This document shows positions 1 through 64,000 of a stretch of DNA of 64,000 bases, in pieces; position 1 is the first letter of the stretch; the number at the start of each line of letters is the position of its first letter. The notes beneath the pieces were generated by a model. It ran no database searches. It saw nothing but the letters and a program-made list of their open reading frames with translations, and was not told the origin of the DNA. Source of the DNA: an uncultured Gammaproteobacteria bacterium (GTDB lineage: Bacteria > Patescibacteriota > Patescibacteriia > Magasanikbacterales > GCA-002688135); the NCBI GenBank assembly GCA_964536205.1, contig CAZHVT010000004.1, positions 17,960 through 81,959 on the forward strand. The letters are read 5' to 3'. A program made the translations under genes and the position numbers.

Positions 1-13
1 AGAACTCGATCAG

Positions 14-283
14 TTGTTTGAGCAACTCGATAAGCCGAGCGAGGCACTTTATCTTTCGACGTCACCAAATCTAGCGGAATTCAAACGTCGGATGCGAAGA
101 ACACTCGCACCAAAAACAGTAACCGGACAAACCAAGCGAATGTTCAAGCAGGCGTCAATGATGTTTCGGCAGATGCGCAGCGAAAGAGGTGAGCCTACGG
201 TCTCGTATGCTGATCATTACAGACAAGTCAGAAAAAACAGACCAATCTGGAAAAGGGTTTTTGGCCTTTTCCGATTGTTGTAG
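14..283 (+). CDS. hypothetical protein; reading frame is open to the left window edge, so this is probably a C-terminal fragment
   Basis: 89-aa ORF in the track with no stop codon upstream to position 2. No recognisable motif. Confidence 0.25.
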   Translation: MFEQLDKPSEALYLSTSPNLAEFKRRMRRTLAPKTVTGQTKRMFKQASMMFRQMRSERGEPTVSYADHYRQVRKNRPIWKRVFGLFRLL

Positions 284-292
284 GAGATAGTC

Positions 293-1285
293 ATGGATAG
301 TTTGTTTTCGTGGTTCAGGAGGGCAACAACCTCGTCTCATGGATTAGGGCCAATTCTTGATCCAATTCTAGAATTTCTTGAGCGACACTTCATGAAAGTC
401 GCATTCTCGCTTTCAATGTTTATCTTTGTGCCGGTCATCGCATGGATCCTGTTTTGGGCATCTGCTGGTGAAAAGCATCATGAGGTAATGTTGGTAAATG
501 GTGTCGCATACTCGCAAGAGCAAATCGATCACCAAATCAAAAGCGGTGCGATCAAAAAAAGCGATGTTGTGGTAACGGTTGAGAAAGAACCTCGTGTCGT
601 GTATGGGGCAGATAAAGGAAAGGTTAAGGTCGCGAAAGCGCTTTTGTTGTTTTCTTGGTTCTATTCCGTCGTAATGCTGATGGTTGCGTGGGGACTGTTG
701 TTTCTGGTTTCGCGCGTTATCGAAAAAGCCGCAAATTACGGAAAAGAGCGTGTATCACCTGTAACGGTGAGAGTGATGTTGCAAAAAGTGGCAAACGTGA
801 TTGCGTGGATATGTGTGGTCAATTTGCTGCTGGCCATCATGCCATTTGAGGATTACAATCCTCACCTCCTTCTGTTTTTCGTTGGCTTCTTCATTATGGC
901 AGCTCTCATGCGCGTGGGATGGATCATGGATCCACCAAAGGCCTTGCAGAGAATCGTCAGTTGGAGTCTTGTCCTGGCTGTTGGGGTTATCGTGTTTGTG
1001 GTTGGTATGAGTCCTGTCATGCCGAACACCAGCGCACAATACAACGGCAGCAGCGCAGATGGCGTCAGCGCGAGAGGTGCATGGGACAATTTCTGGCAGG
1101 ACATGGGAATCGCTGGAAAAAGGACACTGCATGATGTAGGAGGATGGGTTGTAGGTGATGATGATAAGCATCTGCGCAACAAGGCAGGTCGTCCACTTGT
1201 CAATTATGGCACGGACAAAACATCTTCTCGCAGCAGTAAAGAAACAAGCGATAAGGAGTTGCGGCAATTGCTGCAAGATCTTTAG
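293..1285 (+). CDS. hypothetical integral membrane protein
   Basis: 330-aa ORF with several hydrophobic segments ([14 protein letters not shown]; [22 protein letters not shown]; [13 protein letters not shown]). Followed by a hairpin plus T-run. Confidence 0.5.
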
Positions 1286-1291
1286 TATAGT

Positions 1292-1327
1292 ACCCCGAAA
1301 TCTACGGATTGAGGGGTTTTTGTTTTG
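1292..1327 (+). terminator. rho-independent terminator-like hairpin plus T-run
   Basis: ACCCCgaaatc-tacg-gattgaGGGGT followed by TTTTTGTTTT. Confidence 0.5.
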
Positions 1328-1350
1328 TCCACAATCCTCATTTCGCCTAC

Positions 1351-1379
1351 TTGACATGAAAATCAACCCCAGTTATAAT
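1351..1379 (+). promoter_or_regulatory. consensus sigma70-type promoter of the str operon
   Basis: TTGACA at 1351-1356, a 17-nt spacer, TATAAT at 1374-1379, located 67 nt upstream of rpsL. Confidence 0.6.
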
Positions 1380-1445
1380 AGCGACACTTACATTATGAAT
1401 CTCGAGGCTCTTATTTTTTTTGAAATGAGCTTCTCACGCAAGAGC

Positions 1446-1859
1446 ATGCCTACAGCAAACCAATTGGTTCGAAAACCAAGAAAACTCAAGAAATCAAAAA
1501 CAAAATCTCCGGCTATGGGTCGGGGGCTTGATACGTTGCACAGAAAAGTTACTAAAAATAACTCACCATTCAAACGTGGTGTATGTGTAAAAGTCACAAC
1601 TAAAACACCAAAGAAACCAAACTCGGCGCTTCGAAAGGTTGCGCGTGTGCGTTTATCAAATGGTGCAGAGGTGTGGGCATATATCGGAGGAGAAGGACAT
1701 AACCTACAAGAGCATTCAATTGTGCTTGTTCGTGGTGGACGTGTCCGTGATTTGCCGGGTGTGCGTTATCATGTTGTTCGTGGTGTCTATGACGCCGGTG
1801 CAGTAGAAGGACGAAATCAGTCACGATCGCTCTACGGATCTAAGAAACCAAAGAAATAG
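1446..1859 (+). CDS. rpsL: 30S ribosomal protein S12
   Basis: Internal Met of the 1155..1859 ORF begins [13 protein letters not shown]...GVRYHVVRG, matching the S12 family over its full length. Confidence 0.95.
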
Positions 1860-1860
1860 T

Positions 1861-2340
1861 ATGCGAGGTAAACCAGCACCAAAACGAGTAATCGATCCAG
1901 ATCCAAAATACAATTCCACAGTGGTGGCGAAATTTATCAATACCATCATGAAAAGTGGTAAAAAAACTACTGCACAAAATGTGGTCTATGGCGCAATGGA
2001 AATTATTGGAACAAAAGAATTTGAAGATAAAAAACTCGTTCCATTGGAAGTTTTCAATAAAGCAATGAAAAATATTGGACCATCTGTGGAAACTCGGTCA
2101 CGCCGTGTGGGTGGTGCAAACTACCAAATTCCACGAACAGTTCGACCAGAAAGACGACAAGCACTTGCATTCCGATGGATGATCGAAGCATCACGCAAGA
2201 AAAAAGGTAAAACAATGGCAGAAAAATTAGCATCAGAATTGATTGCCGCGTCACAAGGTGAAGGCGATGCAGTTAAGAAAAAGGCAGATGTCCAGAAAAT
2301 GGCGGAATCTAACCGTGCATTTGCGCACTTCGCACGCTAA
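1861..2340 (+). CDS. rpsG: 30S ribosomal protein S7
   Basis: 159 aa starting MRGKPAPKRVIDPDPKY with ...NAFAHFAR at the C-terminus. Canonical S7, immediately after rpsL. Confidence 0.95.
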   Translation: MRGKPAPKRVIDPDPKYNSTVVAKFINTIMKSGKKTTAQNVVYGAMEIIGTKEFEDKKLVPLEVFNKAMKNIGPSVETRSRRVGGANYQIPRTVRPERRQALAFRWMIEASRKKKGKTMAEKLASELIAASQGEGDAVKKKADVQKMAESNRAFAHFAR

Positions 2341-2415
2341 TGTATGATTAAGTAGTATTTTTAAGATCCGCCGAAAGGCGGTTTCCTATTTCCAAAAAAT
2401 TATTTATAGAAACAT

Positions 2416-4497
2416 ATGCCCCGTCAATTCCCATTTGAAAAAGTACGAAACATCGGAATCATCGCTCATATCGATGCCGGAAAAACAACGGTAACGGAGC
2501 GCATTTTGTTTTACACAGGAAAGAAGCACAAAATCGGTGAGGTGCATGAAGGGGAGGCGACAATGGATTGGATGGAACAAGAACAAGAGCGAGGAATCAC
2601 AATTACATCTGCTGCAACAACAGCATTCTGGAATGATCATCGCTTAAACATTATTGATACGCCAGGACACATCGACTTTACTGTTGAGGTAAAGCGTTCA
2701 TTGCGAGTTCTTGATGGAGCGGTGGTGATTTTTGATGGTGTTGCCGGAGTAGAGCCACAATCAGAAACAAACTGGCATTACGCTGATGAATTTAGCGTGC
2801 CTCGCATTTGTTTCATTAATAAATTAGACAGAACGGGTGCGGATTTTTATGCAGACGTACAATCAATTCACGATCGTCTCACAAAAAATGCAGTACCGAT
2901 TCAGCTTCCAATCGGCGCAGAAGACGGATTTTTAGGCGTGATTGATTTGATTGAACAAAAATCTCATATCTTCAAAGATGATCTTGGAAAAGATGTTGAA
3001 GTTGGTGATATTCCGGAGGACATGAAAGAAAAAGCAGCAAAATATCGTGCAGAATTGATTGAAAAGATTGTAGAAAATGACGAAGATTTGATGAATGCAT
3101 ATTTGGAAGGAAATGAAATTCCAGTCGCAGATTTGAAACGCGTATTGCGAAAGGCTGTGGTTGCATTTGAGATTGTGCCTGTTTTATGTGGATCTGCATT
3201 GAAAAATAAGGGTGTCCAAATTTTGCTTGATGCGGTAGTAGATTATCTTCCATCACCACTAGATGTGCCCGCAACAAAAGGAAAAGATATTCATGATGAT
3301 GAAAAAGAAATCGAATGTCCTCCAGACGACTCAAAACCGTTTGCAGCACTCGCATTTAAAGTTGCGGTTGACCCATTCGTAGGACGATTAACTTTTTTCC
3401 GCGTCTATTCCGGAACACTCAAACAGGGGACAACAATTTTAAATAATACAACAGGGAAGAAAGAGCGTGTTGGTCGTATCGTTCGTATGCATGCAAATTC
3501 TCGTGAGGATGTGGATGAAGCATACGCAGGAGATATTGCAGCAGCTATCGGATTGAAAAATACATTTACTGGGCACACATTGACTGATGTAGATCATCCA
3601 TTAATGCTCGAGAAATTCACATTCCCAGAGCCAGTGATCTCCATGGCAGTTGAACCAAAAACAAAATCAGATCAAGAAAAAATGGGCGTAGCACTACAGA
3701 AACTCGCTGAAGAAGATCCAACATTCCGCGTCTATACAAATGAAGACACCATGCAAACGATTATTTGTGGGATGGGAGAACTTCATTTGGAAGTGATTGT
3801 TGATCGCATGCGCCGTGAATTTAAAGTTGAGGTTGGTGTTGGTCAGCCAGAAGTTGCATACAAAGAAACCATTACCAAAACAGCAGAAAATGTTGCCATC
3901 AAATACGTTAAGCAAACTGGTGGGCGCGGACAATACGGTCATGTTGTTATCAATATTGAACCACAAGAACGCGGTGTCGGATTTGAATTTATTGATAAAA
4001 TTAAAGGTGGGGTTATTCCAAAAGAATATATTCCAGCAGTTGAAAAGGGAATTAGTGGTGCACTTGATCGTGGAATTTTAGCCGGCTATCCTGTCATTGA
4101 TGTGAAAGCAACATTAGTTGACGGAAGTTATCATGATGTGGATTCATCTGAAGTCGCCTTTAAGATCGCAGGTTCTATGGCGATGCAAGCAGCTGCAAAA
4201 CAAGCAGGCTTGGCACTACTTGAACCAGTCATGAAAGTAGAGGTTTTGACACCAGAGCAATTCATGGGTGATGTGATCGGAAATTTAAACTCAAAACGTG
4301 GAACAGTTGATGAAATGTTAGAGCGAAAAGGTGTTCGAGTAGTTCGTGCACAAGTCCCTCTTTCAGAAATGTTTGGATATGCAACTGAATTGCGAAGTAT
4401 GACACAAGGACGTGCATCATACTCAATGGAGTTTGGTTCATACGAACAAGCACCACAAAATGTCGCAGCAGCAGTGATGGAGGGAAAAGCTAAGTAG
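2416..4497 (+). CDS. fusA: elongation factor G
   Basis: 693 aa. G-domain motifs [17 protein letters not shown] and NKLD, in str-operon order. Confidence 0.97.
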
Positions 4498-4512
4498 ACT
4501 AACAGCGAACAT

Positions 4513-4836
4513 ATGGAATGGCAGAGAATTATAGACCTAGTGAAAAAAACAGGGGAGCGATGTGTCGTAATCGATCCAGATCATGATGAACCTGTGGTCG
4601 TTATGCCGTTATCGGATTATGAATTTTTAGCAGATCGTGATGAAGAAAACGAATTTGATTTTGGACTAGATGACATGCCCAGTGACATCCCATTTGAGCC
4701 AGAAGCAGATTGGATCCCAGATTTTGCACAAGAAGAAGAACCTGTTTTGGAAGTAATTGAAGAACATATTCATGAAGAAACAGAGCCACTTGCTACAGAA
4801 GAATCATGGTATATCGAACCAATTGAGGGCGAATAA
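4513..4836 (+). CDS. hypothetical small acidic protein
   Basis: 107-aa ORF 16 nt after fusA, extremely D/E-rich in its C-terminal half. No recognised domain. Confidence 0.45.
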   Translation: MEWQRIIDLVKKTGERCVVIDPDHDEPVVVMPLSDYEFLADRDEENEFDFGLDDMPSDIPFEPEADWIPDFAQEEEPVLEVIEEHIHEETEPLATEESWYIEPIEGE

Positions 4837-4847
4837 AGGATGTGGAC

Positions 4848-4872
4848 AAAATCGGGATAAATAACCGATTTT
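4848..4872 (+). terminator. terminator-like hairpin
   Basis: AAAATCGG-gataaataa-CCGATTTT. Confidence 0.4.
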
Positions 4873-4886
4873 AACCCCAAAAAGAC

Positions 4887-4915
4887 TTGCCAACATAATA
4901 AGGCTATGTTACAAT
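4887..4915 (+). promoter_or_regulatory. sigma70-type promoter upstream of tuf
   Basis: TTGCCA, 17 nt, TACAAT. A DnaA-box-like TTATCCACT lies just downstream. Confidence 0.45.
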
Positions 4916-4990
4916 TGCGACGTCATTTATCCACTAGAAACCAATTTCGTGGGATGACGTTAAATTTAAACTAAAATAAGATAAATATAT

Positions 4991-6181
4991 ATGGCAGAGC
5001 AATTCGACCGATCAAAGACACACGTCAACGTCGGTACAATCGGTCACGTTGACCACGGTAAAACCACAACAACTGCTGCACTTTTAGCAGTATTACGTTC
5101 TGGAGGAAAAACAGCACAAGACAAATCAATGGCTGAAATTGACGCAGCTCCAGAAGAGCGCGAACGTGGAATTACTATCAACACAGCTCACGTTGAATAT
5201 GAGACAGATGGACGTCATTACGCTCATATCGACTGTCCAGGTCACGCTGACTACATCAAAAACATGATTACAGGTGCTGCTCAAATGGACGGCGCAATTT
5301 TGGTAGTTTCAGCAACGGATGGTCCAATGCCACAAACACGTGAGCACATTTTGCTTGCTCGACAAGTTGGTGTGCCACATATCGTTGTATTTTTGAACAA
5401 AGTAGACCAAGTTGATGATTCAGAATTGCTCGATCTCGTAGAAGAAGAAATTCGTGATTTGTTGAAGAAATACGAATTCCCTGGAGACGAAACTCCTATC
5501 ATCCGAGGATCAGCTTTAAAAGCTCTTGAAAATCCAGAAGATGAAGCTGCAACAAAACCAATTCATGATTTGCTCGCAGCACTTGATTCATACATTCCAG
5601 ATCCAGTTCGTGACACAGACAAGGATTTCTTGATGCCTGTTGAAGATATCTTCTCAATTGAAGGTCGTGGAACAGTTGCAACAGGAAGAATCGAACGTGG
5701 AACAGTCAACATTAACGATGAAGTAGAAATTGTTGGATTCGGAGATGTGCAAAAAACAGTTATCACGGGAATCGAAATGTTTAACAAACAACTCGATAAG
5801 GGAATGGCTGGTGACAATGCTGGATTGCTCATGCGTGGAACTAAGAAAGATGAAATCGAACGTGGAATGGTTTTGGCAAAGGCTGGAACAGTTACTCCAC
5901 ACACAGAATTCGATGTTGAAATCTATGCTCTTACAAAAGAAGAGGGTGGACGACACAAACCATTCATGACTGGATACAAACCACAGTTCTACATCCGAAC
6001 AACTGACGTGACTGGAGAAATCAAGTTGAAAGAAGGTACAGAAATGGTTATGCCTGGGGATACATTCCAAGGTGCAGTAACATTGATTTCACCAATCGCA
6101 TTGGAAGAAAAGCAAAAATTCAGCATCCGTGAAGGTGGAAAAACAGTTGGTGCTGGTATCGTATTGAAGATTAATAAATAA
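4991..6181 (+). CDS. tuf: elongation factor Tu
   Basis: 396 aa with [17 protein letters not shown] and NKVD motifs. Confidence 0.97.
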
Positions 6182-6187
6182 TGAACT

Positions 6188-6207
6188 CCCTGCGAAAGCA
6201 GGGTTTT
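6188..6207 (+). terminator. hairpin with GAAA tetraloop plus TTTT between tuf and rpsJ; possible terminator or attenuator
   Basis: CCCTGC-gaaa-GCAGGG-TTTT. Confidence 0.45.
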
Positions 6208-6217
6208 CTCGTGTCTC

Positions 6218-6562
6218 ATGTCTGCAAAAGAGGATAACAAAAAACCGGAAGGCGAGGTTTCAAATCGCATCCGCATCAAAATCAGAGCATTCGATCACAA
6301 AATTGTTGATGAATCAGTTAAGAATATTGTGGAAACTGCAGAGCGATCAGGCGCTAAGGTCGTAGGGCCAGTGCCGTTGCCAACAGAAAAAAGCAAGATG
6401 ACTGTGAATCGTTCAACATTTGTACACAAAGATGCACGAGAACAGTACGAAGTTCGTACGCACAAGCGATTGATGGATATCATCAATCCAACTCCAAAAA
6501 CAGTAGATAACTTGATGAATTTGAATCTACCGGCAGGAGTAAACATCGAAATTAAAATGTGA
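6218..6562 (+). CDS. rpsJ: 30S ribosomal protein S10
   Basis: [40 protein letters not shown]... with a short N-terminal extension. Ends with a TGA stop. Confidence 0.9.
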
Positions 6563-6745
6563 GATATCGCTACACGATATTTCATCACCCGACAGGGTGA
6601 TCTAATAATTAACAATAAGATGGGCGCCGGATCTCAGCAGATACAGTCTTCTGAGATCCGGAACTCATCCGGAAACTGATCCAAGATAAAGGTATAAGAT
6701 CCAACAGAACCTTCTTAATAAAATAATTGTTTGTAGATACAAATT

Positions 6746-6828
6746 CGTTTTGGCTGCAAAGCGCTCAAAGCTCCTCGACGATACTTCGGTATCGCCTCAT
6801 CGCTTATTCACGCTTTTCGCCGAAAACG
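6746..6828 (+). ncRNA. candidate structured RNA element, copy A, in the rpsJ-rplC spacer
   Basis: About 85-nt hairpin. Outer stem CGTTTTGGCTGCAAAGCG / CGCTTTTCGCCGAAAACG encloses the core CTCAAAGCTCCTCGACGATAC-TTCG-GTATCGCCTCATCGCTTATTCACG. Homologous to 14161-14249. Confidence 0.4.
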
Positions 6829-6987
6829 ATATTCATATCTACTAAACACTATTTTATCAAAAAGATTCATGGAAAACATACCCACATCACGGAATCAGAG
6901 GAGTATAAAGAAGATACATGCGGATTCCCGAATGGAATTCGTACACAATTCGACATATTAAGGCATGCATAGCATGTCATGTTGAGT

Positions 6988-7024
6988 GGTATCCTTTATA
7001 TTCATTAGAGATACCTCTTTTTTT
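6988..7024 (+). terminator. terminator-like hairpin plus T7 run abutting the rplC start codon; candidate attenuator
   Basis: GGTATC-ctttatattcatta-GATACC-TCTTTTTTT, followed directly by ATG at 7025. Confidence 0.4.
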
Positions 7025-7843
7025 ATGAAATGTATCATTGGAAGAAAATTGGAAATGACTCGAATTTTTGACGAGCAGGGGACAGCGACTCCCGTGACTG
7101 TTATTGCTGCACCAAAACAAGTGGTTACGCAGGTTCGTGAACGTGCAATTCAAGTGGGGTGTGAATCTGTAAAAAAGAACGTCAAAAAAGCACAACAAGG
7201 TCATTTGAAAGGATTGCCAATGATGAAAGTCATGCGCGATTTCAAAATTACCGACGATCAATTATTTGAGCGTGGTGATTCTTGGGATGCTGGCGTATTT
7301 GAAAAAGGGGATAAGGTAACCGTAACAGGTCATGCAAAAGGACGTGGATTTCAAGGTGTGGTGAAACGATGGGGATTCCATGGTTCACCAGCATCTCACG
7401 GACACAAAGATCAGTTGCGTATGCCTGGTTCAATTGCATCACGAACACAAGGTCCTGTGGCAAAAGGAAAGAAGATGGGTGGTCACATGGGAACAAATCG
7501 TGTGAGTGTTCATAATATTGCAGTCGTAGATATCAATCCTGAAGCTGGATTATTGTACTTGAAGGGAGCAATTCCTGGAGCACGCGGTTCAGTGGTATTG
7601 GTTAAAGGATTGGGTGAAATGGTTGTCGAGAAAACGAAAAAACAAGAAAGCGAAAAAACAGAAGAAACACCAGCAGAACCAAAAGCTGAGGTTGTTGAGG
7701 AAGTAAAAGAAGCGGTTGTAGAAGAGTCAAAAGCTGAAGAGAAAGTAGAATCATCTGAAGAGAAAAAACCAGAAGCAGTTGAAGAAAAACAAGAAGTTGC
7801 AGAAGAACCAAAAGCCGAGGAGGCGGCAGAAGAGACTAAATAA
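7025..7843 (+). CDS. rplC: 50S ribosomal protein L3 with about 75-aa E/K/A/V-rich C-terminal extension
   Basis: Begins MKCIIGRKLEMTRIFDEQG and contains the L3 core. Low-complexity tail EKTKKQESEKTEE...AEETK. The track ORF starts at 6986 but the internal Met matches the L3 N-terminus. Confidence 0.9.
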   Translation: MKCIIGRKLEMTRIFDEQGTATPVTVIAAPKQVVTQVRERAIQVGCESVKKNVKKAQQGHLKGLPMMKVMRDFKITDDQLFERGDSWDAGVFEKGDKVTVTGHAKGRGFQGVVKRWGFHGSPASHGHKDQLRMPGSIASRTQGPVAKGKKMGGHMGTNRVSVHNIAVVDINPEAGLLYLKGAIPGARGSVVLVKGLGEMVVEKTKKQESEKTEETPAEPKAEVVEEVKEAVVEESKAEEKVESSEEKKPEAVEEKQEVAEEPKAEEAAEETK

Positions 7844-7881
7844 AATCATAGAACGTAGAACATAGAACGTACAACATTAAT

Positions 7882-8511
7882 ATGAAAGCACCTCTGTACA
7901 ACATCAAAGGAGAAAAACAGCGGGAAGTCGAACTTCCAGCAGCTGTCTTTGGTGTAGAAACAGAAGCTTCAATTATTCAAGAAGTAGTAGTAGCTTTTGA
8001 GGCAAATCAACGTCAGCAATTCGCACATACAAAAGATCGTGGAGATGTTTCAGGTGGTGGTAAAAAACCATGGAAGCAAAAAGGAACAGGACGTGCGCGT
8101 CATGGATCTATCCGGTCACCTTTGTGGGTTGGTGGTGGTGTGACATTTGGTCCACGCAATAACAGAAATTTCAAAAAGAAAGTAAACAAAAAAGTTGCAC
8201 GAAAAGCACTCAAAATGGTGTTGTCAGATCGTGCATCACATGGAGTCGTATCTTTGATTGATACCTTTGATTTGAAAGAAGGTAAAACAAAAACATGCGC
8301 ACAGCTCGTGAAAGCGGTTGGTGCTGAAAAAGCAAAACGCGTGTTGTTTGTTACAAATGGTGTCAACAAAGATGTGGTTCGATGTGTAAATAATATCCCT
8401 AACGCAGAAGTTACTTCTGTGGCGGACCTTAATGCATACACTGCGATTAAGCATAAAGCATTGGTCATGGAGGAAGGAACAATCGAAGCATTAACCACAC
8501 GATTGAAATAA
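7882..8511 (+). CDS. rplD: 50S ribosomal protein L4
   Basis: 209 aa, canonical S10-operon position. Confidence 0.95.
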   Translation: MKAPLYNIKGEKQREVELPAAVFGVETEASIIQEVVVAFEANQRQQFAHTKDRGDVSGGGKKPWKQKGTGRARHGSIRSPLWVGGGVTFGPRNNRNFKKKVNKKVARKALKMVLSDRASHGVVSLIDTFDLKEGKTKTCAQLVKAVGAEKAKRVLFVTNGVNKDVVRCVNNIPNAEVTSVADLNAYTAIKHKALVMEEGTIEALTTRLK

Positions 8512-8515
8512 TTGT

Positions 8516-9025
8516 ATGTCATTCTTAGGAAAATGGTTTAAAAAGGATAAGCAAGAACGTCTGGATAAACAGACAGATGTTGATGTTGATGCAGAACAAA
8601 AAATCGAAAAATCGAAAAAACCAGAAATCGATAGAACTGAGATAAAATCTGAAAAGAAAAAGGAAGATGCAAAAAAAGCAGGTACTAAGAAAGATGAGGA
8701 AGAAAAAGTAGATGCGCCAATGATGACACTGAAAACGCCAGACTACATGTCGAATATCATTAAGCGATTGCATGTAACAGAAAAGGCTGCAGATGCTGAA
8801 TCACAATCAGTTTACACATTTGTAGTAGACATGAAGGCAACAAAGAATGAAATTGCTAAAGAGATTAAACGTACATATAACGTGACACCTGAAAAAATTC
8901 GTGTCATGAATATGCGTGGGAAACGAGTACGATGGGGTCGAAATCGTGGGCAGCGTTCAGGTTGGAGAAAAGCTATGGTTGCTTTGAAAAAGGGTGAAAA
9001 GATTAATCTTCACGAAGGAACTTAA
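8516..9025 (+). CDS. rplW: 50S ribosomal protein L23 with about 68-aa K/E-rich N-terminal extension; alternative start at 8720
   Basis: C-terminal 100 aa ([23 protein letters not shown]...) are L23. Upstream part is low-complexity KE-rich. Confidence 0.9.
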
Positions 9026-9030
9026 TTCGT

Positions 9031-9870
9031 ATGGCGATTAAACGATATAAACCAACAACTCCCGGAAGACGCAAATCTAGTGTGAACACCACAAAAGATT
9101 TGACGCAGAAACGACCGGAAAAAAGTTTGCGTGTTATCAAAAAGCGAAAAGCTGGACGATCACGTGGGCGAATTGCGGTACGTCATCGTGGTGGGGGAGC
9201 AAAACGGTTTATTCGAATTATCGATTTCAAACGAACAAAGTTTGATGTACCTGCAACAGTTACTGCGGTAGAATACGATCCAAATCGTGGAGCACGCATC
9301 ATGTTGTTGCTATACAAAGATGGTGAAAAACGATATTCATTGGCGCCACAAAAAATCAAAGAAGGTGATACGGTTATTTCATCTGAAAAAGAAGTTGATT
9401 TGAAACCAGGAAACAGAACAAAGTTGAAAAACATTCCGGTAGGTTTGGATGTGCATGATATCGAATTGCAGCCGGGCGCAGGATCACGCATGGTTCGCGG
9501 CGCTGGAGGTTCAGCTCGATTGCGTGCATTGGAAGGAAAATACGCATTGATCAAATTGCCATCAGGAGAAATTCGAAAGGTATTGGCAGAATGTAGTGCG
9601 ACACTCGGCGCTGTTTCAAATCCAGATCACAACTTGGTTCGATACGGAAAAGCTGGCCGAACACGTCACCGAGGTTTCCGACCAACAGTTCGTGGTAAGG
9701 TTATGAATCCATGTGATCACCCTCACGGTGGTGGTGAAGGTTCTACCTCAATTGGTATGACTCATCCAAAAACACCATGGGGAAAGCACGCATTGGGTGT
9801 CAGAACACGAAAGTCGAAAAAGTTCAGCAACAAATTTATTGTAAAACGTCGTTACCATAAAGGAAGGTAA
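9031..9870 (+). CDS. rplB: 50S ribosomal protein L2
   Basis: 279 aa with the GRNxxGxITxRHRGGG-like motif ([11 protein letters not shown]) and C-terminal HPHGGGEG. Confidence 0.97.
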
Positions 9871-9883
9871 ACAAAGCGATTAG

Positions 9884-9941
9884 CGTCTAGCGTTTAGCGT
9901 TTAGAAAATTTCTAATCGCTAAACGCTGTACGCTATACGCT
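9884..9941. repeat. word-built imperfect palindrome, family 1 (AGCGTTTAGCG words), copy a
   Basis: AGCGATTAGCGTCTAGCGTTTAGCGTTTAGAAA / TTTCTAATCGCTAAACGCTGTACGCTATACGCT. Lies between rplB and rpsS. Confidence 0.7.
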
Positions 9942-9949
9942 CAAATATT

Positions 9950-10234
9950 ATGTCTAGAAGTCTTAAAAAAGGACCATACGTTGACGAGAAACTGATGAAA
10001 AAAATCGGGAAGTTAAAGCAAGGTGATTCTACGGTCGTGAAAACCTGGGCTCGTCATTCAACAATCGCTCCGCAAATGGTGGGATTTACGATTGGTGTAC
10101 ACAATGGAAAGGATCATATTCCTGTGTATGTTGTTGAAAATATGGTTGGACATAAATTAGGTGAATTTGCTCCAACACGTAAATTTGTTCGTCATGGTGG
10201 TAAATTACAAAAGACACAAGAGAAGAAAAAATAG
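9950..10234 (+). CDS. rpsS: 30S ribosomal protein S19
   Basis: 94 aa, [12 protein letters not shown]... Confidence 0.95.
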
Positions 10235-10237
10235 AAT

Positions 10238-10705
10238 ATGGATATTAAAGCACACGCAAAATTTGTTCGAATCTCACCACGCAAAGTTCGCTTGGTAACA
10301 GGTTTAGTGAAAGGCATGACAGTGCCGCATGCGTTGGTGCAATTAAAAATGACAACAAAACGATCAGCTCCAGTAGTCAAAAAGTTGATCGAATCAGCAA
10401 TGGCAAATGCTCGCCATAATTTCAAGGTAGACCCTGAAGCGCTTGTGATTTCAGAAGCGCTGGTGAACCAAGGGCCGACCATGAAAAGATGGCGACCGCG
10501 TGCCATGGGGCGTGCAGCGAAAATTCGCAAACGCACATCACATATCAGCATCACACTTTCAGATATGAAGGGAGATGCAAAACCAGTTGAAAAAACTGAA
10601 GCGGTAAAGGAAGAAAAACCAAAAGTCGAAGCAAAAAAGGATGCAGCAGAAGCTCCAAAGAAACCAGAAAAGAAGCAGGAAGAGGCAAAGGCCGCAAAAA
10701 AATAA
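10238..10705 (+). CDS. rplV: 50S ribosomal protein L22 with K/E/A-rich C-terminal extension
   Basis: N-terminal 110 aa match L22. The tail is EAVKEEKPKVEAKKDAAEAPKKPEKKQEEAKAAKK. Confidence 0.93.
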   Translation: MDIKAHAKFVRISPRKVRLVTGLVKGMTVPHALVQLKMTTKRSAPVVKKLIESAMANARHNFKVDPEALVISEALVNQGPTMKRWRPRAMGRAAKIRKRTSHISITLSDMKGDAKPVEKTEAVKEEKPKVEAKKDAAEAPKKPEKKQEEAKAAKK

Positions 10706-10735
10706 TTCTTGATTCATAATTCATAATTCCTACAC

Positions 10736-11383
10736 ATGGGTCACAAAGTACATCCAAAAATTTTCCGCATGCAGGTCATCTACAAATGGCCATCACGTTG
10801 GTTTGCGAAATTGAATAAAGAAGAGTATCGAAAAAATCTTCGACAAGATATTGAGATGCGCGAATTTATTCGTAAGCAATGTAAAGATGCGGGCGTGGAT
10901 GAAATTAAGGTAGAACGTGACTTATCAGGAGAGGTAACCATCACATTGACAGTCGCAAAGCCAGGGCTTATTATTGGTCGCGGTGGATCGGGTGTTGAGG
11001 ATCTCACAACAAAACTTGAAAAGAAGATTTTGAAGGGAAAGAATAAGATTCGCATGAATGTGGTTGAAATCAAGAAACCAAATCTTTCAGCTCGAGTTGT
11101 TGGAATGAACATGGCTGCAGATCTTGAAAAACGAATGCCATATCGTCGTGTATTGAAACAGGCACTTGATCGAGTTGATAAAGCAGGAGCAAAAGGTGTG
11201 CGCGTTATGGTTGCAGGTCGATTAAATGGTGCAGATATTGCTCGCCGCGAAACATTATCACGTGGAAAAATTCCTTTACAGAATCTTCGTGCAGATATTG
11301 ATTATGCGCGTGTGAATGCTCACACCATTTACGGAGTGATTGGAATTAAGGTATGGATTTATAAAGGTGAGGTGTTCGAATAA
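10736..11383 (+). CDS. rpsC: 30S ribosomal protein S3
   Basis: Begins [11 protein letters not shown] and contains a KH domain. Confidence 0.95.
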
Positions 11384-11388
11384 GTTAT

Positions 11389-11814
11389 ATGTTGATCCCA
11401 AAGAAAGTAAAACACAGAAAGTGGCATAAAGGACGTCGTCGCAACAAAGGTGTTGCACAAACAAAGACGACGGTTGATTTTGGTGCATATGGATTGAAAT
11501 CACAGTCACACGCTTGGGTAACATCCCGACAAATTGAGGCTGCACGTCGTGCAATTACACGTCACATCAAACGTGGTGGAAAGCTCTGGATTCGTATTTT
11601 CCCGGACAAACCAATTACCAAAAAAGGTAATGAAATGCCTATGGGAAAAGGAAAGGGAGCTGTTGATCACTATGTGGCAATTGTAAAACCAGGATGTATT
11701 ATTTTCGAATTGGATGGTGTTGAGAAAGATCTAGCGAGACGAGCATTCGAATTGGCAGCACACAAATTACCAGTCAAAACTTTGTTTGTTGAGAAAAATG
11801 AAATCAGAATTTAA
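11389..11814 (+). CDS. rplP: 50S ribosomal protein L16
   Basis: Begins [21 protein letters not shown]. Confidence 0.95.
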
Positions 11815-11819
11815 GTTAT

Positions 11820-12005
11820 ATGGCTAAGAAAGAAAAATTCTCAGTGCATGACACAAAAGCACTCAAACAAATGTTGAATGATAAACAAGTAGAACTTGCA
11901 GGATTAAGATTTCAAGCATCAAACAAAGCATTGAGACAGGTAAACAAAATTAGTATTGTTCGACGCGACATTGCTCGCATCAGAACAGCACTAGCACAAA
12001 AATAA
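11820..12005 (+). CDS. rpmC: 50S ribosomal protein L29
   Basis: 61 aa, operon position. Confidence 0.88.
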   Translation: MAKKEKFSVHDTKALKQMLNDKQVELAGLRFQASNKALRQVNKISIVRRDIARIRTALAQK

Positions 12006-12010
12006 TTAGT

Positions 12011-12283
12011 ATGGATAAAGGCACAACAACGCAAAAAGATGTCATCAAGCGAGTATTTTCTGGCGTGGTGGTAAAAAAGACAGCCGATAAAACGGTGCGT
12101 GTTAAAGTTGCGCGAACAGTTGTGCACAGTAAATACAAAAAACGATATACAAGACATGAAAATTATCTCGTCCATGATCCAAAAAATCAGTTTGAGGTAG
12201 GTCAAAAAGTTTCGTTTGAACAATGTCGTCCCATTTCAAAAATGAAACGATGGCGAGTATTGTACGAATCAGCAAAGAAATAA
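12011..12283 (+). CDS. rpsQ: 30S ribosomal protein S17
   Basis: 90 aa, S17 family. Confidence 0.9.
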
Positions 12284-12284
12284 T

Positions 12285-12656
12285 ATGTTACAACAAGAGT
12301 CAAAATTGTTATCAGCAGATAATAGTGGCGCAAAGCGGCTCAAGGTTATTCGTGTTCTTGGAGGATATAAAAAACGCTATGCGAGAATCGGCGATATCAT
12401 TACATGTTCAGTAAAAGAAGCAACTCCACGCGGACAAGTAAAAAAGGGTGAGGTGGTACATGTGGTATTGGTACGAAGCAAAAAAGAGACAGTACGTCCT
12501 GATGGAACAGCAGTACGATTTTCAGAAAACGCCGGGGTAATTATCGATAAGAAAAATAAGGAACCGCGAGCAACACGTATTTTCGGTCCAGTCGCTCGTG
12601 AATTACGCGCAATGGGATATAACAAAATTATCTCACTCGCACCTGAAGTACTCTAA
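12285..12656 (+). CDS. rplN: 50S ribosomal protein L14
   Basis: 123 aa, [17 protein letters not shown]... Confidence 0.95.
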
Positions 12657-12657
12657 A

Positions 12658-12727
12658 AGCGATTAGCGATTAGCGTCTAGCGTTTAGAAAAAATTCTAAT
12701 CGCTAGACGCTGTACGCTAAACGCTAC
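12658..12727. repeat. word-built imperfect palindrome, family 1, copy b
   Basis: AGCGATTAGCGATTAGCGTCTAGCGTTTAGAAAAAATTCTAATCGCTAGACGCTGTACGCTAAACGCT, nearly identical to copy a. Lies between rplN and rplX. Confidence 0.7.
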
Positions 12728-12733
12728 AAAATT

Positions 12734-12979
12734 ATGGCTAAACAACACGTAACATCTGGAGATAACGTCAAAGTGCTTGCCGGTAAAGACAAAGGTAAAA
12801 CCGGTAAGATTCTTCAGGTATTTCCAAAAAAGAATCGCGTTGTTGTTGAAGGTGTAAATGTCATGAAAAAACATTTGAAATCACGCGGAAATGAAAAAGG
12901 ACAAGTAATTGAACTATCAGCGCCTATCCATATTTCAAATGTGAAGAAAGTAGCTGAAGAAAAACCAGCTAAGAAATAA
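12734..12979 (+). CDS. rplX: 50S ribosomal protein L24
   Basis: 81 aa, KOW motif. Confidence 0.9.
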
Positions 12980-12980
12980 T

Positions 12981-13532
12981 ATGTCAGCACTCAAAGAATT
13001 GTACAACACAGCAGTACTGCCGAAACTCAAGCAAGAACTTGGGTGTGACAACGTGCATGCATGTCCAAAACTTGAAAAAGTTGTTGTTCATGTAGGCTTT
13101 GGAAAACATGCAAAAGATGGTGAGTATATCAAAAATGTAAAAAAGACATTGCGAAACATTACAGGACAAGAACCTGTAGATGCACCCGCAAAGAAATCAA
13201 TTTCAAACTTTAAGGTTCGTGAAGGAAATATTATTGGCGCAAAAGTTACGCTACGTGGGAAATTGATGTATGACTTCGTGGAACGTATTATCAATGTGAC
13301 ACTGCCGCGAGTTCCGGATTTCCGTGGATTGAAAGTAAAAAATATTGATAGTAATGGAAACATGAATTTCGGATTTAAAGACCAGATCGCATTTCCAGAA
13401 AGTTCGCCAGAAGATATTCATAATCCGCATGGTGTACAAGTTACAGTTGTTACGACAGCAGATAATCACAAAGATGGGTTTATGTTGTTGGACACACTCG
13501 GATTTCCATTTGCAAAGGAAGAAACTAAATAA
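12981..13532 (+). CDS. rplE: 50S ribosomal protein L5
   Basis: 183 aa, L5 family. Confidence 0.95.
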
Positions 13533-13537
13533 CTCAT

Positions 13538-13723
13538 ATGGCTACAAAAGCTCAGATAATCAAATCTCAAAAGAAGCAAAAGTTCTCAACGCGTGGTGTG
13601 AACAGATGTTGGCGTTGTGGACGAAAACGCGGATACATGAGAAAATTTGATCTCTGCAGAATTTGTTTCCGTGAATTAGCTAACGCCGGACAAATTCCGG
13701 GAGTACGTAAATCATCTTGGTAA
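13538..13723 (+). CDS. rpsN: 30S ribosomal protein S14, zinc-binding short form (type Z)
   Basis: 61 aa with CWRCGRKRG...CRICFRE (a CxxC...CxxC zinc motif). Confidence 0.9.
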
Positions 13724-13727
13724 ATAT

Positions 13728-14120
13728 ATGATGACAGATCCAATCGCAGACATGTTGACCAGAATTAGAAACGCATGTATGGTACGCAAACCATCAGTGT
13801 CTTTGCCGTACTCAAAATTGAAATTTGCGATTGCACAGAAAATGGCTGAAGCAGGATATGTGAAAGAGGTTGTAAAGGAAGATGGTGCTGGAAAACCAAC
13901 CATGACCATTTCACTCAAATACAAAGGCAAGCTTCCACATATTACAGAAATCACACGTGTAAGTAAGCCCGGATTGCGTATTTACGTGAAATCAGACGCA
14001 ATTCCTAAAGTGAAAGGTGGATACGGAACAGCATTTTTATCAACATCACAAGGTTTAATGACAGACGAGCAGGCGCGCGAAAAGGGCGTCGGAGGAGAGC
14101 TTGTATGCACACTATATTAA
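13728..14120 (+). CDS. rpsH: 30S ribosomal protein S8
   Basis: 130 aa, MMTDPIADMLTRIRNA... Confidence 0.95.
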   Translation: MMTDPIADMLTRIRNACMVRKPSVSLPYSKLKFAIAQKMAEAGYVKEVVKEDGAGKPTMTISLKYKGKLPHITEITRVSKPGLRIYVKSDAIPKVKGGYGTAFLSTSQGLMTDEQAREKGVGGELVCTLY

Positions 14121-14160
14121 GGAGGATCATTCAAAATAAGTACTGATTGAATATATGACA

Positions 14161-14249
14161 TCCACTTCTGCTAAAAAGGGTTCAAAGCTCGTCAACGATG
14201 CGTCCGGCATCGCTTCCTCGCTTGTTCACCCTTTTTATCTAGAAGTGGA
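14161..14249 (+). ncRNA. candidate structured RNA element, copy B, in the rpsH-rplF spacer
   Basis: Outer stem TCCACTTCTGCTAAAAAGGG / CCCTTTTTATCTAGAAGTGGA enclosing the core TTCAAAGCTCGTCAACGATGC-GTCCG-GCATCGCTTCCTCGCTTGTTCAC. About 80% identical to the copy A core. Confidence 0.4.
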
Positions 14250-14288
14250 GGCCATCTATCCTAATCAGTATTATTCCGAATAATCCAT

Positions 14289-14834
14289 ATGTCACGTATC
14301 GGACGAAAACCCATTACGATTCCGGAGGGCGTCAAAGTCGCAATTAGCGATGGGTATATTGTGGTTAACGGACCAAAAGGTGAATTGAAACAAACAACAA
14401 ATCCTGCGGTAAATATTGATATTAAAGATAATGTAATTGGAGTAACAGTGAATCAACCTGAAGATAAGAAGGAGCGAGCATTGTGGGGGTTGTATGGATC
14501 ACTTGTCGCCAACATGATTACAGGAGTCACAGAGGGTTACGAAAAACAGTTGGAAGTTCGTGGTGTTGGATTTAAAAGTAAAGTAGATGGAAAGAAATTG
14601 GTTTTGGATGTCGGATATTCTCATCAAGTAAATTACGAGATTCCAGAAGGCATTGAAATCAAGGCAGAAAAAAACATTTTAACAATTACAGGAATTGATA
14701 AACAACAAGTTGGATTTGTCGCAAGTCGTATTCGGTCAGTTCGAAAACCTGAACCATATAAGGGGAAAGGAATTCGATATGTCGACGAACAAGTCCAAAT
14801 GAAAGCTGGTAAAGCAGCAAAGGCTGCAGGATAA
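14289..14834 (+). CDS. rplF: 50S ribosomal protein L6
   Basis: 181 aa, MSRIGRKPITIPEGVKV... Confidence 0.95.
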   Translation: MSRIGRKPITIPEGVKVAISDGYIVVNGPKGELKQTTNPAVNIDIKDNVIGVTVNQPEDKKERALWGLYGSLVANMITGVTEGYEKQLEVRGVGFKSKVDGKKLVLDVGYSHQVNYEIPEGIEIKAEKNILTITGIDKQQVGFVASRIRSVRKPEPYKGKGIRYVDEQVQMKAGKAAKAAG

Positions 14835-14837
14835 CAT

Positions 14838-15215
14838 ATGAAAACAGCACACAAAACATCAAATAAAGTTGTTGCGAAAAAAAGACGTCAAAAGCGCGTA
14901 CGCGCACAGATTTCTGGTACCGCAACTCGACCGCGTTTGGCTGTTTTCAGATCAAACACTGCAATACGCGCACAACTTATCGATGACGTAAAAGGCACAA
15001 CATTAGTTTCTGTTGATTCAAAAAAAATGGATGAAAAAGACGCAGGCGAGAGAAAAGCAAAAGTCGCACGAGCATTTAATGTGGGACGTGAAGTTGCAAA
15101 ACAAGCTCAAGCAAAAAAAATAGATACAATTGTATTTGATCGTGCAGGATATGCATATCATGGCCAAGTCAAAGCGGTCGCCGATGGCGCACGCGAAGGC
15201 GGCCTTCAATTTTAG
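14838..15215 (+). CDS. rplR: 50S ribosomal protein L18
   Basis: 125 aa, RPRLAVFRSN motif region. Confidence 0.9.
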   Translation: MKTAHKTSNKVVAKKRRQKRVRAQISGTATRPRLAVFRSNTAIRAQLIDDVKGTTLVSVDSKKMDEKDAGERKAKVARAFNVGREVAKQAQAKKIDTIVFDRAGYAYHGQVKAVADGAREGGLQF

Positions 15216-15223
15216 GAACTTAT

Positions 15224-15760
15224 ATGCCAGAAGCAGCAACAGTACAAAAAAAGCAGCAAGGAAATCGAGGAAGAAATCAACGTCCTCGTGGTAACAGACG
15301 ACCACGTCGTGAAGAGCGTGAATTCGAACAACGCGTAGTAGATCTTGCGCGTGTCACGCGTGTGACATCTGGTGGAAAACGAATGAGCTTTCGTGCGACT
15401 GTTGTGGTTGGTGATAAAAAAGGAAGAGTAGGTTACGGAATCGCAAAAGGAAAAGATGTGCAAGCAGCAATTCAAAAAGCTGTAGCAAAAGGTGAAAAAT
15501 CCGTCATTCGTGTTCCCATGAAAAAGAATACGATCCCGCACGCAATCAACAAAAAATTCAAAGCAGCAAAAGTTTTATTGAAACCAGCTCCAGATGGTAC
15601 AGGAGTTATTGCAGGTGGTGCGGTTCGTATCGTATTAGAATTATCAGGAATTAAAGATATTGTTGGAAAGATGCTTGGATCAACAAGTAAACACAACAAT
15701 GTACATGCAACCATCGAAGCACTAAAAGACTTGCAGTTGGCTGCAGCAAAAAAAGCATAA
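15224..15760 (+). CDS. rpsE: 30S ribosomal protein S5 with RG-rich N-terminal extension
   Basis: 178 aa. The S5 dsRBD plus C-terminal domain follow a QQGNRGRNQRPRGNRRPRREE head. Confidence 0.95.
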   Translation: MPEAATVQKKQQGNRGRNQRPRGNRRPRREEREFEQRVVDLARVTRVTSGGKRMSFRATVVVGDKKGRVGYGIAKGKDVQAAIQKAVAKGEKSVIRVPMKKNTIPHAINKKFKAAKVLLKPAPDGTGVIAGGAVRIVLELSGIKDIVGKMLGSTSKHNNVHATIEALKDLQLAAAKKA

Positions 15761-15764
15761 ATAT

Positions 15765-16190
15765 ATGTCGTTATCTCTCAACACCCTCACCAAAAAAGGT
15801 AAGAATGCAAAACCTCGTCGTGGACGCGGTAATGCTTCTGGTGCAGGAACATATTCAGGAAGGGGAATGAAAGGGCAAAAATCTCGCTCAGGTTCTTCTG
15901 GTTTGAAAGAAATGGCATTGCGGCGCGTAGTCCAGCGAATTCCAAAAAAACGTGGATTTAAGCCAGTTCGAACAAAACCAGAAGGTGTAACATTGGCAAC
16001 TATCGAGAAACATTTTGAAGAAAATGCTATAATCACTCCTAAGGTTCTACGAAAAGCTGGATACATCAAGACTCCGCAAGTACGCATCATAAACACAGGT
16101 ACACTCAAAAAGAAATTTTCATTTAAATCATGCAATGTAACTGAAGGCGCACGCGCAGCTATTGAAGCGGCTGGTGGAACTATTGCATAG
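15765..16190 (+). CDS. rplO: 50S ribosomal protein L15. Follows rpsE directly, so no L30 gene
   Basis: 141 aa with a G/R-rich N-terminus typical of L15. Only 4 nt separate rpsE and rplO. Confidence 0.9.
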   Translation: MSLSLNTLTKKGKNAKPRRGRGNASGAGTYSGRGMKGQKSRSGSSGLKEMALRRVVQRIPKKRGFKPVRTKPEGVTLATIEKHFEENAIITPKVLRKAGYIKTPQVRIINTGTLKKKFSFKSCNVTEGARAAIEAAGGTIA

Positions 16191-16306
16191 AAGATGCGTA
16201 AATCGTAAATCGTAAAGCGTAATGAGGGAAAAGGTATCGCTGCACGCGATCTATTAATATGTCGCCCTTGGCGACTCCGCTACCCGCATTACGAGTTACT
16301 AATAGT

Positions 16307-17581
16307 ATGATCGAGCAACTAAAGAAAATCTGGAAGATCAAAGAATTGCGTAACAGCATTCTTTTTGTCATTGGTACACTTATAATTTTCCGCATTGTTG
16401 CACATATTCCATTACCGGGAGTAGACGTAGCAAGTTTGCGTCAATTCTTCAGCAACAATCAATTACTCGGATTGTTGAATATTTTCTCCGGTGGAACACT
16501 TCAGAATTTCTCCGTTATTGTGATGGGTGTTGGTCCATTTATTACCGCATCCATTATTCTGCAATTGCTGACAATGGTAATTCCAAAACTAGAAGAACTT
16601 TCAAAAGAAGGAGAATACGGACAAAAGAAAATCAACCAATATACACGATTGCTCACCGTCCCACTTTCATTTCTACAAGGATACGGAACAATCCAACTCA
16701 TCAATCAGTCAGCACACAACATCTTCCCAGACCTCACAGGATTCATGATGTTAAAAACACTTCTGACAGTTACAGCTGGAACAATATTCCTCATGTGGCT
16801 CGGTGAGTTAATTTCAGAAAAAAACATCGGAAACGGAATCTCATTCCTCATCTTCGCAGGTATTATTGCTGGATTGCCACAATTCGTACAACAAGCTGCC
16901 GTAACATTTACTGAGGCAGACTTCATCACATACTTACTCTACGCAATCCTAACTGTCGGAACGGTCGCTGGTGTGGTCTACATTACGGAAGCGCAGCGAA
17001 ACATTCCTGTGGTGTATGCACGTCATGTACGTGGTTCACGAATGGGCGGAGGATCACGATCATTTCTGCCATTGCGTTTAAATATGGGTGGAATGATCCC
17101 CATCATTTTCGCAATTTCTGTTGTGCTATTCCCATCACTAATCGCACAATTTTTCATCAATGCACAAACCCCTTGGGTCGCAAACTTCGCGGCCAACACT
17201 ATCGCATTCTTTGAAAACCAATTCTACTACGGATTATTCTATTTTGCGCTCGTGATGATTTTCACATTCTTCTACGCATCTGTCATTTTCCATCCAGAAA
17301 AAATCGCAGAGAATTTACAAAAACAAGGGGGATTCATTCCAGGTATTCGACCAGGAAAACACACACAAGAATACATCAACACCATCAAAAACCGCATCCT
17401 ACTTTTCGGAGCACTTTTCTTGTCAGTGATCGCAGTTTTCCCATTAGTACTCCAAGCATTCACAAACACAACAGTCCTCACGATCGGTGGTGTAAGTATT
17501 CTGATCGTCGTGGCTGTTGTCATCGACATCATCAAAAAAATCGAAGCTCAAATACAAATGAGAGCATACGATCAAGTCTAA
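16307..17581 (+). CDS. secY: preprotein translocase subunit SecY; alternative upstream start at 16259
   Basis: 10-TM protein. MIEQLKKIWKIKELRNSILFVIGTL matches the SecY N-terminus. Confidence 0.93.
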   Translation: MIEQLKKIWKIKELRNSILFVIGTLIIFRIVAHIPLPGVDVASLRQFFSNNQLLGLLNIFSGGTLQNFSVIVMGVGPFITASIILQLLTMVIPKLEELSKEGEYGQKKINQYTRLLTVPLSFLQGYGTIQLINQSAHNIFPDLTGFMMLKTLLTVTAGTIFLMWLGELISEKNIGNGISFLIFAGIIAGLPQFVQQAAVTFTEADFITYLLYAILTVGTVAGVVYITEAQRNIPVVYARHVRGSRMGGGSRSFLPLRLNMGGMIPIIFAISVVLFPSLIAQFFINAQTPWVANFAANTIAFFENQFYYGLFYFALVMIFTFFYASVIFHPEKIAENLQKQGGFIPGIRPGKHTQEYINTIKNRILLFGALFLSVIAVFPLVLQAFTNTTVLTIGGVSILIVVAVVIDIIKKIEAQIQMRAYDQV

Positions 17582-17636
17582 GCTGTCATCCTGTAGTCGT
17601 ACGGGATCCATGCCACTAATCGAGAGAAATGAAGTC

Positions 17637-17659
17637 AAATCCCTATACATGGGATTTTT
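17637..17659 (+). terminator. rho-independent terminator after secY
   Basis: AAATCCC-tatacat-GGGATTTTT. Confidence 0.55.
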
Positions 17660-17732
17660 ACTTTACCATAGACAAACCCACAAAAATCAACTAAAGTAAT
17701 CAGAGTTCATTGAAACAAAAGAGGTGCAACAT

Positions 17733-18395
17733 ATGAAAGGACAAGCTATGGAACATGATGAAGGTACGCAAGAAGCTGATGAAGAAGTCAAAGGCTTTGA
17801 TTTCTTGAGCGACATGATCGGACAAGAAGTAATGGAAACCGCGCTAAGAAATGGCCTATCCTTAAGTGATTTTCGTAAACTAGGTGAAGATGCGCTGATG
17901 CAACAAATTGCCCCAACAATCAAAGCATACACAACAGGAGCTGGCGATGCTGATATGGAGAATCAAGTAAAAGCAGAGATAGAAAAAAACATCATCGATT
18001 GCGATGCGAGTCCATTCATTCACGACGGGTGGTCCGTCTATCCTGGAAATCACATCAAGGGTGGTCAACTCGAGTGGGATCCGGGGAAAATCGAGCTCTG
18101 GCTCTCGCAAGAACAGAAAAACAGTTCGATTCCAGGACACGAGCTGCGCAAGCAGCTAGTAGAACAGAAACCACTGAATGCCAACGTGCTGGACTACCTG
18201 CTAGCCAACCCTCACCTCATTCCCGAGAAGTGGAAGGGTCAGTACGTCTTCTTCTGGGGAACCATTTACCGCGGCCGGCGCGGCAACCTGCTTGTCCGTT
18301 GTCTTTGCTGGAGTAGTGATGCCTGGCACGGGCACTATCACTGGCTGGGCAATCGCTGGACCGACGGCCATCCGGCGTTGGTGCTCGCACCGTAA
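17733..18395 (+). CDS. hypothetical protein; the 3' half is GC-rich, unlike flanking DNA
   Basis: RBS AAGAGG sits 8 nt before ATG 17733. Inserted between secY and adk. Composition shifts at about 18040. Confidence 0.45.
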   Translation: MKGQAMEHDEGTQEADEEVKGFDFLSDMIGQEVMETALRNGLSLSDFRKLGEDALMQQIAPTIKAYTTGAGDADMENQVKAEIEKNIIDCDASPFIHDGWSVYPGNHIKGGQLEWDPGKIELWLSQEQKNSSIPGHELRKQLVEQKPLNANVLDYLLANPHLIPEKWKGQYVFFWGTIYRGRRGNLLVRCLCWSSDAWHGHYHWLGNRWTDGHPALVLAP

Positions 18396-18470
18396 CTAGC
18401 CCTTTGGGCTCACATACTTAGTACTACTAGTCCTCGACCCTTAGTTCTTTGTCCTTAATATTTTAATCCA

Positions 18471-18512
18471 CAGACCTACAATGGTGCAACGCACTGGTGT
18501 AGGTCTTTTTTA
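18471..18512 (+). terminator. terminator hairpin plus T-run
   Basis: AGACCTACA-(17-nt loop)-TGTAGGTCT-TTTTT. Confidence 0.5.
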
Positions 18513-18513
18513 T

Positions 18514-18542
18514 TTGTCATCAAAGCAAAATTTCCTTATAAT
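18514..18542 (+). promoter_or_regulatory. sigma70-type promoter for adk-map
   Basis: TTGTCA, 17 nt, TATAAT. Confidence 0.5.
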
Positions 18543-18575
18543 ACAGCTGTATTTACATAATCAAAAAAACCTCAT

Positions 18576-19253
18576 ATGGCACCCAGCCAAGAACTTGAGG
18601 GTGGTCCGCCGATTATCATCGTGTTGGGTCCGCCAGGTTCCGGAAAAGGAACACAAGCGCAGCGCTTGAAAGATCGCTGTAATATGTCACATTTATCACC
18701 AGGAGCACTCCTGCGAGAGCTCAAGAAAAAAGATCCAAAAAAACTTCCGCCAAAAACACGGCGTGAATTAAAGAAGATGGAAAGAGGTGATATGGTAGGG
18801 CATTGGTTGGTGTATGATCTCATGTTTCCCAAAATCAAAAAAGCATTAAAAAAAGGAAACGGAGTTATTATTGATGGAGCCATTCGTACAGTAGAACAGG
18901 TTGAAGGTTATACAGAATTTTTTGAAAAAAATGACTTGATGAATCGAGTGATCGTAGTATACGTGCATGTTGCAAAAGTTGAGGCCGTAAAACGATTGAA
19001 AGCGCGAAGAATTAAAGTAAATGGAAAATGGACAAAGCGCGATGATGATGTCAACAAAAAAGCAATGGAACATCGATTCGCTGTACAAGGAAACGCAGCA
19101 CAGCGACCAGTATTAGCTGCACTAAAAAAACATGTGTTAGTTGAAAAAGTTGATGGACACGGAACCATCAATCAAATCGAAAAACGCATCGCAAATCAAT
19201 TAGTAAAAAAAGGAGCTCTCAAGAAAAAAAGTGGGAAGTACATCTGTATATGA
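18576..19253 (+). CDS. adk: adenylate kinase
   Basis: P-loop IIVLGPPGSGKGTQAQRL, 225 aa. Confidence 0.88.
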   Translation: MAPSQELEGGPPIIIVLGPPGSGKGTQAQRLKDRCNMSHLSPGALLRELKKKDPKKLPPKTRRELKKMERGDMVGHWLVYDLMFPKIKKALKKGNGVIIDGAIRTVEQVEGYTEFFEKNDLMNRVIVVYVHVAKVEAVKRLKARRIKVNGKWTKRDDDVNKKAMEHRFAVQGNAAQRPVLAALKKHVLVEKVDGHGTINQIEKRIANQLVKKGALKKKSGKYICI

Positions 19254-20026
19254 GCCTCATTAAATCGAAAGAAGATATTGACTTGATAAGAGAAGGAGGG
19301 CATAAACTTTCACGTATTGTGGAAGATCTTGTGAAACTCGTAAAACCTGGGGCGAAAACAGATGATATAGATAAAGCTGCGGAAGATGCAATTGTTGCAC
19401 TAGGCGCACGCCCAGCATTTTTGAACTATGCGCCAGGTGGGCACAATCCATTCAATTCAACAATCTGTGCATGTATTAATGAAGAAGTTGTACATGGCCC
19501 AGCTCATCCAGGGCGTGAATTAAAGGAAGGAGATATTTTTTCGATAGATATTGGAATGGAATATAAGGGGCGATATACTGACATGGCGGTGACTGTTCCG
19601 GTTGGAAAAATTTCAGACGAAGCAGAAAAAATAATTGATGTCGCAAAGCGATCTTTTTTTGCAGGGTTAGAAGGGATTAAATCTGGCGCATCTTTAAATG
19701 TAATTGGAAAAGCTGTACAAAAGCTTGTTGAGGGAGAGGGGTATCATATTGTTCGCGCATTGGTAGGGCATGGTGTGGGCCATGCAGTTCATGAAGATCC
19801 ACAAGTTCCAAATTTTGATGATCCGCGCGCAGAAAAAATCATCTTGGAAGAAGGAATGGTGTTGGCGATCGAACCTATGGTCACAACACATTCATATGAA
19901 GTAGAAACTGCGCCCGATGGTTGGACAGTTATTCCAAAAGATGGAGGATTGTCAGCACATTGGGAGCATACGATAGTAGTGACAAAAGATGGACACGAAA
20001 TACTGACACAATATGTCGAAGCTTGA
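19250..20026 (+). CDS. map: methionine aminopeptidase type I
   Basis: 258 aa with metal-ligand motifs (DIGMEYKGRYTDM, HGVGHAVHE). Overlaps the adk stop by 4 nt. Confidence 0.93.
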   Translation: MSLIKSKEDIDLIREGGHKLSRIVEDLVKLVKPGAKTDDIDKAAEDAIVALGARPAFLNYAPGGHNPFNSTICACINEEVVHGPAHPGRELKEGDIFSIDIGMEYKGRYTDMAVTVPVGKISDEAEKIIDVAKRSFFAGLEGIKSGASLNVIGKAVQKLVEGEGYHIVRALVGHGVGHAVHEDPQVPNFDDPRAEKIILEEGMVLAIEPMVTTHSYEVETAPDGWTVIPKDGGLSAHWEHTIVVTKDGHEILTQYVEA

Positions 20027-20402
20027 AGGTTTAAAAATGCTCGGGATCGATTATGGTGAAACCCATATCGGTTTTGCGTTTAAACCAGAAGGATCAAAGC
20101 TTGCTGTCCCACATCAAATTTTCGACAGAAAACCTGGAGATCGAGAAGTATTGATTGAGGAAGTAAAAGATATTATTGAAGAGTTAGAAGTAGAGATGGT
20201 GATCGTAGGCTTGCCTCTCACGCTCCAAGGAAAGCCAGACAAGATGTGCGATCGCGTAGCATTATTCATTCATGATCTGCGCAAAAATATCTCGATAAGG
20301 GTCGATCAAGAAGATGAACGCATGACAACGCGTATGGCTGGCAAGCATGCTCACGATCTCTCTGCTGCAATCATTTTACAAACGTATATAGATACTAACT
20401 AA
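20013..20402 (+). CDS. ruvX: YqgF/RuvX-like Holliday-junction resolvase-like nuclease
   Basis: MLGIDYGETHIGFAF... matches the YqgF N-terminal motif. Confidence 0.8.
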   Translation: MSKLEGLKMLGIDYGETHIGFAFKPEGSKLAVPHQIFDRKPGDREVLIEEVKDIIEELEVEMVIVGLPLTLQGKPDKMCDRVALFIHDLRKNISIRVDQEDERMTTRMAGKHAHDLSAAIILQTYIDTN

Positions 20403-20406
20403 GTGT

Positions 20407-20961
20407 GTGAGTTACAACACAAAAGCTGTAATACTTTCACGTCGTCCTTATCTTGAGGACGATTGTTTAGTTACGATGTTTACACAGCGATATGGAAAGA
20501 TACAGGCGCGAGCGATTTCAGCACTCAAGCCAAAAAGTAAATTACGCGGGCACTTAGAGCAGGGTAGATTGGTTGATGTCATGCTCACACAAATAGACAG
20601 ACAGGGAAAACTCGCACAAATCATCACATTAAAAAATTATGCCTCGTCTGATCCAATACGATTTACAGCACTAACCGCGATATTAGAATTGACGGACTTG
20701 ATGTCACAACCTACTCCAGATATAGATTTGTGGAGAAGCGTACAATCAGCGTTGAGTGGAGTGCGAGATATCTCATCTCTAGATCAGTTAATAAACACAT
20801 TATCAGCAGGGATGATGGGGATTCTTAAAAGCGGCGGAATTGGAATGGAATCTGCATCAAATCTCGGCCAAATTCACGCACATATTCAATGGAATCTCGG
20901 TAAAAAAATCAATAGTCTAAGCAAGATTGGGGCACTTGAACTCAAACAAACAATTAGTTAA
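20407..20961 (+). CDS. recO: RecO-like DNA repair protein (short), GTG start
   Basis: N-terminus AVILSRRPYLEDDCLVTMFTQRYGKIQARA resembles the RecO OB-fold N-terminal domain. Confidence 0.55.
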   Translation: MSYNTKAVILSRRPYLEDDCLVTMFTQRYGKIQARAISALKPKSKLRGHLEQGRLVDVMLTQIDRQGKLAQIITLKNYASSDPIRFTALTAILELTDLMSQPTPDIDLWRSVQSALSGVRDISSLDQLINTLSAGMMGILKSGGIGMESASNLGQIHAHIQWNLGKKINSLSKIGALELKQTIS

Positions 20962-20970
20962 GATGCGTCT

Positions 20971-22257
20971 ATGATACACATAAAAGATATCGCTAAACAC
21001 GAGGGAAAAGAGGTAGAAATCAATGGTTGGGCCTACAATATGAGATCAAGCGGCAAGCTTGGCTTTATTCAGTTACGAGACGGATCAGGGATAATTCAGG
21101 CTGTGGTATCAAAGTCTGATGTTTCAGAAGATGCATGGCGAGCTGTGCAAGATATGACAATAGAATCATCTGTGAAGGTGAGAGGATTAGTAAAGAAGGA
21201 TGATCGATCAGCTTCAGGATTTGAGCTTCAGGCAATCGACGTATCTCTCATTCACAAAGCTCCGGAATATCCAATTGGAAAAAAAGAGCATGGCCCGGAT
21301 TTTTTATTGAACAATAGGCATCTTTGGTTACGCTCAAAACGACAATGGGCAATCCAGCGAATAAGATGGGGAATCACAAAAGCAATCTATGATTTTCTCG
21401 AACAAGATGGATGTGTAAAATTTGATTCACCAATACTCACACCAAATGCATGCGAAGGAACAACGACACTTTTTGAAATTGATTATTTTGATGAAACTGC
21501 ATATCTATCACAATCGGGACAGTTATATCTGGAAGCCGGTGCATATTCACTCGGAAGAGTATTTGATTTCGGCCCAGTTTTCCGTGCAGAGAAATCCAAA
21601 ACACGAAGACACCTTATGGAGTTTTGGATGCTCGATGTAGAACTCGCATTTGTGAATTGGCAGGGTAATATGGATCATCAAGAAGCGTTGATCAAATTTG
21701 TTGTTCAATCCATACTAGAAAAATATAGTAATGAATTGAAGATTTTAGAACGAGATACAACGCTATTAGAAGGTATGAATAAGCCATTTCCGCGTCTCAC
21801 TCATGCAGACGCTGTTGCAAAGTTGAAAGAGTTAGGTTCTGATATTGGTGAGCGTGATGATCTTGGAGGAGATGATGAAACAATACTCACACAACAGTAC
21901 AATACACCTATTTTCATTGAAAAATATCCTGCAGAAGTAAAAGCATTTTACATGAAACGAGATCCAGAAGATGATTCTCTCGCTCTATGTTCTGATATGC
22001 TCGCGCCAGAAGGATATGGAGAAGTGATTGGAGGAGCGCAGCGTGAAGAAGATCACGATACACTACTCAAAAGAATTAATGAACACAAATTGAGTCCAGA
22101 AACATTTCAGTGGTATCTCGATCTAAGAAAGTATGGAGCAATAGAAACTTCAGGATATGGATTAGGATTGGAAAGGCTTGTTTCATGGATATGCGGATTA
22201 AAGCATGTCAGAGAGACAATCCCATTTCCACGAATGCTCAATCGACTGTATCCGTAA
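20971..22257 (+). CDS. asnS: asparaginyl-tRNA synthetase (class IIb)
   Basis: 428 aa with an anticodon-binding OB fold. FRAEKSKTRRHLMEFWMLDVELAF is the AsnRS-type motif 2. Confidence 0.85.
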   Translation: MIHIKDIAKHEGKEVEINGWAYNMRSSGKLGFIQLRDGSGIIQAVVSKSDVSEDAWRAVQDMTIESSVKVRGLVKKDDRSASGFELQAIDVSLIHKAPEYPIGKKEHGPDFLLNNRHLWLRSKRQWAIQRIRWGITKAIYDFLEQDGCVKFDSPILTPNACEGTTTLFEIDYFDETAYLSQSGQLYLEAGAYSLGRVFDFGPVFRAEKSKTRRHLMEFWMLDVELAFVNWQGNMDHQEALIKFVVQSILEKYSNELKILERDTTLLEGMNKPFPRLTHADAVAKLKELGSDIGERDDLGGDDETILTQQYNTPIFIEKYPAEVKAFYMKRDPEDDSLALCSDMLAPEGYGEVIGGAQREEDHDTLLKRINEHKLSPETFQWYLDLRKYGAIETSGYGLGLERLVSWICGLKHVRETIPFPRMLNRLYP

Positions 22258-22408
22258 CAAGTAAACAACAAGTACCAAATAACAAAAAACAAACAAATCG
22301 GAAAATTCAAATCTCAAATTCCAAAAAAGCACGATCATGACGTTTGAAATTTGGTGCCTGAGAATTGTAATTTCCCGCAGGGCTATGTACATAGAACCAA
22401 ATGTAAAA

Positions 22409-23494
22409 ATGCTGAAAAAAACCTTCTTGGGATCTACTATGTTCCTCATCATTGTGTTTTTACTATTTTTTATAGTGATGTGGGGGAAAGAAGCAGCGAT
22501 AGAAGAGCCGAAGGTTATTGGTTTATCGGGAGAATTAATAAAAGAAGATGGTGTATTTTGGGTCGATAAGCAGGTGATATTTTCTGAGAAAAATTTGGAT
22601 GGTTTGGTGGGTGAAACAGTTGCGGTTGTCGGAACGCTAGATGACGAGGGATTATTGATGATTGATCAATTATTAACATCACCAAAAGAAGAACCAAAAA
22701 AAATACCTGAAAGTGAAACATATCGAGCTACGGCAAAATCGAATCTAGCATTTTCTGTGAATGTTCCAAATAGTTGGCAGGTGCGAGATAAATCGACAGA
22801 TGCAAATGGATGGCTCGTACTTACAAAAGGAAAAAAGAAAATCGAACTTAATAGATTTCCGGATGCAGAAGATATAGGTGTGCAATTCGAACCAGTTCCG
22901 GTAAGTGAAAAACCAATTCTCATAAATGGCTTCCCGTATCTTGAGCAAAGAGCAATAGCACAAACAACAAAACGAATGATGGATTACATAACTCCATCAG
23001 AAGAGTGTTTGAAAGATGATGCATGTCCGCGATTCATGGCATCATCAAACGAATCCGATCCAGAAACAACTGTAGTTATACAGAATGTGATGAGTGATTT
23101 AGTATTTCTACCAGAACCACAAGGATGGAAAATATTACGACACTCATTAAAAAATTCGGATTGGAATATGTATTTGTACTACCCACCCGAGTTTGAGCTT
23201 GTACCATCGGAGAAAGGATATGTATTGATGAGTCCAGCGGAAAACATTGATATTCATATTGCAGATGAAATTCCAGGACATCATATTACTGGCGTGGGAG
23301 AGAAAGAAACTGAAATCATCAAGCTTCCAACAAGAGATGAAAAGTTGTATCACACAGAAAGTCCTAAGGACGGTAAGCCATTTGACGCAATGTTATTGAG
23401 AAATCCAGATGACACGCAACACATCCTCATCACCGGTTTGGGTCATGGATTCAACGCAGCAATCCGAACAATAGTATTTGAGGAAAAACAGTAG
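22409..23494 (+). CDS. hypothetical secreted or membrane-anchored protein
   Basis: The internal Met gives an N-terminal TM/signal segment (MLKKTFLGSTMFLIIVFLLFFIVMW). No recognised domain. Confidence 0.45.
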   Translation: MLKKTFLGSTMFLIIVFLLFFIVMWGKEAAIEEPKVIGLSGELIKEDGVFWVDKQVIFSEKNLDGLVGETVAVVGTLDDEGLLMIDQLLTSPKEEPKKIPESETYRATAKSNLAFSVNVPNSWQVRDKSTDANGWLVLTKGKKKIELNRFPDAEDIGVQFEPVPVSEKPILINGFPYLEQRAIAQTTKRMMDYITPSEECLKDDACPRFMASSNESDPETTVVIQNVMSDLVFLPEPQGWKILRHSLKNSDWNMYLYYPPEFELVPSEKGYVLMSPAENIDIHIADEIPGHHITGVGEKETEIIKLPTRDEKLYHTESPKDGKPFDAMLLRNPDDTQHILITGLGHGFNAAIRTIVFEEKQ

Positions 23495-23543
23495 ACGTGA
23501 TTTTGAATTTCGAGTATACTAAGACAGTAATTTAAGGAATTTT

Positions 23544-24983
23544 ATGAAAAGAACTCTAATAAAAGAGACGCACAACAACGTCGACAATGAAGTAAGGTTG
23601 ATAGGTTGGGTCGATACGCGGCGTGACATGGGGAAGATGGTATTCATCGAACTCAAGGATCGCACGGGCGTGATTCAATGCACATTACTTCCTGATGCAT
23701 CTGATGAGGCAAAGGCTATCGCAGCTGAAATCCGACCACAATTTGTGGTATCGATTACAGGAAAAGTTGTGAAACGCCCTGAAAAAATGGTGAAGGCTGA
23801 TAAACCATTTGGCGATGTGGAGTTGGTTGTAAGCGCATTGGAAATAATCAACTCATCGGAAACTCCTCCGTTTCCATTAGAAACAGATGGCACAGAAATA
23901 AAAGAAGAATTGCGATTAGAATATCGCTATTTAGACATGCGCCGAAATCGTGTACGCCGCAACATGGTGGTACGATCACAAGTATTCTCAATGATTCGGG
24001 ATATCATGCGCGATTTAGAATTCCTTGAAATTGACACGCCAGTTCTCACAAAAGGCACACCAGAAGGAGCTCGCGAATATCTCGTACCTGCGAGAAATAA
24101 ACCAGGAGAATTTTACGTATTGCCACAATCTCCACAACAATTCAAGCAGTTGTTGATGGTTGGTGGGTTAGAAAGGTATTTTCAAATCGCACGATGTTTC
24201 CGCGATGAAGATGTACGTGCAGATCGTCATCAAGAATTCATTCAACTTGATATTGAAATGAGTTTTGTGAAACAAGAAGAAGTGATGGAGACAGCGGAAA
24301 AGATTTTTGTAACACTCATAGAACAAATTCAAAACTACAAAGTGACAGATAAAGATTGGCCAGAATGGGCAGAGTTTGTAAAAAATTGCCCGCGATTACA
24401 ATCAAAAGAATTTCCCATCATGACCTATGCCGAAGCGATGGAAAAATTCGGTACAGACAAACCTGACATCAGAAATAATAAAGATGATCCGTCAGAACTC
24501 GCATTTCTGTGGGTAGTAGACTTCCCATTATTTGAAGATGCTGGAGATGGAAAACTCGCATCATCTCATCATCCGTTCACCATGCCGCATCCAGATGACA
24601 TGGATAAGCTCGAATCAGATCCATTATCAGTGCGTTCATATGCATATGATTTAGTATTGAATGGATACGAAGTTGGGGGAGGAAGTATTCGTATTCATGA
24701 TCCAGAATTGCAAAAGAAAATTTTCACCATGCTGGGTGTTGATGAAAAACAACAGGAAATCAAATTCGGACATTTGTTACGCGCATTTGAATACGGCGTA
24801 CCACCACACGGCGGAATTGCTCCAGGACTCGGACGGTTATTGATGGTATTACTCAACGAACCAAGCATTCGCGAAGTTATTCCATTCCCAAAAACTGGAG
24901 ATGGAAATGACCTATTGATGGGTGCACCAAGTCCAGTTCCAGAACATCGTCTCGATGAAGCACACATCAAAATCCAAAAATAA
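23544..24983 (+). CDS. aspS: aspartyl-tRNA synthetase with a reduced insertion domain
   Basis: LEYRYLDMRRN, QSPQQFKQLLMVGGLERYFQIARCFRDEDVRADRHQEFIQLDIEMSF (motif 2) and GGSIRIHD (motif 3). Confidence 0.88.
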   Translation: MKRTLIKETHNNVDNEVRLIGWVDTRRDMGKMVFIELKDRTGVIQCTLLPDASDEAKAIAAEIRPQFVVSITGKVVKRPEKMVKADKPFGDVELVVSALEIINSSETPPFPLETDGTEIKEELRLEYRYLDMRRNRVRRNMVVRSQVFSMIRDIMRDLEFLEIDTPVLTKGTPEGAREYLVPARNKPGEFYVLPQSPQQFKQLLMVGGLERYFQIARCFRDEDVRADRHQEFIQLDIEMSFVKQEEVMETAEKIFVTLIEQIQNYKVTDKDWPEWAEFVKNCPRLQSKEFPIMTYAEAMEKFGTDKPDIRNNKDDPSELAFLWVVDFPLFEDAGDGKLASSHHPFTMPHPDDMDKLESDPLSVRSYAYDLVLNGYEVGGGSIRIHDPELQKKIFTMLGVDEKQQEIKFGHLLRAFEYGVPPHGGIAPGLGRLLMVLLNEPSIREVIPFPKTGDGNDLLMGAPSPVPEHRLDEAHIKIQK

Positions 24984-24988
24984 TCTAT

Positions 24989-25567
24989 ATGAGGGAGGAG
25001 TTATTTCCGCATGACAAAATCATGGCGGTTACATTTTTACCGTTGATACCACGATGGGTTACGCCAAATGCAATTACGATTGCCAGATTCGTACTCACAC
25101 CGCTGGTTGTATTTTTGATTCTGATAGAAAATTATAATATCGGAATTCCGTTATTTATCGCAACAGCATTCACAGATGTGTTGGATGGATCACTCGCACG
25201 AGTTCGAAAAAAAGTAACAGAGTGGGGAACCTTGTATGATCCAGTCGCAGACAAGCTATTAATCGGATCATCTTTGGCAGTATTGGTCGTGCGTTACATC
25301 CATCCAATTATCGCAGTTATCATTATCTTGATGGAAGTGATTTTTTTGACAGGAGGATACAGAAAAAAATGTCGAGGGAAAATTGCATGTCCTTCGTGGT
25401 ATGGCAAATTCAAAATGATGTTTCAAACACTCGGCGTCACACTTATTTTGGTAGCAGTCGCATACGACATATCAATACTCGTATATGCATCCACTATTTC
25501 ATTTCTCATCTCAATCACACTCGGAATCATCAATCTAATAAAGTATGGCGTCAACATCACCAACTGA
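24989..25567 (+). CDS. CDP-alcohol phosphatidyltransferase family protein
   Basis: Contains the D-x2-DG-x2-AR...G-x3-D-x3-D signature (DVLDGSLARVRKKVTEWGTLYDPVADK). Confidence 0.7.
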   Translation: MREELFPHDKIMAVTFLPLIPRWVTPNAITIARFVLTPLVVFLILIENYNIGIPLFIATAFTDVLDGSLARVRKKVTEWGTLYDPVADKLLIGSSLAVLVVRYIHPIIAVIIILMEVIFLTGGYRKKCRGKIACPSWYGKFKMMFQTLGVTLILVAVAYDISILVYASTISFLISITLGIINLIKYGVNITN

Positions 25568-26270
25568 AACATCAACAGAATACAGCGTGAAGACAGAGCA
25601 ATTCGAAGGTCCATTTGGTGTGTTGTTGGAGTTAATTGAAGCGCAAAAATTAGACATCACAGAGATTTCATTAAGTACGGTGGCAGAACAATTTTTGGAA
25701 TATATCGATACGCATCATGAATTGCCAGCACAAGAATTAGCAGATTTCTTGTTAGTTGCATCGCGATTACTGTACATCAAATCAAAGGCACTACTCCCTC
25801 GTTTGGGACCCGAAGAAGAGGATGATGGATTATCGCTCGAATCGCAGTTAAGGATGTATAAGGCATATATCGATGCAGCAAAAGTAATCGAGGGAAGGGT
25901 GGCAAGTTCACAAACATCATTTTTTGGAAAAATAAAAGGACCACAGCTCGCAACAGGATTTTATCCACCTCAATCACTAAAAGCAGAAGATCTGGAAGAT
26001 GCGATGCTAAATATACTTAAGAGGTTAGAGCCGCTATTGTCTTTACCAAAAGTTCAGGTTGAGCGCGTAGTTTCCATCAATGAAAAGATTTCGCATATTA
26101 AAGAGCGATTAACAAAACAAGCCACCATGACGTTTCGCGAGGCACTGGATCAGGGAACGCGGGTGGATGCGATAGTGAGTTTTTTGGCTTTGCTGGAGCT
26201 CGTGAAAAATCGATCAATCGATGTAAAACAAACAAATCTATTTGAGGACATGATAATCGAAAAGGTATGA
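25545..26270 (+). CDS. scpA: segregation and condensation protein A
   Basis: GPFGVLLELIEAQKLDITEISLSTVAEQFLEYI. Confidence 0.8.
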   Translation: MASTSPTETSTEYSVKTEQFEGPFGVLLELIEAQKLDITEISLSTVAEQFLEYIDTHHELPAQELADFLLVASRLLYIKSKALLPRLGPEEEDDGLSLESQLRMYKAYIDAAKVIEGRVASSQTSFFGKIKGPQLATGFYPPQSLKAEDLEDAMLNILKRLEPLLSLPKVQVERVVSINEKISHIKERLTKQATMTFREALDQGTRVDAIVSFLALLELVKNRSIDVKQTNLFEDMIIEKV

Positions 26271-26821
26271 ACACGAATGAATCTACAATAGAAGCGTTAT
26301 TATTTGTGGCAGGATCAGAAATGAGCGCAAAAAAAATAGCTGACACAACCAACCTGAAAATTGAGGAAGTTGAGCAGCACCTCAAAACAATTGAGGAAAA
26401 ATACCACGACAAAAGTGGGGTTGTATTAATGCGATCAGGATCAAAAGTACGATTAGCGACAAATCCACATATCGCACCAACAATCGCAGAATATTTAAAC
26501 AGCGAAGTTACAGGGGATCTCACGCGACCACAACTAGAAACCCTCACTATCATCGCGTATCGCGGTCCCATCATCAAACCAGAAATCGAAATGATTCGAG
26601 GTGTAAATTGCACAATCATTTTGAGAAATTTATTGATGCGAGGATTTGTGGAAGAATCAGCTGGAGCCATCGAGCCAAAATATTCAGTCACATTAGATTT
26701 TCTCCGATATCTCGGTGTGCAAGATGCAAGTCAGTTACCAAATCACGAAAAGCTCGCATCAGATGATTTGATTGAGAGATTACAAGAGGTTGTCGATCAG
26801 CAAACTAAAGAACACACATGA
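26267..26821 (+). CDS. scpB: segregation and condensation protein B
   Basis: Winged-helix repeats: EALLFVAGSEMSAKKIA... and TRPQLETLTIIAYRGPIIKPEIEMIRGV. Confidence 0.8.
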   Translation: MNTNESTIEALLFVAGSEMSAKKIADTTNLKIEEVEQHLKTIEEKYHDKSGVVLMRSGSKVRLATNPHIAPTIAEYLNSEVTGDLTRPQLETLTIIAYRGPIIKPEIEMIRGVNCTIILRNLLMRGFVEESAGAIEPKYSVTLDFLRYLGVQDASQLPNHEKLASDDLIERLQEVVDQQTKEHT

Positions 26822-27759
26822 TTCAGATAGTACTCTCACTCATCAGCGCATTGGGCGTTTCAGTTGGAATTGTAGACGAACCGCGCAGTACTCCATCATT
26901 CAGTGTCACACCTGTGGCATTAGCTGCTGATACTCAAACAATTTCTCGTGCACGCGGAATGCCGCGATTAGGCGATAGAGAAGTTGTACAAAAAAGAATT
27001 GATAAAGCTTCTCCAGAAAAATTAAATGGGCGGGCAGCTCTTGTGGTAGATAACACATCAGAAGCAATTTTATACGAATATCAGGCAGATACAGTCGTGC
27101 CATATGCAAGCATTACAAAGCTCGCAACAGCGCTCACATTTGTAGGAACAGAAACAAATCTTGATACAGAAATTGAAATTATTGAAGAAGATGTTATTGA
27201 GGAATTTTCAGCACTCGCGGTTGGAGATGTGGTGACGCATAGAGATTTGTTAGGTTTGGCGTTGGTAGGATCATCAAATTCAGCTGCGCATACGCTCATA
27301 CGAGCATCTGGATTTACAAGAGAATATTATATTGGTCGAATGAATCAGGTCGGACAGGAATTAGGGTTAACAAACTCACGATTTGTCGGACCATCAGGGT
27401 TAGACCCAAAAAATGTTGGGACAGCGCGCGATGCATATAGGTTGTTAAAAGCTGCACTCGCACATCCAGATTTAGCAGAAGTGATGGGAGATTCAGAATA
27501 TGTATTTTCAAACGGAGAGAAAAACAAAAAAGTATTTTCAACAAACGCTTTTAAGATTGGGGTTCTGCCATTTGATGGAGACACAATCATTGGCGCAAAA
27601 ACAGGACACATTCCAGAAGCAGGATTTCATTTTGCTATGGAGGCGCGAGATATAAACGGCGCAATTCGACAGGTGATTGTGATGGGAGCGCCGGGTCATT
27701 TAGATCGATTCACTGAAGCAGAGCGTTTATTACTTTGGGCTCAAGAATCATCAGAATAA
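26818..27759 (+). CDS. D-alanyl-D-alanine carboxypeptidase-like (S11 peptidase, PBP5/6 family)
   Basis: SITK (SxxK) active-site motif, SxN-like and KTG (GAKTGHI) motifs. Confidence 0.75.
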   Translation: MIQIVLSLISALGVSVGIVDEPRSTPSFSVTPVALAADTQTISRARGMPRLGDREVVQKRIDKASPEKLNGRAALVVDNTSEAILYEYQADTVVPYASITKLATALTFVGTETNLDTEIEIIEEDVIEEFSALAVGDVVTHRDLLGLALVGSSNSAAHTLIRASGFTREYYIGRMNQVGQELGLTNSRFVGPSGLDPKNVGTARDAYRLLKAALAHPDLAEVMGDSEYVFSNGEKNKKVFSTNAFKIGVLPFDGDTIIGAKTGHIPEAGFHFAMEARDINGAIRQVIVMGAPGHLDRFTEAERLLLWAQESSE

Positions 27760-27760
27760 T

Positions 27761-28246
27761 ATGTCATTTTGGATTTCACTCGCACCGCAAATAAAAATCT
27801 TTTTACTCGCAATGCTCCCCATCATTGAGGTTCGTGGTGCTATTCCGCTTGGACTCACGGTATACGATCAGTCAATTATTACTACATTCATATTTGGAGC
27901 TGCAGGAAATTTCATCGCAGCCGCAATCGTATTTTTAGGATTACACATGTTCGGCGACAAAGTCATCGAAAAGATTCCTAAGATCGGACCGATGCTAGAA
28001 AAATATCTCGCCAGGGCCCGTAGAATTTTTAAGGGAAAGTACGAGCACTGGGGAGTACTCGGACTAATTTTATTTGTAGGAATTCCATTACCGATGACAG
28101 GGGGGTGGACGGGAGCTGCGGCAGCGTATGTATTCGGATTCCCAAAAAAGAAATCACTCGCCGCGCTCGCTGCGGGTGTACTTCTTGCATCCACGGTAAT
28201 GACGCTTCTCACGACAGGAATTGAATGGATAATAAGGTTGTTTTAG
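27761..28246 (+). CDS. small polytopic membrane protein (COG2426-like)
   Basis: 161 aa with 4 predicted TM helices. Confidence 0.45.
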   Translation: MSFWISLAPQIKIFLLAMLPIIEVRGAIPLGLTVYDQSIITTFIFGAAGNFIAAAIVFLGLHMFGDKVIEKIPKIGPMLEKYLARARRIFKGKYEHWGVLGLILFVGIPLPMTGGWTGAAAAYVFGFPKKKSLAALAAGVLLASTVMTLLTTGIEWIIRLF

Positions 28247-28265
28247 CAGGTAGCAGGTAGTAGTT

Positions 28266-28292
28266 TAAAAAACGGCGTAAGCCGTTTTTTTT
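28266..28292. terminator. bidirectional rho-independent terminator
   Basis: AAAAAACGGC-gtaa-GCCGTTTTTTTT between convergent genes. Confidence 0.6.
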
Positions 28293-28321
28293 GTAGAACG
28301 TATGGCGTACATCGTACAACA

Positions 28322-28786
28322 TTAAATAATCACCTTAACTAAGATCGCCAACAAAAACGCCTGCATCACAAAGCCATGTTTCAAAGACATGTCTTTTTTT
28401 CTGTCAACAAAATAATTATGAAACCAGAAATGCACACGATGAAATGCTTCCAGCCACGGATGTTTATATAACTCACACAATCCAACCAACAAATCGGGGA
28501 GTACAGAACCAACTAATCCCCACGCAACAATAGTAGCATTTACATTTGGAACATAAGCAAAAACCCAAGCGACGAGCATAACAGCAGCAAGTGCATCAAA
28601 ACTTACCTTAGCAAGGGCCTGTTTCATCTTCTTGCCACTTTTATATTCCTTATACAAATGAGCATCGCCATGAGGAATCATGTCGATCAAAAGATGCGAA
28701 ATAAAGCCCAAAACAAAGGCCCAGAAAGCCGTAGGGCTATTTTGAGCTACAACTGCTCCAACTGCGACATGAGTGGCGATTAGCAT
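28322..28786 (-). CDS. membrane-bound metal-dependent hydrolase-like protein (YdjM/DUF457-like)
   Basis: 154 aa with TM segments and HLLIDMIPHGDAH. Confidence 0.45.
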   Translation of the reverse strand: MLIATHVAVGAVVAQNSPTAFWAFVLGFISHLLIDMIPHGDAHLYKEYKSGKKMKQALAKVSFDALAAVMLVAWVFAYVPNVNATIVAWGLVGSVLPDLLVGLCELYKHPWLEAFHRVHFWFHNYFVDRKKDMSLKHGFVMQAFLLAILVKVII

Positions 28787-28961
28787 AAAAGACTAATTTT
28801 ATTGGAATATAGTATAGCAGATTTCCTACAAAAAGTCATTTGTGGATTATGAACGCTAAAAAAGCACATTTTGTTGCATATATTATTACAAAATTAGTAT
28901 CAAATATAATACTAAATTTAGCAAAATAACCAAAAAAAGAAAAGAAAGGGTAAGACTACCA

Positions 28962-28990
28962 TTGACAAAATAACAAAAACATGATAGTAT
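28962..28990 (+). promoter_or_regulatory. strong sigma70-type promoter reading into the GC-rich island
   Basis: TTGACA, 17 nt, TAGTAT, about 60 nt upstream of the first island ORF. Confidence 0.5.
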
Positions 28991-29049
28991 ATGCGCGTAT
29001 TACATGAAGTAGTACGAGAACATTACAAGACGTAGGTTTTGGAGATGAC

Positions 29050-29265
29050 ATGCGGCGAATGTTGCGAAAAATAAAGCGCGTTATCCAGCACTGGCTGGAC
29101 GAGCAACGTGAGGCAATTTTCTTTTTCCGATACCTGTGGGTACGGACGAAAGTGGATTGCAGAATGGGTCTGATCGAGGAGTTTCTCTTCGACCCAAGCG
29201 CGTTGAAACAGCGCTACTTCGAAGAACGAAAGTTCGAGCAATCGCTGGCAGGTCGCTGGCGTTAG
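29050..29265 (+). CDS. hypothetical protein (island gene 1)
   Basis: 71 aa with a GGAG RBS. First ORF after the composition jump. Confidence 0.35.
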   Translation: MRRMLRKIKRVIQHWLDEQREAIFFFRYLWVRTKVDCRMGLIEEFLFDPSALKQRYFEERKFEQSLAGRWR

Positions 29266-29316
29266 CTTTCATATTGAGCCTGTTCCCGGGCTAAAAGAAA
29301 GGGGAGTGGAGCGAGC

Positions 29317-29628
29317 ATGAGTAAGAATTCCGTAGTCGTAGGTGATGGCATCACAGTGACGCGCGCGCAGTTGAAGCGCGCGCAGAAGCAGTATGCCAGA
29401 CGCAAAGGTGGCTTGCCGGGTTTCTGGCAGACAGCACTGGACCTCATGGGTCCGGAGCCGGAGCGGGTCAAGAAGACTCGTTCTGCCAAGCCGCGTCGGA
29501 AGCCGGTTGATACTGGTTTCTCGGAGGGTTACCTCGCTCAGCACAAGGCCGAGATCGGCCTGTCGAGTAAGGATCGGCGCCGCGAGCGTCGGGCCGCATC
29601 GAAGCGGTCTCGTCATCGTGACGAATAA
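29317..29628 (+). CDS. hypothetical highly basic protein (island gene 2)
   Basis: 103 aa. RBS GGGGAGTGGAG. K/R-rich C-terminal half (KKTRSAKPRRKP...RRRERRAASKRSRHRDE). Confidence 0.45.
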   Translation: MSKNSVVVGDGITVTRAQLKRAQKQYARRKGGLPGFWQTALDLMGPEPERVKKTRSAKPRRKPVDTGFSEGYLAQHKAEIGLSSKDRRRERRAASKRSRHRDE

Positions 29629-29800
29629 TCCTCGGCTTCGGCCAACCCCGAATCTACAAACTCTGGACTGTTGTGAAACAGACCACATAACCCGCGAGCA
29701 AGACCAAGGTCAAGTTCGCGGATCTAACTCGGTTGCTCAACAAAGTGTTGAGAGACCGTGAGGATCATTAACCCCATCCCTGGGGCAAAAGAATAAGGGC

Positions 29801-29869
29801 ATGGAGATGCAAATGTTGACGTTTGGCATTATCCAGCTGGCCGTTTTGGTCGGCGCCGTCATCCTGTAA
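29801..29869 (+). CDS. candidate 22-aa hydrophobic peptide (MEMQMLTFGIIQLAVLVGAVIL)
   Basis: Follows leader copy L1 (29757 CGTGAGGAT...AAAAGAATAAGGGC). Followed by hairpin 29893-29922. Confidence 0.3.
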   Translation: MEMQMLTFGIIQLAVLVGAVIL

Positions 29870-30002
29870 GGGTGGCTGGCGGGGGTGTCGCGGTTTACGA
29901 ACCTAGCGACACCTCTCCAACTTGAAAGCTTAATCATTCGATTCAGCTTTCGTGAGGAGACACACTCAAAGACCTTTGAAAAACACATAGTCAGGAGAGG
30001 TA

Positions 30003-30257
30003 ATGAACCCGGAATTGATGAATTTGTTGGTCGTACTGACCATGTGCTGGTTCTGCCTCGGCGCGATTGCTCACATGGTGGGTGGTCAAAAGTGGGCGAA
30101 CAAAGTCTGGAGATGGCCGTTCAAGATGATCGGAAAAGCCATCCGTTGGGTGTTGGTCCAGATTCGAGCTTTCATTCGTGAGGCTCTGGTCGGACTCTGG
30201 AATGCACTGCGAGGACGCAGAGGTAACCAAAACAACAACCGCGGCAACAACCCATGA
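30003..30257 (+). CDS. hypothetical 84-aa membrane protein: one TM helix, then an amphipathic basic helix and an RG/N-rich tail
   Basis: RBS AGGAGAGG. Leader CGTGAGGAG at 29951. Paired hairpins downstream at 30283-30355. Confidence 0.45.
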   Translation: MNPELMNLLVVLTMCWFCLGAIAHMVGGQKWANKVWRWPFKMIGKAIRWVLVQIRAFIREALVGLWNALRGRRGNQNNNRGNNP

Positions 30258-30383
30258 CTCAACCCTAACCCGCGAGCAGCATATGCGTCGCGGCAAGCCC
30301 TGTACCCAACGTGGTACAGGGATCCAAATCGATTTCGCAGTCCTGAATTGCGAAGTCACGAGGATTCATTCACAGGAGGAGAG

Positions 30384-30572
30384 ATGGAGAGTTTTCTGGG
30401 CAATGTCTGGGCGCTAGTCTGCCTTTGGGCTGGTCTGTGCATCTTCTATGCCATGATCAGCGCAGTCGTGATGTTCAAATACTCGGCGTGGGACATGTTC
30501 TTGCTGCCATTCAAGGCGATCATCATGCTGTGCAAAGGTCTCGGGAAACTCGTTCCCAGGACGTTCACCTAA
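30384..30572 (+). CDS. hypothetical 62-aa two-TM peptide
   Basis: RBS AGGAGGAGAG sits directly before ATG 30384. The upstream in-frame Met in the track lacks an RBS. Confidence 0.45.
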   Translation: MESFLGNVWALVCLWAGLCIFYAMISAVVMFKYSAWDMFLLPFKAIIMLCKGLGKLVPRTFT

Positions 30573-30617
30573 GAAGGGTGAGATCAAGAGTCAGGTGAAA
30601 ACACAATAAAAGGAGAA

Positions 30618-30683
30618 ATGATGGGAATCGAACTCATTCTGGGTCAGGCGCTTGTCTGCATCATGTACGCAGCTTTCCGCTAG
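30618..30683 (+). CDS. candidate 21-aa hydrophobic peptide (MMGIELILGQALVCIMYAAFR)
   Basis: RBS AAAAGGAGAA. Followed immediately by paired-hairpin module T1. Confidence 0.3.
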   Translation: MMGIELILGQALVCIMYAAFR

Positions 30684-30697
30684 GAGAGGTGTGTATC

Positions 30698-30750
30698 CGA
30701 GGATCTACGGATCCTCACAACGCAGCCGCGAACCAACATGGTTCGCGGCT
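30698..30750 (+). repeat. paired-hairpin module T1 (GAGGATC-tacg-GATCCTC, then CCGCGAACC-aacat-GGTTCGCGG)
   Basis: Two adjacent perfect stems. About 85% identical to T2 at 30966-31014. Confidence 0.6.
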
Positions 30751-30846
30751 CCAACTCGATCTCTGAGCACAGTATTCGTTCAGACTCGTGAGGAGATCTA
30801 CTGGTTACACCTAACCCCGGGTGGAAAGAAATGGGGAGGAGAGAGA

Positions 30847-30948
30847 ATGGACTGGCCAGGGATTCATCGAGACATGACGATTACAGCGATTTCGCTGGTA
30901 ACAATCATCTTTCTGTTCTGGGCATGCAGCGGCTCAAGCCTCTGCTAG
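30847..30948 (+). CDS. candidate 33-aa hydrophobic peptide (MDWPGIHRDMTITAISLVTIIFLFWACSGSSLC)
   Basis: Leader L2 (30787 CGTGAGGAG...ACCCCGGGTGGAAAGAAATGGGG), RBS GGAGGAGAGAG, followed by module T2. Confidence 0.35.
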   Translation: MDWPGIHRDMTITAISLVTIIFLFWACSGSSLC

Positions 30949-30965
30949 AAATTAACAACACATAT

Positions 30966-31014
30966 CGAGGGTCTACGGATCCTCGCGCAGTCCCGAACCA
31001 ACGCGGTTCGGGGC
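30966..31014 (+). repeat. paired-hairpin module T2
   Basis: GAGGGTC-tacg-GATCCTC, then CCCGAACC-aacgc-GGTTCGGGG. Confidence 0.6.
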
Positions 31015-31109
31015 TCCAAATCGGAAAGATTAATGAAAATTAAGCATCCGTGAGGAGTTACAAATAAAAGCCCTGACCCGGGGTAAAAGAAATGGGTTTT
31101 AGGAGGCAC

Positions 31110-31490
31110 ATGATCTTTTGGATCAGTCGTCACGAGCTGTCCCCGGCGCAGACCAAGGCTATCTTGGATCTGCACGGAGACGTTGAGGTAAAGCGACAGG
31201 AAGTCGTTTTCGATGAGGTGGGTGGTTTGAAATCGCTCATCGAGTCGGTAGATGAAGGAGACTTCGTCTACGCCGTGGCCGGTGCGCCGCACTACTTGGC
31301 AGCCGCTTTGAGTGGTTGTGAGTTCGGTGTTTTTCTCAATCACCCGGGTCGGCGTGCCAATGGCACGTTCGGTCTTCATTGCGTATTTCACGTGGTCGGT
31401 GGAGAGCTGGTAAAGGTCTGGGAAAACCCAGATCCGAACAGCGATGAGGGAGAGCGTCTCGATGTCACAGTCGAGCGTCCCATTCTTTAA
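31110..31490 (+). CDS. hypothetical 126-aa soluble protein (last island gene)
   Basis: Leader L3 (31049 CGTGAGGAG...GACCCGGGGTAAAAGAAATGGG), RBS AGGAGG. The ATG inside AAAGAAATGGG (31092) is in frame and is an alternative start. Confidence 0.45.
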   Translation: MIFWISRHELSPAQTKAILDLHGDVEVKRQEVVFDEVGGLKSLIESVDEGDFVYAVAGAPHYLAAALSGCEFGVFLNHPGRRANGTFGLHCVFHVVGGELVKVWENPDPNSDEGERLDVTVERPIL

Positions 31491-31568
31491 ACCAGAGGGC
31501 GTGCTATGGCACGTCACTCCAACTAAAATTTCAATGTATTGAAGTTTTTGAGGAGAAATGGGAAGAGC

Positions 31569-31596
31569 AAAAAACCGGCATTGTGCCGGTTTTTTG
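31569..31596. terminator. bidirectional terminator between the island and tRNA
   Basis: AAAAACCGGCA-ttgt-GCCGGTTTTTT. Confidence 0.6.
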
Positions 31597-31616
31597 TTTG
31601 CAGAAAAGCTTCTGAC

Positions 31617-31690
31617 TACCAGGGGGGAGAATTGAACTCCCGACCTCAGGCTTATGAGTCCTGCGCTCTAACCTTCTGAGCTACCCTGGT
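31617..31690 (-). tRNA. tRNA with anticodon CAU (elongator Met or Ile2-type)
   Basis: Minus-strand cloverleaf ACCAGGG-TA-GCTCAGAAGGTTAGAGC-G-CAGGA-CTCATAA-GCCTG-AGGTC-GGGAG-TTCAATT-CTCCC-CCCTGGT-A. CCA not encoded. Confidence 0.75.
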
Positions 31691-31746
31691 AGTCAATAGC
31701 TTTATGATTGCTAACGGCGATAGTATAAGAGAAATTGAAATGATCG

Positions 31747-32697
31747 TCAATGTAATGTCATGAGGACAATTTCAGGAGGATTAAACAGGCGTGCGCGAGG
31801 TCCAGATTCTCCTAAACCAGCCGTTACATACAATGTTGTCTCTCCAAATTTAGATGCACCTTTAAATGTATCTCTTGGTAGCTGTGTAGGGCCTGGTTTA
31901 GCAAGTGGACCAATTCCAGGCAAGCGAATCTGCCCGCCGTGCGTATGTCCAGAAACTACCATATCAACTTTGTCTTGCGCATCCAAAATTAAATCCGGAT
32001 TATGACTGATTACAATTGTACGTGCAGATCGATCAGGCAACTCTATCGAATCAAAATCATCAGCCTCACTCCAGATATCTTGTGCACCAACAATATACAA
32101 AGGATCCTCATCAAAAAACTTTGCAACAGCGTCCTCTAATCCTAGTATTCCTAAATCTTGCAAAACCGTTCGCACGTCGTCTGCCTCTTCATAATCCGGA
32201 ATATGTTTTCCGGGAATACCAACTCGAAAAGCATGATTTCCCAAAACAGCAACGGTCGGCGCAATCAAAGGCAATTCACCATACGGCTCAAAATGATAAC
32301 GCGCTTCATTCGCATGATCTCCCAAGAAATAATCACCAGCCATTAAAATTAAATCTGGCTCAATCTCTGCAATCTTGTTCACGACACGAGTAGAAAAATC
32401 TCTTTTCTTGTATGGACCAACATGAATATCAGAAATCAACACAACTTTCTTTGGGGACTTCAGAGCCTTTTCAGCAGGGAAGGAATAATCATATTCACGC
32501 ACAACCAACATCCGAGATTCAATAAAACTACCATAAATTAAAATCAATCCTGGAATCAACACAATCACAGCGAGCAGCCAGCACGGATACGGTTTTTTCG
32601 ACTTACAAGAATGATGATGCAAAAAATATCCTGTCAGCCAAAAGGACAGGACAATACCTCCGAGAATAAAAAAGTCGAAAAAGAGTACTTGAAACAT
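31747..32697 (-). CDS. membrane-anchored calcineurin-like metallophosphoesterase
   Basis: N-terminal TM helices, then the motifs LISDIHVG, MAGDYF, GNHA and GHTHGGQ. Confidence 0.8.
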   Translation of the reverse strand: MFQVLFFDFFILGGIVLSFWLTGYFLHHHSCKSKKPYPCWLLAVIVLIPGLILIYGSFIESRMLVVREYDYSFPAEKALKSPKKVVLISDIHVGPYKKRDFSTRVVNKIAEIEPDLILMAGDYFLGDHANEARYHFEPYGELPLIAPTVAVLGNHAFRVGIPGKHIPDYEEADDVRTVLQDLGILGLEDAVAKFFDEDPLYIVGAQDIWSEADDFDSIELPDRSARTIVISHNPDLILDAQDKVDMVVSGHTHGGQIRLPGIGPLAKPGPTQLPRDTFKGASKFGETTLYVTAGLGESGPRARLFNPPEIVLMTLH

Positions 32698-32734
32698 GAA
32701 GGTATGATAATTGAAATCAGTAAATTGTTCAAAT

Positions 32735-32767
32735 AAAAAACCGAATCATGAGATTCGATTTTTTATT
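32735..32767 (-). terminator. terminator downstream of the tRNA pair
   Basis: AACCGAATC-atga-GATTCGATT, then TTTT. Confidence 0.45.
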
Positions 32768-32838
32768 GCGGGGGTCGGACTCGAACCGGCGACCTGCAGG
32801 TTATGGGCCTGCCGAGCTGCCAACTGCTCTACCCCGCG
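32766..32838 (-). tRNA. tRNA with anticodon CAU and initiator-like features (C1.A72 mismatch, A11:U24)
   Basis: CGCGGGG-TA-GAGC-AGTTGGCA-GCTC-G-GCAGG-CCCATAA-CCTGC-AGGTC-GCCGG-TTCGAGT-CCGAC-CCCCGCA-A. One T-stem mismatch. CCA not encoded. Confidence 0.65.
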
Positions 32839-32902
32839 GAAAAAATCTGAAAACAGAATCTTTCCGCGAAATACAGATCCGTTGATGCTATATACGTAGT
32901 TG

Positions 32903-32989
32903 TGGTACCGGGAGAGAGACTTGAACTCTCACGAGCTTGCGCTCATTGGATTTTGAGTCCAACGCGTCTACCAGTTCCGCCATCCCGGC
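32903..32989 (-). tRNA. tRNA-Leu (anticodon CAA), class II with long variable arm, CCA encoded
   Basis: GCCGGGA-TG-GCGG-AACTGGTAGA-CGCG-TTGGA-CTCAAAA-TCCAA-(long variable arm)-GAGAG-TTCAAGT-CTCTC-TCCCGGT-ACCA. Confidence 0.8.
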
Positions 32990-33178
32990 CTACAGACTTA
33001 CAGTTTGATCAGATGGGCGAGCTATACCTATCTTCCCTCGTTGAATACGACTCATTTCGTCACTCAATCCAGATAGGCATATCTCATCCCATCTGATACA
33101 AGCTGTATCTCGTTTGTGAGCGTCGAAACTATTCCCACCAATCTGTTACGCGCATAAGTATAACTTGAGCGGTAATTA

Positions 33179-33208
33179 TTGTCAATAAAGTTGGGTTTCG
33201 TGTATAAT
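33179..33208 (+). promoter_or_regulatory. sigma70-type promoter for parA
   Basis: TTGTCA, 18 nt, TATAAT, ending 12 nt before the parA start. Confidence 0.45.
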
Positions 33209-33219
33209 GAAGTCAAGGT

Positions 33220-33990
33220 ATGTCACGAATCATTTCTGTCGTCAATCAGAAGGGGGGCGTTGGTAAGACAACAACATCCATTAATGTGGGTGCGTTTTTG
33301 GCAAACATGGGGAAATCTGTGTTATTGGTGGATTTGGATCCGCAGGCTAATGCAAGCGCAGGGCTTGGTATCAATCACAAAGAATTGGAGTTGGGTATTT
33401 ATCATTGTTTGATTGGTGAGGCTCGGATGCCGGAAATTATCAGAAATACATCTATCCAGGGATATCGCGTGGCACCATCTACACCAGATTTGGCAGGAGC
33501 TTCGGTAGAATTAGTAAATGCAGATCGTCGAGAATATCGTCTGGCCGATGCAATTGATGAGGTGAAACATGGATATGATTATATTATTATCGATTGTCCG
33601 CCGTCACTTGGATTGCTTACCATCAACGGCTTGATTGCGTCAGATGAGGTTTTAATTCCAGTACAAGCAGAATATTATGCGTTGGAAGGGTTGGGGCAAC
33701 TCATGAATACCATCAAACTTGTTAAAGAACACATCAAGCCAGAATTAAAGATTTTAGGCACAGCCCTCACTATGTTTGATAAACGAAATAAATTATCCAC
33801 AGAGGTGATGCATGAATTATATAAATTTTTCCCAGACAAAATTTTCAGATCGGTTATTCCAAGAACTGTCCGTCTCGCCGAAGCTCCAAGTTTCGGACAA
33901 TCAATTTTGGAATACGACCCGCGGTCAAAAGCGTCAAACGCATATCAACGCCTAGCAAAAGAAATCGTAGAAACCCAAAGGTGGGAATAA
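33220..33990 (+). CDS. parA: chromosome partitioning ATPase ParA/Soj
   Basis: Deviant Walker A KGGVGKTT. 256 aa. Confidence 0.9.
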   Translation: MSRIISVVNQKGGVGKTTTSINVGAFLANMGKSVLLVDLDPQANASAGLGINHKELELGIYHCLIGEARMPEIIRNTSIQGYRVAPSTPDLAGASVELVNADRREYRLADAIDEVKHGYDYIIIDCPPSLGLLTINGLIASDEVLIPVQAEYYALEGLGQLMNTIKLVKEHIKPELKILGTALTMFDKRNKLSTEVMHELYKFFPDKIFRSVIPRTVRLAEAPSFGQSILEYDPRSKASNAYQRLAKEIVETQRWE

Positions 33991-34139
33991 CCGCAAAGCG
34001 GAATGACCAAAAAACAAATAACAATGTTCAAACAAATCTCAAGCTCCAAAAAACGATATGTGTAATTTGAACATTAGAATTTGAATATTGTTTATTATTT
34101 GGAATTTGGTACTTGTAATTTATTGACAACGTCAATTAT

Positions 34140-35009
34140 ATGGCATTAGGAAAAGGATTGAACGCACTTATTGGATCAAAGACATCCGGAAGCAAAAAGG
34201 CTTCAAAAAAACCGACGACCAAGGTTGAAGAAAAACAGTCGGTACAAGAGGGGAGTCTTATGATTCCTGTCTCGCAGATTCATGCAAACCCAGATCAGCC
34301 GCGTAAACAGTTCGGCATAGATGAATTACAAGATTTAGTACAATCAATTGAAAAGCATGGAATTTTGCAACCGCTTGTTGTGAAAGAGGAAGAGGATGGG
34401 ATGTATCAAATTATCGCAGGAGAGAGACGTTTTCGTGCATCACAGATGATCGGTATGACACGAGTGCCATGTACAGTAAAACCGGTTGATAAAAAACAGG
34501 AGCTAGAAATTTCTCTCGTTGAGAACATTCAGAGAAAAAATTTGAATCCACTTGAAGAAGCTTTTGCATATCAACGATTAACAGACGAATTTGGAATGAC
34601 GCAGGCAGAGGTTGGATCGCAGGTTGGTAAAAGTAGATCGTATGTTGCAAATACAATTCGATTGTTAGATTTGCCACAGGATGTTCAAAAAGGATTGAGT
34701 GAAGGAAAAATTTCACATACAAAGGCGCGCGCATTGTTAGGCTTGCCAACTATCAGACAACAACTAAAAGCGTTCTACGATATTGCAGGGGATAAGCAAA
34801 TTTCAACACGCGCAACAGAACAGATGGTACGAAAGCATCGAACAAAACTGGGGCGACGAGATCCATTACTAAACGCACTTGAAGAACGTCTCCGTGAAAA
34901 ATTGGGCACGAAAGTGTATGTGACAAATACAAAAGGAAAGGGAAGTGTGAAGATTGATTTCTTTTCAGATGAGGAGATGAATGGGGTTGTGCAGAAGATT
35001 TTGGGGTAG
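34140..35009 (+). CDS. parB: chromosome partitioning protein ParB/Spo0J
   Basis: ParB box GILQPLVV...IIAGERRFRAS, HTH, C-terminal dimerisation region. Confidence 0.9.
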   Translation: MALGKGLNALIGSKTSGSKKASKKPTTKVEEKQSVQEGSLMIPVSQIHANPDQPRKQFGIDELQDLVQSIEKHGILQPLVVKEEEDGMYQIIAGERRFRASQMIGMTRVPCTVKPVDKKQELEISLVENIQRKNLNPLEEAFAYQRLTDEFGMTQAEVGSQVGKSRSYVANTIRLLDLPQDVQKGLSEGKISHTKARALLGLPTIRQQLKAFYDIAGDKQISTRATEQMVRKHRTKLGRRDPLLNALEERLREKLGTKVYVTNTKGKGSVKIDFFSDEEMNGVVQKILG

Positions 35010-35027
35010 GTTGAGATTGAAATTCAA

Positions 35028-35050
35028 AGAGCGGTTAAGCCGCTTTTTTG
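35028..35050 (+). terminator. terminator after parB
   Basis: AGCGG-ttaa-GCCGCT-TTTTTG. Confidence 0.5.
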
Positions 35051-35193
35051 GTTTGCGATGTGCCTCGCCTCTTCAGCCAGGTACATGCGTAGTTTCTAAA
35101 AAAGCGTGTAGCACGTCATTCAAGCTTTCTACATAAGCCTGCTGGGCTTTGATGCATTGTAAACGATCACGAAATCGAAGATTTCTGTCGTTA

Positions 35194-35249
35194 ACAAAAA
35201 AAGACTTCGATATATTCCTCAACCGTAGTTGATAAAAATATCGAAGTCT
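35194..35249 (-). terminator. terminator for the GC-rich minus-strand gene
   Basis: AGACTTCGATAT...ATATCGAAGTCT 12-bp stem, followed on the minus strand by T7. Confidence 0.5.
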
Positions 35250-35260
35250 GGGGGGGTGGA

Positions 35261-36883
35261 CTAGCGACTACCCAATCCGGAAAGGAATGAGCTGTGTGGC
35301 ACAGGGCCATCCGGTCGCGGCGGGTTCATGACATCGTCACAGCGCTTCAGGCTGTGGCGAAACATCTTTGTGGAGCATGCAACACCAGCGCATACGCCAT
35401 CAGCGATGCATTCGGGAGCCATTCGTCGGCTGTCGAATGCGATCAGAACCAGGTCCTTCAGCTCCTCCCACGGAATCGTGGTTGGCTTGATGTTCAATGC
35501 AGAGCGCGTACCGTTGGCAAGCAGTGGTATGCGCGCATCGTAGAACCAGTTTTCAGCACCCGGAATCTGACCTTCAGCAATCAGCTGATGCTTGTTGTAG
35601 CCGTAGAGAGTCGTCGTTCCATGTCGACGTTCAGCCATGCGGATCATCCGCGTAAGCTGATCGAGATAGGTTTTACGATTCGTATCGCTGTTGATCCGGC
35701 CGACGTTGAGCTTCTTGAGAACGCGGAAATTCGTCAAAATCACGACATGACCAGTCTCCGGATTTCGGATGACAATGATCGCAGCTTGATCGAACTTCCT
35801 TGCGCATCGGTCGAGACCGAACGTTGTCGTTTCGAGAAATACGATCTTCATGGTCTTGCGACCTACAGGAATGTCGACGAGTTCTTTGTTCGCGTCATAC
35901 TCAGCGCGGCCAACCGTGAAGAAGTGCTGTTGCTCAACATGCTTCATGATGACGAGCATCTGCATCTGAACAGGTCGATCGGTACGCCACAAATCACTAT
36001 GCTCCGACAGACTGCCAGGTTCGGCAAACATCAGTCGGGGAAACATCGCGAACTCGTAAAGCTCGATCTTGTTCTCTCGGACTCTCTGCTCGAGATGCCG
36101 ACAGTACGTGAGCAGCTGCTCCATGGCCGGATTGCTTTTGCAATCCAACTCTTGCGCCAGCGCATCGGGAGTTGCAGAGTAGAACGTCTGACCTTCCTCT
36201 CCGAACTGCTCCTTCATGAACTGCATCACCACCTCATATACAGAAGTGGGGTGAGCAAGGTCTGCTGGGGCAACATGTGCCGGCCAACGCATGCGTCCGA
36301 TCACGAGCTTCTCGAGGAAGTCATAGATCGGGTCATCAGGCGTATTGATGTTCTGCATCATCCGCACGAGCTGTGAAAGCTCGAGTGGTCCGCAGTACAT
36401 GCGCTTGTGGCGTGCATCTTCTTCGTCGACGTACTCCACAAAATCCTCGAGCTGCGCAGGAAGATTATCGCCAAGCGCATCGGCAATCAGCCGAATGCTA
36501 GAGGTGTTGACCTCACGTCCGAGTTCCGGATCCGGATGCTCGTCGAATCGACCACCACCAGTACCCACGAACAGAATCCCGCAATGTTCCTCGAGCTCAT
36601 CGGCAGTCAAATTGCAGATCCGAATATCATCGAATTTCGGATACACACCCAGGTCATTGCGCCCGGCGTCCGCATCTTTCCAGTCGCAGTAACCCTGCTC
36701 CTCGAGCAGATCTCGAATCTCCGGATTGTCCCAACTCAATGTGCCAGTAGCATCAATGAGATGATGAGGAGTGGTAAGATCCACACCCATGCTTTCGCCA
36801 AAGTGACGAAGCAAGATCAGAGCACAAAGCTCATCCAGATGTGGCTGTCGATGCATCACAATTACTCGTTTATCATTTTTCAA
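35261..36883 (-). CDS. GC-rich 540-aa protein; N-terminal motifs resemble MYG1/UPF0160 metal-dependent hydrolases (tentative)
   Basis: VIVMHRQPHLDELCALILL and ILFVGTGGGRFDEH resemble the H-x-x-H-x-DE...VGG...DHH signature. About 58% GC against an AT-rich genome. Long antisense ORFs are composition artefacts. Confidence 0.4.
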   Translation of the reverse strand: MKNDKRVIVMHRQPHLDELCALILLRHFGESMGVDLTTPHHLIDATGTLSWDNPEIRDLLEEQGYCDWKDADAGRNDLGVYPKFDDIRICNLTADELEEHCGILFVGTGGGRFDEHPDPELGREVNTSSIRLIADALGDNLPAQLEDFVEYVDEEDARHKRMYCGPLELSQLVRMMQNINTPDDPIYDFLEKLVIGRMRWPAHVAPADLAHPTSVYEVVMQFMKEQFGEEGQTFYSATPDALAQELDCKSNPAMEQLLTYCRHLEQRVRENKIELYEFAMFPRLMFAEPGSLSEHSDLWRTDRPVQMQMLVIMKHVEQQHFFTVGRAEYDANKELVDIPVGRKTMKIVFLETTTFGLDRCARKFDQAAIIVIRNPETGHVVILTNFRVLKKLNVGRINSDTNRKTYLDQLTRMIRMAERRHGTTTLYGYNKHQLIAEGQIPGAENWFYDARIPLLANGTRSALNIKPTTIPWEELKDLVLIAFDSRRMAPECIADGVCAGVACSTKMFRHSLKRCDDVMNPPRPDGPVPHSSFLSGLGSR

Positions 36884-36937
36884 TGAAACCTCCTATGAAA
36901 TTTAGTTTACTTTTTGTTTTGATGAAAGATCGTTCGA

Positions 36938-36956
36938 AGATGACACAATGTCATCT
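36938..36956. promoter_or_regulatory. perfect palindrome AGATGACA-caa-TGTCATCT about 55 nt upstream of the 35261..36883 gene; candidate operator
   Basis: 8-bp inverted repeat in the AT-rich upstream region of a GC-rich gene. Confidence 0.35.
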
Positions 36957-37124
36957 CCACACAACTATCCTCAAAAACAAATCTGATATAACATTATTTT
37001 ACACTAAATTAACCAAAAATAATACCACAAAAACAGCCTTTTGTCAACCCCTACGAACATCTTGTTGCTCTACTAAAATAAGTGGTATTTATGGCATTTT
37101 ATGGGTAAGTGAGAGGTATCGAGA

Positions 37125-37210
37125 AAGCGAAGAATCTAAAAAACAAGAAATCAAAAAAGCAGCAGAGCCACTTTCGATTTCTAGCTTTCTAGTTTTCTGG
37201 TTTTTTCGAA
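37125..37210. repeat. word-built imperfect palindrome (AAATC/GATTT, CTAG words) immediately downstream of relA
   Basis: CGAAGAATCTAAAAAACAAGAAATCAAAAAAGC...GATTTCTAGCTTTCTAGTTTTCTGGTTTTTTCG. Confidence 0.55.
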
Positions 37211-38683
37211 CTATTTTTTAGGCAAAACTCCCTTAATCCAATCAGAAATAGACTTCTTCGCATGCGTACGAATGCGAGATTTCGCGATAGATGTTTTCAC
37301 AAAATTGATCCAATCTGCACTTGGACCCTTTCGGTTCTTATCAGTTATTACCTCAACCACATCACCACTTTTCAAAGGTGTATCAAGTCGAGTAAGCTCG
37401 CCATTCACACGAGCTCCAGAACATTTATTTCCAATATCTGTATGAATCGCATATGCAAAATCAACCGGCGTAGCATCTTCCGGCAAATCAATAACATCAC
37501 CTTTAGGAGTAATGACAAAAATACGACTCTGAAAAAAATCCAATTTAATCGATTCTATATCCTTCAGGCCCTTCACCATTTCTTTATGCACACGAGCTAA
37601 CTCATCAATCCAGCGCCTGTGTCGTTCTGGCATTTTTGAAGTTTTCGCATTCTCATTATAATGCCAATGCGCAGCCAAACCATACTCGGCCGCTTCATGC
37701 ATTTCTTCGGTTCGAATCTGAAACTCCACAATTTCACCACCCATCGCAAAAACCGTCGTATGCAATGATTGATATCCATTTGGTTTTGGTTGAGAAATAT
37801 AATCTTTAATTCGTCCCTTCAAAGGTTTCCACAAATTATGCAAAACACCAAGCGTGCTATAACACTGCGCAACATCCGGCACGATCACTCGAATCGCAAT
37901 CAAATCATAAATCTTTGTAATATCTCGATCATATTTTTCCAATTTTCGATGTAACGAATACAAATGTTTCAATCGACCAACCATAGATTTCATCTGAATC
38001 CCAGAACGTTTCAATTCCTTTTGCGCAATTTTCATCACCGTATTGATATACTCATTCTTAGCATCATACCTCTGTTGCACAATTTTCTTCACATAATCAA
38101 AACGTTTCGGATATACATATTGAAATGCTAAATCCTCGATCGTTCCCTTCATTTCACCCATCCCCAAACGTGAGGCAACAGGAGAAAAAATCTCAAGTGA
38201 TTCCAGTGCAATTCGATACTGTTTTTTTGGAGGAAGAGATTCAAGTGTACGGAGATTATCAATACGATCAGCAAACTTCACGATCAAAGATCGAGCGTCT
38301 GCAGCCATAGCAATAAAAAAACGCCGCATATTCTCAACATAGCGAGAAACACCGCGATACTTCACCTTACCGACCTTCGTAACACCCTCAACAATCGAAC
38401 CAACGTCCTCACCAAATTCCTTTGTGATGGTTTCCAAAGTAACATCAGTGTCTTCTGGAACATCATGCAGCATCCCTGCAATCACAATTGGTAATTGCAA
38501 TTCCATTTCAGCTAGAGTAATCGCTGTACGAAGAGGATGATTGACATATGGCTCGCCAGACATGCGCCGCTGTCCTTTATGTGCATCAACTGCAAGCTTG
38601 TAGGCTTTTTCTACCAAATCAAAATCAGCGTCTTTGTGGTACGCTTTGATGGTGCTGATGAGTTGGTCGTATTCGCTAGCCAT
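37211..38683 (-). CDS. (p)ppGpp synthetase/hydrolase RelA/SpoT family (HD, synthetase and TGS domains; no ACT)
   Basis: HD motif MLHDVPEDT, synthetase-domain region, C-terminal TGS-like region. 490 aa. Confidence 0.88.
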   Translation of the reverse strand: MASEYDQLISTIKAYHKDADFDLVEKAYKLAVDAHKGQRRMSGEPYVNHPLRTAITLAEMELQLPIVIAGMLHDVPEDTDVTLETITKEFGEDVGSIVEGVTKVGKVKYRGVSRYVENMRRFFIAMAADARSLIVKFADRIDNLRTLESLPPKKQYRIALESLEIFSPVASRLGMGEMKGTIEDLAFQYVYPKRFDYVKKIVQQRYDAKNEYINTVMKIAQKELKRSGIQMKSMVGRLKHLYSLHRKLEKYDRDITKIYDLIAIRVIVPDVAQCYSTLGVLHNLWKPLKGRIKDYISQPKPNGYQSLHTTVFAMGGEIVEFQIRTEEMHEAAEYGLAAHWHYNENAKTSKMPERHRRWIDELARVHKEMVKGLKDIESIKLDFFQSRIFVITPKGDVIDLPEDATPVDFAYAIHTDIGNKCSGARVNGELTRLDTPLKSGDVVEVITDKNRKGPSADWINFVKTSIAKSRIRTHAKKSISDWIKGVLPKK

Positions 38684-38689
38684 TGTGAG

Positions 38690-38798
38690 GAATTATGAAT
38701 CAAGAATTATGAATAATGGACTAAGAGGGGGTTGGGCGACGCCCAGTAATTATAAATCGTCGCTACGCGACACATTCCCATACCTCATTATTCATACT
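38690..38798. repeat. composite element C1: outer ATTATGAAT-word stem enclosing the conserved core ATAAATCGTCGCTACGCGAC
   Basis: GAATTATGAATCAAGAATTATGAATAATGG...core...CCATACCTCATTATTCATACTTCATGATTC. Between the topA 3' end and the relA start. Confidence 0.6.
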
Positions 38799-40997
38799 TC
38801 ATGATTCTTGTTCCTTTTCTGCAGGAGCTTCGGGTTTCTTAACTCGCGCTAATTGTGTGGCAATCTGCTTCTCATCTTCCTCTGTCTTTTTTCTAGAAAA
38901 ATCACATTCCTTATAATTCGAACACTTCACCTTTGTTTTCCCAGACGCCATCAAAACAGATTTACATGCTTCACAAAATTGATTCTCAAGAGGCATCCCC
39001 CACAGCGCATAATCACATGTTGGATATGTTGAACATCCATAGAATATCTTACCACGCCGAGTCTTTCTCTCAACCAATGGAGCTTTGCATGTAAAACACG
39101 GAACACCAATTTCCTTTGGCACAGCTTTTTCTTTCTTATCTTTTTCAAGCGGCTCTGTATGCTTGCAATCTGGATATCCTGAACACGCATAAAATTTCCC
39201 ATAACGCCCCACACGAATAATCACATCCTTTCCACACTCACTACATTTCTTATCCGTTTTCTCCATCACAATATCTTCTTTTTTCACTTCTTCAGTCTTC
39301 TTCTCAAGATTATCTTTAAATGGTTTATAAAAATCTTTGATGATCGGTTTCCATTTTTTCTCACCATCCGCAATATCATCAAACTGTTCCTCCATATGAG
39401 CCGTAAAATCGTAATCCACAATTTTGGGAAAATGCGCCACAAGCACATCATTCACCACCTCACCAATATCAGTAGGGGAGAATCGACGTCGATCCAAACG
39501 CTCAACATAACCACGCGCTTCAATCGTCGCAATAGTCGGTGCATATGTTGAAGGACGCCCAATGCCATGTTCCTCCAAAATCTTCACCAAACTTGCATCA
39601 TTAAATCGTGGAGGAGGTTCAGTGAAATGTTGTTCTGGAATGATGGATTGTACGGTCAATTCCTCTCCTTCTTTTAATTCAGGAAGCGTACGATCTTTCA
39701 ATTGCTCGGGATACACCGCCAAAAATCCATCAAACACAATCACACTTCCTGTTGTTTTGTAGGTATATGTTTTTTTATCAGAACCATCAATGTTCATCAA
39801 AATGGTTGTTAATCGAGATTGTGCAGGATTCATTTGAGATGCCAACGCTCGACGCCAAATCAAATCATACAATTTCCATTGTTGGTCATTCAAAGAATCT
39901 TTCAACTTGTCTGGAGTTAGCTCAACATGTGTTGGACGAATCGCCTCATGCGCCTCCTGCGCAGATTTTGACTTCGTCTTATATTGATGAGGTTTCTCTG
40001 GAATATATTTGTCAGAAAACGTATGTTTTGCATAATCTCGCGCTGCTGCCAAATACTCTTCTGATAAATTCACAGAATCCGTACGCATATACGTAATCAA
40101 ACCAGTCGTTCCTTCTTCACCGGGAGTTTCAATACCTTCATACAATTGTTGCGCTAAACGCATGATATTTTTCGCCGACCATCCAAATTTTGAATGAGCT
40201 GCTTGTTGCAGAGTAGAAGTGGTAAAAGGCGCATTTGGATTTCGCTTTTTATCCTTCTGTTCAATGCTTTTGATTTTTGCTTTCTTGTCCTTGCATGCAT
40301 CCACAATCGCATGCGCATCCTTTTCATTTCCTATACTCAACTTCTCCAATTTCTCATCATCAATTTTAAATAATGCACCTTCAAGCGGATGATCTTTTGC
40401 ATTATCAGAAAGAAACATCCCATCAATACTCCAATATTCGTCTGGTTTAAATTTACGAATTTCACGCTCGCGCTCAACAATCAAACGAACGGCAACAGAT
40501 TGCACACGACCTGCAGACAATCCCCGCGTAACTTTCTTCCACAGAAAAGGGGATAACTCATATCCAACCAATCGATCCAAAACACGTCGCGCTTGCTGCG
40601 CATCAACACGAGCCAAGTCAATTTTACGAGGATTTTCCAAAGCTTTTAAAATGGCTTTTTTGGTAATTTCATGAAACGCAATACGCTTAACTTTCGCAGG
40701 ATCTAATTTCAAAATGTGAGCTAAGTGCCAAGAAATAGCCTCTCCCTCGCGATCTTCATCAGTAGCAAACAAAATCTCATCCGACTCTTTCGCTAACTTC
40801 CGCAATTTCGCAACCTGCTTTTTCTTATCAGGCATCACGTCATACTCCGGCTCAAAATCACCTTCAGTATCAATCCCCATAGTTTTTTTAGGGAGATCAC
40901 GAAGATGGCCATACGAAGATTCAACAACGTATTCTTTGGGTAAAAATTTCGTGATAGTTTTGGCTTTGGTTGGGGACTCTACGATGACAAGTTTCAT
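38799..40997 (-). CDS. topA: DNA topoisomerase I with C-terminal zinc-ribbon repeats
   Basis: TOPRIM N-terminus, active-site Tyr region, repeated C-x2-C...C-x2-C fingers. 732 aa. Confidence 0.95.
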   Translation of the reverse strand: MKLVIVESPTKAKTITKFLPKEYVVESSYGHLRDLPKKTMGIDTEGDFEPEYDVMPDKKKQVAKLRKLAKESDEILFATDEDREGEAISWHLAHILKLDPAKVKRIAFHEITKKAILKALENPRKIDLARVDAQQARRVLDRLVGYELSPFLWKKVTRGLSAGRVQSVAVRLIVEREREIRKFKPDEYWSIDGMFLSDNAKDHPLEGALFKIDDEKLEKLSIGNEKDAHAIVDACKDKKAKIKSIEQKDKKRNPNAPFTTSTLQQAAHSKFGWSAKNIMRLAQQLYEGIETPGEEGTTGLITYMRTDSVNLSEEYLAAARDYAKHTFSDKYIPEKPHQYKTKSKSAQEAHEAIRPTHVELTPDKLKDSLNDQQWKLYDLIWRRALASQMNPAQSRLTTILMNIDGSDKKTYTYKTTGSVIVFDGFLAVYPEQLKDRTLPELKEGEELTVQSIIPEQHFTEPPPRFNDASLVKILEEHGIGRPSTYAPTIATIEARGYVERLDRRRFSPTDIGEVVNDVLVAHFPKIVDYDFTAHMEEQFDDIADGEKKWKPIIKDFYKPFKDNLEKKTEEVKKEDIVMEKTDKKCSECGKDVIIRVGRYGKFYACSGYPDCKHTEPLEKDKKEKAVPKEIGVPCFTCKAPLVERKTRRGKIFYGCSTYPTCDYALWGMPLENQFCEACKSVLMASGKTKVKCSNYKECDFSRKKTEEDEKQIATQLARVKKPEAPAEKEQES

Positions 40998-41003
40998 AAT
41001 TTT

Positions 41004-41090
41004 TCGTAACGAGTAAAGCGTAATGCGTAAAGAGGGATTTCGCCTTCGGCGATCGCTTTACGCTTTGCGCATTACGCTTTACGAACTACC
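41004..41090. repeat. word-built palindrome, family 2 (CGTAAAGCG words around GGGATTTCGCCTTCGGCGATCGC), copy a
   Basis: Right arm overlaps the last 5 codons of the rimK-like gene. Near-reverse-complement of copy b at 44250-44313. Confidence 0.65.
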
Positions 41091-41947
41091 TGAGCAAGAA
41101 AATCCATGATTTCAGCAGCAACATCGATACCAGTAGCCATCTCAAAATGCTGGAAACCTGGATTGCGATTTACTTCCAAGATCTTCATAACTCCTTCATG
41201 CTCGCGCATATCAACCCCAGCAACAGGAATGTGTAACACAGCCGCAGCAGAAACAGCAATATCTCGCATGTTATCTGTCATGTCAAATGATTCGAATTGT
41301 GAACCTAAGTCTGTATTCGATCGAAACTCTCCATCAACAGGAATTTTTTTCACAGCTCCAAGCGCAACACCATCAACAACAAACACACGAAAATCATGCG
41401 GAGCGTCAAGGTATTCTTGCACAATAAAAGTTCCTACAGGGCCAGAAGCCACAGCACGCCGTACATCATTCATTGTATCACAGCGACGAATGTCAGTCCC
41501 ATGCGATCCGTGAATCGGTTTGATGATGACCGGAAATGTAAATGAGGCTTCCACAGCATCTATGGAAGGTTCATGTGTGAGAAAAGATGTGTGAGGAATA
41601 GGGAGTTGCGCGGATTTCAACTTCATCATTTGATGAAGCTTATTCCACACAAATGGCACATCAATCAAAGCAGGATTTGCAACCGTAATATGTTTGCGCT
41701 CCAAAGCTTGCGCAAGAGAAAGATACGCAGAAATAAACTGCGGATGCATATCACGAAAAAAAGCTACATCAAATGAATCGTGTGAAATCTCATTTCCATC
41801 AACAATTATGTGTTCACCAAGCTCGTCCACAGAAAGAGAAATCGATTCCATATGAACAACGCGAGCTTCATGATCGCGCGCGTTGGCTTCCTCAATGATT
41901 CTTAGATTTCCAGGGCTTTCTGGATTGCCCAATATAAGTAGTTTCAT
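41072..41947 (-). CDS. RimK-like ATP-grasp ligase
   Basis: 291 aa, ATP-grasp fold (FPVIIKPIHGSHGTDIRRC..., EYLDAPHDFRVFVV). Confidence 0.7.
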   Translation of the reverse strand: MKLLILGNPESPGNLRIIEEANARDHEARVVHMESISLSVDELGEHIIVDGNEISHDSFDVAFFRDMHPQFISAYLSLAQALERKHITVANPALIDVPFVWNKLHQMMKLKSAQLPIPHTSFLTHEPSIDAVEASFTFPVIIKPIHGSHGTDIRRCDTMNDVRRAVASGPVGTFIVQEYLDAPHDFRVFVVDGVALGAVKKIPVDGEFRSNTDLGSQFESFDMTDNMRDIAVSAAAVLHIPVAGVDMREHEGVMKILEVNRNPGFQHFEMATGIDVAAEIMDFLAQVVRKA

Positions 41948-41949
41948 AA

Positions 41950-42060
41950 AGCTCGCGACTTAAGAACTTAAGAACCAAAGAACTGAAGAACTCACGCACT
42001 GAAATTGGCAGCTACAAATGAGAGATTGCCGAGTTCATAAGTTCTTACGTTCATCAGTTC
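41950..42060. repeat. word-built imperfect palindrome (AAGAACT/AGTTCAT words) between the rimK-like gene and dprA
   Basis: ACTTAAGAACTTAAGAACCAAAGAACTGAAGAACTCACG...CGAGTTCATAAGTTCTTACGTTCATCAGTTCATAAGT. Confidence 0.55.
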
Positions 42061-43174
42061 ATAAGTGGAATGAGATACGAACGTATCTCATTCCCGATAT
42101 CTGTTTGACGATACGTTTTGTTTCAAGCATTGTCAAGAGTGTCATCACGCGCGCTGCCGGTAAATCCGCCTTCACAATACAATCATCAATATGCAACGCT
42201 TCATGAGATAAAAGACTCAAAATAAGAGCTTCTTCTGGAGATGTTGGTTCATAATCCACGCGAGTTTGCTCATCACTTTCAATCTGAAAAACATTCAAAA
42301 TATCTTCCGAAGATGTCACACAATGCGCACCCATGGCAATTAATGTATTACAACCCTTGGAGGTTTGAGAAAATACAGATCCAGGCGATGCAAACACCTC
42401 ACGATTTTGCTCCAAGGCAACTCGTGCTGTAATCAACGAACCAGATTTTTCTGCAGCCTCAACAACAAATGTCCCGCGCGACAATCCTGAAATAATACGA
42501 TTACGAAGTGGAAAGTGATGTTTGAGTGGGGGAGTGTGTGGGGGGAATTCAGAAATCACTGCTCCGCCAGACTCAATAATTCTCTTTGCTAATTGCGCAT
42601 GTTGTCGAGGATATACATGTGCATCGTCATTTCCCGAACCCAAAACCGCAACTGTATATCCATCAGATTGTAAAGTCTGTTCATGAGCGCGACCATCCAC
42701 ACCCAAAGCCAATCCAGAAATAATAGAACATCCAGACTTCACCAAAGATGGCATAATAGTATCAATAATTTGCTCGCCATAATGCGACATTTTCCGAGAG
42801 CCGACCACTGCAATCGGCATGTCTATACTTGGATTCAAAAACCCACGAACAAACAACACAGCTGGCGGATCAAAAATGTGTGAAAGCAATTCAGGAAAAT
42901 CATCATCAAAAAAACAGACCAACCGAATGTCCTGTTTTGAAAGTAAGCTAGAAAATTTGGAAATATCAAAACGTTTACGATGTTCAATAAACTCATTCAC
43001 CAACCCATCTGTAATGCGTGCATTTTGAAGTTCGGAATGTGACGCTCCCCAAGCACGCTCCATCGAACCAAAATGGTTATGCAGTTGTCGTAATCGAACA
43101 CTGCCGAATTTCGGAAAAGATGTGCATGCTATCCAGTAGTCTTGTTCGGTATGAGGGCTTGACATAAGCTGCAA
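42059..43174 (-). CDS. dprA: DNA processing protein DprA (Smf)
   Basis: Rossmann-like DprA core VVGSRKMSHYG...GLALGVDGRAHE...GSLITAR. Confidence 0.85.
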   Translation of the reverse strand: MQLMSSPHTEQDYWIACTSFPKFGSVRLRQLHNHFGSMERAWGASHSELQNARITDGLVNEFIEHRKRFDISKFSSLLSKQDIRLVCFFDDDFPELLSHIFDPPAVLFVRGFLNPSIDMPIAVVGSRKMSHYGEQIIDTIMPSLVKSGCSIISGLALGVDGRAHEQTLQSDGYTVAVLGSGNDDAHVYPRQHAQLAKRIIESGGAVISEFPPHTPPLKHHFPLRNRIISGLSRGTFVVEAAEKSGSLITARVALEQNREVFASPGSVFSQTSKGCNTLIAMGAHCVTSSEDILNVFQIESDEQTRVDYEPTSPEEALILSLLSHEALHIDDCIVKADLPAARVMTLLTMLETKRIVKQISGMRYVRISFHL

Positions 43175-43212
43175 AAACTGTTAGTATGGCGTCACGTCAA
43201 AAGGAGGCGTTC

Positions 43213-43482
43213 ATGGAAGTCATTTCGATCACTTCACCCCCGATCGATCGTAACAAACAAATTCAATTCTGTCTGAAGTGCAGCATCATCATTCACGAGC
43301 CGATTGATGAATTCAGCGTGTGTAACCACAATTCCAGTATTACCCTGGAGTTGACCGGTTTCGATCACGGAACTGGTGTCGAATGCATGGAGCGCGACTG
43401 CGCTTTCAATGGGATTGGACGATCGCCAAGCGAGCTGTCCAGAATGTTGATTGGACACGCCGAGCGTCACAAAAAGAGTTGA
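43213..43482 (+). CDS. hypothetical Cys-rich small protein
   Basis: RBS AAAGGAGG 5 nt before ATG 43213. Followed by terminator 43488-43517. Slightly GC-richer than flanks. Confidence 0.35.
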   Translation: MEVISITSPPIDRNKQIQFCLKCSIIIHEPIDEFSVCNHNSSITLELTGFDHGTGVECMERDCAFNGIGRSPSELSRMLIGHAERHKKS

Positions 43483-43487
43483 ACGCA

Positions 43488-43517
43488 GCCCTGAACCTAT
43501 GTGGTTCGGGGCTTTTT
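43488..43517 (+). terminator. terminator of the same hairpin family as the island modules
   Basis: GCCCTGAACC-tatgt-GGTTCGGGGC-TTTTT. Compare CCCGAACC-aacgc-GGTTCGGGG at 30992. Confidence 0.55.
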
Positions 43518-43542
43518 AATTCTCTTTAACAAGCCCAAAACC

Positions 43543-43585
43543 TATTATACTACAAGCCCAAGGGGCTTGTAGTATAATAGGATCT
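43543..43585. repeat. perfect 19-bp palindrome CCTATTATACTACAAGCCC / GGGCTTGTAGTATAATAGG. A third (direct) copy at 43705-43725 overlaps the pth stop
   Basis: The two arms are separated by 3 nt. The copy at 43705 (CCTATTATACAACAAGCCC) is inverted relative to the right arm and lies about 120 nt away, a MITE-like geometry. Confidence 0.55.
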
Positions 43586-43709
43586 TTGCCAAAATTTCCA
43601 TATTGAAGCTCAATTCTACAAAAAGTTTTTTGCCTTAGCTACTGCTAGGGCTGCAAAACTTATTTGAAGAATTGATCATTCAATCTGAAAATTTGTGACT
43701 GAAAACCTA

Positions 43710-44240
43710 TTATACAACAAGCCCCTCAACATAATCTTCCACACCGGAAAAAGTTGAAATAAGTTTTTTGTAATCGTCTGGAGAAAAATTCTTTAAAACA
43801 AGATCAATAGAAGATGTATCATCGCCATCCGGACGCACACCAAGCCTAATCCGCTCAAAATCCTGACTACCAACATGCGAAATAATAGATGCAATCCCTT
43901 TGTGCCCTGCAGACCCTCGGTTAGACTGAATTTTCATGCCACCAACCGCAAGATCAGTATCATCATGAATAACAATCAAATCTGTTGGATCCATTTTGTA
44001 CCATTTCAAAAGCGCGAAAACACATTGACCGGACTCATTCATAAAAGAATTCGGCTTTGCGAACAAAAACTTTGTGCCCTCAAATGTACAATCAGCAACA
44101 AAACAATTTGTCTTTTTCATTAAGCTCCATGCTTCACACTCAAAATGTTCTGCTAAATAATCCACAGCCAAGTATCCAGCATTGTGTCGGGTGAGTTTGT
44201 ATTCATCGCCTGGATTACCAAGGCCTATTACAATTTTCAT
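43710..44240 (-). CDS. pth: peptidyl-tRNA hydrolase
   Basis: Internal Met gives MKIVIGLGNPGDEY...H..G. The longer track ORF adds a non-conserved N-terminus. Confidence 0.9.
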   Translation of the reverse strand: MKIVIGLGNPGDEYKLTRHNAGYLAVDYLAEHFECEAWSLMKKTNCFVADCTFEGTKFLFAKPNSFMNESGQCVFALLKWYKMDPTDLIVIHDDTDLAVGGMKIQSNRGSAGHKGIASIISHVGSQDFERIRLGVRPDGDDTSSIDLVLKNFSPDDYKKLISTFSGVEDYVEGLVV

Positions 44241-44249
44241 ATGAATTTT

Positions 44250-44313
44250 GTAATGCGTAAAGCGATCGCCAAAGGCGAAATCCCGCATTACGCTTTACGA
44301 ATTACGCATTACT
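44250..44313. repeat. word-built palindrome, family 2, copy b
   Basis: GTAATGCGTAAAGCGATCGCCAAAGGCGAAATCCCGCATTACGCTTTACGAATTACGCATTAC. Confidence 0.65.
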
Positions 44314-45709
44314 TCTTTATATAAAACACCATCGGCACCCCCTCAAAACCAAACACACGCCGAATCTGTCGCTGCAAATAACGCAAATACGTTTCATGTA
44401 AATCCGTCTTCGCTTTGAGCTTCAGCTCAAACACAGGAGGAGATATCGCAATTTGTTTAATCGAAAATATTTGTGGGTGTCGTACGCCCTTTCCTTTTGT
44501 GGGCAAATGTTTGCGTTTAATCTTTTCAAATGCTTCTTCAAGTTCTACTGGGTCAAGCCATTTTTTTCGTTCATGATCAATTTTCTCAATCATCGGAAAC
44601 AATCGAAGTACATGTCTTCCTGTCAAAGCTGATAGATACACAATCGGTGCAAAACGCACGAACTTAAAAATCCTCGTAATATATTGTAGATAATGTTCAC
44701 GCGCATCATTATACTTCTGCGATTTATCTGTAATCCGCAAAAAGCTAAAATCTTCATGTCCTTCTGACGTAAGATCCCATTTATTTGCCACAATAATAAT
44801 CGGTTTTTTTGAATCCTCAATCAGCCCAGCCAAGTGTTTATCCTGCGATGAAATCGGCTGTGAGCTATCCAACACAAATAAAATAACATCAGCCTCTTTA
44901 ATTTGATTGATAGATTGCGAAACTCCCTTTTGCTCAATTCCTTTTCCAACTCGAGATTTTTTTCGAATCCCAGCTGTATCAATAAACAAGAAATGATGAC
45001 CTTCCCATGAGACAAGCGTATCAAATGTCTCGCGCGTCGTATGTGGAATATCAGAAACAATAACCGCATCCTCTCCAATTAATTCATTGAACAACGAAGA
45101 TTTCCCAACATTTGGTTTTCCAATGAGTGCTATCTTCACCGTATCTTCGGGAAGCTCTTGGGTTGGTGTTTCAGAAACATCAAGCTGATCATATATAAGA
45201 TCCAACAAATCACCGACCCCTTTTCCTGTGGATGCAGAAACAGGTTCTGGATCACCAAATCCCAGTCCACGCCATTTCTGTTGATGCACTTCAGTAATGA
45301 GTTGCATGGTGTCCGCTTTGTTTGCTGCCAAAATCACAGGTTTTTCAGAAGCCTGTAATTTCAACGCCATTCGTTTATCATCATGATCAAGCGGTGCACG
45401 TACATCGATCACAAACACAATCACATCAGCCTGCTCAATTGCGAGATTCACTTGATGAATAACATCTTCAGCAAACGGATCGTCAGCAGGAGCAACCATT
45501 CCGCCTGTATCAATAAATCTGATGGGCTGTCCTCGCCAATATGCGATTGCGCGGTTGCTCGTTCGAGTTGTTCCCTCAATATCAGTCACGATCGCAGAGT
45601 ACTTCCCAGTAATCACATTAAACAACGTAGATTTCCCAACATTAACACGACCTACTAGCGCTACAGTCGGCATTGAATCTTCTTGTTTTGTGGCAGAGGT
45701 TAAGGTCAT
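44309..45709 (-). CDS. der: GTPase Der/EngA (tandem G domains plus KH-like C-terminus)
   Basis: Two P-loops (GRVNVGKSTLFN, GKPNVGKSSLFN) and two DxxG/NKxD sets. Confidence 0.9.
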   Translation of the reverse strand: MTLTSATKQEDSMPTVALVGRVNVGKSTLFNVITGKYSAIVTDIEGTTRTSNRAIAYWRGQPIRFIDTGGMVAPADDPFAEDVIHQVNLAIEQADVIVFVIDVRAPLDHDDKRMALKLQASEKPVILAANKADTMQLITEVHQQKWRGLGFGDPEPVSASTGKGVGDLLDLIYDQLDVSETPTQELPEDTVKIALIGKPNVGKSSLFNELIGEDAVIVSDIPHTTRETFDTLVSWEGHHFLFIDTAGIRKKSRVGKGIEQKGVSQSINQIKEADVILFVLDSSQPISSQDKHLAGLIEDSKKPIIIVANKWDLTSEGHEDFSFLRITDKSQKYNDAREHYLQYITRIFKFVRFAPIVYLSALTGRHVLRLFPMIEKIDHERKKWLDPVELEEAFEKIKRKHLPTKGKGVRHPQIFSIKQIAISPPVFELKLKAKTDLHETYLRYLQRQIRRVFGFEGVPMVFYIKK

Positions 45710-45722
45710 GTTGTTATGGGAT

Positions 45723-45822
45723 TCGTAAAGCGTAAAGCGTAAAATGTGTCGCGCAGTGACGATCTATAAATCGTCGCTTCAGCGACCAATTTCCCGAGTT
45801 ACGAGTTACGCTTTACGAGTTA
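45723..45822. repeat. composite element C2: outer CGTAAAGCG-word stem enclosing the core ATAAATCGTCGCTTCAGCGAC
   Basis: TCGTAAAGCGTAAAGCGTAAAA...core...TTACGAGTTACGCTTTACGAGTTA. Between the LCP gene 3' end and the der start. Core homologous to C1. Confidence 0.6.
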
Positions 45823-47229
45823 CTAATTTCCTAAATGTCTCTTGGCCCACTCATTTCCAATAATAATCACAATATCAGCATCATTGCCAACTGTAAATGC
45901 TGGAGCTTTCTGAACAATATCCGCTGGAACAAAAGGCGCAATACGAGATAATGCAGCATCAGACTTTTCATCAACAGTAACTTGATAAATTAATGTTTCA
46001 TCAAACGTACGATCTGGTGTATTTCCAATATGTTTCACATTAATTCCTTCATCTTCAAGCAACTGACGCATTGCCGCGGCCATTCCAGCCTCCCACGTTC
46101 CATTTAAAATTGTCACACGAGATTCACGAAATTTCGAAACATCAACTGCATATCGACGTGGTGGTGGCGGAGGATCAACATCAAACATATTATTCACAAA
46201 ATGCGCAACTTCTGAATAATCACCAGCTTTAGGCAACAAGAAATATCCATAATCCGTGTTCAGTTCTTGTAAGAGTGAGTCTGCGCCAATCGTTAAAACG
46301 TGCTGCACTACATCATCTGGATCAACATTTTTCCCTTTTTTCGCAAACTCCAAAATCTCAACTAAATTAAAATCTGTATCAACGTGTTTTTTCAACGTGT
46401 TAAAAAGTGAGGTAAGTTTTGAAGGATTGATGAGTGTTGTTGGTTTAAGAATTTTCGCGCGCAATGCAGTCAGAATTTTTTGTTGGCGATGAGCTCGCGC
46501 AAAATCAGAGCCCTCGCCATGACTACCATGACGCGAGCGCGCATACTCAAGTGCACGATTACCATCCATCAATTCCGTCCCAGCTTCAAATACAACGGTT
46601 TTATAACCGAAGTTATCTGTCGGAAACTGATCATCAATAAACGTTTGTTCAATCGTAACTGACAATCCACCCAGCGTATCCACAATATCCTCAAACGCTC
46701 CAAAATCCACACGAACATAATAATGCATTGGTTCATCCAAAACTGTACTAATCACTTTGCTCGCAAATGCACCGCCATCCCCAGGAAATTCTTCCTCTCC
46801 ATACGCATTTGCATGATTAATTTTTTTCACACCATATCCAGGAATCGCAACTGCCATATCGCGGGGAAGCGAAAGCATCGCAACTTTATTATCAGAAGGT
46901 CGATAGCTCGCAACAATAATTGTGTCAGATAATTGAGGGCCGTCATGCCCAGCTCCACCAACTCCCAGGAACAAGATATTAATACGATCCTCATTAAATC
47001 CATCCAGTAAACGATTTTCAGAAAAAACCAATCGCTTAATCCCACGCACAATCGAAGGCTTTTCACCTTCCGGTAGCGAACCTTCTGTAATCTGCATTAA
47101 AGCACTCACAATATTATATACCCAAAAAAGAGCTCCAATCACGAAAATCAAAAAAAATATACGTAGAACATTACGTATGCTGAACCGAGACTTCGGTCGC
47201 AGATCCATATCACTCTTATATTTGCGCAT
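45823..47229 (-). CDS. LytR-CpsA-Psr (LCP) family cell-envelope protein
   Basis: N-terminal TM, then LCP core (ILFLGVGGAGHDGPQLSDTIIVASY...) and a C-terminal LytR_C-like region. Confidence 0.8.
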   Translation of the reverse strand: MRKYKSDMDLRPKSRFSIRNVLRIFFLIFVIGALFWVYNIVSALMQITEGSLPEGEKPSIVRGIKRLVFSENRLLDGFNEDRINILFLGVGGAGHDGPQLSDTIIVASYRPSDNKVAMLSLPRDMAVAIPGYGVKKINHANAYGEEEFPGDGGAFASKVISTVLDEPMHYYVRVDFGAFEDIVDTLGGLSVTIEQTFIDDQFPTDNFGYKTVVFEAGTELMDGNRALEYARSRHGSHGEGSDFARAHRQQKILTALRAKILKPTTLINPSKLTSLFNTLKKHVDTDFNLVEILEFAKKGKNVDPDDVVQHVLTIGADSLLQELNTDYGYFLLPKAGDYSEVAHFVNNMFDVDPPPPPRRYAVDVSKFRESRVTILNGTWEAGMAAAMRQLLEDEGINVKHIGNTPDRTFDETLIYQVTVDEKSDAALSRIAPFVPADIVQKAPAFTVGNDADIVIIIGNEWAKRHLGN

Positions 47230-47345
47230 GAATGTGTATTACGAGCATTAAGTATATGAAAAAAGTCCTACTATGACAAGGTACAAAAAAATGTTACTAT
47301 AAAGAAGATATTGGTTTCGACCTGAATTTTTTTGGTCACACTACT

Positions 47346-50300
47346 ATGATGCGTGCTATTGGCAGAATGACGACTCAATATCTTGTCAGATTTGCTATCG
47401 CGTTGGTGATAAGTGCCTTCGCGTTTCTTCGGGTTGTGATGGCATATGATTTATCGACCGCAAGTTATGACAGTAAAAATGTGTCCGTTCAATCTCAATG
47501 TGCACATCCATATGAATTGGAATTCGACGATGATGGAGATCGAATGTATATCGCATGTCTCACAAATGACATTTTTCAATACACATTGACCACTGCGTGG
47601 GATGTTTCAACAGCTTCATACGCCAGTAAATCATTTGATACATCAGGAGAAGAGAGCGGAACAGTAACACTTGCATTTAACTCTGATGGTACAAAAATGT
47701 ATTCCGGTGGAACAACAAACGACACGGTATTTCAATACTCACTTTCAACAGCATTTGATGTTTCTACAGCGACGTACGATAGTGTGAGTTTCGATGTAGG
47801 AAGTCAAGAAAGTAATTTCTTCAATTTAGAGTTCAGTACTGACGGTACAAAAATGTATGTGATTGGAAATGTCTCTGACAAAATTCATCAGTATACACTT
47901 TCAACTGCATGGGATCTCTCAACAGCAAGCTACGACAGCAAAACACTTAATGTAAACTCACAAGCCATCAATCCACTTGGAATGCAGTTTCACACAAGTG
48001 GTACGTATGTATATGTGATCAATCACTCAACCGACAGGGTCTATCAGTATTCGATGACAACAGCATGGGATGTATCAACAGGAAGTTACGATAATGTCAG
48101 TTTTTATGTAGGAAGTCAGGATGGAAGTGGATACGATCTCGCATTTAAAGACGACGATGGAACGAAGATGTTTGTAACAGGAAACTCGAATGATCGAATT
48201 TATCAATACACTCTCACGAATTTCGACACCACTGATCCGACATTATCATCTTCATCCCCAGCAGATAATGCAACAGACGTCACAACAACGGACAACATCG
48301 TACTGACATTTTCAGAGGCCGTAGATGCAGAATCTGGAGATATTGTGATCTACAAAACATCTGATGATTCAACGGTTGAAACAATGGATGTGGGTGGTGC
48401 TGCTGTGTCTGGTTCAGGCTCAACTGAAATTACAGTAAATCCTACAAGCAACCTTGATGATTCCACAGAATTTTATGTGATTATTGATGCAACAGCGTTT
48501 GATGATGCATCTTCAAACAGTTACGCTGGAATTTCCGCATCAACAACATTGAGTTTCACAACTGCAGATGAAACCAATCCGACGGTTTCAACATATTCTC
48601 CAGCAGATAACGCAACAAGTGTATCGCAAACCGCAAATCTCGTTCTTACATTTTCAGAAGCAGTCGATGTAGAATCCGGAAATATTGTAATTTATAAATC
48701 AAGCGATGATTCAGTCGCAGAAACAATTGCTGTTACAGACTCACAGGTTACCGGAACAGGAACTACAACCATCACTATTAATCCATCAATCACATTTGCA
48801 GGAGACACGGAATATTACGTCCAAATTGCTGCAACAGGATTTGATGATTCCTCAAGCAATAGCTACGCCGGAATTACTGACACAACAACATGGAGCTTCA
48901 CAGTGGAAGATGCAAACGGCCCAACACTTTCAAATGAAGGGCCAGAAGGACAAAAAAATATCGGAACAAAAAGTGCAACGCTTTCAGCCACCACAAACGA
49001 AACATCAAATTGTAGATATTCCACGTCATCAAGTGCTGCATGGGCAGCCATGACAGCTTTTGAAACAACAGGAGGAACAAGTCATGCATCAGCAATTTCA
49101 GGATTAGAAAACGGAACAACATATAATTATTATGTGTTCTGTCAGGATAGCGTTGGAAATCAAAGTTCAAAATCAACTATCACATTTAATATTGCACAGC
49201 GAGAACGTTCAGGTGGAAGCAGTGGTGCTGGAGCAGGAATTTCAAGTGGGAGAAGTGGTGGAGCGGTAGGAAGTTCTACTAAAAGCGCAAAGCGTGTGAG
49301 TGTAAAGGCTGGAAGGAAGGTTGATGTAGGTTCGGTGACACGAGGAAGCACAAGTCTCACATTGCCAAAAAGTTCAACGGTAATGTTCAAAGTAAAAGAA
49401 AAAAAAGTTGACATGAACATCGCAAAAATAGAAGGACGCGGAACAAATCGAACGGTTGAAATGCATCTCCCGTCAGAACAAAAAATGTTGAAACTAAAAT
49501 GGAACGAGATTGCTGCGGTTGATATTGATGGAGATGGAGTCGGGGATCTTGCGGTGAAATTTGCAGCTGGCGTGAAGGATAAAATAGAAGTTACGTTATC
49601 CACAAAAATTCCGCTTGATGCGGTTGTGCAAAATCATCCAATTGAAGTTGAGGAAGAGGTTGAGGAGGTGAAGCTAGAAATTCCGGTGGAGACAGAGAAG
49701 GTTGAGGAAAAAGATGAGGAAGTAGAAGTTGAGAAGGTTAAGGAGGTAGAAGAAGTAGTTGAGGAGGTGATCAAGACTGCGCCAGTTATTGAGCCAGTTC
49801 TACCAGTACCCCCAAGCGATCAAATCGCACCACAAGTTGAAATCTTCGTGAAAGATGCACAATTCCAATTCAAACGAGATGTAGGAGTTGGTACGAGAGG
49901 AGAGGATGTAAAAGAATTACAAAAATTCCTAAATTCAAACGGATTTCCGGTCTCACAATTCGGCGCAGGATCACAAGGAAATGAATCAGAGTATTTCGGA
50001 AACAGAACGCGCGCAGCTCTCATCAAATGGCAAAAAGCTCAAAAATTCATAAAACCAAATGGAGTGATGGGAATTGAAACGCGCGCGGTGATGAATGGAT
50101 CGCAAATAATTATGATTAAAAAAGGTGAGAAAGCGCAAGAAGTTTCAGCTCCTGTTAAAGTTACTCAACCAATAATAGAGAATATTAAAAAAGAACCAGT
50201 CGCCACAAATAATTCGCTACACAGTTTCGCGCGGAATTTGAGAAGAGGGGATAGAGGAGAAGATGTAAAACAATTACAAATATTCCTCAATAATTTCGGA

Positions 50301-50456
50301 TTCCCTGTTGCAGAATCCGGCATCGGATCATCAGGAAATGAAACGTCATACTTTGGATCACGCACGCAATCAGCACTCATCAAATATCAAAAAGCCGTTG
50401 GCGCGCCATCACAAGGATTTTTCGGACCAGCAACGCGCGATTCCATTAACAAATAA
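47346..50456 (+). CDS. large surface protein: signal/TM, 6x about 60-aa blade-like repeats, Ig-like/Fn3-like repeats, E/V-rich spacer, 2x peptidoglycan-binding domains
   Basis: Repeats of the form STASYDSK...DGTKMYV...D.I.QYTLST, then SPADNAT.V....LTFSEAVD.ESG.IVIYK x2, then two RGDRGEDVK.LQ.FLN..GFPV...G.GS.GNE..YFG..T..ALIK.QKA modules. Confidence 0.7.
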   Translation: MMRAIGRMTTQYLVRFAIALVISAFAFLRVVMAYDLSTASYDSKNVSVQSQCAHPYELEFDDDGDRMYIACLTNDIFQYTLTTAWDVSTASYASKSFDTSGEESGTVTLAFNSDGTKMYSGGTTNDTVFQYSLSTAFDVSTATYDSVSFDVGSQESNFFNLEFSTDGTKMYVIGNVSDKIHQYTLSTAWDLSTASYDSKTLNVNSQAINPLGMQFHTSGTYVYVINHSTDRVYQYSMTTAWDVSTGSYDNVSFYVGSQDGSGYDLAFKDDDGTKMFVTGNSNDRIYQYTLTNFDTTDPTLSSSSPADNATDVTTTDNIVLTFSEAVDAESGDIVIYKTSDDSTVETMDVGGAAVSGSGSTEITVNPTSNLDDSTEFYVIIDATAFDDASSNSYAGISASTTLSFTTADETNPTVSTYSPADNATSVSQTANLVLTFSEAVDVESGNIVIYKSSDDSVAETIAVTDSQVTGTGTTTITINPSITFAGDTEYYVQIAATGFDDSSSNSYAGITDTTTWSFTVEDANGPTLSNEGPEGQKNIGTKSATLSATTNETSNCRYSTSSSAAWAAMTAFETTGGTSHASAISGLENGTTYNYYVFCQDSVGNQSSKSTITFNIAQRERSGGSSGAGAGISSGRSGGAVGSSTKSAKRVSVKAGRKVDVGSVTRGSTSLTLPKSSTVMFKVKEKKVDMNIAKIEGRGTNRTVEMHLPSEQKMLKLKWNEIAAVDIDGDGVGDLAVKFAAGVKDKIEVTLSTKIPLDAVVQNHPIEVEEEVEEVKLEIPVETEKVEEKDEEVEVEKVKEVEEVVEEVIKTAPVIEPVLPVPPSDQIAPQVEIFVKDAQFQFKRDVGVGTRGEDVKELQKFLNSNGFPVSQFGAGSQGNESEYFGNRTRAALIKWQKAQKFIKPNGVMGIETRAVMNGSQIIMIKKGEKAQEVSAPVKVTQPIIENIKKEPVATNNSLHSFARNLRRGDRGEDVKQLQIFLNNFGFPVAESGIGSSGNETSYFGSRTQSALIKYQKAVGAPSQGFFGPATRDSINK

Positions 50457-50480
50457 AAACGACCACCGTGGTGGTCGTTC
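50452..50480. terminator. bidirectional terminator (perfect palindrome)
   Basis: AACGACCACCGTGGTGGTCGTT flanked by an A-run and T. Confidence 0.55.
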
Positions 50481-50483
50481 GCG

Positions 50484-51701
50484 TTAGCCCGTCACTGCTT
50501 CGCCGATAGCGAGCGCGGCTTCACGCGCAAGAGCATCAGCTTTGACAGCTGCTGCTTTCTTTTTTTCTTTCTTCCTTGTCTTGCCTTTGACTGCCTGCAT
50601 CTCGAGCTTCTTAAGTCGCTCGTGTGTCGCGTTCCGTTCCTCAATCATTGCATCAAGCGTCGCAAGGTCTTCTGGAGTAGCTTCGCTAGATTTCAGTTCA
50701 TACTGAACATCTCGCAGAACTGCATTGATGACCCGATTATACACACGCAAGCCTTCCCGATGCTTGGTAGAGGTAATCCGTGTCGAAGCTCGACAGATTG
50801 TGAGCGCTTCATCCAAGTAAGCTCGCAGAGAACGCCGTTGAATCTCAATCCGCTTCAGCCGATCAATCTCCACCTTCTGCTCATCAATGACTTTAGCGCC
50901 AGCAGCAACCGAAGCATGAAGATCCTGAATGGTATTTCGAGATTCGCTGATGAACGAACCAACATCTTGCATCGGCAGATCTGCCTTACGTTCAGCCATC
51001 AAATTGAGTGCTTCTTCAACATTCAGCCAAAACAAATCGCCGAGCGTCGTTTTGAGCTGAACACTAATTTGGAACAGCTGAATTGGATTGCCGATCTTAA
51101 CATCAGCAATAGCGTAAAACATCTGTGTTTTAACATGCGGCATGTGGCAACGAGATGTCATGTTGGGACCGCCCAAAGGAACAGCAAGTGTAGCAACAAT
51201 CATATCACGACTTTCCGTGCTAGATTGGATGACTTCACCATTGCGGTGCGAAAAGTGTACGCGTTTGAAATCATGCGTAACGCTGAATGGCTTGAATACA
51301 CCCTTAGAATTAAAGAGTGCACGTCGATTAACGATAAACCAGAGAAAATCTCCGTTGTTCCACCGCTGCACGAGTAGCACAAAACCGATCCTGTTTCTAT
51401 ATTTCTGCGCACGGATGAATCGGAACGGCCAGACATCATCTAGATCAGCGTCGCCGAACAACATAAGTTTGATGAAGTAGATCACCCATCCCACAAACAG
51501 CGAAACAATCAGTCCGCCAAAAGTGTAGATCAGATAATCAGCTTGCGTCAATGATCCATCGAATCGATGTGCAAAGCATAAATATGCCAGCACAGCAAGC
51601 GTGAGCCCAAGTGACATCCCAAGCCAATACTTGAGACGACCATATGGAATAGCGCGAAAATCTGCAATCGCGCTTCTAAAGTCTCCGTTTCTGTGTTCCA
51701 T
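50484..51701 (-). CDS. hypothetical membrane protein with C-terminal coiled-coil, K-rich tail
   Basis: RBS AAGGAGA 5 nt before the internal Met (MEHRNGDF). Two N-terminal TM helices. GC moderately elevated. The antisense track ORF 50622..51377 is likely spurious. Confidence 0.5.
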   Translation of the reverse strand: MEHRNGDFRSAIADFRAIPYGRLKYWLGMSLGLTLAVLAYLCFAHRFDGSLTQADYLIYTFGGLIVSLFVGWVIYFIKLMLFGDADLDDVWPFRFIRAQKYRNRIGFVLLVQRWNNGDFLWFIVNRRALFNSKGVFKPFSVTHDFKRVHFSHRNGEVIQSSTESRDMIVATLAVPLGGPNMTSRCHMPHVKTQMFYAIADVKIGNPIQLFQISVQLKTTLGDLFWLNVEEALNLMAERKADLPMQDVGSFISESRNTIQDLHASVAAGAKVIDEQKVEIDRLKRIEIQRRSLRAYLDEALTICRASTRITSTKHREGLRVYNRVINAVLRDVQYELKSSEATPEDLATLDAMIEERNATHERLKKLEMQAVKGKTRKKEKKKAAAVKADALAREAALAIGEAVTG

Positions 51702-51845
51702 GACGTTCTCCTTAACTGCCTCACAATCCGTCAAGTCATGAGGGAGCGATGATAACGGATCAGTCCAATAAGTTCGCGGCCTCAACGAGTACGTTGAGGC
51801 GGCTCTTCATATCAAACCATCGGTCACATCTGGTTTTAAAAAACA

Positions 51846-51872
51846 TACTATCAAGTCGCTTGATAGTATGCG
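51846..51872. promoter_or_regulatory. perfect 12-bp palindrome CATACTATCAAG-tcg-CTTGATAGTATG in divergent promoter region; candidate operator
   Basis: Lies between divergent genes 50484..51701 (-) and 51926..52525 (+). Confidence 0.4.
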
Positions 51873-51925
51873 TAAACTAACATCAGAATTGAACAATGTC
51901 AAGCATTTCGTTATCATCCATGTAT

Positions 51926-52525
51926 ATGAAATTATTCATCGTGCGTCATGGCAAAACAACACATAATGAATTGGGGATTATTCAGGGTACAGGGGTTGAG
52001 GGTGAGTTGAGTGATTTGGGGATTGAGCAGGCCACAGTTGCGGCGCAGCAATTACAAAACGAAACATTTGATCGAATTATTTCAAGCGATCTCAATCGAT
52101 GCAAACAAACAGCAGATATCATCGGAAAGCATCACACAGATAATCAGATTGAATACACACCAACATTACGAGAACGATGTGCTGGGGTTTTTGATGGTCA
52201 ACATAAAAAGCATTACTACGACGCAATTGAAGTATCGCCATTATCTTGGCAATCATACCGACCAGAAAATGGAGAATCGCAATTAGATCTCATTCAGCGC
52301 GTCGGAGATTTTCACACAAAACTATTCAAAAAACATTACGGCGAAAAAATATTAGCTGTATCACATGGCGCATTTATTTCCGCATGGCTTCTACATGCAC
52401 AAGGAAAAAGCATGAATCGTGAGAACTTTGTGGGTGTTCATCCATTAAACTGCTCAATTTCAAAAATGGAATTCGATGAGCAGGGAAAATTAATAGATAT
52501 CCACATGGGAAAAACAGATCACTAA
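51926..52525 (+). CDS. histidine phosphatase superfamily (phosphoglycerate mutase-like)
   Basis: MKLFIVRHGKTTHN (RHG catalytic motif) and a downstream H (SHGAFI). Confidence 0.8.
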   Translation: MKLFIVRHGKTTHNELGIIQGTGVEGELSDLGIEQATVAAQQLQNETFDRIISSDLNRCKQTADIIGKHHTDNQIEYTPTLRERCAGVFDGQHKKHYYDAIEVSPLSWQSYRPENGESQLDLIQRVGDFHTKLFKKHYGEKILAVSHGAFISAWLLHAQGKSMNRENFVGVHPLNCSISKMEFDEQGKLIDIHMGKTDH

Positions 52526-52552
52526 AAAACCCCGATCGTGTCGGGGTTTTTT
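52524..52552. terminator. bidirectional terminator
   Basis: AAAAAACCCCGA-tcgtg-TCGGGGTTTTTT. Confidence 0.6.
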
Positions 52553-52560
52553 GATTGCCA

Positions 52561-52989
52561 TTAAAATGATGTCGGAGGAGTTGGGGGTGCTGCTGGTGGA
52601 TCTGGAAATTCAGATGCTGGCGGCGGCATGTGTGCAGCTGGCGGCGGAGTTGGGGGTGGTGTTGGTGCAGAAGGTGCAGATGTTGCTCCTGGTGCGCTCC
52701 CAGCTAAAGCTCCTTCTTTCACAGATTTTTTCAATCGTGATCCTGCTTTAAATTTTGGTACAGGAACAGCAGGGATATCAATCGCTTTTGATGGATCTTG
52801 TGGATTAACTCCAACGCGACCCTTGCGCACGCGAGCGCTAAATTCACCAAAACCTGCCAAGGTGACGCTGCCGCCTCCTGCAATAGTTTCAGTAATAATA
52901 TCTGTCATTGCTTCAACCGCAGCTTCAGCCTGCGATTTATTTAAGCCGAGTCGATCGGCCACAGCTTGCGCCAAATCGGATTTGTTCAT
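52561..52989 (-). CDS. hup: HU-family DNA-binding protein with about 50-aa P/A-rich C-terminal extension
   Basis: MNKSDLAQAVADRLGLNKSQAEAAVEAM...GFGEFSARVRKGRVGVNPQ is the HU fold. Tail APGATSAPSAPTPPPTPPPAAHMPPPASEFPDPPAAPPTPPTSF. Confidence 0.85.
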   Translation of the reverse strand: MNKSDLAQAVADRLGLNKSQAEAAVEAMTDIITETIAGGGSVTLAGFGEFSARVRKGRVGVNPQDPSKAIDIPAVPVPKFKAGSRLKKSVKEGALAGSAPGATSAPSAPTPPPTPPPAAHMPPPASEFPDPPAAPPTPPTSF

Positions 52990-53062
52990 AGATGGGAATT
53001 ATGAATTATGAATAATGAATCATGGGGTTCTCATTTAAAGAAATCATCCATAATTCCTTATT
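52990..53062. repeat. word-built imperfect palindrome (ATTATGAAT words) between hup and ymdB
   Basis: GGGAATTATGAATTATGAATAATGAATCATGG...CATCCATAATTCCTTATTCGTGATTCATATTTC. Confidence 0.55.
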
Positions 53063-53068
53063 CGTGAT

Positions 53069-53860
53069 TCATATTTCGGTCACTATATTGAACGGTTCAA
53101 TATGAGAACAATGACCTGTTTTTTCATCGACATCAACAACGATTCCCGAAAGTATCGCTTCTCCAGATTCCGCAAAGTCATGTGAACGTGTGTGATCTGG
53201 ATGAAGAAAATTATTGAGAATCGTATCTTGTTTCACTCCTAAAACGCCATTACGATCACCACACATACCAATATCGGTTATGTAGCCAGTTCCTTGAGGG
53301 AGGATTCTCGCATCATTTGTTTGTACGTGTGTATGCGTTCCCCAAGCCGCGGAAACACGTCCATCCAAATGCCAACCCATCGCAATCCGCTCGCTCGTTG
53401 TTTCTCCATGAAAATCGAGCAGCGCGATTGAGATGTCTTTGTGTTCTGGCATGTTCAAGATTGTATCGATCACAGCAAACGGAGAATCAACCGTTTCCTT
53501 CATAAACATCTCACCCTGTAAGTTTAGCACAATAATAGTTGTACCAGCAACATCGAATGTGCGAAACCCCACACCAGGCGTTCCACCCGGATAATTCGCC
53601 GGACGAATCACATCAGCATCATCCAACAGAGGAATACCAGGAGGTTTTGAGAATGTATGATTACCACCAGTAAAACAATCGATATTCAGAGCGCGCATTT
53701 CATCTAAGGTACGCTGTGTAATCCCTTTTCCATGCGCTAAATTCTCAGCCTGAACAATCGTAAAGTCAGGCTTAAGATCAGCCTGCAATCCCGGCAGCTC
53801 TTTAGTGAGCGCCTTTCTTCCAAGTTTTCCTACAACATCGCCGAAGATTAAAAATCTCAT
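53069..53860 (-). CDS. ymdB: YmdB-like metallophosphoesterase (2',3'-cyclic-nucleotide phosphodiesterase family)
   Basis: Internal Met gives MRFLIFGDVVGKLGR...QAENLAHGKG...GNH. The longer track ORF N-terminus is not conserved. Confidence 0.85.
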   Translation of the reverse strand: MRFLIFGDVVGKLGRKALTKELPGLQADLKPDFTIVQAENLAHGKGITQRTLDEMRALNIDCFTGGNHTFSKPPGIPLLDDADVIRPANYPGGTPGVGFRTFDVAGTTIIVLNLQGEMFMKETVDSPFAVIDTILNMPEHKDISIALLDFHGETTSERIAMGWHLDGRVSAAWGTHTHVQTNDARILPQGTGYITDIGMCGDRNGVLGVKQDTILNNFLHPDHTRSHDFAESGEAILSGIVVDVDEKTGHCSHIEPFNIVTEI

Positions 53861-53861
53861 A

Positions 53862-54803
53862 TTAGTTCTTTTGGAGTAATGCCGCTTTAAATTTCTCTTC
53901 CACATCTGCCAATGTATTGAACGAATCAGAAAGAGAAGGCCAATCTTTGGCGACGGCATACGTATGACACAATCCAAATACAGCAGCTTGTTCACGCTTC
54001 AATGCAGCAAGATCAGAATCCTTCTGATCAAAGAATGAGGCACAGTCAGTAGCTCGTTTCGATGCGAGCGGTAGAGCAAAATACACGAAATGACCAAATT
54101 CAGATGGAGTCAATCCTTTTTTAGCTACTCGTTGAGCTAAAGACGTAATTGCTGCTCCTCCAATAAGCATATGATCGCTGTTCTGCTCTCCTTCAGTATA
54201 CAACGTAATAAAGTATGCTGATGCAGCATCGTACAATTCGGACGCCGAAACAGCTTTGTTGCGTACGGGTTTCGTGATGTATCTATAAAAACCATCTTTG
54301 TATGAAACCTTTGCTGCTTCCCAGGCTTTTTGCAAATCATCTTTTTGGATGAAGACATGTGGAAATTCAGCAGGATCATGAAGAAAGATTCGATCACCAT
54401 CGTAATCATACGCTAGAACATAATGATCGACACCCTTCAGGTACGTCGCATTGGGATTATAATTCAGATAACCCATATCAAGAGGGCCAAGAACTGCAGC
54501 TCCAGAATCGAGCGCCTGCTTCAATTGTTCAAAAGGAAAATCATCAGGAGATTCCGACACATGAACGTCATAGCTAAAGCCAAGTACATCTAATACTTTG
54601 GTGATACCAAGATCCGGTTCAAGTGATTGATTGTTGAAGTACAACAGATTCTTGTCTGTATCCATGGAGGCACCCAATCCAACACCAGAGAGAACTTCAA
54701 TTGTCGCAGGCGAAACATCTTCTCCAATCGAGCGTAAAAGCATCGAAGCAGAATGTGCATAGCAGTATGCTCCGTTTCCGATATAGGGAACGTAGGTTGC
54801 CAT
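53862..54803 (-). CDS. hypothetical protein with an N-terminal conserved Cys (possible papain-like/BtrH-N-like fold, tentative)
   Basis: 313 aa, GNGAYCYAHSASMLL near the N-terminus. Inserted between rny and ymdB. Confidence 0.45.
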   Translation of the reverse strand: MATYVPYIGNGAYCYAHSASMLLRSIGEDVSPATIEVLSGVGLGASMDTDKNLLYFNNQSLEPDLGITKVLDVLGFSYDVHVSESPDDFPFEQLKQALDSGAAVLGPLDMGYLNYNPNATYLKGVDHYVLAYDYDGDRIFLHDPAEFPHVFIQKDDLQKAWEAAKVSYKDGFYRYITKPVRNKAVSASELYDAASAYFITLYTEGEQNSDHMLIGGAAITSLAQRVAKKGLTPSEFGHFVYFALPLASKRATDCASFFDQKDSDLAALKREQAAVFGLCHTYAVAKDWPSLSDSFNTLADVEEKFKAALLQKN

Positions 54804-54807
54804 AGGT

Positions 54808-56346
54808 TTATCGTGCTAATTCGATAACCCGCTGCTCACGAATCACGGTTACGCGAATCTCTCCTGGATATTGCAATTCTTGTTCAATTTTGTGTGCGAT
54901 GTCGCGCGCCAAAGTATGCGCAGCATAATCATCAACCTTAGAAGGATGCACAAACACACGAACCTCACGCCCCGCAGAAATCGCATATGCTTTTTCAACA
55001 CCAGGAAATGATGTCGCCACATTTTCCAAACCTTCCAATCGTTTAATATAGAATTCGTATGTTCCTTTTCGTGCGCCCGGACGTGCACCAGAAAGTGCAT
55101 CGGCTGCCTTACAAATCGCACCTAACAAAGTTTTCGGATTATCCTCATGATGAGCAATCGAACAATACGCAATCTCTTCAGGAACATTAAATTTCTTCAT
55201 CAATGCATATCCCAATTCCGGATGACCACCGTCATTTTCATGATCAATAGACTTTCCAATATCATGGAATAATCCAGCTGTTTTCGCTAAAGTCACATCC
55301 ATTCCTAATTCACCAGCCATCATCCCACATAAATGCGCAACTTCGAGTGAATGCATCATATTATTTTGACCATAAGAAGTTCGGTATTTCAATCGCCCTA
55401 AAATCGATGTCAATTTCGGATCAAACCCCGTCAATCCCATTTCATACAACATTTCCTCACCAGCCTTTTTGATATCAAGCGCCAATTCCTTTTTAGCTAA
55501 CTCAATTGTTTCTTCAATACGCGCTGGTTGAATACGACCATCCTCAAGTAATTTCTCCAACGTAATCCGCGCAATCTGACGACGAATAGGGGAGAATCCA
55601 GAAATCGTAATCGCTCCGGGTGTATCATCAATAATCAACTCACAGCCTGTAACTTTTTCTAGGGTCTTGATATTACGACCTTCCTTACCAATAATTCGAC
55701 CCTTCATATCTTCAGAAGGAAGCTCAACAGTTGTAGTTGTGGTTTCAGCAGAGTGAGACCCTGCGTAACGCTGCATCACAGTCGTCAAAATTTTCTTCGC
55801 CTTTAATTCAAATTCTTCAGTATTACGCTTTTGCAACTTAAACATACGCTGCGCTAAATCGTCAGCATATTGTTTTTCCATTTTTCCGTACATTTGTTCG
55901 AGTGCTTCTTCCTTCGTCAAACCTGCGATAGTTTGTAATTTATCGATCGCTTCCTGACGAACTTGCGCCAAATCATTCTTATGTTTCTCAACGGCATCAA
56001 TTTTCTGTACTAATTTTTGTTTGGTAGCTTCGATTTCCTTTTGATTATTCTCAACAGCAACTTCACGCTTCTCAATGCGTTGAATCATGCTTTTGAACTC
56101 ATTGCGAGATTTTTGCTCTTCACGCTTTGCTTCATCAACGATTTTCATCGCCTTATCTTTTGCAGATAACAATGCTTCTCGCTCTTTTGTTTTAGCATCA
56201 TCGATGATTTTCTTAGCTTTCGCTTCGATAGAATTAAGTTGTCCTTGTGCGATGGTGCGGCGGGCAACATATCCGATGGCAGCACCAATCAGACCTGTTA
56301 CTGCTGCAATCGCAAGTGCAATTGTAGTAGACATAAAAACGCTCAA
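54808..56346 (-). CDS. rny: ribonuclease Y
   Basis: N-terminal TM, coiled coil, KH domain, HD domain (HDIGK...). 512 aa. Confidence 0.9.
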   Translation of the reverse strand: MSVFMSTTIALAIAAVTGLIGAAIGYVARRTIAQGQLNSIEAKAKKIIDDAKTKEREALLSAKDKAMKIVDEAKREEQKSRNEFKSMIQRIEKREVAVENNQKEIEATKQKLVQKIDAVEKHKNDLAQVRQEAIDKLQTIAGLTKEEALEQMYGKMEKQYADDLAQRMFKLQKRNTEEFELKAKKILTTVMQRYAGSHSAETTTTTVELPSEDMKGRIIGKEGRNIKTLEKVTGCELIIDDTPGAITISGFSPIRRQIARITLEKLLEDGRIQPARIEETIELAKKELALDIKKAGEEMLYEMGLTGFDPKLTSILGRLKYRTSYGQNNMMHSLEVAHLCGMMAGELGMDVTLAKTAGLFHDIGKSIDHENDGGHPELGYALMKKFNVPEEIAYCSIAHHEDNPKTLLGAICKAADALSGARPGARKGTYEFYIKRLEGLENVATSFPGVEKAYAISAGREVRVFVHPSKVDDYAAHTLARDIAHKIEQELQYPGEIRVTVIREQRVIELAR

Positions 56347-56632
56347 GATCAGTCGTCAAAATATGACGATTTTTCTAAGAGCGCTTAGTTCTACTCAAAA
56401 ATGAATCTATGCAAAAATCTCTCGTTTAATTACGAGATGTTTTACTAATGAATTATTTCCCCCTGAGACAGCTAAAATGCTTGTAAATAGAGTTAAATTC
56501 ATGCGATTCACTTCAACCAGTGCGACTCTTACAGTTACTGATCAGAATTACTTATTAATGTGCCCAGACCTTAACATATAAAGACGCTTTTGTAAAGAGG
56601 ATAAAACGTGCATAAATAACGTTAAACAGGCA

Positions 56633-56661
56633 TTGACAAAATCTAATTTTACATGTATAGT
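56633..56661 (+). promoter_or_regulatory. sigma70-type promoter
   Basis: TTGACA, 17 nt, TATAGT, in a 380-bp AT-rich divergent region. Confidence 0.45.
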
Positions 56662-56724
56662 TAAGTGTCGTGTCAAAAATTCTTTTGTCACATGTGGTGC
56701 GAAATCATCAAAAAAGGGCTATAA

Positions 56725-57279
56725 ATGATCGACAAAAAAAGGTTGAGTTTGGCCAAGGGTGAGAAGCTGTTGAGCTGGACGAAAAAGAGTTCAAGTGCTT
56801 TCTTCGTCGAAATGTTCGTTCTTAGTGTGGTCACTATCACTGCGGTGTCCGTAGGGATTTGGGCGATCAGTAGTGCGCCTGGTTGGGTCATGGAATCCAA
56901 GGGTAGGATGCTGAGGACCTTTGAGGTCGTATTTATGTGGCTGGTTTGGTGGGTGGCTGTCCTGATATCGCTGTGGTGTATCGCAGAGACAATCATTGAA
57001 TACACATTCTATCACTACGCAGTCACAACTCGTCGTGTGGTCAAATACTGGGGATGGATTGGTCGCTACGAAGAAGAAACGTTCTTGCACAAGGTCGAAT
57101 CAATCGACACAAAGCAGGGGATTATCGCTCGGATATTCGGCTACGGAAGCGTGAAGGTGTGCGGAACGGGTGGAGCAAAATTCTGGGTATGCGACATTCC
57201 AAACCACAGACATCACGCAAAAAAAATGACGGGCGCGATCCGTCACCTGCAAAAAGCAGGAAAAGCCAACAAGGCTTAG
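56725..57279 (+). CDS. membrane protein with bacterial PH (bPH_2/YdbT-like) domain
   Basis: Two TM helices followed by a ...YHYAVTTRRVVKYWGWIGRYEEETFLHKVESIDTKQGIIARIFGYGSVKV pattern. Confidence 0.5.
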   Translation: MIDKKRLSLAKGEKLLSWTKKSSSAFFVEMFVLSVVTITAVSVGIWAISSAPGWVMESKGRMLRTFEVVFMWLVWWVAVLISLWCIAETIIEYTFYHYAVTTRRVVKYWGWIGRYEEETFLHKVESIDTKQGIIARIFGYGSVKVCGTGGAKFWVCDIPNHRHHAKKMTGAIRHLQKAGKANKA

Positions 57280-57285
57280 TTCTCA

Positions 57286-57312
57286 AGGGTCTCTAACGAG
57301 ACCCTTTTATTT
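57286..57312. terminator. bidirectional terminator
   Basis: GGGTCTC-taac-GAGACCC-TTTTATTTT. Confidence 0.6.
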
Positions 57313-57975
57313 TATCGAAAAATTTGTGAGATTATCTGAAGAAAGCTCATCGAGAATGGTTGCATTTTTTAAAGAGTGTGTTCCAATCGCAGTTCGTTCC
57401 AGTTCATCCAGATATGCACCGACACCACATTTCTCTCCGATATCTGCACCAAGTGTGCGGATGTAAGTCCCAGAAGTACAATGCACATCAATAACAGCGA
57501 TGGGCCATTCATACGAAATCAATGCAATAGAGAAAATTTCAATATCAACAGATTCGCGCTCCACAACTTTTCCTTCGCGTGCTAATTCATATAATTTTTT
57601 CCCACCGATTTTTTTTGCGGAGTACATGGGCGGGGTTTGTTTTTGTGGGCCGATGAATTTTTGCAAAACCCCCTCTAGCTCCCCCTTGGGAAGGGGGAGA
57701 ATTTGCTGTGGTGATGGGATGACGATTCCGGTACGATCTTGCGTATCAGAAGTTGCGCCGAAATGGATTGTTGCGCGATATTTCTTATCTAACTTCACAA
57801 ACTCGGAAATCCGCTTTGTTGAAGATCGCCCAATCGCAACAATAAGCAATCCTGTTGCAAACGGATCCAAAGTTCCGGCATGTCCAACCTTTCGCTCGCC
57901 AGTTATTCGCCTCACACGATCAACAACATCATGCGAAGTAATCCCAGCTGGTTTATTGATTAAGACAAAAGCCAT
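57307..57975 (-). CDS. truB: tRNA pseudouridine(55) synthase TruB
   Basis: MAFVLINKPAGITSHDVVDRVRRI...GHAGTLDPFATGLLIV (catalytic Asp motif). Confidence 0.9.
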   Translation of the reverse strand: MAFVLINKPAGITSHDVVDRVRRITGERKVGHAGTLDPFATGLLIVAIGRSSTKRISEFVKLDKKYRATIHFGATSDTQDRTGIVIPSPQQILPLPKGELEGVLQKFIGPQKQTPPMYSAKKIGGKKLYELAREGKVVERESVDIEIFSIALISYEWPIAVIDVHCTSGTYIRTLGADIGEKCGVGAYLDELERTAIGTHSLKNATILDELSSDNLTNFSIK

Positions 57976-58021
57976 AATTGACCTAATTAAAGTATATTGC
58001 TAAACTTTCACCAACTTAGTT

Positions 58022-58057
58022 ATACCAGATACCAGATACTAAATACTAGATACTAAA
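58022..58057. repeat. tandem AGATAC(C/T) word repeats upstream of infB
   Basis: TATACCAGATACCAGATACTAAATACTAGATACTAAAAAA. Confidence 0.4.
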
Positions 58058-58060
58058 AAA

Positions 58061-60061
58061 ATGAACGTCACAGAACTCGCACGACGCCTCCGCGTCAACT
58101 CAAAAACACTCCTACAAACTCTCCCAGAGTTTGGTTTTGATATTGGAGCGCGCGCGATCAAAGTAGATGACAAAATCGCACAACAAATTCAAAGAGCATG
58201 GCCAAAAATTAAACGTGAGCTAGACAGACGAAAAGCAGAAGAAGAAAAAGAACGACGCCTGAAAGATATTGCAGCGCGCCGCGAAGAAGTGGGAACAGTG
58301 GAATTATCAGATGTGTTTACGGTTCGCGAATTTGCAGCAGCACTTAATTTACCTGTGACGACGTTAATGCAAGAATTGATGAAGAATGGAATTTTGGTAG
58401 CGATGAATGAACGAATCGATTTCGACACCGCACAAATCATCGCAGAAGATTTAGGATACGAAGTGATCAAAAAAAATGAAGGAGAAGCTGTCGTTGAAAC
58501 AACATCAGAAGAATCTGAACTAAAAGAAATGCTTGATGCAGATGCAAAAAACGCCACACCACGTCCAGCTGTTATTGTGGTGATGGGACATGTTGATCAT
58601 GGAAAAACGCGATTGCTCGATGCGATTCGCTCAACTAATGTGATCGATACAGAAGCCGGCGGAATCACACAGCATATCGGGGCATATCAAATAGAAAAAC
58701 AAGGAAAGAAAGTGACGTTTATCGATACGCCAGGGCACGAAGCCTTTACTGTCATGCGATCTCGTGGTGCGCGCGTCGCAGACATCGCTATTTTAGTAGT
58801 AGCCGCAGACGACGGAGTCAAGCCACAAACAAAAGAAGCAATCAAAATTATTCATGCCGCAAAACTGCCATACGTCGTCGCACTCAACAAAATGGATAAA
58901 GCAGAAGCAAATCCCGATAAGGTTAAAAAGGAACTATCAGAACATAACGTATTGGTAGAAGAATGGGGAGGCGACGTGCCAATTGTAGAAATCTCTGCAA
59001 AAGAAGGAACGAATATTGATAAAATTTTGGATGTGATTTTGTTAGTCGCGGATGTAAACGCGGATAAAATCACGGCAAATGCAGATCGTGGCGCTATCGG
59101 AACGGTAATTGAATCTCGTGTTGATAAAGGACAGGGTCCGGTTGCGACAGTTCTCGTACAAGCAGGAACATTGAAGAAAAAAGATCCGCTTAATGTAAAC
59201 GGCCGAAATTATGGTCGCGTGCGAGCTTTGAAGAATTATGTAGGAGAGGATTTAAAAGAAGCACTTCCAGGAACACCTGTCAGAATTTTAGGATTTCAAA
59301 GCGCTCCGGAAGTGGGAGACATTTTAGATGTTGATGCTAAAGACGCGGTGAAGCTGAAGAAAACGAAAACATTAAAATCACAAGCAGTTGCATCAGTACT
59401 TACACAAACAACAGAGGACGAAGACGAAGAAGGAAAGGGAAAGAAGATTCTACCAATTGTTGTGAAGGCTGACACACTGGGATCACTTGAAGCTGTCCTT
59501 AACTCACTTGAGAAAATTCAACATGACGAAGTCGGAATTAAAATCGCTTCACAAGGTTTGGGAAATATCACGGATGCAGAAATTCTCAAAGCCGAAGGAA
59601 CAAACACAAGATTTTATGCATTTAATGTGGTGCCAACAGGAACAGCTGCGCATGTCGCTCGTGAAAAGAAATTACCGATTTATGAAACAGCAATCATTTA
59701 CGATTTACTATCAAACGTAACAGCGGAACTTGAAAAATTACTTGAACCAGAAATTATTGAAACACAACACGGAAACGCAACGGTGCTAGAAATTTTCCGA
59801 CAAGATAAAAAAGGACAAATTATTGGGTGTCGTTTGAACGAAGGAAAATTCCGACCGGAAATTAGTATTCGCATTAAACGTGCAGGTGAATTGATGGGAG
59901 AAGGAAAAATCACCATGCTCAAATCTGGAAAATCAGAAACAAAAGAAGTTCCGGGAGGTTCAGAATTTGGAATGAATTTGAAATCGCGTACAACCGTACT
60001 TGTCGATGATGTTTTAGAAGGGTATACTGTTGAGCGAAAGGAGAAAAAACTTAATCTATAG
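58061..60061 (+). CDS. infB: translation initiation factor IF-2
   Basis: G domain ([26 protein letters not shown]) plus C-terminal beta-barrels. 666 aa. Confidence 0.95.
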
Positions 60062-60147
60062 CGATTAGCGTCTAGCGTTTAGCGATTAGTAATTCACTAG
60101 CGAGCTCAGCGAGAAACTAAAAGCTAAACGCTAAAAGCTAAACGCTA
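60061..60147. repeat. word-built palindrome, family 1, copy c
   Basis: GCGATTAGCGTCTAGCGTTTAGCGATTAG...AGCGAGAAACTAAAAGCTAAACGCTAAAAGCTAAACGCT. Confidence 0.65.
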
Positions 60148-60151
60148 CTCT

Positions 60152-60463
60152 ATGTTAGAACTCACAGACGACAATTTCAAAAAAGAGGCACTAGAAAGCG
60201 ACGTGCCAGTACTGGTAGATTTCTGGGCACCATGGTGTGGCCCATGCCAAAGAATGTTGCCAGTTATGGATGAGCTCGCAAAAGAGATGGAAGGTAAGCC
60301 AGTAAAAGTAGCCAAAATGAATGTAGATGAAAATCAAACAACGCCAGCAGAATACGGCATCCTCTCAATTCCAACCTTGATAGTATTCAAAGATGGAAAA
60401 GCCGCAGAAACACTCCAGGGCGCACAATCAATAGAACAACTCAAGACAGCGCTTGGGGTTTAG
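60152..60463 (+). CDS. trxA: thioredoxin
   Basis: WCGPC active site. 103 aa. Confidence 0.9.
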   Translation: MLELTDDNFKKEALESDVPVLVDFWAPWCGPCQRMLPVMDELAKEMEGKPVKVAKMNVDENQTTPAEYGILSIPTLIVFKDGKAAETLQGAQSIEQLKTALGV

Positions 60464-60582
60464 AAATCGAGAAATCGAAAAAACGAGAAAACCAGAAATC
60501 GAAAAATCGAAAAATCGAAAAAAATCCCGCAAGGGATTTTTAGCTTTCTCGTTTTCTCGTTTTCTCGATTTCTGGTTTCCTC
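60464..60582. repeat. very long word-built imperfect palindrome (AATCGAAA / TTTCTCG words) with GCAA tetraloop centre; convergent-gene terminator
   Basis: Arms of about 55 nt around AAATCCC-gcaa-GGGATTT, between trxA (+) and the antiporter gene (-). Confidence 0.65.
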
Positions 60583-60586
60583 GAAA

Positions 60587-61579
60587 TCATCCTCGCATCG
60601 AAACAAAAATGATATAGGCAAGATACAATACAAGAAGTTGTAATCCCTTTGTGGTGCCAAGCTTGAATCTTTTGCCATAAAACATCGCAACAAAAATCAA
60701 GATGCTAGCAAAAATCGCAAGGGCAAGGTCAGTTTGCAGGGTATGAGAAAATGCAAGTGGGGTGATAGTAGCTGTTGTTCCCAAAACAAAAAATACATTA
60801 AACAAATTCGATCCGATAACATTACCAACAGCCACATCAACCTTTCCTTTCTTGGCAGCAACAATCGACGTGACCAATTCAGGGAGCGATGTTCCGAGTG
60901 CTACGATGGTTACAGCGATAAACGCTTCTGAAAATCCGAGTTGTCCGGCGAGAAGGGTAGCGCTATCCACAGATAATTTTCCACCAATAATCAAACCGGC
61001 CAAACCTATCAATATCCACATGATTGAAGAGCCTAGTGGTTTTTTTACAACATGATCCGCACCATCTTCAGAAGTACCCAATCCAAATGTGTAATATAAA
61101 AAGATAATAAAAAAGCCGAGTAGTGCAATACCTTCAGATCGTCGAATCACACCTTCAGTGCCTCCGTCGATAAGCATATCATTGGCAAACACGCCCAACA
61201 AAATCATGGACAACAGCATGAAGGGGAGCTCTTTCCAAACCGTTCCATGTCGAATAGAGAGCGGCTTTGTTGCCACAATCGCTGTAACACCCAAAATCAA
61301 CAAAATATTTGAAAGGTTACTACCAATAACATTACCAATCGCAATATCTGCAGTTCCAGATAGCGCAGCAACCACACTCACTAACAACTCCGGTGCAGAC
61401 GTACCAAACGAAACAATCGTCAGTCCAATCACAAAATCAGACATTCCCCAGCGCGCAGCAAGAGAAGATGCACCATCAATAAGCCACTCCGCACCTTTAA
61501 TGAGTGCACCAAAACCGATAACAATCAGCAAAAGATAATACAATGAAAGCATAGAAAAAAAGTATAGCAGAAAATCCAA
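60587..61579 (-). CDS. Ca2+/cation antiporter (CaCA family, YrbG-like)
   Basis: Two alpha-repeat regions (GNVIGSNLSNILLILG and GNVIGSNLFNVFFVLG). About 10 TM. Confidence 0.85.
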   Translation of the reverse strand: MDFLLYFFSMLSLYYLLLIVIGFGALIKGAEWLIDGASSLAARWGMSDFVIGLTIVSFGTSAPELLVSVVAALSGTADIAIGNVIGSNLSNILLILGVTAIVATKPLSIRHGTVWKELPFMLLSMILLGVFANDMLIDGGTEGVIRRSEGIALLGFFIIFLYYTFGLGTSEDGADHVVKKPLGSSIMWILIGLAGLIIGGKLSVDSATLLAGQLGFSEAFIAVTIVALGTSLPELVTSIVAAKKGKVDVAVGNVIGSNLFNVFFVLGTTATITPLAFSHTLQTDLALAIFASILIFVAMFYGKRFKLGTTKGLQLLVLYLAYIIFVSMRG

Positions 61580-61618
61580 CTTGATTAAACATGCGCGTCT
61601 CGATACTATTGTGTACTT

Positions 61619-61662
61619 AAGCGAGAAACTAATCGCTAATCGCTAATCGCTAAACGCTCGCT
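61619..61662. repeat. partial copy of the family 1 word element
   Basis: AGCGAGAAACTAATCGCTAATCGCTAATCGCTAAACGCTCGCT. Shares AGCGAGAAACTA with copy c. Confidence 0.5.
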
Positions 61663-61809
61663 ATGACACACATACAAAAACGTCGCCTACTGATTGCTGT
61701 TCTGGCAACAGTCGGGTCACTTCTCGCAATCACGATTTATGTGGACGGCGGCATATCACAAAAAGATATTGTACAAGCAGATCAACAAGAAGTTATACAA
61801 AACCCATAG
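61663..61809 (+). CDS. candidate 48-aa single-TM protein
   Basis: ORF MTHIQKRRLLIAVLATVGSLLAITIYVDGG..., absent from the track (under 60 aa). Ends 1 nt before leuS. Confidence 0.25.
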   Translation: MTHIQKRRLLIAVLATVGSLLAITIYVDGGISQKDIVQADQQEVIQNP

Positions 61810-61810
61810 T

Positions 61811-64000
61811 ATGAAAGATTACAATCCAAAAGAAATCGAACCAAAGTGGCAAAAGCAATGGGAGGATGAAAAATTACACAGAGCGAAAACCGGCGATACA
61901 GCCGAGAAATTTTACTCACTCGAAACCTTTCCATATCCATCCGCAGTAGGTTTGCATGTCGGACATCCAGAAGGATACACAGCCGAAGATATCAATGCGC
62001 GCTATCAAAGAATGAACGGAAAAAATGTGTTGTACACGATGGGATGGGATGCGTTTGGATTGCCGACTGAAAACTACGCGATAAAAGTTGGAAAAAATCC
62101 TAAGGAAGTTGCGCTCGATAATATTGCAAATTTCAAGCGCCAATTGCAGATGTTTGGTTTTTCTTATGATTGGGATCGCGAACTAAACACTTCAGACCCT
62201 TCATATTACAAATGGACTCAATGGTTATTTTTGCAGTTGTATAAAAAAGATTTAGCATATCGAAAGCATGCGCCCGTGAACTGGTGTGAAAGTTGTAAGA
62301 CAGTTTTGGCGCGCGAGCAGGTAATCGAGGGGGCATGTGAGCGATGCAAAAATAATGTTGAACAAAAACCAATGGAGCAGTGGTTTTTCAAGATTACAAA
62401 TTATGCAGATGAATTGTTGGATGGAATTGAGGGATTGGATTGGATTGATGCAACAAAGGAAGGTCAGAGGAATTGGATAGGAAAGTCAATTGGCGCCGCA
62501 ATTGACTTTAGTGTCAAATGTCAAAATCCAAATGTCAAATGTCCGGTGATCGAAGTTTTTACGACAAGACCAGATACACTATTTGGAGCGACATATATGG
62601 TTTTGGCGCCTGAACATGAATTAGTCGATCAGTTGAAAGATCAAATTTCAAATTGGGATGAGATCGAAAAATATAGAAACGAAGCATCAAACAAAACAGA
62701 AATGGAACGCGTGCATTTGGATAAAGAAAAAACAGGAGTCGAATTAAAGGGTGTGGTGGCAATCAATCCAGCAAATCAAAAAGAAATTCCAGTATGGATT
62801 GCAGATTATGTCATGGCTTCATACGGAACAGGCGCAATCATGGCAGTCCCAGCGCACGATGAACGCGATTATGCATTTGCGAAAAAATTCGATCTGAACA
62901 TTGTGGAAGTTATCAGTTCAGATCAGGGCATTACAGAAAAGGCTTTTGTTGGTGATGGAACATTAATCAATTCAGATTTTTTAAATGACGAAGATGTAGA
63001 AGATGCAAAGAAGAAAATTATTGAATGGTTGGGGAAAGAAAAGATCGGAAAAGCTGCAGTAACATATCGTCTGCGTGATTGGCTTGTTTCGCGACAGCGA
63101 TATTGGGGAGCCCCAATTCCAATTATTTGGTGTGAGAAATGTGGAGATGTTCCTGTCCCAGAAAAAGATTTGCCAGTGTTACTTCCAGATGATGTAGATT
63201 TTAATCCAACAGGCGAGCCGCCACTAGCATCCTCAAAAGAATTTCAAAATGTTGAGTGTCCGGAATGTGGTGGATCTGCACGACGCGATTATGAAACAAT
63301 GGATACATTCGTAGATTCAAGTTGGTATTTTTTACGATACTGTTCACCGCATGAGGAATCTGCGCCATTTAACAAAAAGGATGTCGAATATTGGATGCCC
63401 ACAGATTTGTATGTGATCGGAGCAGAACATATCGCACTACATTTATTGTATGCTCGATTTTTTTGCAAAGCTTTTGCTGATTTGGGATTGATTGATATTC
63501 GCGAGCCATTCCAAAAAATCCGACATCAAGGAATGATCATGGGAGAAGATAATCAAAAAATGTCTAAGTCTCGCGGAAATGTTGTCAATCCAGATGAAGT
63601 GATTGAAAAATATGGAGCTGATACTATGCGCATGTATGAAATGTTCATGGGGCCTTTGGCTGATTCAAAGCCGTGGTCAACAGACTCAATGAAAGGCATC
63701 AGCAGATTTTTAGAGAAGATGTGGAAATTGCAAAAGAAAGTTACAGAGCAAAAAAACGATGAATATCAAAAAGTCCTCCATCAAACCATCAAAAAAGTAA
63801 CAGAAGATATTGAATTAATGCACTACAACACAGCCATCGCTCAAATGATGATTTTGAGTAATGTGTTACACAAAGTTGAAAACATCGCGAAAGAAGATTG
63901 GGAAATGATTTTAAAAATCCTACATCCATTCGCTCCACATATCACAGAGGAATTATGGCATGTTGATCATGACACATTCATCATGACAGAATCCTGGCCT
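61811..64000 (+). CDS. leuS: leucyl-tRNA synthetase (N-terminal 730 aa; continues past the window end)
   Basis: Uninterrupted frame from ATG 61811 to the window end. HVGH (HIGH-class motif), editing domain, QKMSKSRGN (KMSKS). Not in the ORF track because it has no stop. Confidence 0.95.
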   Translation, partial: MKDYNPKEIEPKWQKQWEDEKLHRAKTGDTAEKFYSLETFPYPSAVGLHVGHPEGYTAEDINARYQRMNGKNVLYTMGWDAFGLPTENYAIKVGKNPKEVALDNIANFKRQLQMFGFSYDWDRELNTSDPSYYKWTQWLFLQLYKKDLAYRKHAPVNWCESCKTVLAREQVIEGACERCKNNVEQKPMEQWFFKITNYADELLDGIEGLDWIDATKEGQRNWIGKSIGAAIDFSVKCQNPNVKCPVIEVFTTRPDTLFGATYMVLAPEHELVDQLKDQISNWDEIEKYRNEASNKTEMERVHLDKEKTGVELKGVVAINPANQKEIPVWIADYVMASYGTGAIMAVPAHDERDYAFAKKFDLNIVEVISSDQGITEKAFVGDGTLINSDFLNDEDVEDAKKKIIEWLGKEKIGKAAVTYRLRDWLVSRQRYWGAPIPIIWCEKCGDVPVPEKDLPVLLPDDVDFNPTGEPPLASSKEFQNVECPECGGSARRDYETMDTFVDSSWYFLRYCSPHEESAPFNKKDVEYWMPTDLYVIGAEHIALHLLYARFFCKAFADLGLIDIREPFQKIRHQGMIMGEDNQKMSKSRGNVVNPDEVIEKYGADTMRMYEMFMGPLADSKPWSTDSMKGISRFLEKMWKLQKKVTEQKNDEYQKVLHQTIKKVTEDIELMHYNTAIAQMMILSNVLHKVENIAKEDWEMILKILHPFAPHITEELWHVDHDTFIMTESWP

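Follow-up and report, generated by a model that had tools for sequence, protein, structure and literature searches.

A candidate leader RNA in the spacer between rpsJ and rplC of a Parcubacteria clade

What occupies the long spacer between rpsJ and rplC in the genome of this ultra-small Parcubacteria bacterium, and could it control the ribosomal protein genes that follow? In the window, by which we mean the whole 64-kb stretch of DNA analysed, the spacer runs from 6563 to 7024 and measures 462 nt, rather than the 424 nt given in an earlier note on this DNA. Its length is unusual: the gap between the S10 and L3 genes has a median of 68 nt and reaches at least 250 nt in only 9 of the 147 loci fetched. 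Its structure exceeds chance as well, with an RNA minimum free energy (MFE) of -155.6 kcal/mol as compared to -93.0 +/- 6.2 for 100 dinucleotide shuffles (z = -10.1). Downstream, rplC is followed by rplD, rplW, rplB and so forth up to secY, without large gaps. The genes and the upstream signal concerned are:

6188-6209, + strand: terminator-like hairpin CCCTGC-gaaa-GCAGGG followed by TTTTCT, between tuf and rpsJ (terminator scan)
6218-6562, + strand: rpsJ (S10), the upstream gene (ORF list and translation; Pfam Ribosomal_S10 on the orthologs in loci L162, L166 and L168)
7025-7843, + strand: rplC (L3), the first downstream gene, with its ATG at 7025 (homologs, Pfam PF00297)

The hairpin at 6188-6209 is the sole + strand terminator-like site between 4400 and 16400 according to a simple scan with a loop limit of 3-8 nt. 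It constitutes a second stop-like signal within the same co-directional gene array, and equivalent hairpins are visible 3' of tuf in L001 and L002. Many intergenic gaps of this genome hold strong hairpins.

The spacer was scrutinized for other content. ARAGORN identified neither a tRNA nor a tmRNA in it. An 81-aa ORF (6727-6972) was rejected as coding, being situated mostly within an insert, described below, that relatives lack. A 36-codon upstream ORF, which runs from the ATG at 6918 to the TGA at 7026-7028 and overlaps the rplC ATG, was likewise rejected: it is present in the window and in L001, has 12 codons in L002 and L162, and its region shows compensatory changes of the RNA type, a second ground against coding. 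The lineage uses almost no Shine-Dalgarno sequences. Few of the 26 window genes checked have even a partial Shine-Dalgarno-like match and rplC has none, for which reason an AGGAG box in the spacer was rejected as Shine-Dalgarno sequence.

Anatomy and conservation of the spacer RNA

Judging from the related spacers, two layers can be told apart here: a leader RNA of about 290 nt, which is conserved, and an inserted hairpin element of about 170 nt. The parts of the leader are, in order, hairpin P1, the P2/P3 domain, a GAGG box, a variable domain and a hairpin followed by a U-run. The features of the spacer are:

6563-6601, + strand: two small hairpins adjoining the rpsJ stop, GATATCG-ctaca-CGATAT (6563-6580) and ATCACCC-gaca-GGGTGAT (6584-6601); non-core and variable
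6619-6669, + strand: P1, a long hairpin, GATGGG-CG-CCGGATCTCAG ... CTGAGATCCGG-AA-CTCATC (folds, covariation)
6676-6898, + strand: P2/P3 domain (conserved motif, covariation)
6676-6682 with 6891-6898, + strand: P2, CTGATCC with GGAATCAG (pairing)
6691-6695 with 6878-6882, + strand: P3, GGTAT with ATACC (pairing)
6696-6701 and 6872-6877, + strand: internal loop flanked by P3, AAGATC and GAAAAC (conserved motif)
6702-6871, no strand assigned: copy A of the hairpin element, about 170 nt, in the apical loop (variable tip) of P3 (absent in relatives)
6899-6917, + strand: GAGG/AGGAG box and candidate antiterminator 5' strand, GAGUAUAAAG-AA-GAUAC (pairs with 6988-7003 in the MFE structure)
6919-6943, + strand: hairpin H6, TGCGGATTCC-cgaat-GGAATTCGTA (covariation)
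6948-6987, + strand: hairpin H7, core GGCATGC-ata-GCATGTC (6962-6978) and lower stem of 6948-6956 with 6979-6987 (covariation)
6984-7024, + strand: hairpin T, GAG-T-GGTATC, 16-nt loop, GATACC-TC, then T7 (7018-7024) abutting the rplC ATG (sequence, covariation)

The earlier note listed four elements in the spacer, which do not form a single four-part device: copy A is an independent element, inserted into a variable loop. The two hairpins at the rpsJ stop are not conserved across the clade; L001 has two of other sequence at this place, and none occur in L002, L162, L170 and L171. As had been noted, ATCACCC-gaca-GGGTGAT forms a 7-bp hairpin, one position away at 6584-6601. An 11-bp perfect hairpin is present too, with arms at 6627-6637 and 6651-6661 instead of spanning 6624-6660, and forms the inner part of the longer helix 6619-6669. 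A CCGGAA motif is repeated at 6670-6675, just 3' of P1.

Comparison of the spacer in relatives, a check that had been proposed for this locus, identified a conserved structured domain upstream of the terminator-like hairpin. Homologous leaders were found in 11 spacers from eight lineages of one Parcubacteria clade, with L3 identity down to ~52% and always directly 5' of rplC. All relatives at ~52-94% L3 identity have a homologous spacer of 248-471 nt; one further spacer, that of L173, is cut short by the contig end. RNAalifold on a MAFFT alignment of five sequences resulted in 68 pairs, 28 of which show compensatory changes. In our own strand alignment 93-100% of the pairs are canonical, and compensatory columns occur in P1, P2, P3, H6, H7 and T.

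The individual helices differ in how they are conserved. P1 has 19 columns in the strand alignment of five sequences, with 93% canonical pairs and six compensatory columns, and its helix is also obtained by RNAalifold on the MAFFT alignment. The H6 stem has a wholly different sequence in L001, L002, L162, L161 and L168 and is nevertheless paired in each, all ten columns being compensatory and all pairs canonical (100%). The lower stem of H7, also predicted by RNAalifold on MAFFT alignments, includes a conserved GTTGAGT and is compensatory in 7/7 columns. All P3 pairs are canonical (100%) with three of five columns compensatory, and in P2a five of five columns are so (own strand alignment).

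No part of the RNA is better conserved than P2/P3, the candidate sensor. Its internal loop, UAAGAUC / GAAAACAU, is purine-rich and nearly invariant, and TAAGATC...GAAAACAT with complementary flanks occurs, among ~2.2 Mb of fetched loci, only in the S10-L3 spacers of this clade. At the position of the GAGG box, all homologs have a purine box (AGGAG, GAGG or AGGGG). Neither AAGATC nor GAAAAC occurs as an exact 6-mer in E. coli 16S or 23S rRNA, and simple motif searches against these two rRNAs gave no convincing mimicry by the leader. One match with a single mismatch lies at E. coli 23S position 2747, in the H97 loop, a uL6 site (PMC9687910), where the secondary-structure context is different. 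The comparison covered E. coli rRNA, the loci fetched containing no rRNA of this lineage.

As to orientation, the + strand folds 10-25 kcal/mol better than the minus strand in 7 of the 11 homologs; these all lie outside the window's subclade (L161, L170, L171, L173, L174 and L175) except L168. The window's leader without its insert folds to -102.2 on the + strand and -90.0 on the minus strand. A cmscan of the whole window against Rfam 15 at gathering score recovered only three tRNAs, located elsewhere than the spacer. At E <= 10 for 6400-7200, and at E <= 1 for five homologous loci, only weak miRNA- or snoRNA-like hairpin noise was obtained. The leader appears to be without sequence or structure homology to the leader families described in Rfam.

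The terminator-like hairpin and its alternative pairing

Hairpin T has its stem directly 5' of a U-tract, as intrinsic terminators have (GAG-U-GGUAUC...GAUACC-UC followed by U7). The pairing of GGTATC (6988-6993) with GATACC (7010-7015) reported earlier is present with 16 nt between the arms, not 14, and the GAG/UC pairs lengthen the stem to 6984-7017. It had also been described as flush with the L3 start. In the window T7 does abut the ATG at 7025, but this is a property of one subclade only; elsewhere 19-70 nt separate the end of the stem from the ATG. Absence of the hairpin from relatives had been named as a finding that would speak against a terminator at this place. Since a hairpin with a U-rich tail is present 7-70 nt 5' of the rplC ATG in 11 of 11 homologous spacers from eight lineages, refutation by absence fails. 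Its dG ranges from -7.8 to -21.8 kcal/mol across homologs, and its stem sequence is unrelated in three lineages (L173, L174 and L175). The outer three of its eight stem columns covary, and T is predicted by RNAalifold.

By textbook standards T of the window is a weak terminator. With a 16-nt loop, 6+2 bp and about -8 to -9 kcal/mol it is not compact in the way of an intrinsic terminator, and it was missed by the simple terminator scan with its loop limit of 3-8 nt. In L170, L171, L173 and L174 the T stems are compact or long, with -8.5 to -21.8 kcal/mol. The sole promoter match between T and rplC (6974-7002, 9/12) was rejected because it is unconserved in L001 and L002. In the window T and the ATG lie too close together to admit a promoter, so transcription of rplC must traverse T.

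The search for an alternative pairing, suggested along with the proposal of attenuation, was successful: the 5' arm and loop of T can pair with the segment just 3' of P2. This pairing is contained in the MFE structure of all of the first eight homologs (8/8) at the same topological position. In the window it involves the GAGG-box segment 6899-6917 and 6988-7003, which comprises the T 5' arm and loop and is the candidate antiterminator 3' strand. The alternative fold is more stable than the T fold by 8.4 kcal/mol in the window, 9.5 in L001, 9.0 in L002, 7.3 in L162 and 3.1 in L161. The two folds are near iso-energetic or coexist in L168, L170, L171, L174 and L175, the pairing being weak or absent in L174 and L175. 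In the distant homologs the long-range helix overlaps the T 5' arm by 3-5 nt or not at all. Mutual exclusion of the predicted folds is clear only in the window's subclade.

Antiterminator partner sequences vary between lineages. Since the helices lack a common register, RNAalifold picks T and does not recover them. In shuffle tests the combined p value was 0.003 when duplex energy was scored and 0.008 when position-specific pairing was, or 0.13 without L161, and p values per sequence are mostly 0.04-0.6. These tests suggest moderate statistical support for the alternative pairing.

The inserted hairpin element

Copy A, which the earlier note correctly recognized as a structured element, spans about 6702-6871 with a conserved apex at about 6765-6811. 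On the + strand this apex reads TCAAAGCTCnTCnnCGAT-loop-ATCnCnTnnTCGCTTnTTCAC, and the apex pattern of the element is GTGAAnAAGCGAnnAnGnGAT...ATCnnnGAnGAGCTTTGA. Among relatives copy A is confined to L166 and L167, contigs of 100% identity. The P3 tip measures 4-23 nt in L001, L002, L161, L162, L168, L170, L171, L174 and L175, none of which has the copy. As an insertion missing from the P3 of relatives, copy A was rejected as part of the leader. The window contains one further copy:

14121-14288, no strand assigned: copy B, same family as copy A, filling the gap between rpsH (end 14120) and rplF (ATG 14289) (family search)

The rpsH-rplF junction is 9 nt long in L001 and 6 nt in L002. Copy C is found in L001, a 94%-identical relative, between rplF and rplR. 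All three sites are thus polymorphic for presence and absence, the orthologous site being empty in the other genome. No further copies were found in the 64-kb window or in 56 Patescibacteria loci, and the exact apex motif had no match in viral contigs. The region 43570-43725 scored 21 bits as a third copy and was rejected, being merely a long hairpin without the apex motif.

Each copy is one long imperfect hairpin of 155-185 nt; since the whole element is a hairpin, its ends are inverted repeats. The copies are only ~66% identical to each other, not near-identical as recent transposition would imply, and pairing is kept by 23-24 compensatory pairs. The conserved apex displays two tandem G.A loops on the minus strand. 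Initially CM scores assigned the element to the + strand. This was rejected, as the better fold, by 23-35 kcal/mol, is that of the minus strand, on which the G-U pairs also lie (6-10, versus 0-2 on the plus strand). A possible 2-nt target-site duplication, CA, is seen at site C, and none is evident at sites A and B.

Proposed regulation, rival readings and known systems

The locus shows two characteristics of r-leaders, a conserved structured RNA directly 5' of r-protein genes and a hairpin with U-run as a putatively conditional platform. Autogenous r-protein leaders commonly work via conditional Rho-independent terminators. We propose, with a probability of roughly 0.45, that the spacer gives rise to a leader RNA, specific to this lineage, that controls the ribosomal protein cluster led by rplC in cis as a regulated attenuator. 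Regulated attenuation, as suggested in the earlier note, is partly supported by the conserved T and the alternative pairing, from which we infer that termination may be conditional. By default the GAGG-box segment would pair with the T 5' arm and loop and so close a three-way junction around H6 and H7; RNA polymerase would read through and the rplC start region would be single-stranded. Binding of a factor at P2/P3 and the GAGG-box region would block this pairing, upon which hairpin T would form and transcription would end in the U-run. As the factor, an r-protein that is in excess and encoded downstream is most plausible; position and precedent point to L3 or L4. Where termination fails in the window's subclade, the transcript would have a hairpin whose end lies 7 nt from the AUG, and initiation should be hindered as well. 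Copy A, in this view, is a passenger that landed in the length-tolerant P3 tip and is no working part of the switch. The findings fit a regulated attenuator, which most likely responds to a ribosomal protein, and the leader is probably a feedback switch for ribosomal protein production.

Among the other readings, the one to be weighed most carefully, even if we consider it rather doubtful, is that the spacer is a constitutive structured intercistronic region without ligand sensing. T would then act as a fixed and leaky terminator, or as an operon boundary, with expression stepped down from tuf-rpsJ to the L3 cluster, and the role of the upstream hairpins would lie in mRNA stability or processing, for instance as RNase III or 3'-exonuclease barriers. 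Hairpin and U-run elements are common between rpsJ and rplC in other Patescibacteria, in which this leader and its core motif are missing, so T could be an ordinary operon-boundary signal. The second terminator-like hairpin between tuf and rpsJ, the frequency of strong hairpins in intergenic gaps of the genome and the weak antiterminator statistics in several lineages point the same way. What speaks for a switch instead is that a near-invariant internal loop with covarying flanks, kept down to 52% L3 identity, exceeds the needs of a stability hairpin, and that the long-range helix consistently overlaps the T 5' arm, with a preference of 7-9.5 kcal/mol in one subclade, a combination typical of switches. 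A small-molecule or ion riboswitch, with the P2/P3 loop as aptamer for a metabolite such as an alarmone and the terminator as platform, would explain the succession of a conserved aptamer-like core and a variable platform with terminator and possible antiterminator. We consider it improbable: conservation of the core is limited to a single internal loop with a short purine box, and no known riboswitch family matches at E <= 10. Moreover, protein-binding leaders form an established class directly 5' of r-protein operons (PMC7247131); riboswitches in this position are not known as one.

Equally improbable is an independent trans-acting small RNA gene of ~290-400 nt with its own promoter after rpsJ and T as terminator, rplC being expressed by read-through. 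The L174 spacer contains a near-consensus promoter, TTGACA-17-TAAAAT, 5' of the core, several homologs have AT-rich -10-like sequences 5' of P1, and a terminator does lie at the end of the RNA. A promoter in the spacer is equally expected of a 5' leader, though, and P1 begins 3-12 nt past the rpsJ stop in L002, L162, L170 and L171, leaving no intergenic room for one. The locus is furthermore always the same, directly 5' of rplC, and with T flush against the ATG rplC needs the same transcript. Least probable, and by our estimate very much so, is an RNA for processive antitermination, comparable to put, EAR or boxA, that modifies RNA polymerase to pass T and the downstream hairpins of the ~12-kb cluster. 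The element lies at the head of a long operon with several strong intercistronic hairpins, which speaks for this reading. Yet neither EAR nor any other Rfam family matches, no boxA-like sequence is conserved (the CUCUUU beside T is absent in L168, L170 and L171), and a terminator at the element's own 3' end is not a known layout of such RNAs.

The regulated attenuator could be extended to a further-reaching reading, which we hold to be unlikely although not implausible. It describes the leader as an undescribed RNA family that is a dual transcription and translation feedback switch of the ribosomal protein superoperon, sensing a free ribosomal component via the UAAGAUC/GAAAACAU loop and the GAGG box. 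The component could be L3, L4 or even free 30S subunits on the SD-like box. In the same reading copies A, B and C would represent a new class of structured elements that function on the strand antisense to the mRNA and specifically colonise, in the ribosomal cluster of ultra-small genomes, the junctions between stop and start codons as well as tolerant RNA loops.

No r-protein leader or attenuator for Patescibacteria is described in Rfam 15 or in the literature searched. Patescibacteria have tiny genomes and few recognisable regulators. If the proposal is true, a switch heading the L3-to-SecY cluster gives a rare visible handle on the balance of ribosome production. If the terminator is constitutive, what remains is an ordinary operon boundary whose spacer is decorated. 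The leader family also provides a structured RNA that tolerates a 170-nt insertion at a hairpin tip. It also reveals a small family of hairpin elements that insert exactly between stop and start codons of essential genes, which is unexpected in streamlined genomes.

Copies A and B resemble MITE-like palindromes such as Neisseria Correia/NEMIS, enterobacterial ERIC and Rickettsia RPE in being imperfect hairpins of 155-185 nt that lie in transcribed intergenic spots and are present or absent at orthologous sites. They differ from these in the three copies seen, the ~66% identity with pairing kept, the tandem G.A apex, the strong strand asymmetry and the lack of a clear target-site duplication. 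As to the leader, the E. coli S10 operon leader acts by L4-mediated transcription attenuation and translational repression. Both are structured leaders heading the L3-L4-L23-L2 block, with a terminator hairpin and U-run shortly 5' of the first regulated gene and a potential for transcriptional as well as translational control. The position is different, as the earlier note stated: the element lies 3' of rpsJ, and the tuf-rpsJ gap of 36 nt has a small hairpin only. With the leader after rpsJ, S10 itself is outside the controlled block, unlike in E. coli. The leader here is in addition ~290 nt long, has a three-way junction platform and lacks homology to any Rfam family.

With the terminator/antiterminator platforms of riboswitches, T-boxes and protein-binding leaders it shares a conserved sensor-like domain, a variable platform and a long-range helix that uses nucleotides of the terminator 5' arm. 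It differs in that its sensor matches no known aptamer and that clear mutual exclusion is confined to the window's subclade. A positional counterpart is found in Archaeoglobi, where an L4 r-leader candidate lies directly 5' of rplC-rplD-rplW-rplB, its ligand having been assigned by precedent (Eckert & Weinberg 2020, PMC7247131). In sequence and structure the two are unrelated, cmscan giving no hit in the window or its homologs, and the leader described here ends in a terminator of the Rho-independent type.

Layout of the rpsJ-rplC spacer

The window carries a Patescibacteria-type str/S10/spc ribosomal cluster (fusA, an acidic ORF, tuf, rpsJ, rplC and rplD through to secY, adk and map), in which the ORF between fusA and tuf (4513-4836) encodes a strongly acidic product of 107 aa. 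Since rpsJ stops at 6562 and rplC, whose product has the N-terminus MKCIIGRKLEMTRIF expected for L3, starts with the ATG at 7025, the spacer measures 462 nt rather than the 424 nt given in the earlier note. The hairpins listed there were all recovered, at positions that differ by 1-3 nt, and the last of them exists with a loop of 16 and not 14 nt (GGTATC-N16-GATACC, then TC and T7 up to the ATG). The spacer RNA has a minimum free energy (MFE) of -155.6 kcal/mol vs -93.0 +/- 6.2 for shuffles (z = -10.1). In the 147 genomic and metagenomic loci that were fetched, the S10-L3 gap has a median of 68 nt and reaches at least 250 nt in nine.

Elements of the rpsJ-rplC spacer (window coordinates)
6619-6669: helix P1
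6676-6898: P2/P3 domain
~6702-6871: copy A, hairpin element at the tip of P3
from 6899: GAGG box
6919-6943: helix H6
6948-6987: helix H7
6984-7024: T, terminator-like hairpin with U-run

Several observations were made around the spacer. S10-L3 gaps of 1.1-1.6 kb occur in two more distant Patescibacteria (L085 8836-10000, L092 8364-10000), apparently with an opposite-strand gene inserted into them. A terminator-like hairpin, CCCTGC-gaaa-GCAGGG followed by TTTTCT, lies at 6188-6209, about 9 nt 5' of the rpsJ ATG, with equivalents downstream of tuf in the relatives L001 and L002; it is a second stop-like signal within this co-directional array of essential genes. Two otherwise standard r-proteins bear low-complexity extensions, long and Glu/Lys-rich at the C-terminus of L3 (7620-7843) and Lys/Glu-rich at the N-terminus of L23 (8516-8730).

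The leader RNA and its terminator-like end

More distant homologs of the spacer RNA were found via contigs coding for increasingly divergent L3 proteins. All homologs share the long hairpin P1; helix P2 enclosing P3; a near-invariant internal loop flanked by the lower stem of P3 (5'-UAAGAUC...GAAAACAU-3', slightly varied in L173 and L174); a purine box (AGGAG, GAGG or AGGGG) immediately 3' of P2; and a variable hairpin domain followed by a hairpin with U-rich tail 5' of rplC. When the window and ~2.2 Mb of loci were searched by regular expression, hits to the core motif between complementary flanks were confined to these S10-L3 spacers.

Homologs: L3 identity; S10-L3 spacer; T stem and tail; advantage of the alternative fold over the forced terminator fold (kcal/mol)
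Window: -; 462 nt; GAG-U-GGUAUC...GAUACC-UC, U7; 8.4
L001: 94%; 328 nt; as window; 9.5
L002: ~75%; 277 nt; as window; 9.0
L162: ~75%; 248 nt; as window; 7.3
L161: 62%; -; similar stem, U8; 3.1
L168 (identity also for L169): 55%; -; UGGUAUC...GAUACCA, U5; 1 or less
L170, L171: 54%; -; CCUUGUAUC...GAUACAAGG, U-rich; 1 or less
L173, L174, L175: 56%, 52%, 57%; -; unrelated stems of -8.5 to -21.8 kcal/mol, U-rich; -

RNAalifold, run on five sequences aligned with MAFFT and left unedited, predicted P1, P2, P3, H7 and T, with compensatory changes in 28 of 68 pairs. A strand-by-strand alignment gives 93-100% canonical pairs, a figure biased toward structure because pairing guided this manual alignment; the helices themselves were predicted separately in each sequence, independently of it. 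Exchanges in P3 include G-C/A-U and U-A/C-G, to which L174, by direct reading of its sequence, adds G-C at the third position, and the sequences of H6 and H7 are wholly different from lineage to lineage. The plus strand outfolds the minus strand by 10-25 kcal/mol in 7 of 11 homologs, outside the window's subclade (L161, L170, L171, L173, L174 and L175) with the exception of L168, and likewise folds better in the window leader once the insert is left out. Rfam gave no family match for the leader and the searchable literature no account of a Patescibacteria r-leader; we class it as a new family within the r-protein operon leader/attenuator kind. In the L174 spacer a near-consensus sigma-70 promoter (TTGACA-17 nt-TAAAAT, 1240-1275) lies 5' of the core motif, and the leader of this lineage may have its own promoter.

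The terminator-like hairpin and structured upstream RNA that had been proposed are real and conserved, such an end being present in every homolog, and the outer stem positions of T covary (GG/CC vs UU/AA and CC/GG). In the window's subclade the stem ends 7 nt from the ATG and the U-run extends right up to it; the distance is 19-21 nt for L161 (with GAGGA between U-run and ATG), L168, L173 and L174, 52 nt for L175 and 69-70 nt for both L170 and L171. The flush position against the L3 start thus holds for the window's subclade but is its peculiarity, T standing 19-70 nt away elsewhere. Because this distance varies, hairpin and U-run act as one unit independent of the start codon, which argues for a terminator over a translation signal. 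The window's T is weak as a terminator (16-nt loop, about -8 to -9 kcal/mol), and a simple scan restricted to loops of 3-8 nt did not report it. There is no room for a promoter 3' of T and the sole promoter-like match overlaps T and is unconserved, so rplC must be transcribed through T, as probably is the whole downstream cluster.

The AGGAG box was also considered as a working Shine-Dalgarno (SD) sequence and rejected, a partial SD-like match being seen in few of 26 window genes and none at rplC. SD-like sequences are nearly absent 5' of the ribosomal protein genes (26 genes, 2416-19250), whose usual start context is A/T-rich (...aNNat ATG).

Inserted hairpin elements

By self-comparison 6676-6898 is a single long imperfect palindrome, of which 6720-6870 is similar to 14133-14288 in the rpsH-rplF gap. 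The spacers of L001, L002 and L162 are related to the window's without the 170-nt palindrome and have a short hairpin tip instead (GGTAT-AAGATC-ttcttcgtaaga-AAAC-ATACC in L001); contigs from two other samples (L166, L167) have a spacer 100% identical to the window's, insert included. Copy A was therefore inserted into a conserved RNA, of which it is not a working part; the earlier note had listed it among the four elements of the gap, and the relatives, which keep the leader without it, make it a passenger. The rplC gene of L166 (1017-1822) and L167 (548-1353) is split into two called ORFs (93 and 161 aa), which suggests a frameshift or assembly error relative to the window, where rplC is intact. 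L001 has an additional perfect palindrome, CCTGCCTGCCGGCAGGCAGG, in the apical loop of P1 (5996-6030), missing from the window and a further sign that leader hairpin tips take insertions. Between P1 and the rpsJ stop, L168 has an extra long hairpin of ~125 nt (1314-1440) that may be an inserted element, since its minus strand outfolds the plus strand.

Copies A and B (14121-14288) share ~66% identity, and a covariance model built from both detected copy C in the rplF-rplR gap of L001 (14563-14733; 59.6 bits, E = 8e-10) and no more copies in the window or 56 Patescibacteria loci. Copies B and C fill their junctions exactly from stop to start codon: rpsH-rplF measures 168 nt in the window and is empty in L001 (9 nt) and L002 (6 nt), and rplF-rplR measures 171 nt in L001 and is empty in the window (TAA-cat-ATG). 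Pairing is kept across the three copies by 23-24 compensatory pairs. The minus strand is more stable by 23-35 kcal/mol: its MFEs are -79, -84 and -82 kcal/mol and include 6-10 G-U pairs, those of the plus strand -50, -61 and -48 kcal/mol with 0-2. On the minus strand the conserved apex, AAGC-GA-N-GA-[stem-loop]-GA-N-GA-GCUU, consists of two tandem G.A loops with a covarying pair between them. As the copies share one orientation, the more stable strand of each lies antisense to the mRNA of the ribosomal genes. This asymmetry may come from an RNA made antisense, from a transposition intermediate of single-stranded DNA, or from selection for the orientation in which the mRNA forms the weaker hairpin. 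The element behaves like palindromic repeats of the Correia, ERIC or RPE type but differs in the low similarity between copies and the conserved apex.

Many intergenic gaps of the window, including rplB-rpsS, rplN-rplX and rplV-rpsC, hold long hairpins made of 7-8-nt periodic repeats such as AGCGATT/AGCGTCT/AGCGTTT (9875-9941, 10702-10731, 12658-12725, 16198-16229, 37172-37209, 41003-41089, 44252-44312, 45792-45826, 60059-60147, 60462-60583, 61620-61658), and several sequence families recur through the window. Two hairpins occupy the convergent-gene gap 43483-43709: a terminator-like one (43484-43513), whose family has three copies, the others at 30721 and 30986, and a long one of ~120 nt unrelated to the copy A/B family.

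Alternative pairing and predicted control

A check for alternative pairing with upstream sequence had been advised, and one exists. The window MFE lacks T: a segment that starts in the GAGG box (GAGUAUAAAG-AA-GAUAC, 6901-6917) is paired to the 5' arm and loop of T (GUAUC-CUUUAUAUUC, 6988-7003). This helix closes a three-way junction that contains H6 and H7, and GAUACCUCUUUUUUUAUG stays unpaired. Each of the first eight homologs to be analysed shows this topology in its MFE, built from different sequences (GAGCA-AAAAGA-ACC with GGU-UCUUUU-UGUUC in L001; GGAGUAC...AAGGA with UCCUU-GUGCUCC in L002 and L162; GAUCAUCG with CG-U-AUGAUC in L161). The helix overlaps T by just 3-5 nt in L168, L170 and L171 and by a few nt in L173, where it has 15-16 bp; a clear equivalent was not seen in L174 and L175. 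Duplex-energy shuffles of eight sequences gave p = 0.10, 0.02, 0.09, 0.24, <0.001, 0.60, 0.36 and 0.25, combined p = 0.003 with one per lineage and 0.13 without L161; a position-specific pairing test gave a combined p = 0.008 that is driven by the window. RNAalifold misses the helix and selects T because the register varies between lineages. In view of these sobering controls and of the blindness of RNAalifold the antiterminator is treated as plausible, not proven, though in the subclade of the window its predicted helix is well developed.

In sum, the RNA in the spacer is conserved and covaries, its internal loop is near-invariant, and it ends like a terminator in all homologs; transcription has to pass through T, and a long-range helix is predicted to compete with T. 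The interpretation in the earlier note is supported in part: the terminator-like end and the RNA upstream of it are conserved and an alternative pairing exists, with regulation a prediction. The spacer is composite, and one of the four elements listed in that note is a passenger. Read-through would be the default state; a factor on the P2/P3 and GAGG-box region would free the T 5' arm, whereupon the hairpin would form and transcription stop. Ending 7 nt before the AUG, this hairpin would hamper initiation too in the window's subclade. The 6-mers of the P2/P3 loop were not found in E. coli rRNA, and the rRNA comparison, with E. coli as reference, gave one partial match, in the H97 loop (uL6 site), whose structural context differs. 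By position and precedent (PMC7247131) our guess for the factor would be L3 or L4, and the predicted dual control would resemble the E. coli L4/S10 system.

Follow-up and report, generated by a model that had tools for sequence, protein, structure and literature searches.

The window, i.e. the whole 64-kb stretch of DNA that was analysed, belongs to an uncultured marine Parcubacteria bacterium (CPR/Patescibacteria); L6 homologues place the host in the Parcubacteria group. The gene order is fusA, tuf and rpsJ, followed by the S10/spc genes, secY, adk and further genes, all encoded on the plus strand. The sequence recurs in independent JGI and ENA assemblies, and the sole change in copy B (see below) is one SNP.

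Two spacers of this ribosomal superoperon, rpsJ/rplC and rpsH/rplF, contain related hairpin-forming elements, copy A and copy B. Both are present where the original prediction had placed them, and each half-core pattern matches twice in the 64-kb window (expected: 0.04 and 0.01 matches). The predicted core identity of about 80% corresponds to 83% for the aligned 120-nt regions of the two copies. The outer stems indeed differ in sequence while keeping their pairing in both copies, and the covariation in the inner hairpin is genuine (GATAC/GTATC in copy A vs. GATGC/GCATC in copy B). The predicted length of about 85 nt, however, is only about half of the element, as the pairing runs outward to positions 6706-6869 (copy A) and 14123-14287 (copy B). 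Copy B therefore takes up essentially the whole rpsH/rplF spacer, starting 3 nt past the rpsH stop codon and ending 2 nt short of the rplF ATG. In the following, S denotes the better-folding strand of each copy. The features of both copies are:

6706..6869, minus strand: copy A, full element of about 164 nt; one end-to-end imperfect hairpin within the long rpsJ/rplC spacer, with the window minus strand as the structure-bearing strand S
6706..6716: left terminus of copy A, terminal inverted repeat AGAACCTTCTT, assigned from the 11-copy alignment (AGAAC..ATCT / AGAT..GTTCT)
6859..6869: right terminus of copy A, AAAAAGATTCA, a degenerate counterpart of the left terminus (11-copy alignment)
6707-6744/6831-6868 and 6745-6763/6811-6829: inverted-repeat arms of copy A
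6746..6828, minus strand: segment of copy A reported earlier, the inner half of the hairpin
6765..6811, minus strand: conserved apical module of copy A, with an AAGC/GCTT helix, tandem G·A motifs and an apical helix (6777-6796)
6808-6809/6765-6766, 6800-6801/6772-6773 and 6797-6798/6775-6776, minus strand: tandem G·A pairs of copy A
14123..14287, minus strand: copy B, full element of about 165 nt; S is the window minus strand
14161..14249, minus strand: segment of copy B reported earlier
14182..14229, minus strand: conserved apical module of copy B, with tandem G·A motifs and an apical helix (14194-14214)
14226-14227/14182-14183, 14218-14219/14189-14190 and 14215-14216/14192-14193, minus strand: tandem G·A pairs of copy B

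The stem base of copy B contains the sequence GGAGG directly after the rpsH stop codon. The rpsJ/rplC spacer also holds a separate, conserved multi-hairpin leader adjoining copy A. Promoter and terminator scans around copies A and B gave nothing beyond shuffle expectation.

To describe the wider family we built a covariance model from five copies. It detects two copies in the window (the same two with filters off) and nine in loci of the closest relative, the metagenome-assembled genome Parcubacteria group bacterium ARS125 (GCA_002688135.1; L6 95% identical), with scores of 65-104 bits. The match of copy A scores 96.6 bits, and its consensus pairs map to positions 6707-6868. ARS125 carries at least nine copies on seven contigs, one of them in the superoperon (rplF/rplR) and the others at eight loci outside it. 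The neighbours of these copies include trmD, khpA, yidC, bacA, dnaX and the genes of an NYN-domain protein, a dsbA-like protein, a formyltransferase and a methyltransferase; further copies lie in the recO/aspS and rplF/rplR spacers. Since the copies occur at such varied housekeeping loci, the family is dispersed in the genome and not tied to ribosomal genes. Homologues of the two elements thus do exist in a relative, at sites other than the two window positions.

A scan of 185,579 species representatives with a two-part degenerate core pattern gave 44 loci among the matches listed. Seven matches, all from ARS125, pass the covariance model, which adds two more ARS125 copies near them; the remaining 37, from other phyla, all fail the model and are due to chance. 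Among the matches listed for a metagenome scan (15), four are real and represent Tara contigs with the same ARS125 copies, so that no new lineage was found there. The single match in a viral collection is a chance match as well. The family is known from 11 copies in two genomes and is so far restricted to a small clade of marine Parcubacteria.

Pairwise identities among the copies range from 44 to 75%, and copy A is closest (68%) to an ARS125 copy that is not syntenic with it. Fourfold-degenerate sites of orthologous genes differ by 23-46% between the two genomes, which is less than the divergence among the element copies. The copies have thus diverged further than the fourfold sites, although the insertions are younger than the split of the genomes. 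The simplest reading would be that a number of old element sub-lineages have survived and seed occasional new insertions, as in REPIN populations (PMC3116915).

An element consists of a single long imperfect palindrome with conserved inverted termini, freely covarying stems and a sequence-conserved apical module. In all 11 copies the unit measures 164-170 nt and is coextensive with the whole insertion. The termini, (T)AGAACnnATCT / AGATnnGTTCT(A), can be made out in nine of the 11 copies and are degenerate in copy B and in one further copy (L3b). The terminal motif is restricted to the element ends in the loci of both genomes that were examined; a search for an autonomous partner by means of this motif in these loci likewise returned element ends only. 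TAGAAC is not enriched in the window (20 observed vs. 24 expected). The original prediction had argued against a selfish repeat with conserved termini and had itself named conserved terminal inverted repeats as evidence to the contrary. Such termini are conserved (AGAAC.../...GTTCT), while covariation is seen, as predicted, in the stems that link the termini to the core.

The apical module of about 50 nt is the part on which the original prediction was based. On S, a 5'-CGAG-3'/5'-CGAG-3' motif is near-invariant (5' arm 9/11, 3' arm 11/11), a 5'-UGAA/UGAR motif occurs in 9/11 copies, and a third motif, AGAU/AGAU, is found in most ARS125 copies. The apparent internal loops of the core are stacked tandem G·A pairs on S. 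On the sense strand they are pyrimidine-pyrimidine mismatches, for whose conservation there is no obvious reason. A protein-coding core was ruled out: a 1-nt indel in the loop shifts the frame between copies, and ATG-initiated reading frames on S lie in differing frames.

The common core also bears on the possibility that the copies are non-mobile local palindromes of AT-rich spacers whose symmetry is generated or maintained by template-switching during replication or by hairpin-templated repair. The genome is rich in other long hairpins built of spacer-specific heptamer repeats, and these show that a process generating or maintaining palindromes operates in it. The 11 copies at unrelated loci, however, have in common a non-palindromic core of about 50 nt, their termini and their length. 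An independent origin therefore cannot explain them, and we regard local palindrome formation as extremely improbable.

In order to establish whether the positions are conserved, we compared the syntenic operon in four lineages whose L6 proteins are 95%, 88%, 82% and 75% identical to that of the window (loci L003, L006, L009 and L012). The rpsH/rplF site of copy B is empty in all four, with spacers of 9, 9, 6 and 3 nt, respectively. The rpsJ/rplC spacer of the 95% (L003) and 82% (L009) relatives aligns on both sides of copy A, without the element. Conversely, three positions that are filled in ARS125 are empty in the window:

14835..14837: empty rplF/rplR spacer of 3 nt (TAA CAT ATG); ARS125 holds a 167-nt copy there
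20962..20970: empty recO/aspS spacer of 9 nt; ARS125 holds a copy there (L003:16709-16881)
23495..23543: empty 49-nt spacer between genes for proteins of 385 and 479 residues (385aa/479aa site); ARS125 holds a copy there (L003:19326-19538)

The rplF/rplR site is also empty in three other lineages besides the window. In the comparison of the window with ARS125, each of the five comparable sites is occupied in only one of the two genomes. At two of the five sites three further outgroups are empty too, so these two insertions are gains. No two copies are near-identical, and we infer recent transposition from presence and absence and not from young copies. Insertions are found in short spacers between the genes of housekeeping operons, among them stop/start junctions of 3-9 nt in the ribosomal superoperon. 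Any target duplication at the filled and empty sites comprises at most 1-2 nt: the rplF/rplR site fits C or CA, the 385aa/479aa site possibly GT, and the recO/aspS site none, or TG together with a 1-nt indel. Three ARS125 copies are flanked by TA/TA or CA/CA, which could equally well be a continuation of the terminal inverted repeat.

The fold was analysed on both strands. On the window plus strand both copies form a significant hairpin, with z = -7.8 for copy A and z = -8.6 for copy B. For covariation analysis the better-folding strands of all 11 copies were aligned with MAFFT, i.e. blind to structure, and the RNAalifold consensus comprises 67 pairs. In this consensus 91.9% of the cells are paired, and both partners have changed in 51 of the 67 pairs. 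Not one of 500 column shuffles matched the real alignment on any of five measures, and sliding the partner by one to three columns as a control reduced pairing to 41-46%. Pairing is thus kept by compensatory change, and the hairpin is therefore under selection.

These observations could be explained by a cis-acting structured RNA in the ribosomal protein mRNA that is specific to the S10/spc superoperon and serves as an autoregulatory site bound by a ribosomal protein, as a processing site or as a stabiliser. The two window copies are located in superoperon spacers in gene orientation, the plus strand folds significantly, the pairing covaries, and the GGAGG in the stem base of copy B is located just past the rpsH stop codon. 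This reading is already largely refuted by the orthologous sites, which are empty in the relatives with 95%, 88%, 82% and 75% L6 identity. In ARS125 the element is found in another superoperon spacer and at the eight loci outside the superoperon. G·U pairs of the antisense strand correspond to A·C mismatches of the sense strand (80 vs. 4, see below), and the conserved "loops" are pyrimidine mismatches in sense and tandem G·A pairs in antisense. Searching the whole window against Rfam 15 at gathering thresholds gave tRNAs only and no family for the element, neither a ribosomal protein leader nor any other. Permissive scans of both spacers (E<=10) gave only chance-level matches of the long hairpin to miRNA-precursor-like families.

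Known leaders of this kind, such as the S10 leader bound by L4 and the S8 site of the spc operon, are likewise structured RNAs inside the S10/spc operon. They are, however, syntenic, conserved, sense-strand structures that mimic binding sites on rRNA, whereas the element is absent from orthologous sites, multi-copy elsewhere and structured in antisense. Neither conservation at the orthologous position, nor selection for structure on the sense strand, nor a match to a curated model was found. Altogether, we consider a cis-acting RNA of the superoperon very improbable. The part of the original prediction that took compensatory change as a sign of selection on pairing holds for all 11 copies; the operon-specific functional RNA deduced from it does not agree with the empty orthologous sites. 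A role in binding ribosomal proteins is likewise at odds with copies at unrelated housekeeping loci in the relative and with a selected strand that is antisense to the operon mRNA.

The strand asymmetry is pronounced. Within the coordinates of the original prediction, the complementary strand folds with -35.9 kcal/mol compared to -24.9 kcal/mol for the strand that had been folded (copy A), and with -44.7 compared to -38.6 kcal/mol for copy B. For the full elements, the values for the minus and plus strands are -75.8 vs. -46.6 kcal/mol (copy A) and -84.3 vs. -60.9 kcal/mol (copy B). With RNA parameters S is the more stable strand in 11 out of 11 copies (-70 to -84 vs. -38 to -63 kcal/mol), the minimum free energy of the sense strand being weaker by 17-43 kcal/mol throughout. 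DNA parameters agree on this asymmetry, with means of -35.5 kcal/mol for S and -25.9 kcal/mol for the other strand. Since it appears under both sets of parameters, RNA is not required to account for it.

In a fixed rod register, S contains 593 Watson-Crick cells, 80 G·U cells and 4 A·C cells (binomial p = 2e-19). The A·C cells on S are those that would be G·U if read on the other strand. Many of the G·U pairs occupy identical columns in copies of both genomes; they are therefore intrinsic to the element and inherited with it, and do not result from decay after insertion. The GC skew is 0.01 at fourfold-degenerate sites of the flanking genes and +0.27 (G over C) on S of the elements. Mutation bias as the source of the G·U asymmetry was ruled out by the flanking skew of 0.01 and by the G·U positions that the copies have in common. 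The asymmetry could in part arise because stable hairpins are selected against in the sense mRNA, and not from a function of S. Other hairpins of this genome are, as a tendency, also slightly more stable on the antisense strand.

The orientation of the copies is biased as well. Relative to the flanking genes, S runs antisense in nine out of 10 unambiguous cases, and one further copy is located between convergent genes. The lone sense-oriented copy, at locus L044, lies directly 3' of a terminator and a TTGACA-17-TATACT promoter. Transcription from this promoter would begin at the first base of S, and the gene that follows would have S as its 5' leader.

This promoter is consistent with a second RNA-based explanation, in which the copies are a gene family for a rod-like RNA of about 165 nt that is made from S, as antisense RNA or as a 5' leader, functions at the RNA level and has spread by duplication. 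Such an RNA might, for example, be a protein-binding scaffold by way of its G·A motifs or a substrate of RNase III. A G·U-tolerant and G·A-rich structure is also typical of functional RNA. Outside the L044 copy, however, no conserved promoter was found at the other copies, in nine of the 10 cases S runs antisense to densely packed operons, and DNA-parameter folding gives the same asymmetry. Selection on pairing extends as far as the termini, which would require the entire element to be single-stranded at once. Every comparable site is polymorphic, which speaks against a needed function at any locus. We therefore consider an S-strand RNA gene family unlikely, though less so than a cis-acting RNA of the superoperon.

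The remaining candidates are mobile elements, and the copies have several of the properties by which MITEs are recognised. They are small (164-170 nt, compared to a limit of about 400 bp) and non-coding, the reading frame not being conserved across copies. Terminal inverted repeats are conserved in 9/11 copies. The copies are dispersed (at least nine in ARS125 and two in the window) and polymorphic at 5/5 sites. MITEs are defined by terminal inverted repeats, short target duplications and long hairpins, and they are often co-transcribed (PMC3184786). The element resembles the hairpin-type families ERIC/IRU (127 bp), YPAL/RU-2 (168 bp), Correia/NEMIS and Nezha in size, in its inverted termini and in being an imperfect palindrome over its whole length. 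Further similarities are the location at transcribed intergenic or intra-operon sites and the presence/absence pattern between relatives; a conserved central region is a feature of ERIC as well. MITEs of the ERIC, YPAL, Correia and Nezha type are documented to have side effects on neighbouring genes at the RNA level (PMC3184786). In contrast to the clear TA target duplication of those families, any duplication here would amount to 2 nt at most. No sequence similarity to ERIC, YPAL, Correia or Nezha is claimed, and Rfam gives no match. To our knowledge, a G·U strand asymmetry of about 20:1 together with invariant tandem G·A pairs has not been described for any of these four families. Our literature search found no paper relevantly linking MITEs with CPR bacteria.

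REPINs are REP doublets that form hairpins and are mobilised by RAYT/TnpA-REP HUH transposases. The RAYT gene (a Y1 HUH transposase) is present as a single copy, mostly with REPINs on its flanks. Like the element, they are non-coding extragenic hairpins of about 100-170 nt with many diverged copies per genome and with positions that are unlike between close relatives (PMC3116915). Their conserved parts are joined by a spacer that keeps its hairpin potential through compensatory changes (PMC3116915), and the same combination of conserved blocks and a paired variable part is seen here in a long hairpin with 51/67 compensatory pairs and 91.9% paired cells. In REPINs the single-stranded hairpin is thought to be the substrate of transposition, and their lineages are long-lived (PMC3116915). 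The differences concern the ends, the enzyme and the host. REPINs carry conserved REPs at both ends, whereas here the conservation is strongest at the apex and in 5-6 nt at the termini. A consistent 5' GTAG/CGTC tag is missing at the ends, which read AGAAC; GTAG occurs about 30 nt inside S in only 5/11 copies. No RAYT is encoded among 20 window ORFs and 14 genes neighbouring ARS125 copies, and the host is a CPR bacterium instead of a proteobacterium. The Pfam search behind this statement covered the 20 window ORFs between 28 and 57 kb as well as 14 neighbouring genes of ARS125 copies; it returned housekeeping families only and no transposase, RAYT, Y1_Tnp or integrase.

A strand-specific folded hairpin whose structure is kept more than its sequence, with AAC/GTT in its termini, is also reminiscent of integron attC sites. 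The consensus of the attC R''/R' boxes is RYYYAAC ... GTTRRRY. The copies could thus be relics of, or solo, attC-like sites, or other hairpin sites of a tyrosine recombinase that are recombined as the folded bottom strand; as in attC, the imperfect palindrome is of similar size and its strand-specific fold is antisense to the ORFs. The termini of the element, (C)TAGAAC ... GTTCTA(T), however, lack R-boxes: in CTAGAAC/GTTCTAT purines and pyrimidines are swapped relative to the R-box consensus, and only AAC/GTT fit. The apex is the most conserved part of the element and the most variable part of attC. The insertions are single and lie between essential genes without a cassette ORF, and neither cassettes nor IntI or another integrase were found among the 20 window ORFs and the ARS125 neighbours. 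An attC-like origin therefore appears scarcely credible.

Dispersal and positional differences between the two genomes identify the window copies as insertions and not as operon-specific regulators. We consider it quite likely that A and B are copies of a previously undescribed family of miniature mobile repeats, about 165 bp long, non-coding and hairpin-forming (MITE/REPIN/ERIC-like), that spreads by way of its single-stranded hairpin within a small clade of marine Parcubacteria.

For the spread of this mobile repeat family we suggest the following scheme. Propagation would depend on the single-stranded S hairpin, either as ssDNA or as RNA, which would serve as the substrate for mobilisation by a putative trans-acting enzyme. 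The mismatches of the hairpin are G·U/G·T wobbles when read on S, and the stacked tandem G·A pairs on S are probably the recognition module for this enzyme. Lineages of the element that lose the S hairpin would stop spreading, and this loss would therefore produce the covariation. What selection on the hairpin favours would thus be the propagation of the element, and not a role at the place where it has inserted. Operon copies would survive mainly with S antisense to the genes, so that the mRNA contains only the weaker complementary hairpin. Copies with S in sense orientation would be selected against, since the mRNA would be disturbed by a hairpin of -75 to -85 kcal/mol. The weaker sense hairpin, on the other hand, would be tolerated between coupled genes because the stop and start codons stay adjacent.

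A more specific version of this scheme goes further, and we put it forward only tentatively, considering it rather unlikely. The family would then be a new type of single-strand-structured mobile element of CPR bacteria: a rod of about 165 nt with an apical G·A module that is read as ssDNA or RNA by a non-DDE enzyme, and with precise insertion at stop/start junctions that preserves coupling. The enzyme may be a divergent HUH/RAYT-like nuclease or belong to another system, and insertion into the stop/start junctions of essential operons may proceed essentially without target duplication. The heptamer-built hairpins in other spacers of these operons could stem from this machinery as well.

The predicted feature and its covariation are real, an operon-specific functional RNA is unsupported, and the copies constitute a new family within a known class, the miniature hairpin-forming mobile repeats. 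CPR/Patescibacteria have small, streamlined genomes. As a rule, essential operons are "repeat deserts" (PMC3184786). In this host, at least two hairpin repeat families have repeatedly invaded the most conserved operon of bacteria, at translationally coupled junctions of 3-9 nt. For specialists, the points of interest are this invasion of superoperon junctions in a streamlined CPR genome, the G·U asymmetry of about 20:1 and the invariant tandem G·A motifs. The family is a clean case of strong covariation without a locus-specific functional RNA, and calls for caution in covariation-based ncRNA discovery. As the insertions are wholly different between sister species, they provide a natural experiment on the tolerance of long hairpins between coupled ribosomal genes. 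The G·U asymmetry and the G·A motifs in turn point to a strand-specific, single-stranded intermediate with a putative enzyme acting on it in CPR bacteria.

The spacer between rpsJ and rplC carries a conserved leader of ~230 nt on the 5' side of rplC, common to three lineages, with copy A of the 165-nt element (a hairpin-forming mobile repeat) inserted into it in the window. It comprises the following segments:

window 6563-6705 and 6870-6985: rplC leader in the rpsJ/rplC spacer, on either side of copy A
L003 (S10/spc operon locus of ARS125, the closest relative) 1904-2230: rplC leader
L009 (syntenic operon locus of a relative with 82% identical L6) 716-950: rplC leader

Several hairpins of the leader covary across the three lineages: GATATCG.../CATTTCGC..., ATCACCC/ATCCCGGC, CCGGATCTCAGCAGA.../GGTACGAGG... 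and GCGGATTCC/ATGGATAT/GCGAAAATC. The third hairpin has an additional GC-rich palindrome in its loop in ARS125. The single-stranded blocks GGTATAAGATC, GAAAACATAC and GTTGAGTGGTATC are invariant; the insertion point of copy A lies between GGTATAAGATC and GAAAACATAC. The original prediction listed a ribosomal-protein-binding regulator among its candidates for the repeat; this leader, not the 165-nt element, is a candidate for a genuine r-protein leader.

A second class of intergenic hairpins (~65-130 nt), distinct from the 165-nt element, is built from tandem heptamer repeats:

window 9871-9949 and 12657-12733: heptamer-built hairpins
window 60055-60155, 60460-60590, 40990-41095 and 52985-53090: further heptamer-built hairpins
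L003 3670-9598: heptamer-built hairpins of ARS125, in 11 spacers

For example, TTAGCGT/CTAGCGT heptamers flank an apical TAGAAAATTTCTAA; GAAATCG, GCGTAAA and TGAATTA are used in other hairpins of this class. In the S10/spc operon of ARS125, at least 11 spacers are filled by the same architecture with TAGTGAG/CTCACTA as the heptamer instead. Both genomes carry such hairpins at the rplB/rpsS and rplN/rplX sites, but with different heptamers, which suggests concerted evolution or repeated regeneration. With TAG recurring at 7-nt intervals, each of the three reading frames contains a stop codon.

The r-protein spacers also hold tandem heptamer runs without pairing, comprising TAGAACG TAGAACA TAGAACG TACAACA, TTCATAA repeats and three copies of CGTAAAT:

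window 7844-7881, 10706-10735 and 16191-16258: unpaired heptamer runs

The terminus of the 165-nt element, TAGAACN, is the same heptamer as in the first unpaired run. Across the whole window TAGAAC is not enriched (20 observed, 24 expected).

Three strong hairpins, one with a perfect 19-bp stem (CCTATTATACTACAAGCCC...GGGCTTGTAGTATAATAGG) and another of ~100 nt, lie within a 230-nt spacer (window 43480-43712; MFE about -91 kcal/mol in total), which had no match in Rfam. In ARS125, ~1.1 kb without an ORF of at least 70 aa (L043 4643-5760) adjoins the 165-nt element copy upstream of khpA; this stretch could contain a gene for an RNA or the remains of a degraded gene.

No rpmD (L30) is present at the rpsE to rplO junction (window 15760-15765), and rpsN is of the short zinc type (61 aa); these two features fit the CPR assignment. 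The window further contains parA/parB genes and a switch in gene orientation (33220-35009 and 28-33 kb), with three tRNAs at 31.6-33.0 kb. GC skew at 4-fold sites is ~0 and gives no indication of the replication direction. A replication origin may lie near these genes and, if present, would bear on the orientation of the element relative to replication direction.

Follow-up and report, generated by a model that had tools for sequence, protein, structure and literature searches.

Intergenic palindromes built from short tandem words at stop-start junctions in a Patescibacteria genome

Results

The window, that is, the whole 64,000-nt stretch of DNA analysed here, comes from a tiny candidate-phyla-radiation (CPR) bacterium in which fast-evolving hairpin elements fill short intergenic gaps. 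A first-pass annotation of the same DNA had described dispersed imperfect palindromes made of short tandem words, in several vocabularies. This is confirmed here by the catalogue that follows, in which z refers to hairpin folding.

7847..7877, plus strand: (TAGAACR)x4 single arm filling the L3/L4 gap
9875..9941, plus strand: family 1 palindrome in the L2/S19 gap (dG -39, z -8.7), with a 5' arm (AGCGNNT)x4.3 at 9875-9904, a loop AAAATTT and a 3' arm (CTANNCG)x4.3 at 9912-9941
10702..10729, plus strand: CATAATT-family single arm filling the L22/S3 gap, overlapping the stop codon and ending 6 nt before the ATG
12658..12727, plus strand: family 1 palindrome in the L14/L24 gap (z -8.0), 85% identical to the 9875 copy
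16197..16222, plus strand: CGTAAAG-family single arm, 6 nt past the L15 stop codon and followed by a small hairpin before secY
28290..28321, unstranded: degenerate (GTANNNC)x4 array with a bidirectional terminator on one side and, on the other, the stop codon of the gene 28322-28786 (minus strand)
37124..37210, minus strand: palindrome of the octamer TTTCTAGN that immediately follows the relA stop codon and has a terminator-like core
38684..38798, minus strand: CATAATT-family composite in the topA/relA gap, with its start-proximal arm at 38690-38718 and its stop-proximal arm at about 38770-38798
40998..41083, minus strand: CGTAAAG-family palindrome in the rimK/topA gap that encloses a GC hairpin between its arms (41005-41032 and 41054-41083)
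41948..42066, minus strand: octamer AAGAACTT / AGTTCTTA palindrome in the dprA/rimK gap
44284..44312, minus strand: CGTAAAG-family single arm bridging the engA stop and pth start codons over a 20-nt gap
45710..45823, minus strand: CGTAAAG-family composite palindrome in the lytR/engA gap (z -6.0), with arms at 45724-45743 and 45795-45823
52990..53068, minus strand: CATAATT-family element in the ymdB/HU gap, with its start-proximal arm at 52996-53024
58022..58055, plus strand: (ATACNNN)x4.9 single arm in the infB 5' UTR, ending 5 nt before the ATG
60059..60147, plus strand: family 1 palindrome in the infB/trxA gap, with a longer centre containing AGCGAGAAACTAA (z -3.3)
60464..60583, unstranded: octamer arms (AAATCGAR)x7.4 and (TTTCTCGT)x4.9 between the convergent trxA and Na/Ca exchanger genes (z -7.2)
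61619..61658, plus strand: family 1 single arm, AGCGAGAAAC followed by (CTAATCG)x4.3, with no fold

All four copies claimed for family 1 are present (9875-9941, 12658-12727, 60059-60147 and the single arm 61629-61658), and they are flanked by the genes described, namely L2 and S19, L14 and L24, infB and trxA, and the Na-Ca exchanger and leuS, the last pair with an intervening 48-aa ORF. The first copy is real, but the position from which it had been reported (9884) falls a few bases inside the 5' arm, whose true start is 9875; its stem begins 4 nt past the stop codon and finishes 8 nt before the ATG. The 12658 copy carries a compensated TCT:AGA unit in place of the TTT:AAA of the 9875 copy. 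The single arm at 61619..61658, which has a promoter-like site (TTGATT-17-TACTAT) upstream, terminates 4 nt before the ATG of the 48-aa ORF (61663-61809) that adjoins leuS, an ORF that public pipelines call too. The other words were also found: CATAATT/GAATTAT at 10702, 38690 and 52996, the octamer AAATCGAA at 60464/60545, the octamer AAGAACTT at 41958/42032, the 58022 word in the form ATACNNN, and TAGAACG at 7847, to which a weaker array at 28290 is related. CGTAAAG lies at 16197, 41005/41054 and 45724/45795 as described, and at 44284 rather than at 44250. Some centres have a structure of their own. In 38684..38798 the inner core is a terminator-like GTCGC-GCGAC hairpin followed by ATTTATAATT, to which the core of 45710..45823 is related, and the arms of 60464..60583 enclose a core, CCCGCAAGGG, that has A and T tracts and is a bidirectional terminator. 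The promoter upstream of 58022..58055 (TTGACC-17-TAAACT) is kept in relatives.

The window holds 21 tandem arrays with a period of 7-8 nt and at least three copies (15 of period 7 and six of period 8), whereas 30 dinucleotide-preserving shuffles gave 0.33 on average, and the pattern (TAG N4)x3-TAG has seven matches in the window versus none in 100 shuffles. The positional bias is strong, since 18 of the 21 arrays are intergenic and intergenic DNA makes up 12.5% of the window (binomial P = 5e-14). About ten sites combine an array with its inverted complement, giving hairpins of 17-46 bp, and eight of ten palindromes stand between co-directional genes. An arm consists of about four units of 7-8 nt, each with a constant core of 3-5 nt plus variable positions; about four copies is the commonest unit number (65 of 121 arrays), six or more occur in only four of the 121, and the median array length is 30 nt. 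At least seven unrelated words are used within the 64 kb, and words with GGG or CCC account for only 3 of 121. The arrays are not artefacts, since they are unchanged in seven independently assembled contigs that match the window at 99.93-100% identity and come from at least five samples of two projects. No array has an indel in any of these seven contigs, the SNPs located in two of them (L001 and L002) fall in coding DNA, and unit-number polymorphism, the hallmark of contingency or phase-variation repeats, was not found among the seven. The genes next to the arrays are housekeeping genes, not surface or virulence genes.

At 22 of 24 junctions the stem starts 0-6 nt past the upstream stop codon; it ends 3-26 nt before the next ATG, and 6-26 nt are left unpaired before that ATG. 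The array-to-ATG distance is bimodal (-5 to 16 nt, or 36-92 nt), and the arrays in 5' UTRs are single arms. On the sense strand a C-poor, stop-rich arm adjoins the upstream stop codon and a G-poor arm adjoins the next start, with 8.8% G in start-proximal arms and 9.4% C in distal arms. All three reading frames are closed by stops in 21 of 32 distal arms read on the sense strand and in 11 of 32 read on the antisense strand, versus 3.9 in shuffles, and G exceeds C in the 5' arm of 19 of the 24 element families, these orientation statistics taking in non-independent copies and, for the more distant loci, genes called as crude ORFs. Shine-Dalgarno sites are almost absent from this Patescibacteria genome, and array-rich loci are Shine-Dalgarno-poor in six of seven (Fisher P = 0.003). 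The first-pass annotation had overlooked that the orientation is fixed with respect to transcription, that the elements lie tight against stop and start codons and that copies in 5' UTRs are single arms.

Folding is uneven among the sites. The hairpin z-scores are -8.7 at L2/S19 and -8.0 at L14/L24, followed by -7.2, -6.0 and -3.3, but they are merely -1.6 to -2.2 at 38684, 40998, 41948 and 52990, and the single arm (61610-61663) does not fold. The description of the elements as long stems therefore stands for about half of the sites. No selection for sense-RNA pairing was seen in these stems: folding is slightly better for the antisense strand, and the sense strand shows no surplus of G.U pairs over A.C mismatches. 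In register, the variable dinucleotides have a complementarity of 0.73, versus 0.67 when shifted, an uninformative difference. A terminator scan called canonical G+C-rich terminators elsewhere in the window, whereas a G+C stem with a directly adjoining T/U tract is absent from family 1 and the other operon-internal copies, and terminator-like cores exist only inside 60464-60583, 37124-37210 and 38684-38798.

Turnover among relatives, the extent of which had also escaped the first-pass annotation, is very fast, with gain, loss and word replacement between close genomes. The relative L085, whose ribosomal protein L2 is 97% identical, carries 11 copies of another word at r-protein junctions, all in one orientation (11/11), and nine of the 11 sit at junctions where the window gap is 1-5 nt. 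More distant relatives (L2 74-86% identical) have compact junctions of 1-10 nt and no element. Between the window and its relatives, elements were gained, lost and re-worded while genes stayed 85-92% identical. Copies at the same junction of the window and L085 share 54-58% identity, and copies within one genome share 85% (window) or 87-97% (L085). The two sets have a common scaffold, (TAG N4)4-AAAAATTT-(CTA N4)4, and their difference is confined to N4, so that TAG and CTA are invariant at period 7 in two species and the other four positions have changed. Five junctions stay occupied in both genomes although the words differ. In L085 the element provides the stop codon and changes the C-termini of L29, S17 and L5, and the comparison of filled with empty junctions disclosed no target-site duplication, spacers and C-terminal codons being replaced instead. 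The octamer family of 41948..42066 recurs at the S7/EF-G junction of L085.

Elsewhere, the search for orthologous elements that had been proposed found some junctions filled with other words and others empty. At three of the four family 1 sites relatives have GTGAGT-type arrays, and the site upstream of leuS in a relative is occupied by (GTGAGTG)n; the infB/trxA element of a relative is made of CCTGAAA, against the predicted word GTGAGTA, and L453 (infB 85% identical) was placed in the L085 lineage by assumption. The trxA terminator is plain in relatives and wrapped by octamers in the window, and a further relative, L149, contains nested palindromes. Many other public genomes show the same architecture. 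In-frame copies of words are found within coding sequence too, in an extension of L23 and in LeuRS, and the contig of one relative ends inside an array.

Database searches gave no known family. Rfam yielded none at the gathering threshold or at E <= 1, with only sub-threshold noise from generic hairpins (miRNA precursors), and BLAST of the element against a phage collection gave no match. In metagenome and viral collections, (TAGCGNN)x3 and a control word, (TGACGNN)x3, had at least 120 matches each. Heptad arrays of arbitrary words are therefore ubiquitous and the sharing of a word between distant organisms is uninformative; the idea of family 1 as a conserved, horizontally spreading family was withdrawn for this reason. 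Internal promoters with CATAAT-like boxes and leaderless mRNAs were rejected because the arrays coincide with no called promoter-like site and have the wrong spacing, DNA-uptake sequences were dropped because one genome holds many words, and TIGR- or CRISPR-like arrays because the palindromes are isolated and single. Pfam scans of 45 window proteins revealed no transposase, RAYT, HutP or Csp.

Discussion

Among the long simple repeats of bacteria, heptamers are the most frequent, and to our knowledge their role has gone unexplained for some 35 years. The elements described here use many words and are a version of a repeat class that is known, though as yet without explanation, from Xanthomonas, cyanobacteria and Beggiatoa. 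Our best reading is that they belong to the type (STRR or long-SSR) of the heptameric simple-sequence arrays found between genes in Xanthomonas, Nostoc and Beggiatoa and behave here as REP- or REPIN-like populations. As to what they are, we consider the chances about even that they are dynamic, DNA-level heptameric arrays which grow around hairpins, are copied or homogenised among stop-start junctions and are filtered by translation. Replication slippage would give rise to the arrays, and intrastrand template switching at a neighbouring hairpin would make the inverted partner arm, so that palindromes would grow outward from loops or terminators. Copies would spread or be homogenised among stop-start junctions through ectopic gene conversion or some trans-acting factor, and translation would select the survivors in a Shine-Dalgarno-less, tightly coupled genome. 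Under such selection the arm following a gene would have to close every reading frame, the arm preceding a gene would have to be G-poor and largely devoid of start codons, and an insertion inside an operon would have to form a fold-back structure that keeps the stop and the start codon about 10-30 nt apart and preserves termination-reinitiation coupling. Any mRNA-stability benefit of the hairpin would be secondary.

The octamer-wrapped trxA terminator, the composite cores and the nested palindromes of L149 argue for growth around hairpins. Counting against highly slippage-prone DNA is the constancy of unit number in the seven contigs, which would not be expected of it. The search for a mobilising enzyme (Pfam gave no transposase among the window proteins scanned), for a target-site duplication and for a terminal signature was negative, and the copying step is therefore put forward as a proposal. 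The tight four-unit length and the lasting occupancy of five junctions despite re-wording would also fit direct functional selection.

Such selection could act on RNA. The hairpin might guard the upstream cistron from 3'-5' exonucleases or mark an RNase III or RNase Y site, the G-poor unpaired heptads might serve as a Shine-Dalgarno-independent landing or re-initiation platform, and the terminating ribosome might open the base of the stem and so couple the cistrons. Operon punctuation of this kind would agree with the fixed orientation and tight abutment to stop and start codons, the unpaired 6-26 nt before the ATG, the near lack of Shine-Dalgarno sites (six of seven array-rich loci being poor in them), the shared occupancy of junctions in the window and L085, the stability of arrays within the population, the presence of an RNase Y gene in the window and the position of the 58022 array in a 5' UTR behind a conserved promoter. 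We nevertheless regard it as rather doubtful. Relatives with L2 74-86% identical have junctions of 1-10 nt and no element, which shows that the elements are dispensable, and many Shine-Dalgarno-poor Patescibacteria loci lack arrays; moreover, neither wobble pairs nor folding energy show a sense-strand bias, several hairpins are barely better than shuffles, and the arrays at 16197 and 28290 are in neither of the two positions. In a related reading, which we think unlikely, the four-unit periodicity of 7-8 nt would itself be a word-independent signal with which Shine-Dalgarno-less bacteria (re)initiate translation between cistrons and punctuate their mRNA; its reader would be the translation apparatus or a single-strand binder tolerant of sequence, and the inverted arm would be a switch opened by the terminating ribosome.

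By analogy, the arrays could be periodically spaced binding sites, each 7-8 nt unit being read by one subunit of a protein. On RNA this might be a cold-shock-domain protein, S1 or a HutP/TRAP-like ring, on DNA a ribbon-helix-helix protein of the omega/ParG/MetJ type. In operators of the latter type, units of 7-8 bp with a core of 4 bp stand in tandem or inverted, and family 1, read as (UAG N4)4, has what we take to be the spacing of HutP sites. The constant 3-5 nt core and variable spacer of each word, the units fixed at about four and the invariance of TAG and CTA across two species would suit such a protein, and binding by S1, Csp or CsrA has been suggested by MacGregor for TAACTGA arrays (PMC4679880). 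However, at least seven unrelated words in 64 kb, swapped between relatives with 97% identity, would call for many co-evolving binders or a sequence-blind one, Pfam found no candidate binder in the window, a requirement for all-frame stops accounts just as well for the conservation of TAG, and sites resembling DNA operators ought to lie at promoters rather than between cistrons; protein binding thus seems to us quite improbable. The elements are not intrinsic terminators. That they evolved by slippage as terminators, a role also put forward by the first-pass annotation, or as attenuators is very improbable despite a short G+C hairpin with a T-rich tail within 60464-60583, 37124-37210, 38684-38798 and possibly 45710-45823: family 1 and most other copies have no T tract, lie inside the S10 and spc ribosomal-protein operons and were not called by the terminator scan, in the composites the core is ancestral and the arms were added around it, and a single arm could not terminate at all. 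The slippage origin and REP-like nature suggested in the same annotation are compatible with the data. Finally, an assembly or simulation artefact, or a chance pattern, has next to no probability, given identical arrays in seven independent contigs from at least five samples, an architecture shared with many other public genomes, and 21 arrays where shuffles predict 0.33.

The window shares its design with repeats of other phyla, namely four units per array, inverted pairs of arrays and a rule for the strand taken next to stops and starts, but it carries this design with many unrelated words that are not G-rich. This removes the G-quadruplex explanation given for Xanthomonas and points to a word-independent cause. 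If a word-independent signal were indeed at work, the repeats of Xanthomonas, Nostoc, Beggiatoa and the CPR would form one widespread, unrecognised class of translational control, and would be neither junk nor G-quadruplexes. In the comparison with relatives, essential ribosomal-protein operons offer dated cases in which elements came, went or had their words replaced in concert, and these make the copying mechanism and the translational constraints testable. On the practical side, the repeats disrupt metagenome assemblies of CPR genomes and can alter protein C-termini.

Among known systems, the REP, BIME and REPIN elements of proteobacteria are short imperfect extragenic palindromes, often between genes of one operon, with many copies per genome; their populations evolve in concert within a genome, and their hairpins can stabilise upstream mRNA. 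The window elements are likewise short, extragenic, imperfect palindromes with many similar copies per genome. REP arms, however, are not tandem repeats, and REPINs are tied to a RAYT transposase gene, whereas no RAYT (Y1 transposase) was found among the window proteins scanned with Pfam; we know of no REP family that has multiple unrelated words with one architecture or a rule of abutment to stop and start codons. Like MITEs, the elements are small, non-coding and palindromic, differ in presence between close relatives and appear in bursts (11 near-identical copies in L085). Unlike MITEs, they lack a target-site duplication and have no parent insertion sequence in the loci examined, their ends overlap or replace stop codons, and spacer and C-terminal codons are replaced rather than cleanly interrupted.

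Heptamer-dominated long SSRs were reportedly described by Mrazek in 2007, and the STRR repeats of cyanobacteria are said to go back to Mazel in 1990. Heptamer arrays published for Xanthomonas and Nostoc (PMC4692102) and for Beggiatoaceae (PMC4679880) qualify the earlier judgement that a system of this type is unusual. MacGregor (2015) reported TAACTGA direct repeats in marine Beggiatoaceae, some cyanobacteria and Bacteroidetes, as forward arrays of 2-6 copies a few nt upstream of starts, ribosomal-protein operons included; in the forward orientation they put stops in all frames, and the downstream genes are mostly without Shine-Dalgarno sites (PMC4679880). The window shares with them heptamers just before start codons, all-frame stops and a Shine-Dalgarno-poor genome, but TAACTGA is a single genome-wide word with no predicted hairpin and one indirect repeat in 170 sets.

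The intergenic heptameric repeats of Rehm et al. (2015), GGGAATC in Xanthomonas and GGGGAYT in Nostoc, are 89-93% intergenic, mostly between co-oriented ORFs, and have a conserved 4-5 nt core, four units as the commonest number and frequent convergent pairs able to form stem-loops (PMC4692102). Behind an ORF, immediately past its stop codon or overlapping it, the G-rich version occupies the coding strand, and just ahead of an ORF it occupies the non-coding strand. The arrays differ in length and sequence between sister species, are transcribed and have no link to insertion sequences, and their function is unexplained (PMC4692102). The elements described here agree with them in the period of 7, the core plus variable positions, the four-unit preference, the intergenic bias, the inverted pairs and the strand rule. 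In contrast to the single G-tract word of those genomes, which is capable of forming G-quadruplexes, at least seven words are used here, and since GGG or CCC occurs in only 3 of 121, quadruplexes cannot explain the four-unit preference. The window elements also differ in lying inside ribosomal-protein operons, where they fill the entire stop-start gap, and in being hosted by a Shine-Dalgarno-less Patescibacteria genome.

Short tandem arrays in the intergenic regions

The first-pass annotation had listed intergenic palindromes built from short tandem words, and all of these copies were present, with slightly offset coordinates. In the window, Tandem Repeats Finder detected 21 non-overlapping arrays with a period of 7 or 8 and three or more copies, against a mean of 0.33 in 30 dinucleotide-preserving shuffles. 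Eighteen of the 21 lay in intergenic DNA, which makes up 12.5% of the window (P = 5e-14), the exceptions including in-frame arrays within the L23 and leuS genes. Array length was highly uniform (26-35 nt, 4.0-4.9 copies), longer arrays being found only in the arms of the trxA terminator; in the window plus ten similar loci, four was the commonest copy number (65 of 121 arrays) and six copies were reached by only four of the 121. At about ten window sites the array was paired with its inverted complement, with folding z-scores from -8.7 to -1.6; roughly half of these sites are outstanding hairpins and half merely modest. That the elements could be assembly artefacts, as the annotation had cautioned, is excluded by seven contigs, assembled independently from five or more samples of two projects, which were 99.93-100% identical to the window and showed no indels in the arrays. 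By the same token, the arrays show no hypervariability within the population.

The window belongs to a compact Patescibacteria (CPR) genome (G+C 41%) and carries the str, S10 and spc ribosomal-protein operons, from which the L30 gene is missing, as well as secY, adk, map, parAB, relA, topA, dprA, engA, the RNase Y gene, infB, trxA and leuS. L2 was only 64% identical to that of the nearest GTDB species representatives, labelled Falkowbacteria, Uhrbacteria or "Patescibacteria group", and the IF-2 comparison led to Magasanikbacteria relatives (about 54%). Shine-Dalgarno sequences almost never precede the start codons (about 15% of genes by lenient criteria). A conserved, A/T-rich context with T at -1 surrounds the starts, and numerous genes are separated by just 1-5 nt (TAAT ATG). 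These features imply Shine-Dalgarno-independent initiation and coupling by termination-reinitiation.

Anatomy at stop and start codons

When viewed along the coding direction of the neighbouring genes, the stop-proximal arm began 0-6 nt past the upstream stop codon in 22 of the 24 junctions examined, sometimes overlapping it, and was poor in C (9.4%). The start-proximal arm was poor in G (8.8%) and ended -5 to 16 nt from the ATG, with 3-26 unpaired nt between the predicted stem and the ATG. In the orientation counts, which include same-family copies and hence non-independent observations, stops in all three frames were found in 21 of 32 stop-proximal arms versus 11 of their 32 reverse complements (3.9 in composition-matched shuffles), and G exceeded C in the 5' arm in 19 of 24 families (P = 0.007). 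Orientation relative to the flanking genes was kept on both DNA strands, as illustrated by the CATAATT family at 10702 (+), 38690 (-) and 52996 (-), and an octamer family was oriented alike in the window and in a relative. Wherever a promoter, not another gene, preceded the array, only a single arm was found:

58022, array between a TTGACC-17-TAAACT promoter, kept in two relatives, and the infB ATG
61629, array downstream of a TTGATT-17-TACTAT site, 4 nt before a 48-aa ORF abutting leuS

The AGCGNNT/CTANNCG elements (family 1) and their counterpart in the closest relative share the scaffold (TAG N4)4-AAAAATTT-(CTA N4)4. Other elements are composite, the arms enclosing a short G+C hairpin and a T-rich tail.

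Turnover among relatives

We compared the window with a graded series of L2 homologues in their genomic context, all of them genome fragments, those at distant loci with genes from crude ORF calls made for this analysis. In the closest one (L085, GCA_002688135.1; L2 97% identical, genes 85-92% at the nucleotide level), eleven palindromes of 63-90 nt with the word GTGAGTA/CTACYMA filled eleven ribosomal-protein junctions from L4|L23 to S14|S8, in a single common orientation and 87-97% alike. Nine of these junctions are gaps of 1-5 nt in the window, and no target-site duplication was visible in the comparison. Several of the L085 elements supply the upstream stop codon and alter the last codons, namely those of L29, S17 and L5. 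Five junctions were filled in both genomes (L3|L4, L2|S19, L22|S3, L14|L24 and L15|SecY), with a different word at four of them; same-junction elements were only 54-58% identical, the identical positions being the TAG/CTA scaffold and the loop, whereas two window copies were 85% identical to each other.

The L2|S19 junction was empty (5-10 nt) in relatives with L2 identities of 86, 82, 77, 74 and 74%, and held a palindrome built on a third word, CTGAAAG, in one with 80%. The infB|trxA gap held a palindrome of yet another word (CCTGAAA) in a relative whose IF-2 is 85% identical, and there the site of the single family-1 arm was occupied by (GTGAGTG)n up to the contig end (4961-5082 in that contig, which stops within a run of at least eight units); apparently, short-read assemblies of such genomes are broken by these arrays. 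A 75% relative had a 3-nt infB|trxA gap and a plain hairpin as its trxA terminator; in the window this terminator is wrapped in octamer arms. Judged from these comparisons, the gain, loss and re-wording of elements far outpace the divergence of the genes, copies inside one genome evolve in concert, and arms have been added around already existing hairpins. At L5|S14 of a groundwater CPR contig (1065-1441), outer arms of one word enclose TAGCG-type arms and these a further palindrome, which suggests repeated accretion or insertion into loops.

Other structured gaps and coding repeats

A different, strongly folding insert of about 165 nt (dG -61) lies at S8|L6 (14121-14288). Its L085 counterpart is at L6|L18 (14563-14732), each junction being empty in the other genome, and the common core is AAAGCTCGTC..GATG..CTCGCTTGTTCAC; the insert resembles either a second movable structured element or a gene for a small RNA. 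The 462-nt S10|L3 gap within the S10 operon (6563-7024) contains a long near-perfect hairpin, CCGGATCTCAGCAG...CTGAGATCCGG, conserved in L085, and measures 330-420 nt with a different sequence in more distant relatives. The gap, whose ORF at 6727-6972 had no Pfam match, may correspond to a leader or regulatory RNA specific to this lineage.

The L23 gene (8516-9025) codes for an N-terminal extension, some 70 aa long and rich in K and E, that includes an in-frame octamer array (8599-8631). Its word, AAATCGAA, is that of the trxA terminator arms at 60464, so repeat words also occur in frame in coding sequence. Inside leuS, a heptad array (TGTCAAA)x4.6 at 62512-62543 encodes VKCQNPNVKCP of LeuRS, and the 3' end of the L3 gene (7629-7808) encodes a C-terminal extension rich in E and K, some 70 aa long and built from 16-, 24- and 18-nt tandem repeats. 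An island of 46-50% G+C (28787-31517, genome 41%) adjoining tRNA-Met (31616-31691), whose small ORFs had no Pfam matches, may be an integrated foreign element. Between fusA and tuf, a 107-aa ORF conserved in L085 (4513-4836) gave no significant Pfam match, only a weak Phd/YefM-like one (E = 0.002).

Distribution

Eighty loci were fetched around L2 from species representatives, and 85 sequences were scanned in all. Arrays were dense in a subset of the L2 loci (two Falkowbacteria MAGs, a Buchananbacteria MAG, a Patescibacteria-like MAG and a MAG labelled Chloroflexia) and absent from 64 of the 85 sequences, Firmicutes included. Six of seven array-rich loci were Shine-Dalgarno-poor; many Patescibacteria loci were both Shine-Dalgarno-poor and array-free. 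In pattern scans, heptad arrays of arbitrary words, inverted pairs too, were common, whatever the G+C, in both metagenomes and viral contigs, and the word itself therefore carries little information.

Origin of the elements

We regard the periodicity, size, position, orientation, turnover, concerted evolution and growth around existing hairpins as established. The reading that we favour, at about even chances, is a DNA-level repeat dynamic combined with a translational filter. Slippage would create the arrays, intrastrand template switching at hairpins would add the second arm, and gene conversion or a trans-acting factor would spread or homogenise copies among junctions. Selection would then keep only versions satisfying three conditions: all reading frames closed behind the upstream gene; a G-poor leader, largely without start codons, ahead of the next one; and, inside operons, an insert folding on itself, which would hold stop and start close enough for termination-reinitiation in a Shine-Dalgarno-less genome.

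The main rival holds that the hairpin and leader are themselves selected as an mRNA punctuation and re-initiation device. The fixed four-unit size, the stability of the arrays in the population and the persistent occupation of the same junctions speak for it, but near relatives do without the elements, which are thus dispensable, and we found no sense-RNA-specific pairing signal; we consider it possible, with the odds clearly against it. It is rather improbable that a periodic binding protein reads the arrays. The terminator role proposed in the first-pass annotation is very hard to sustain, since operon-internal copies lack a T tract and none was called by a terminator scan of the window, which found canonical terminators in other places.

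Comparison with known repeats

We found no published description of such elements for Patescibacteria. MacGregor 2015 (PMC4679880) described forward-oriented TAACTGA arrays lying a few nt before start codons, ribosomal-protein operons included, which carry stops in all frames and precede genes without Shine-Dalgarno sites. Rehm et al. 2015 (PMC4692102) reported heptamer repeats (GGGAATC/GGGGAYT) of Xanthomonas and Nostoc that are intergenic, lie between aligned ORFs and form 70-75 convergent pairs per genome; the repeats are transcribed, turn over in sequence between sister species and have no known function. Their four-unit bias was ascribed to G-quadruplex formation, of which those words are capable, whereas a triplet of G or C occurs in only 3 of the 121 words from the window plus ten similar loci, ruling this out as a general cause. 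Nevertheless, both the design and the strand rule are alike: in Xanthomonas and Nostoc, too, the G-rich strand lies just past or overlapping stops and its complement just ahead of ORFs.
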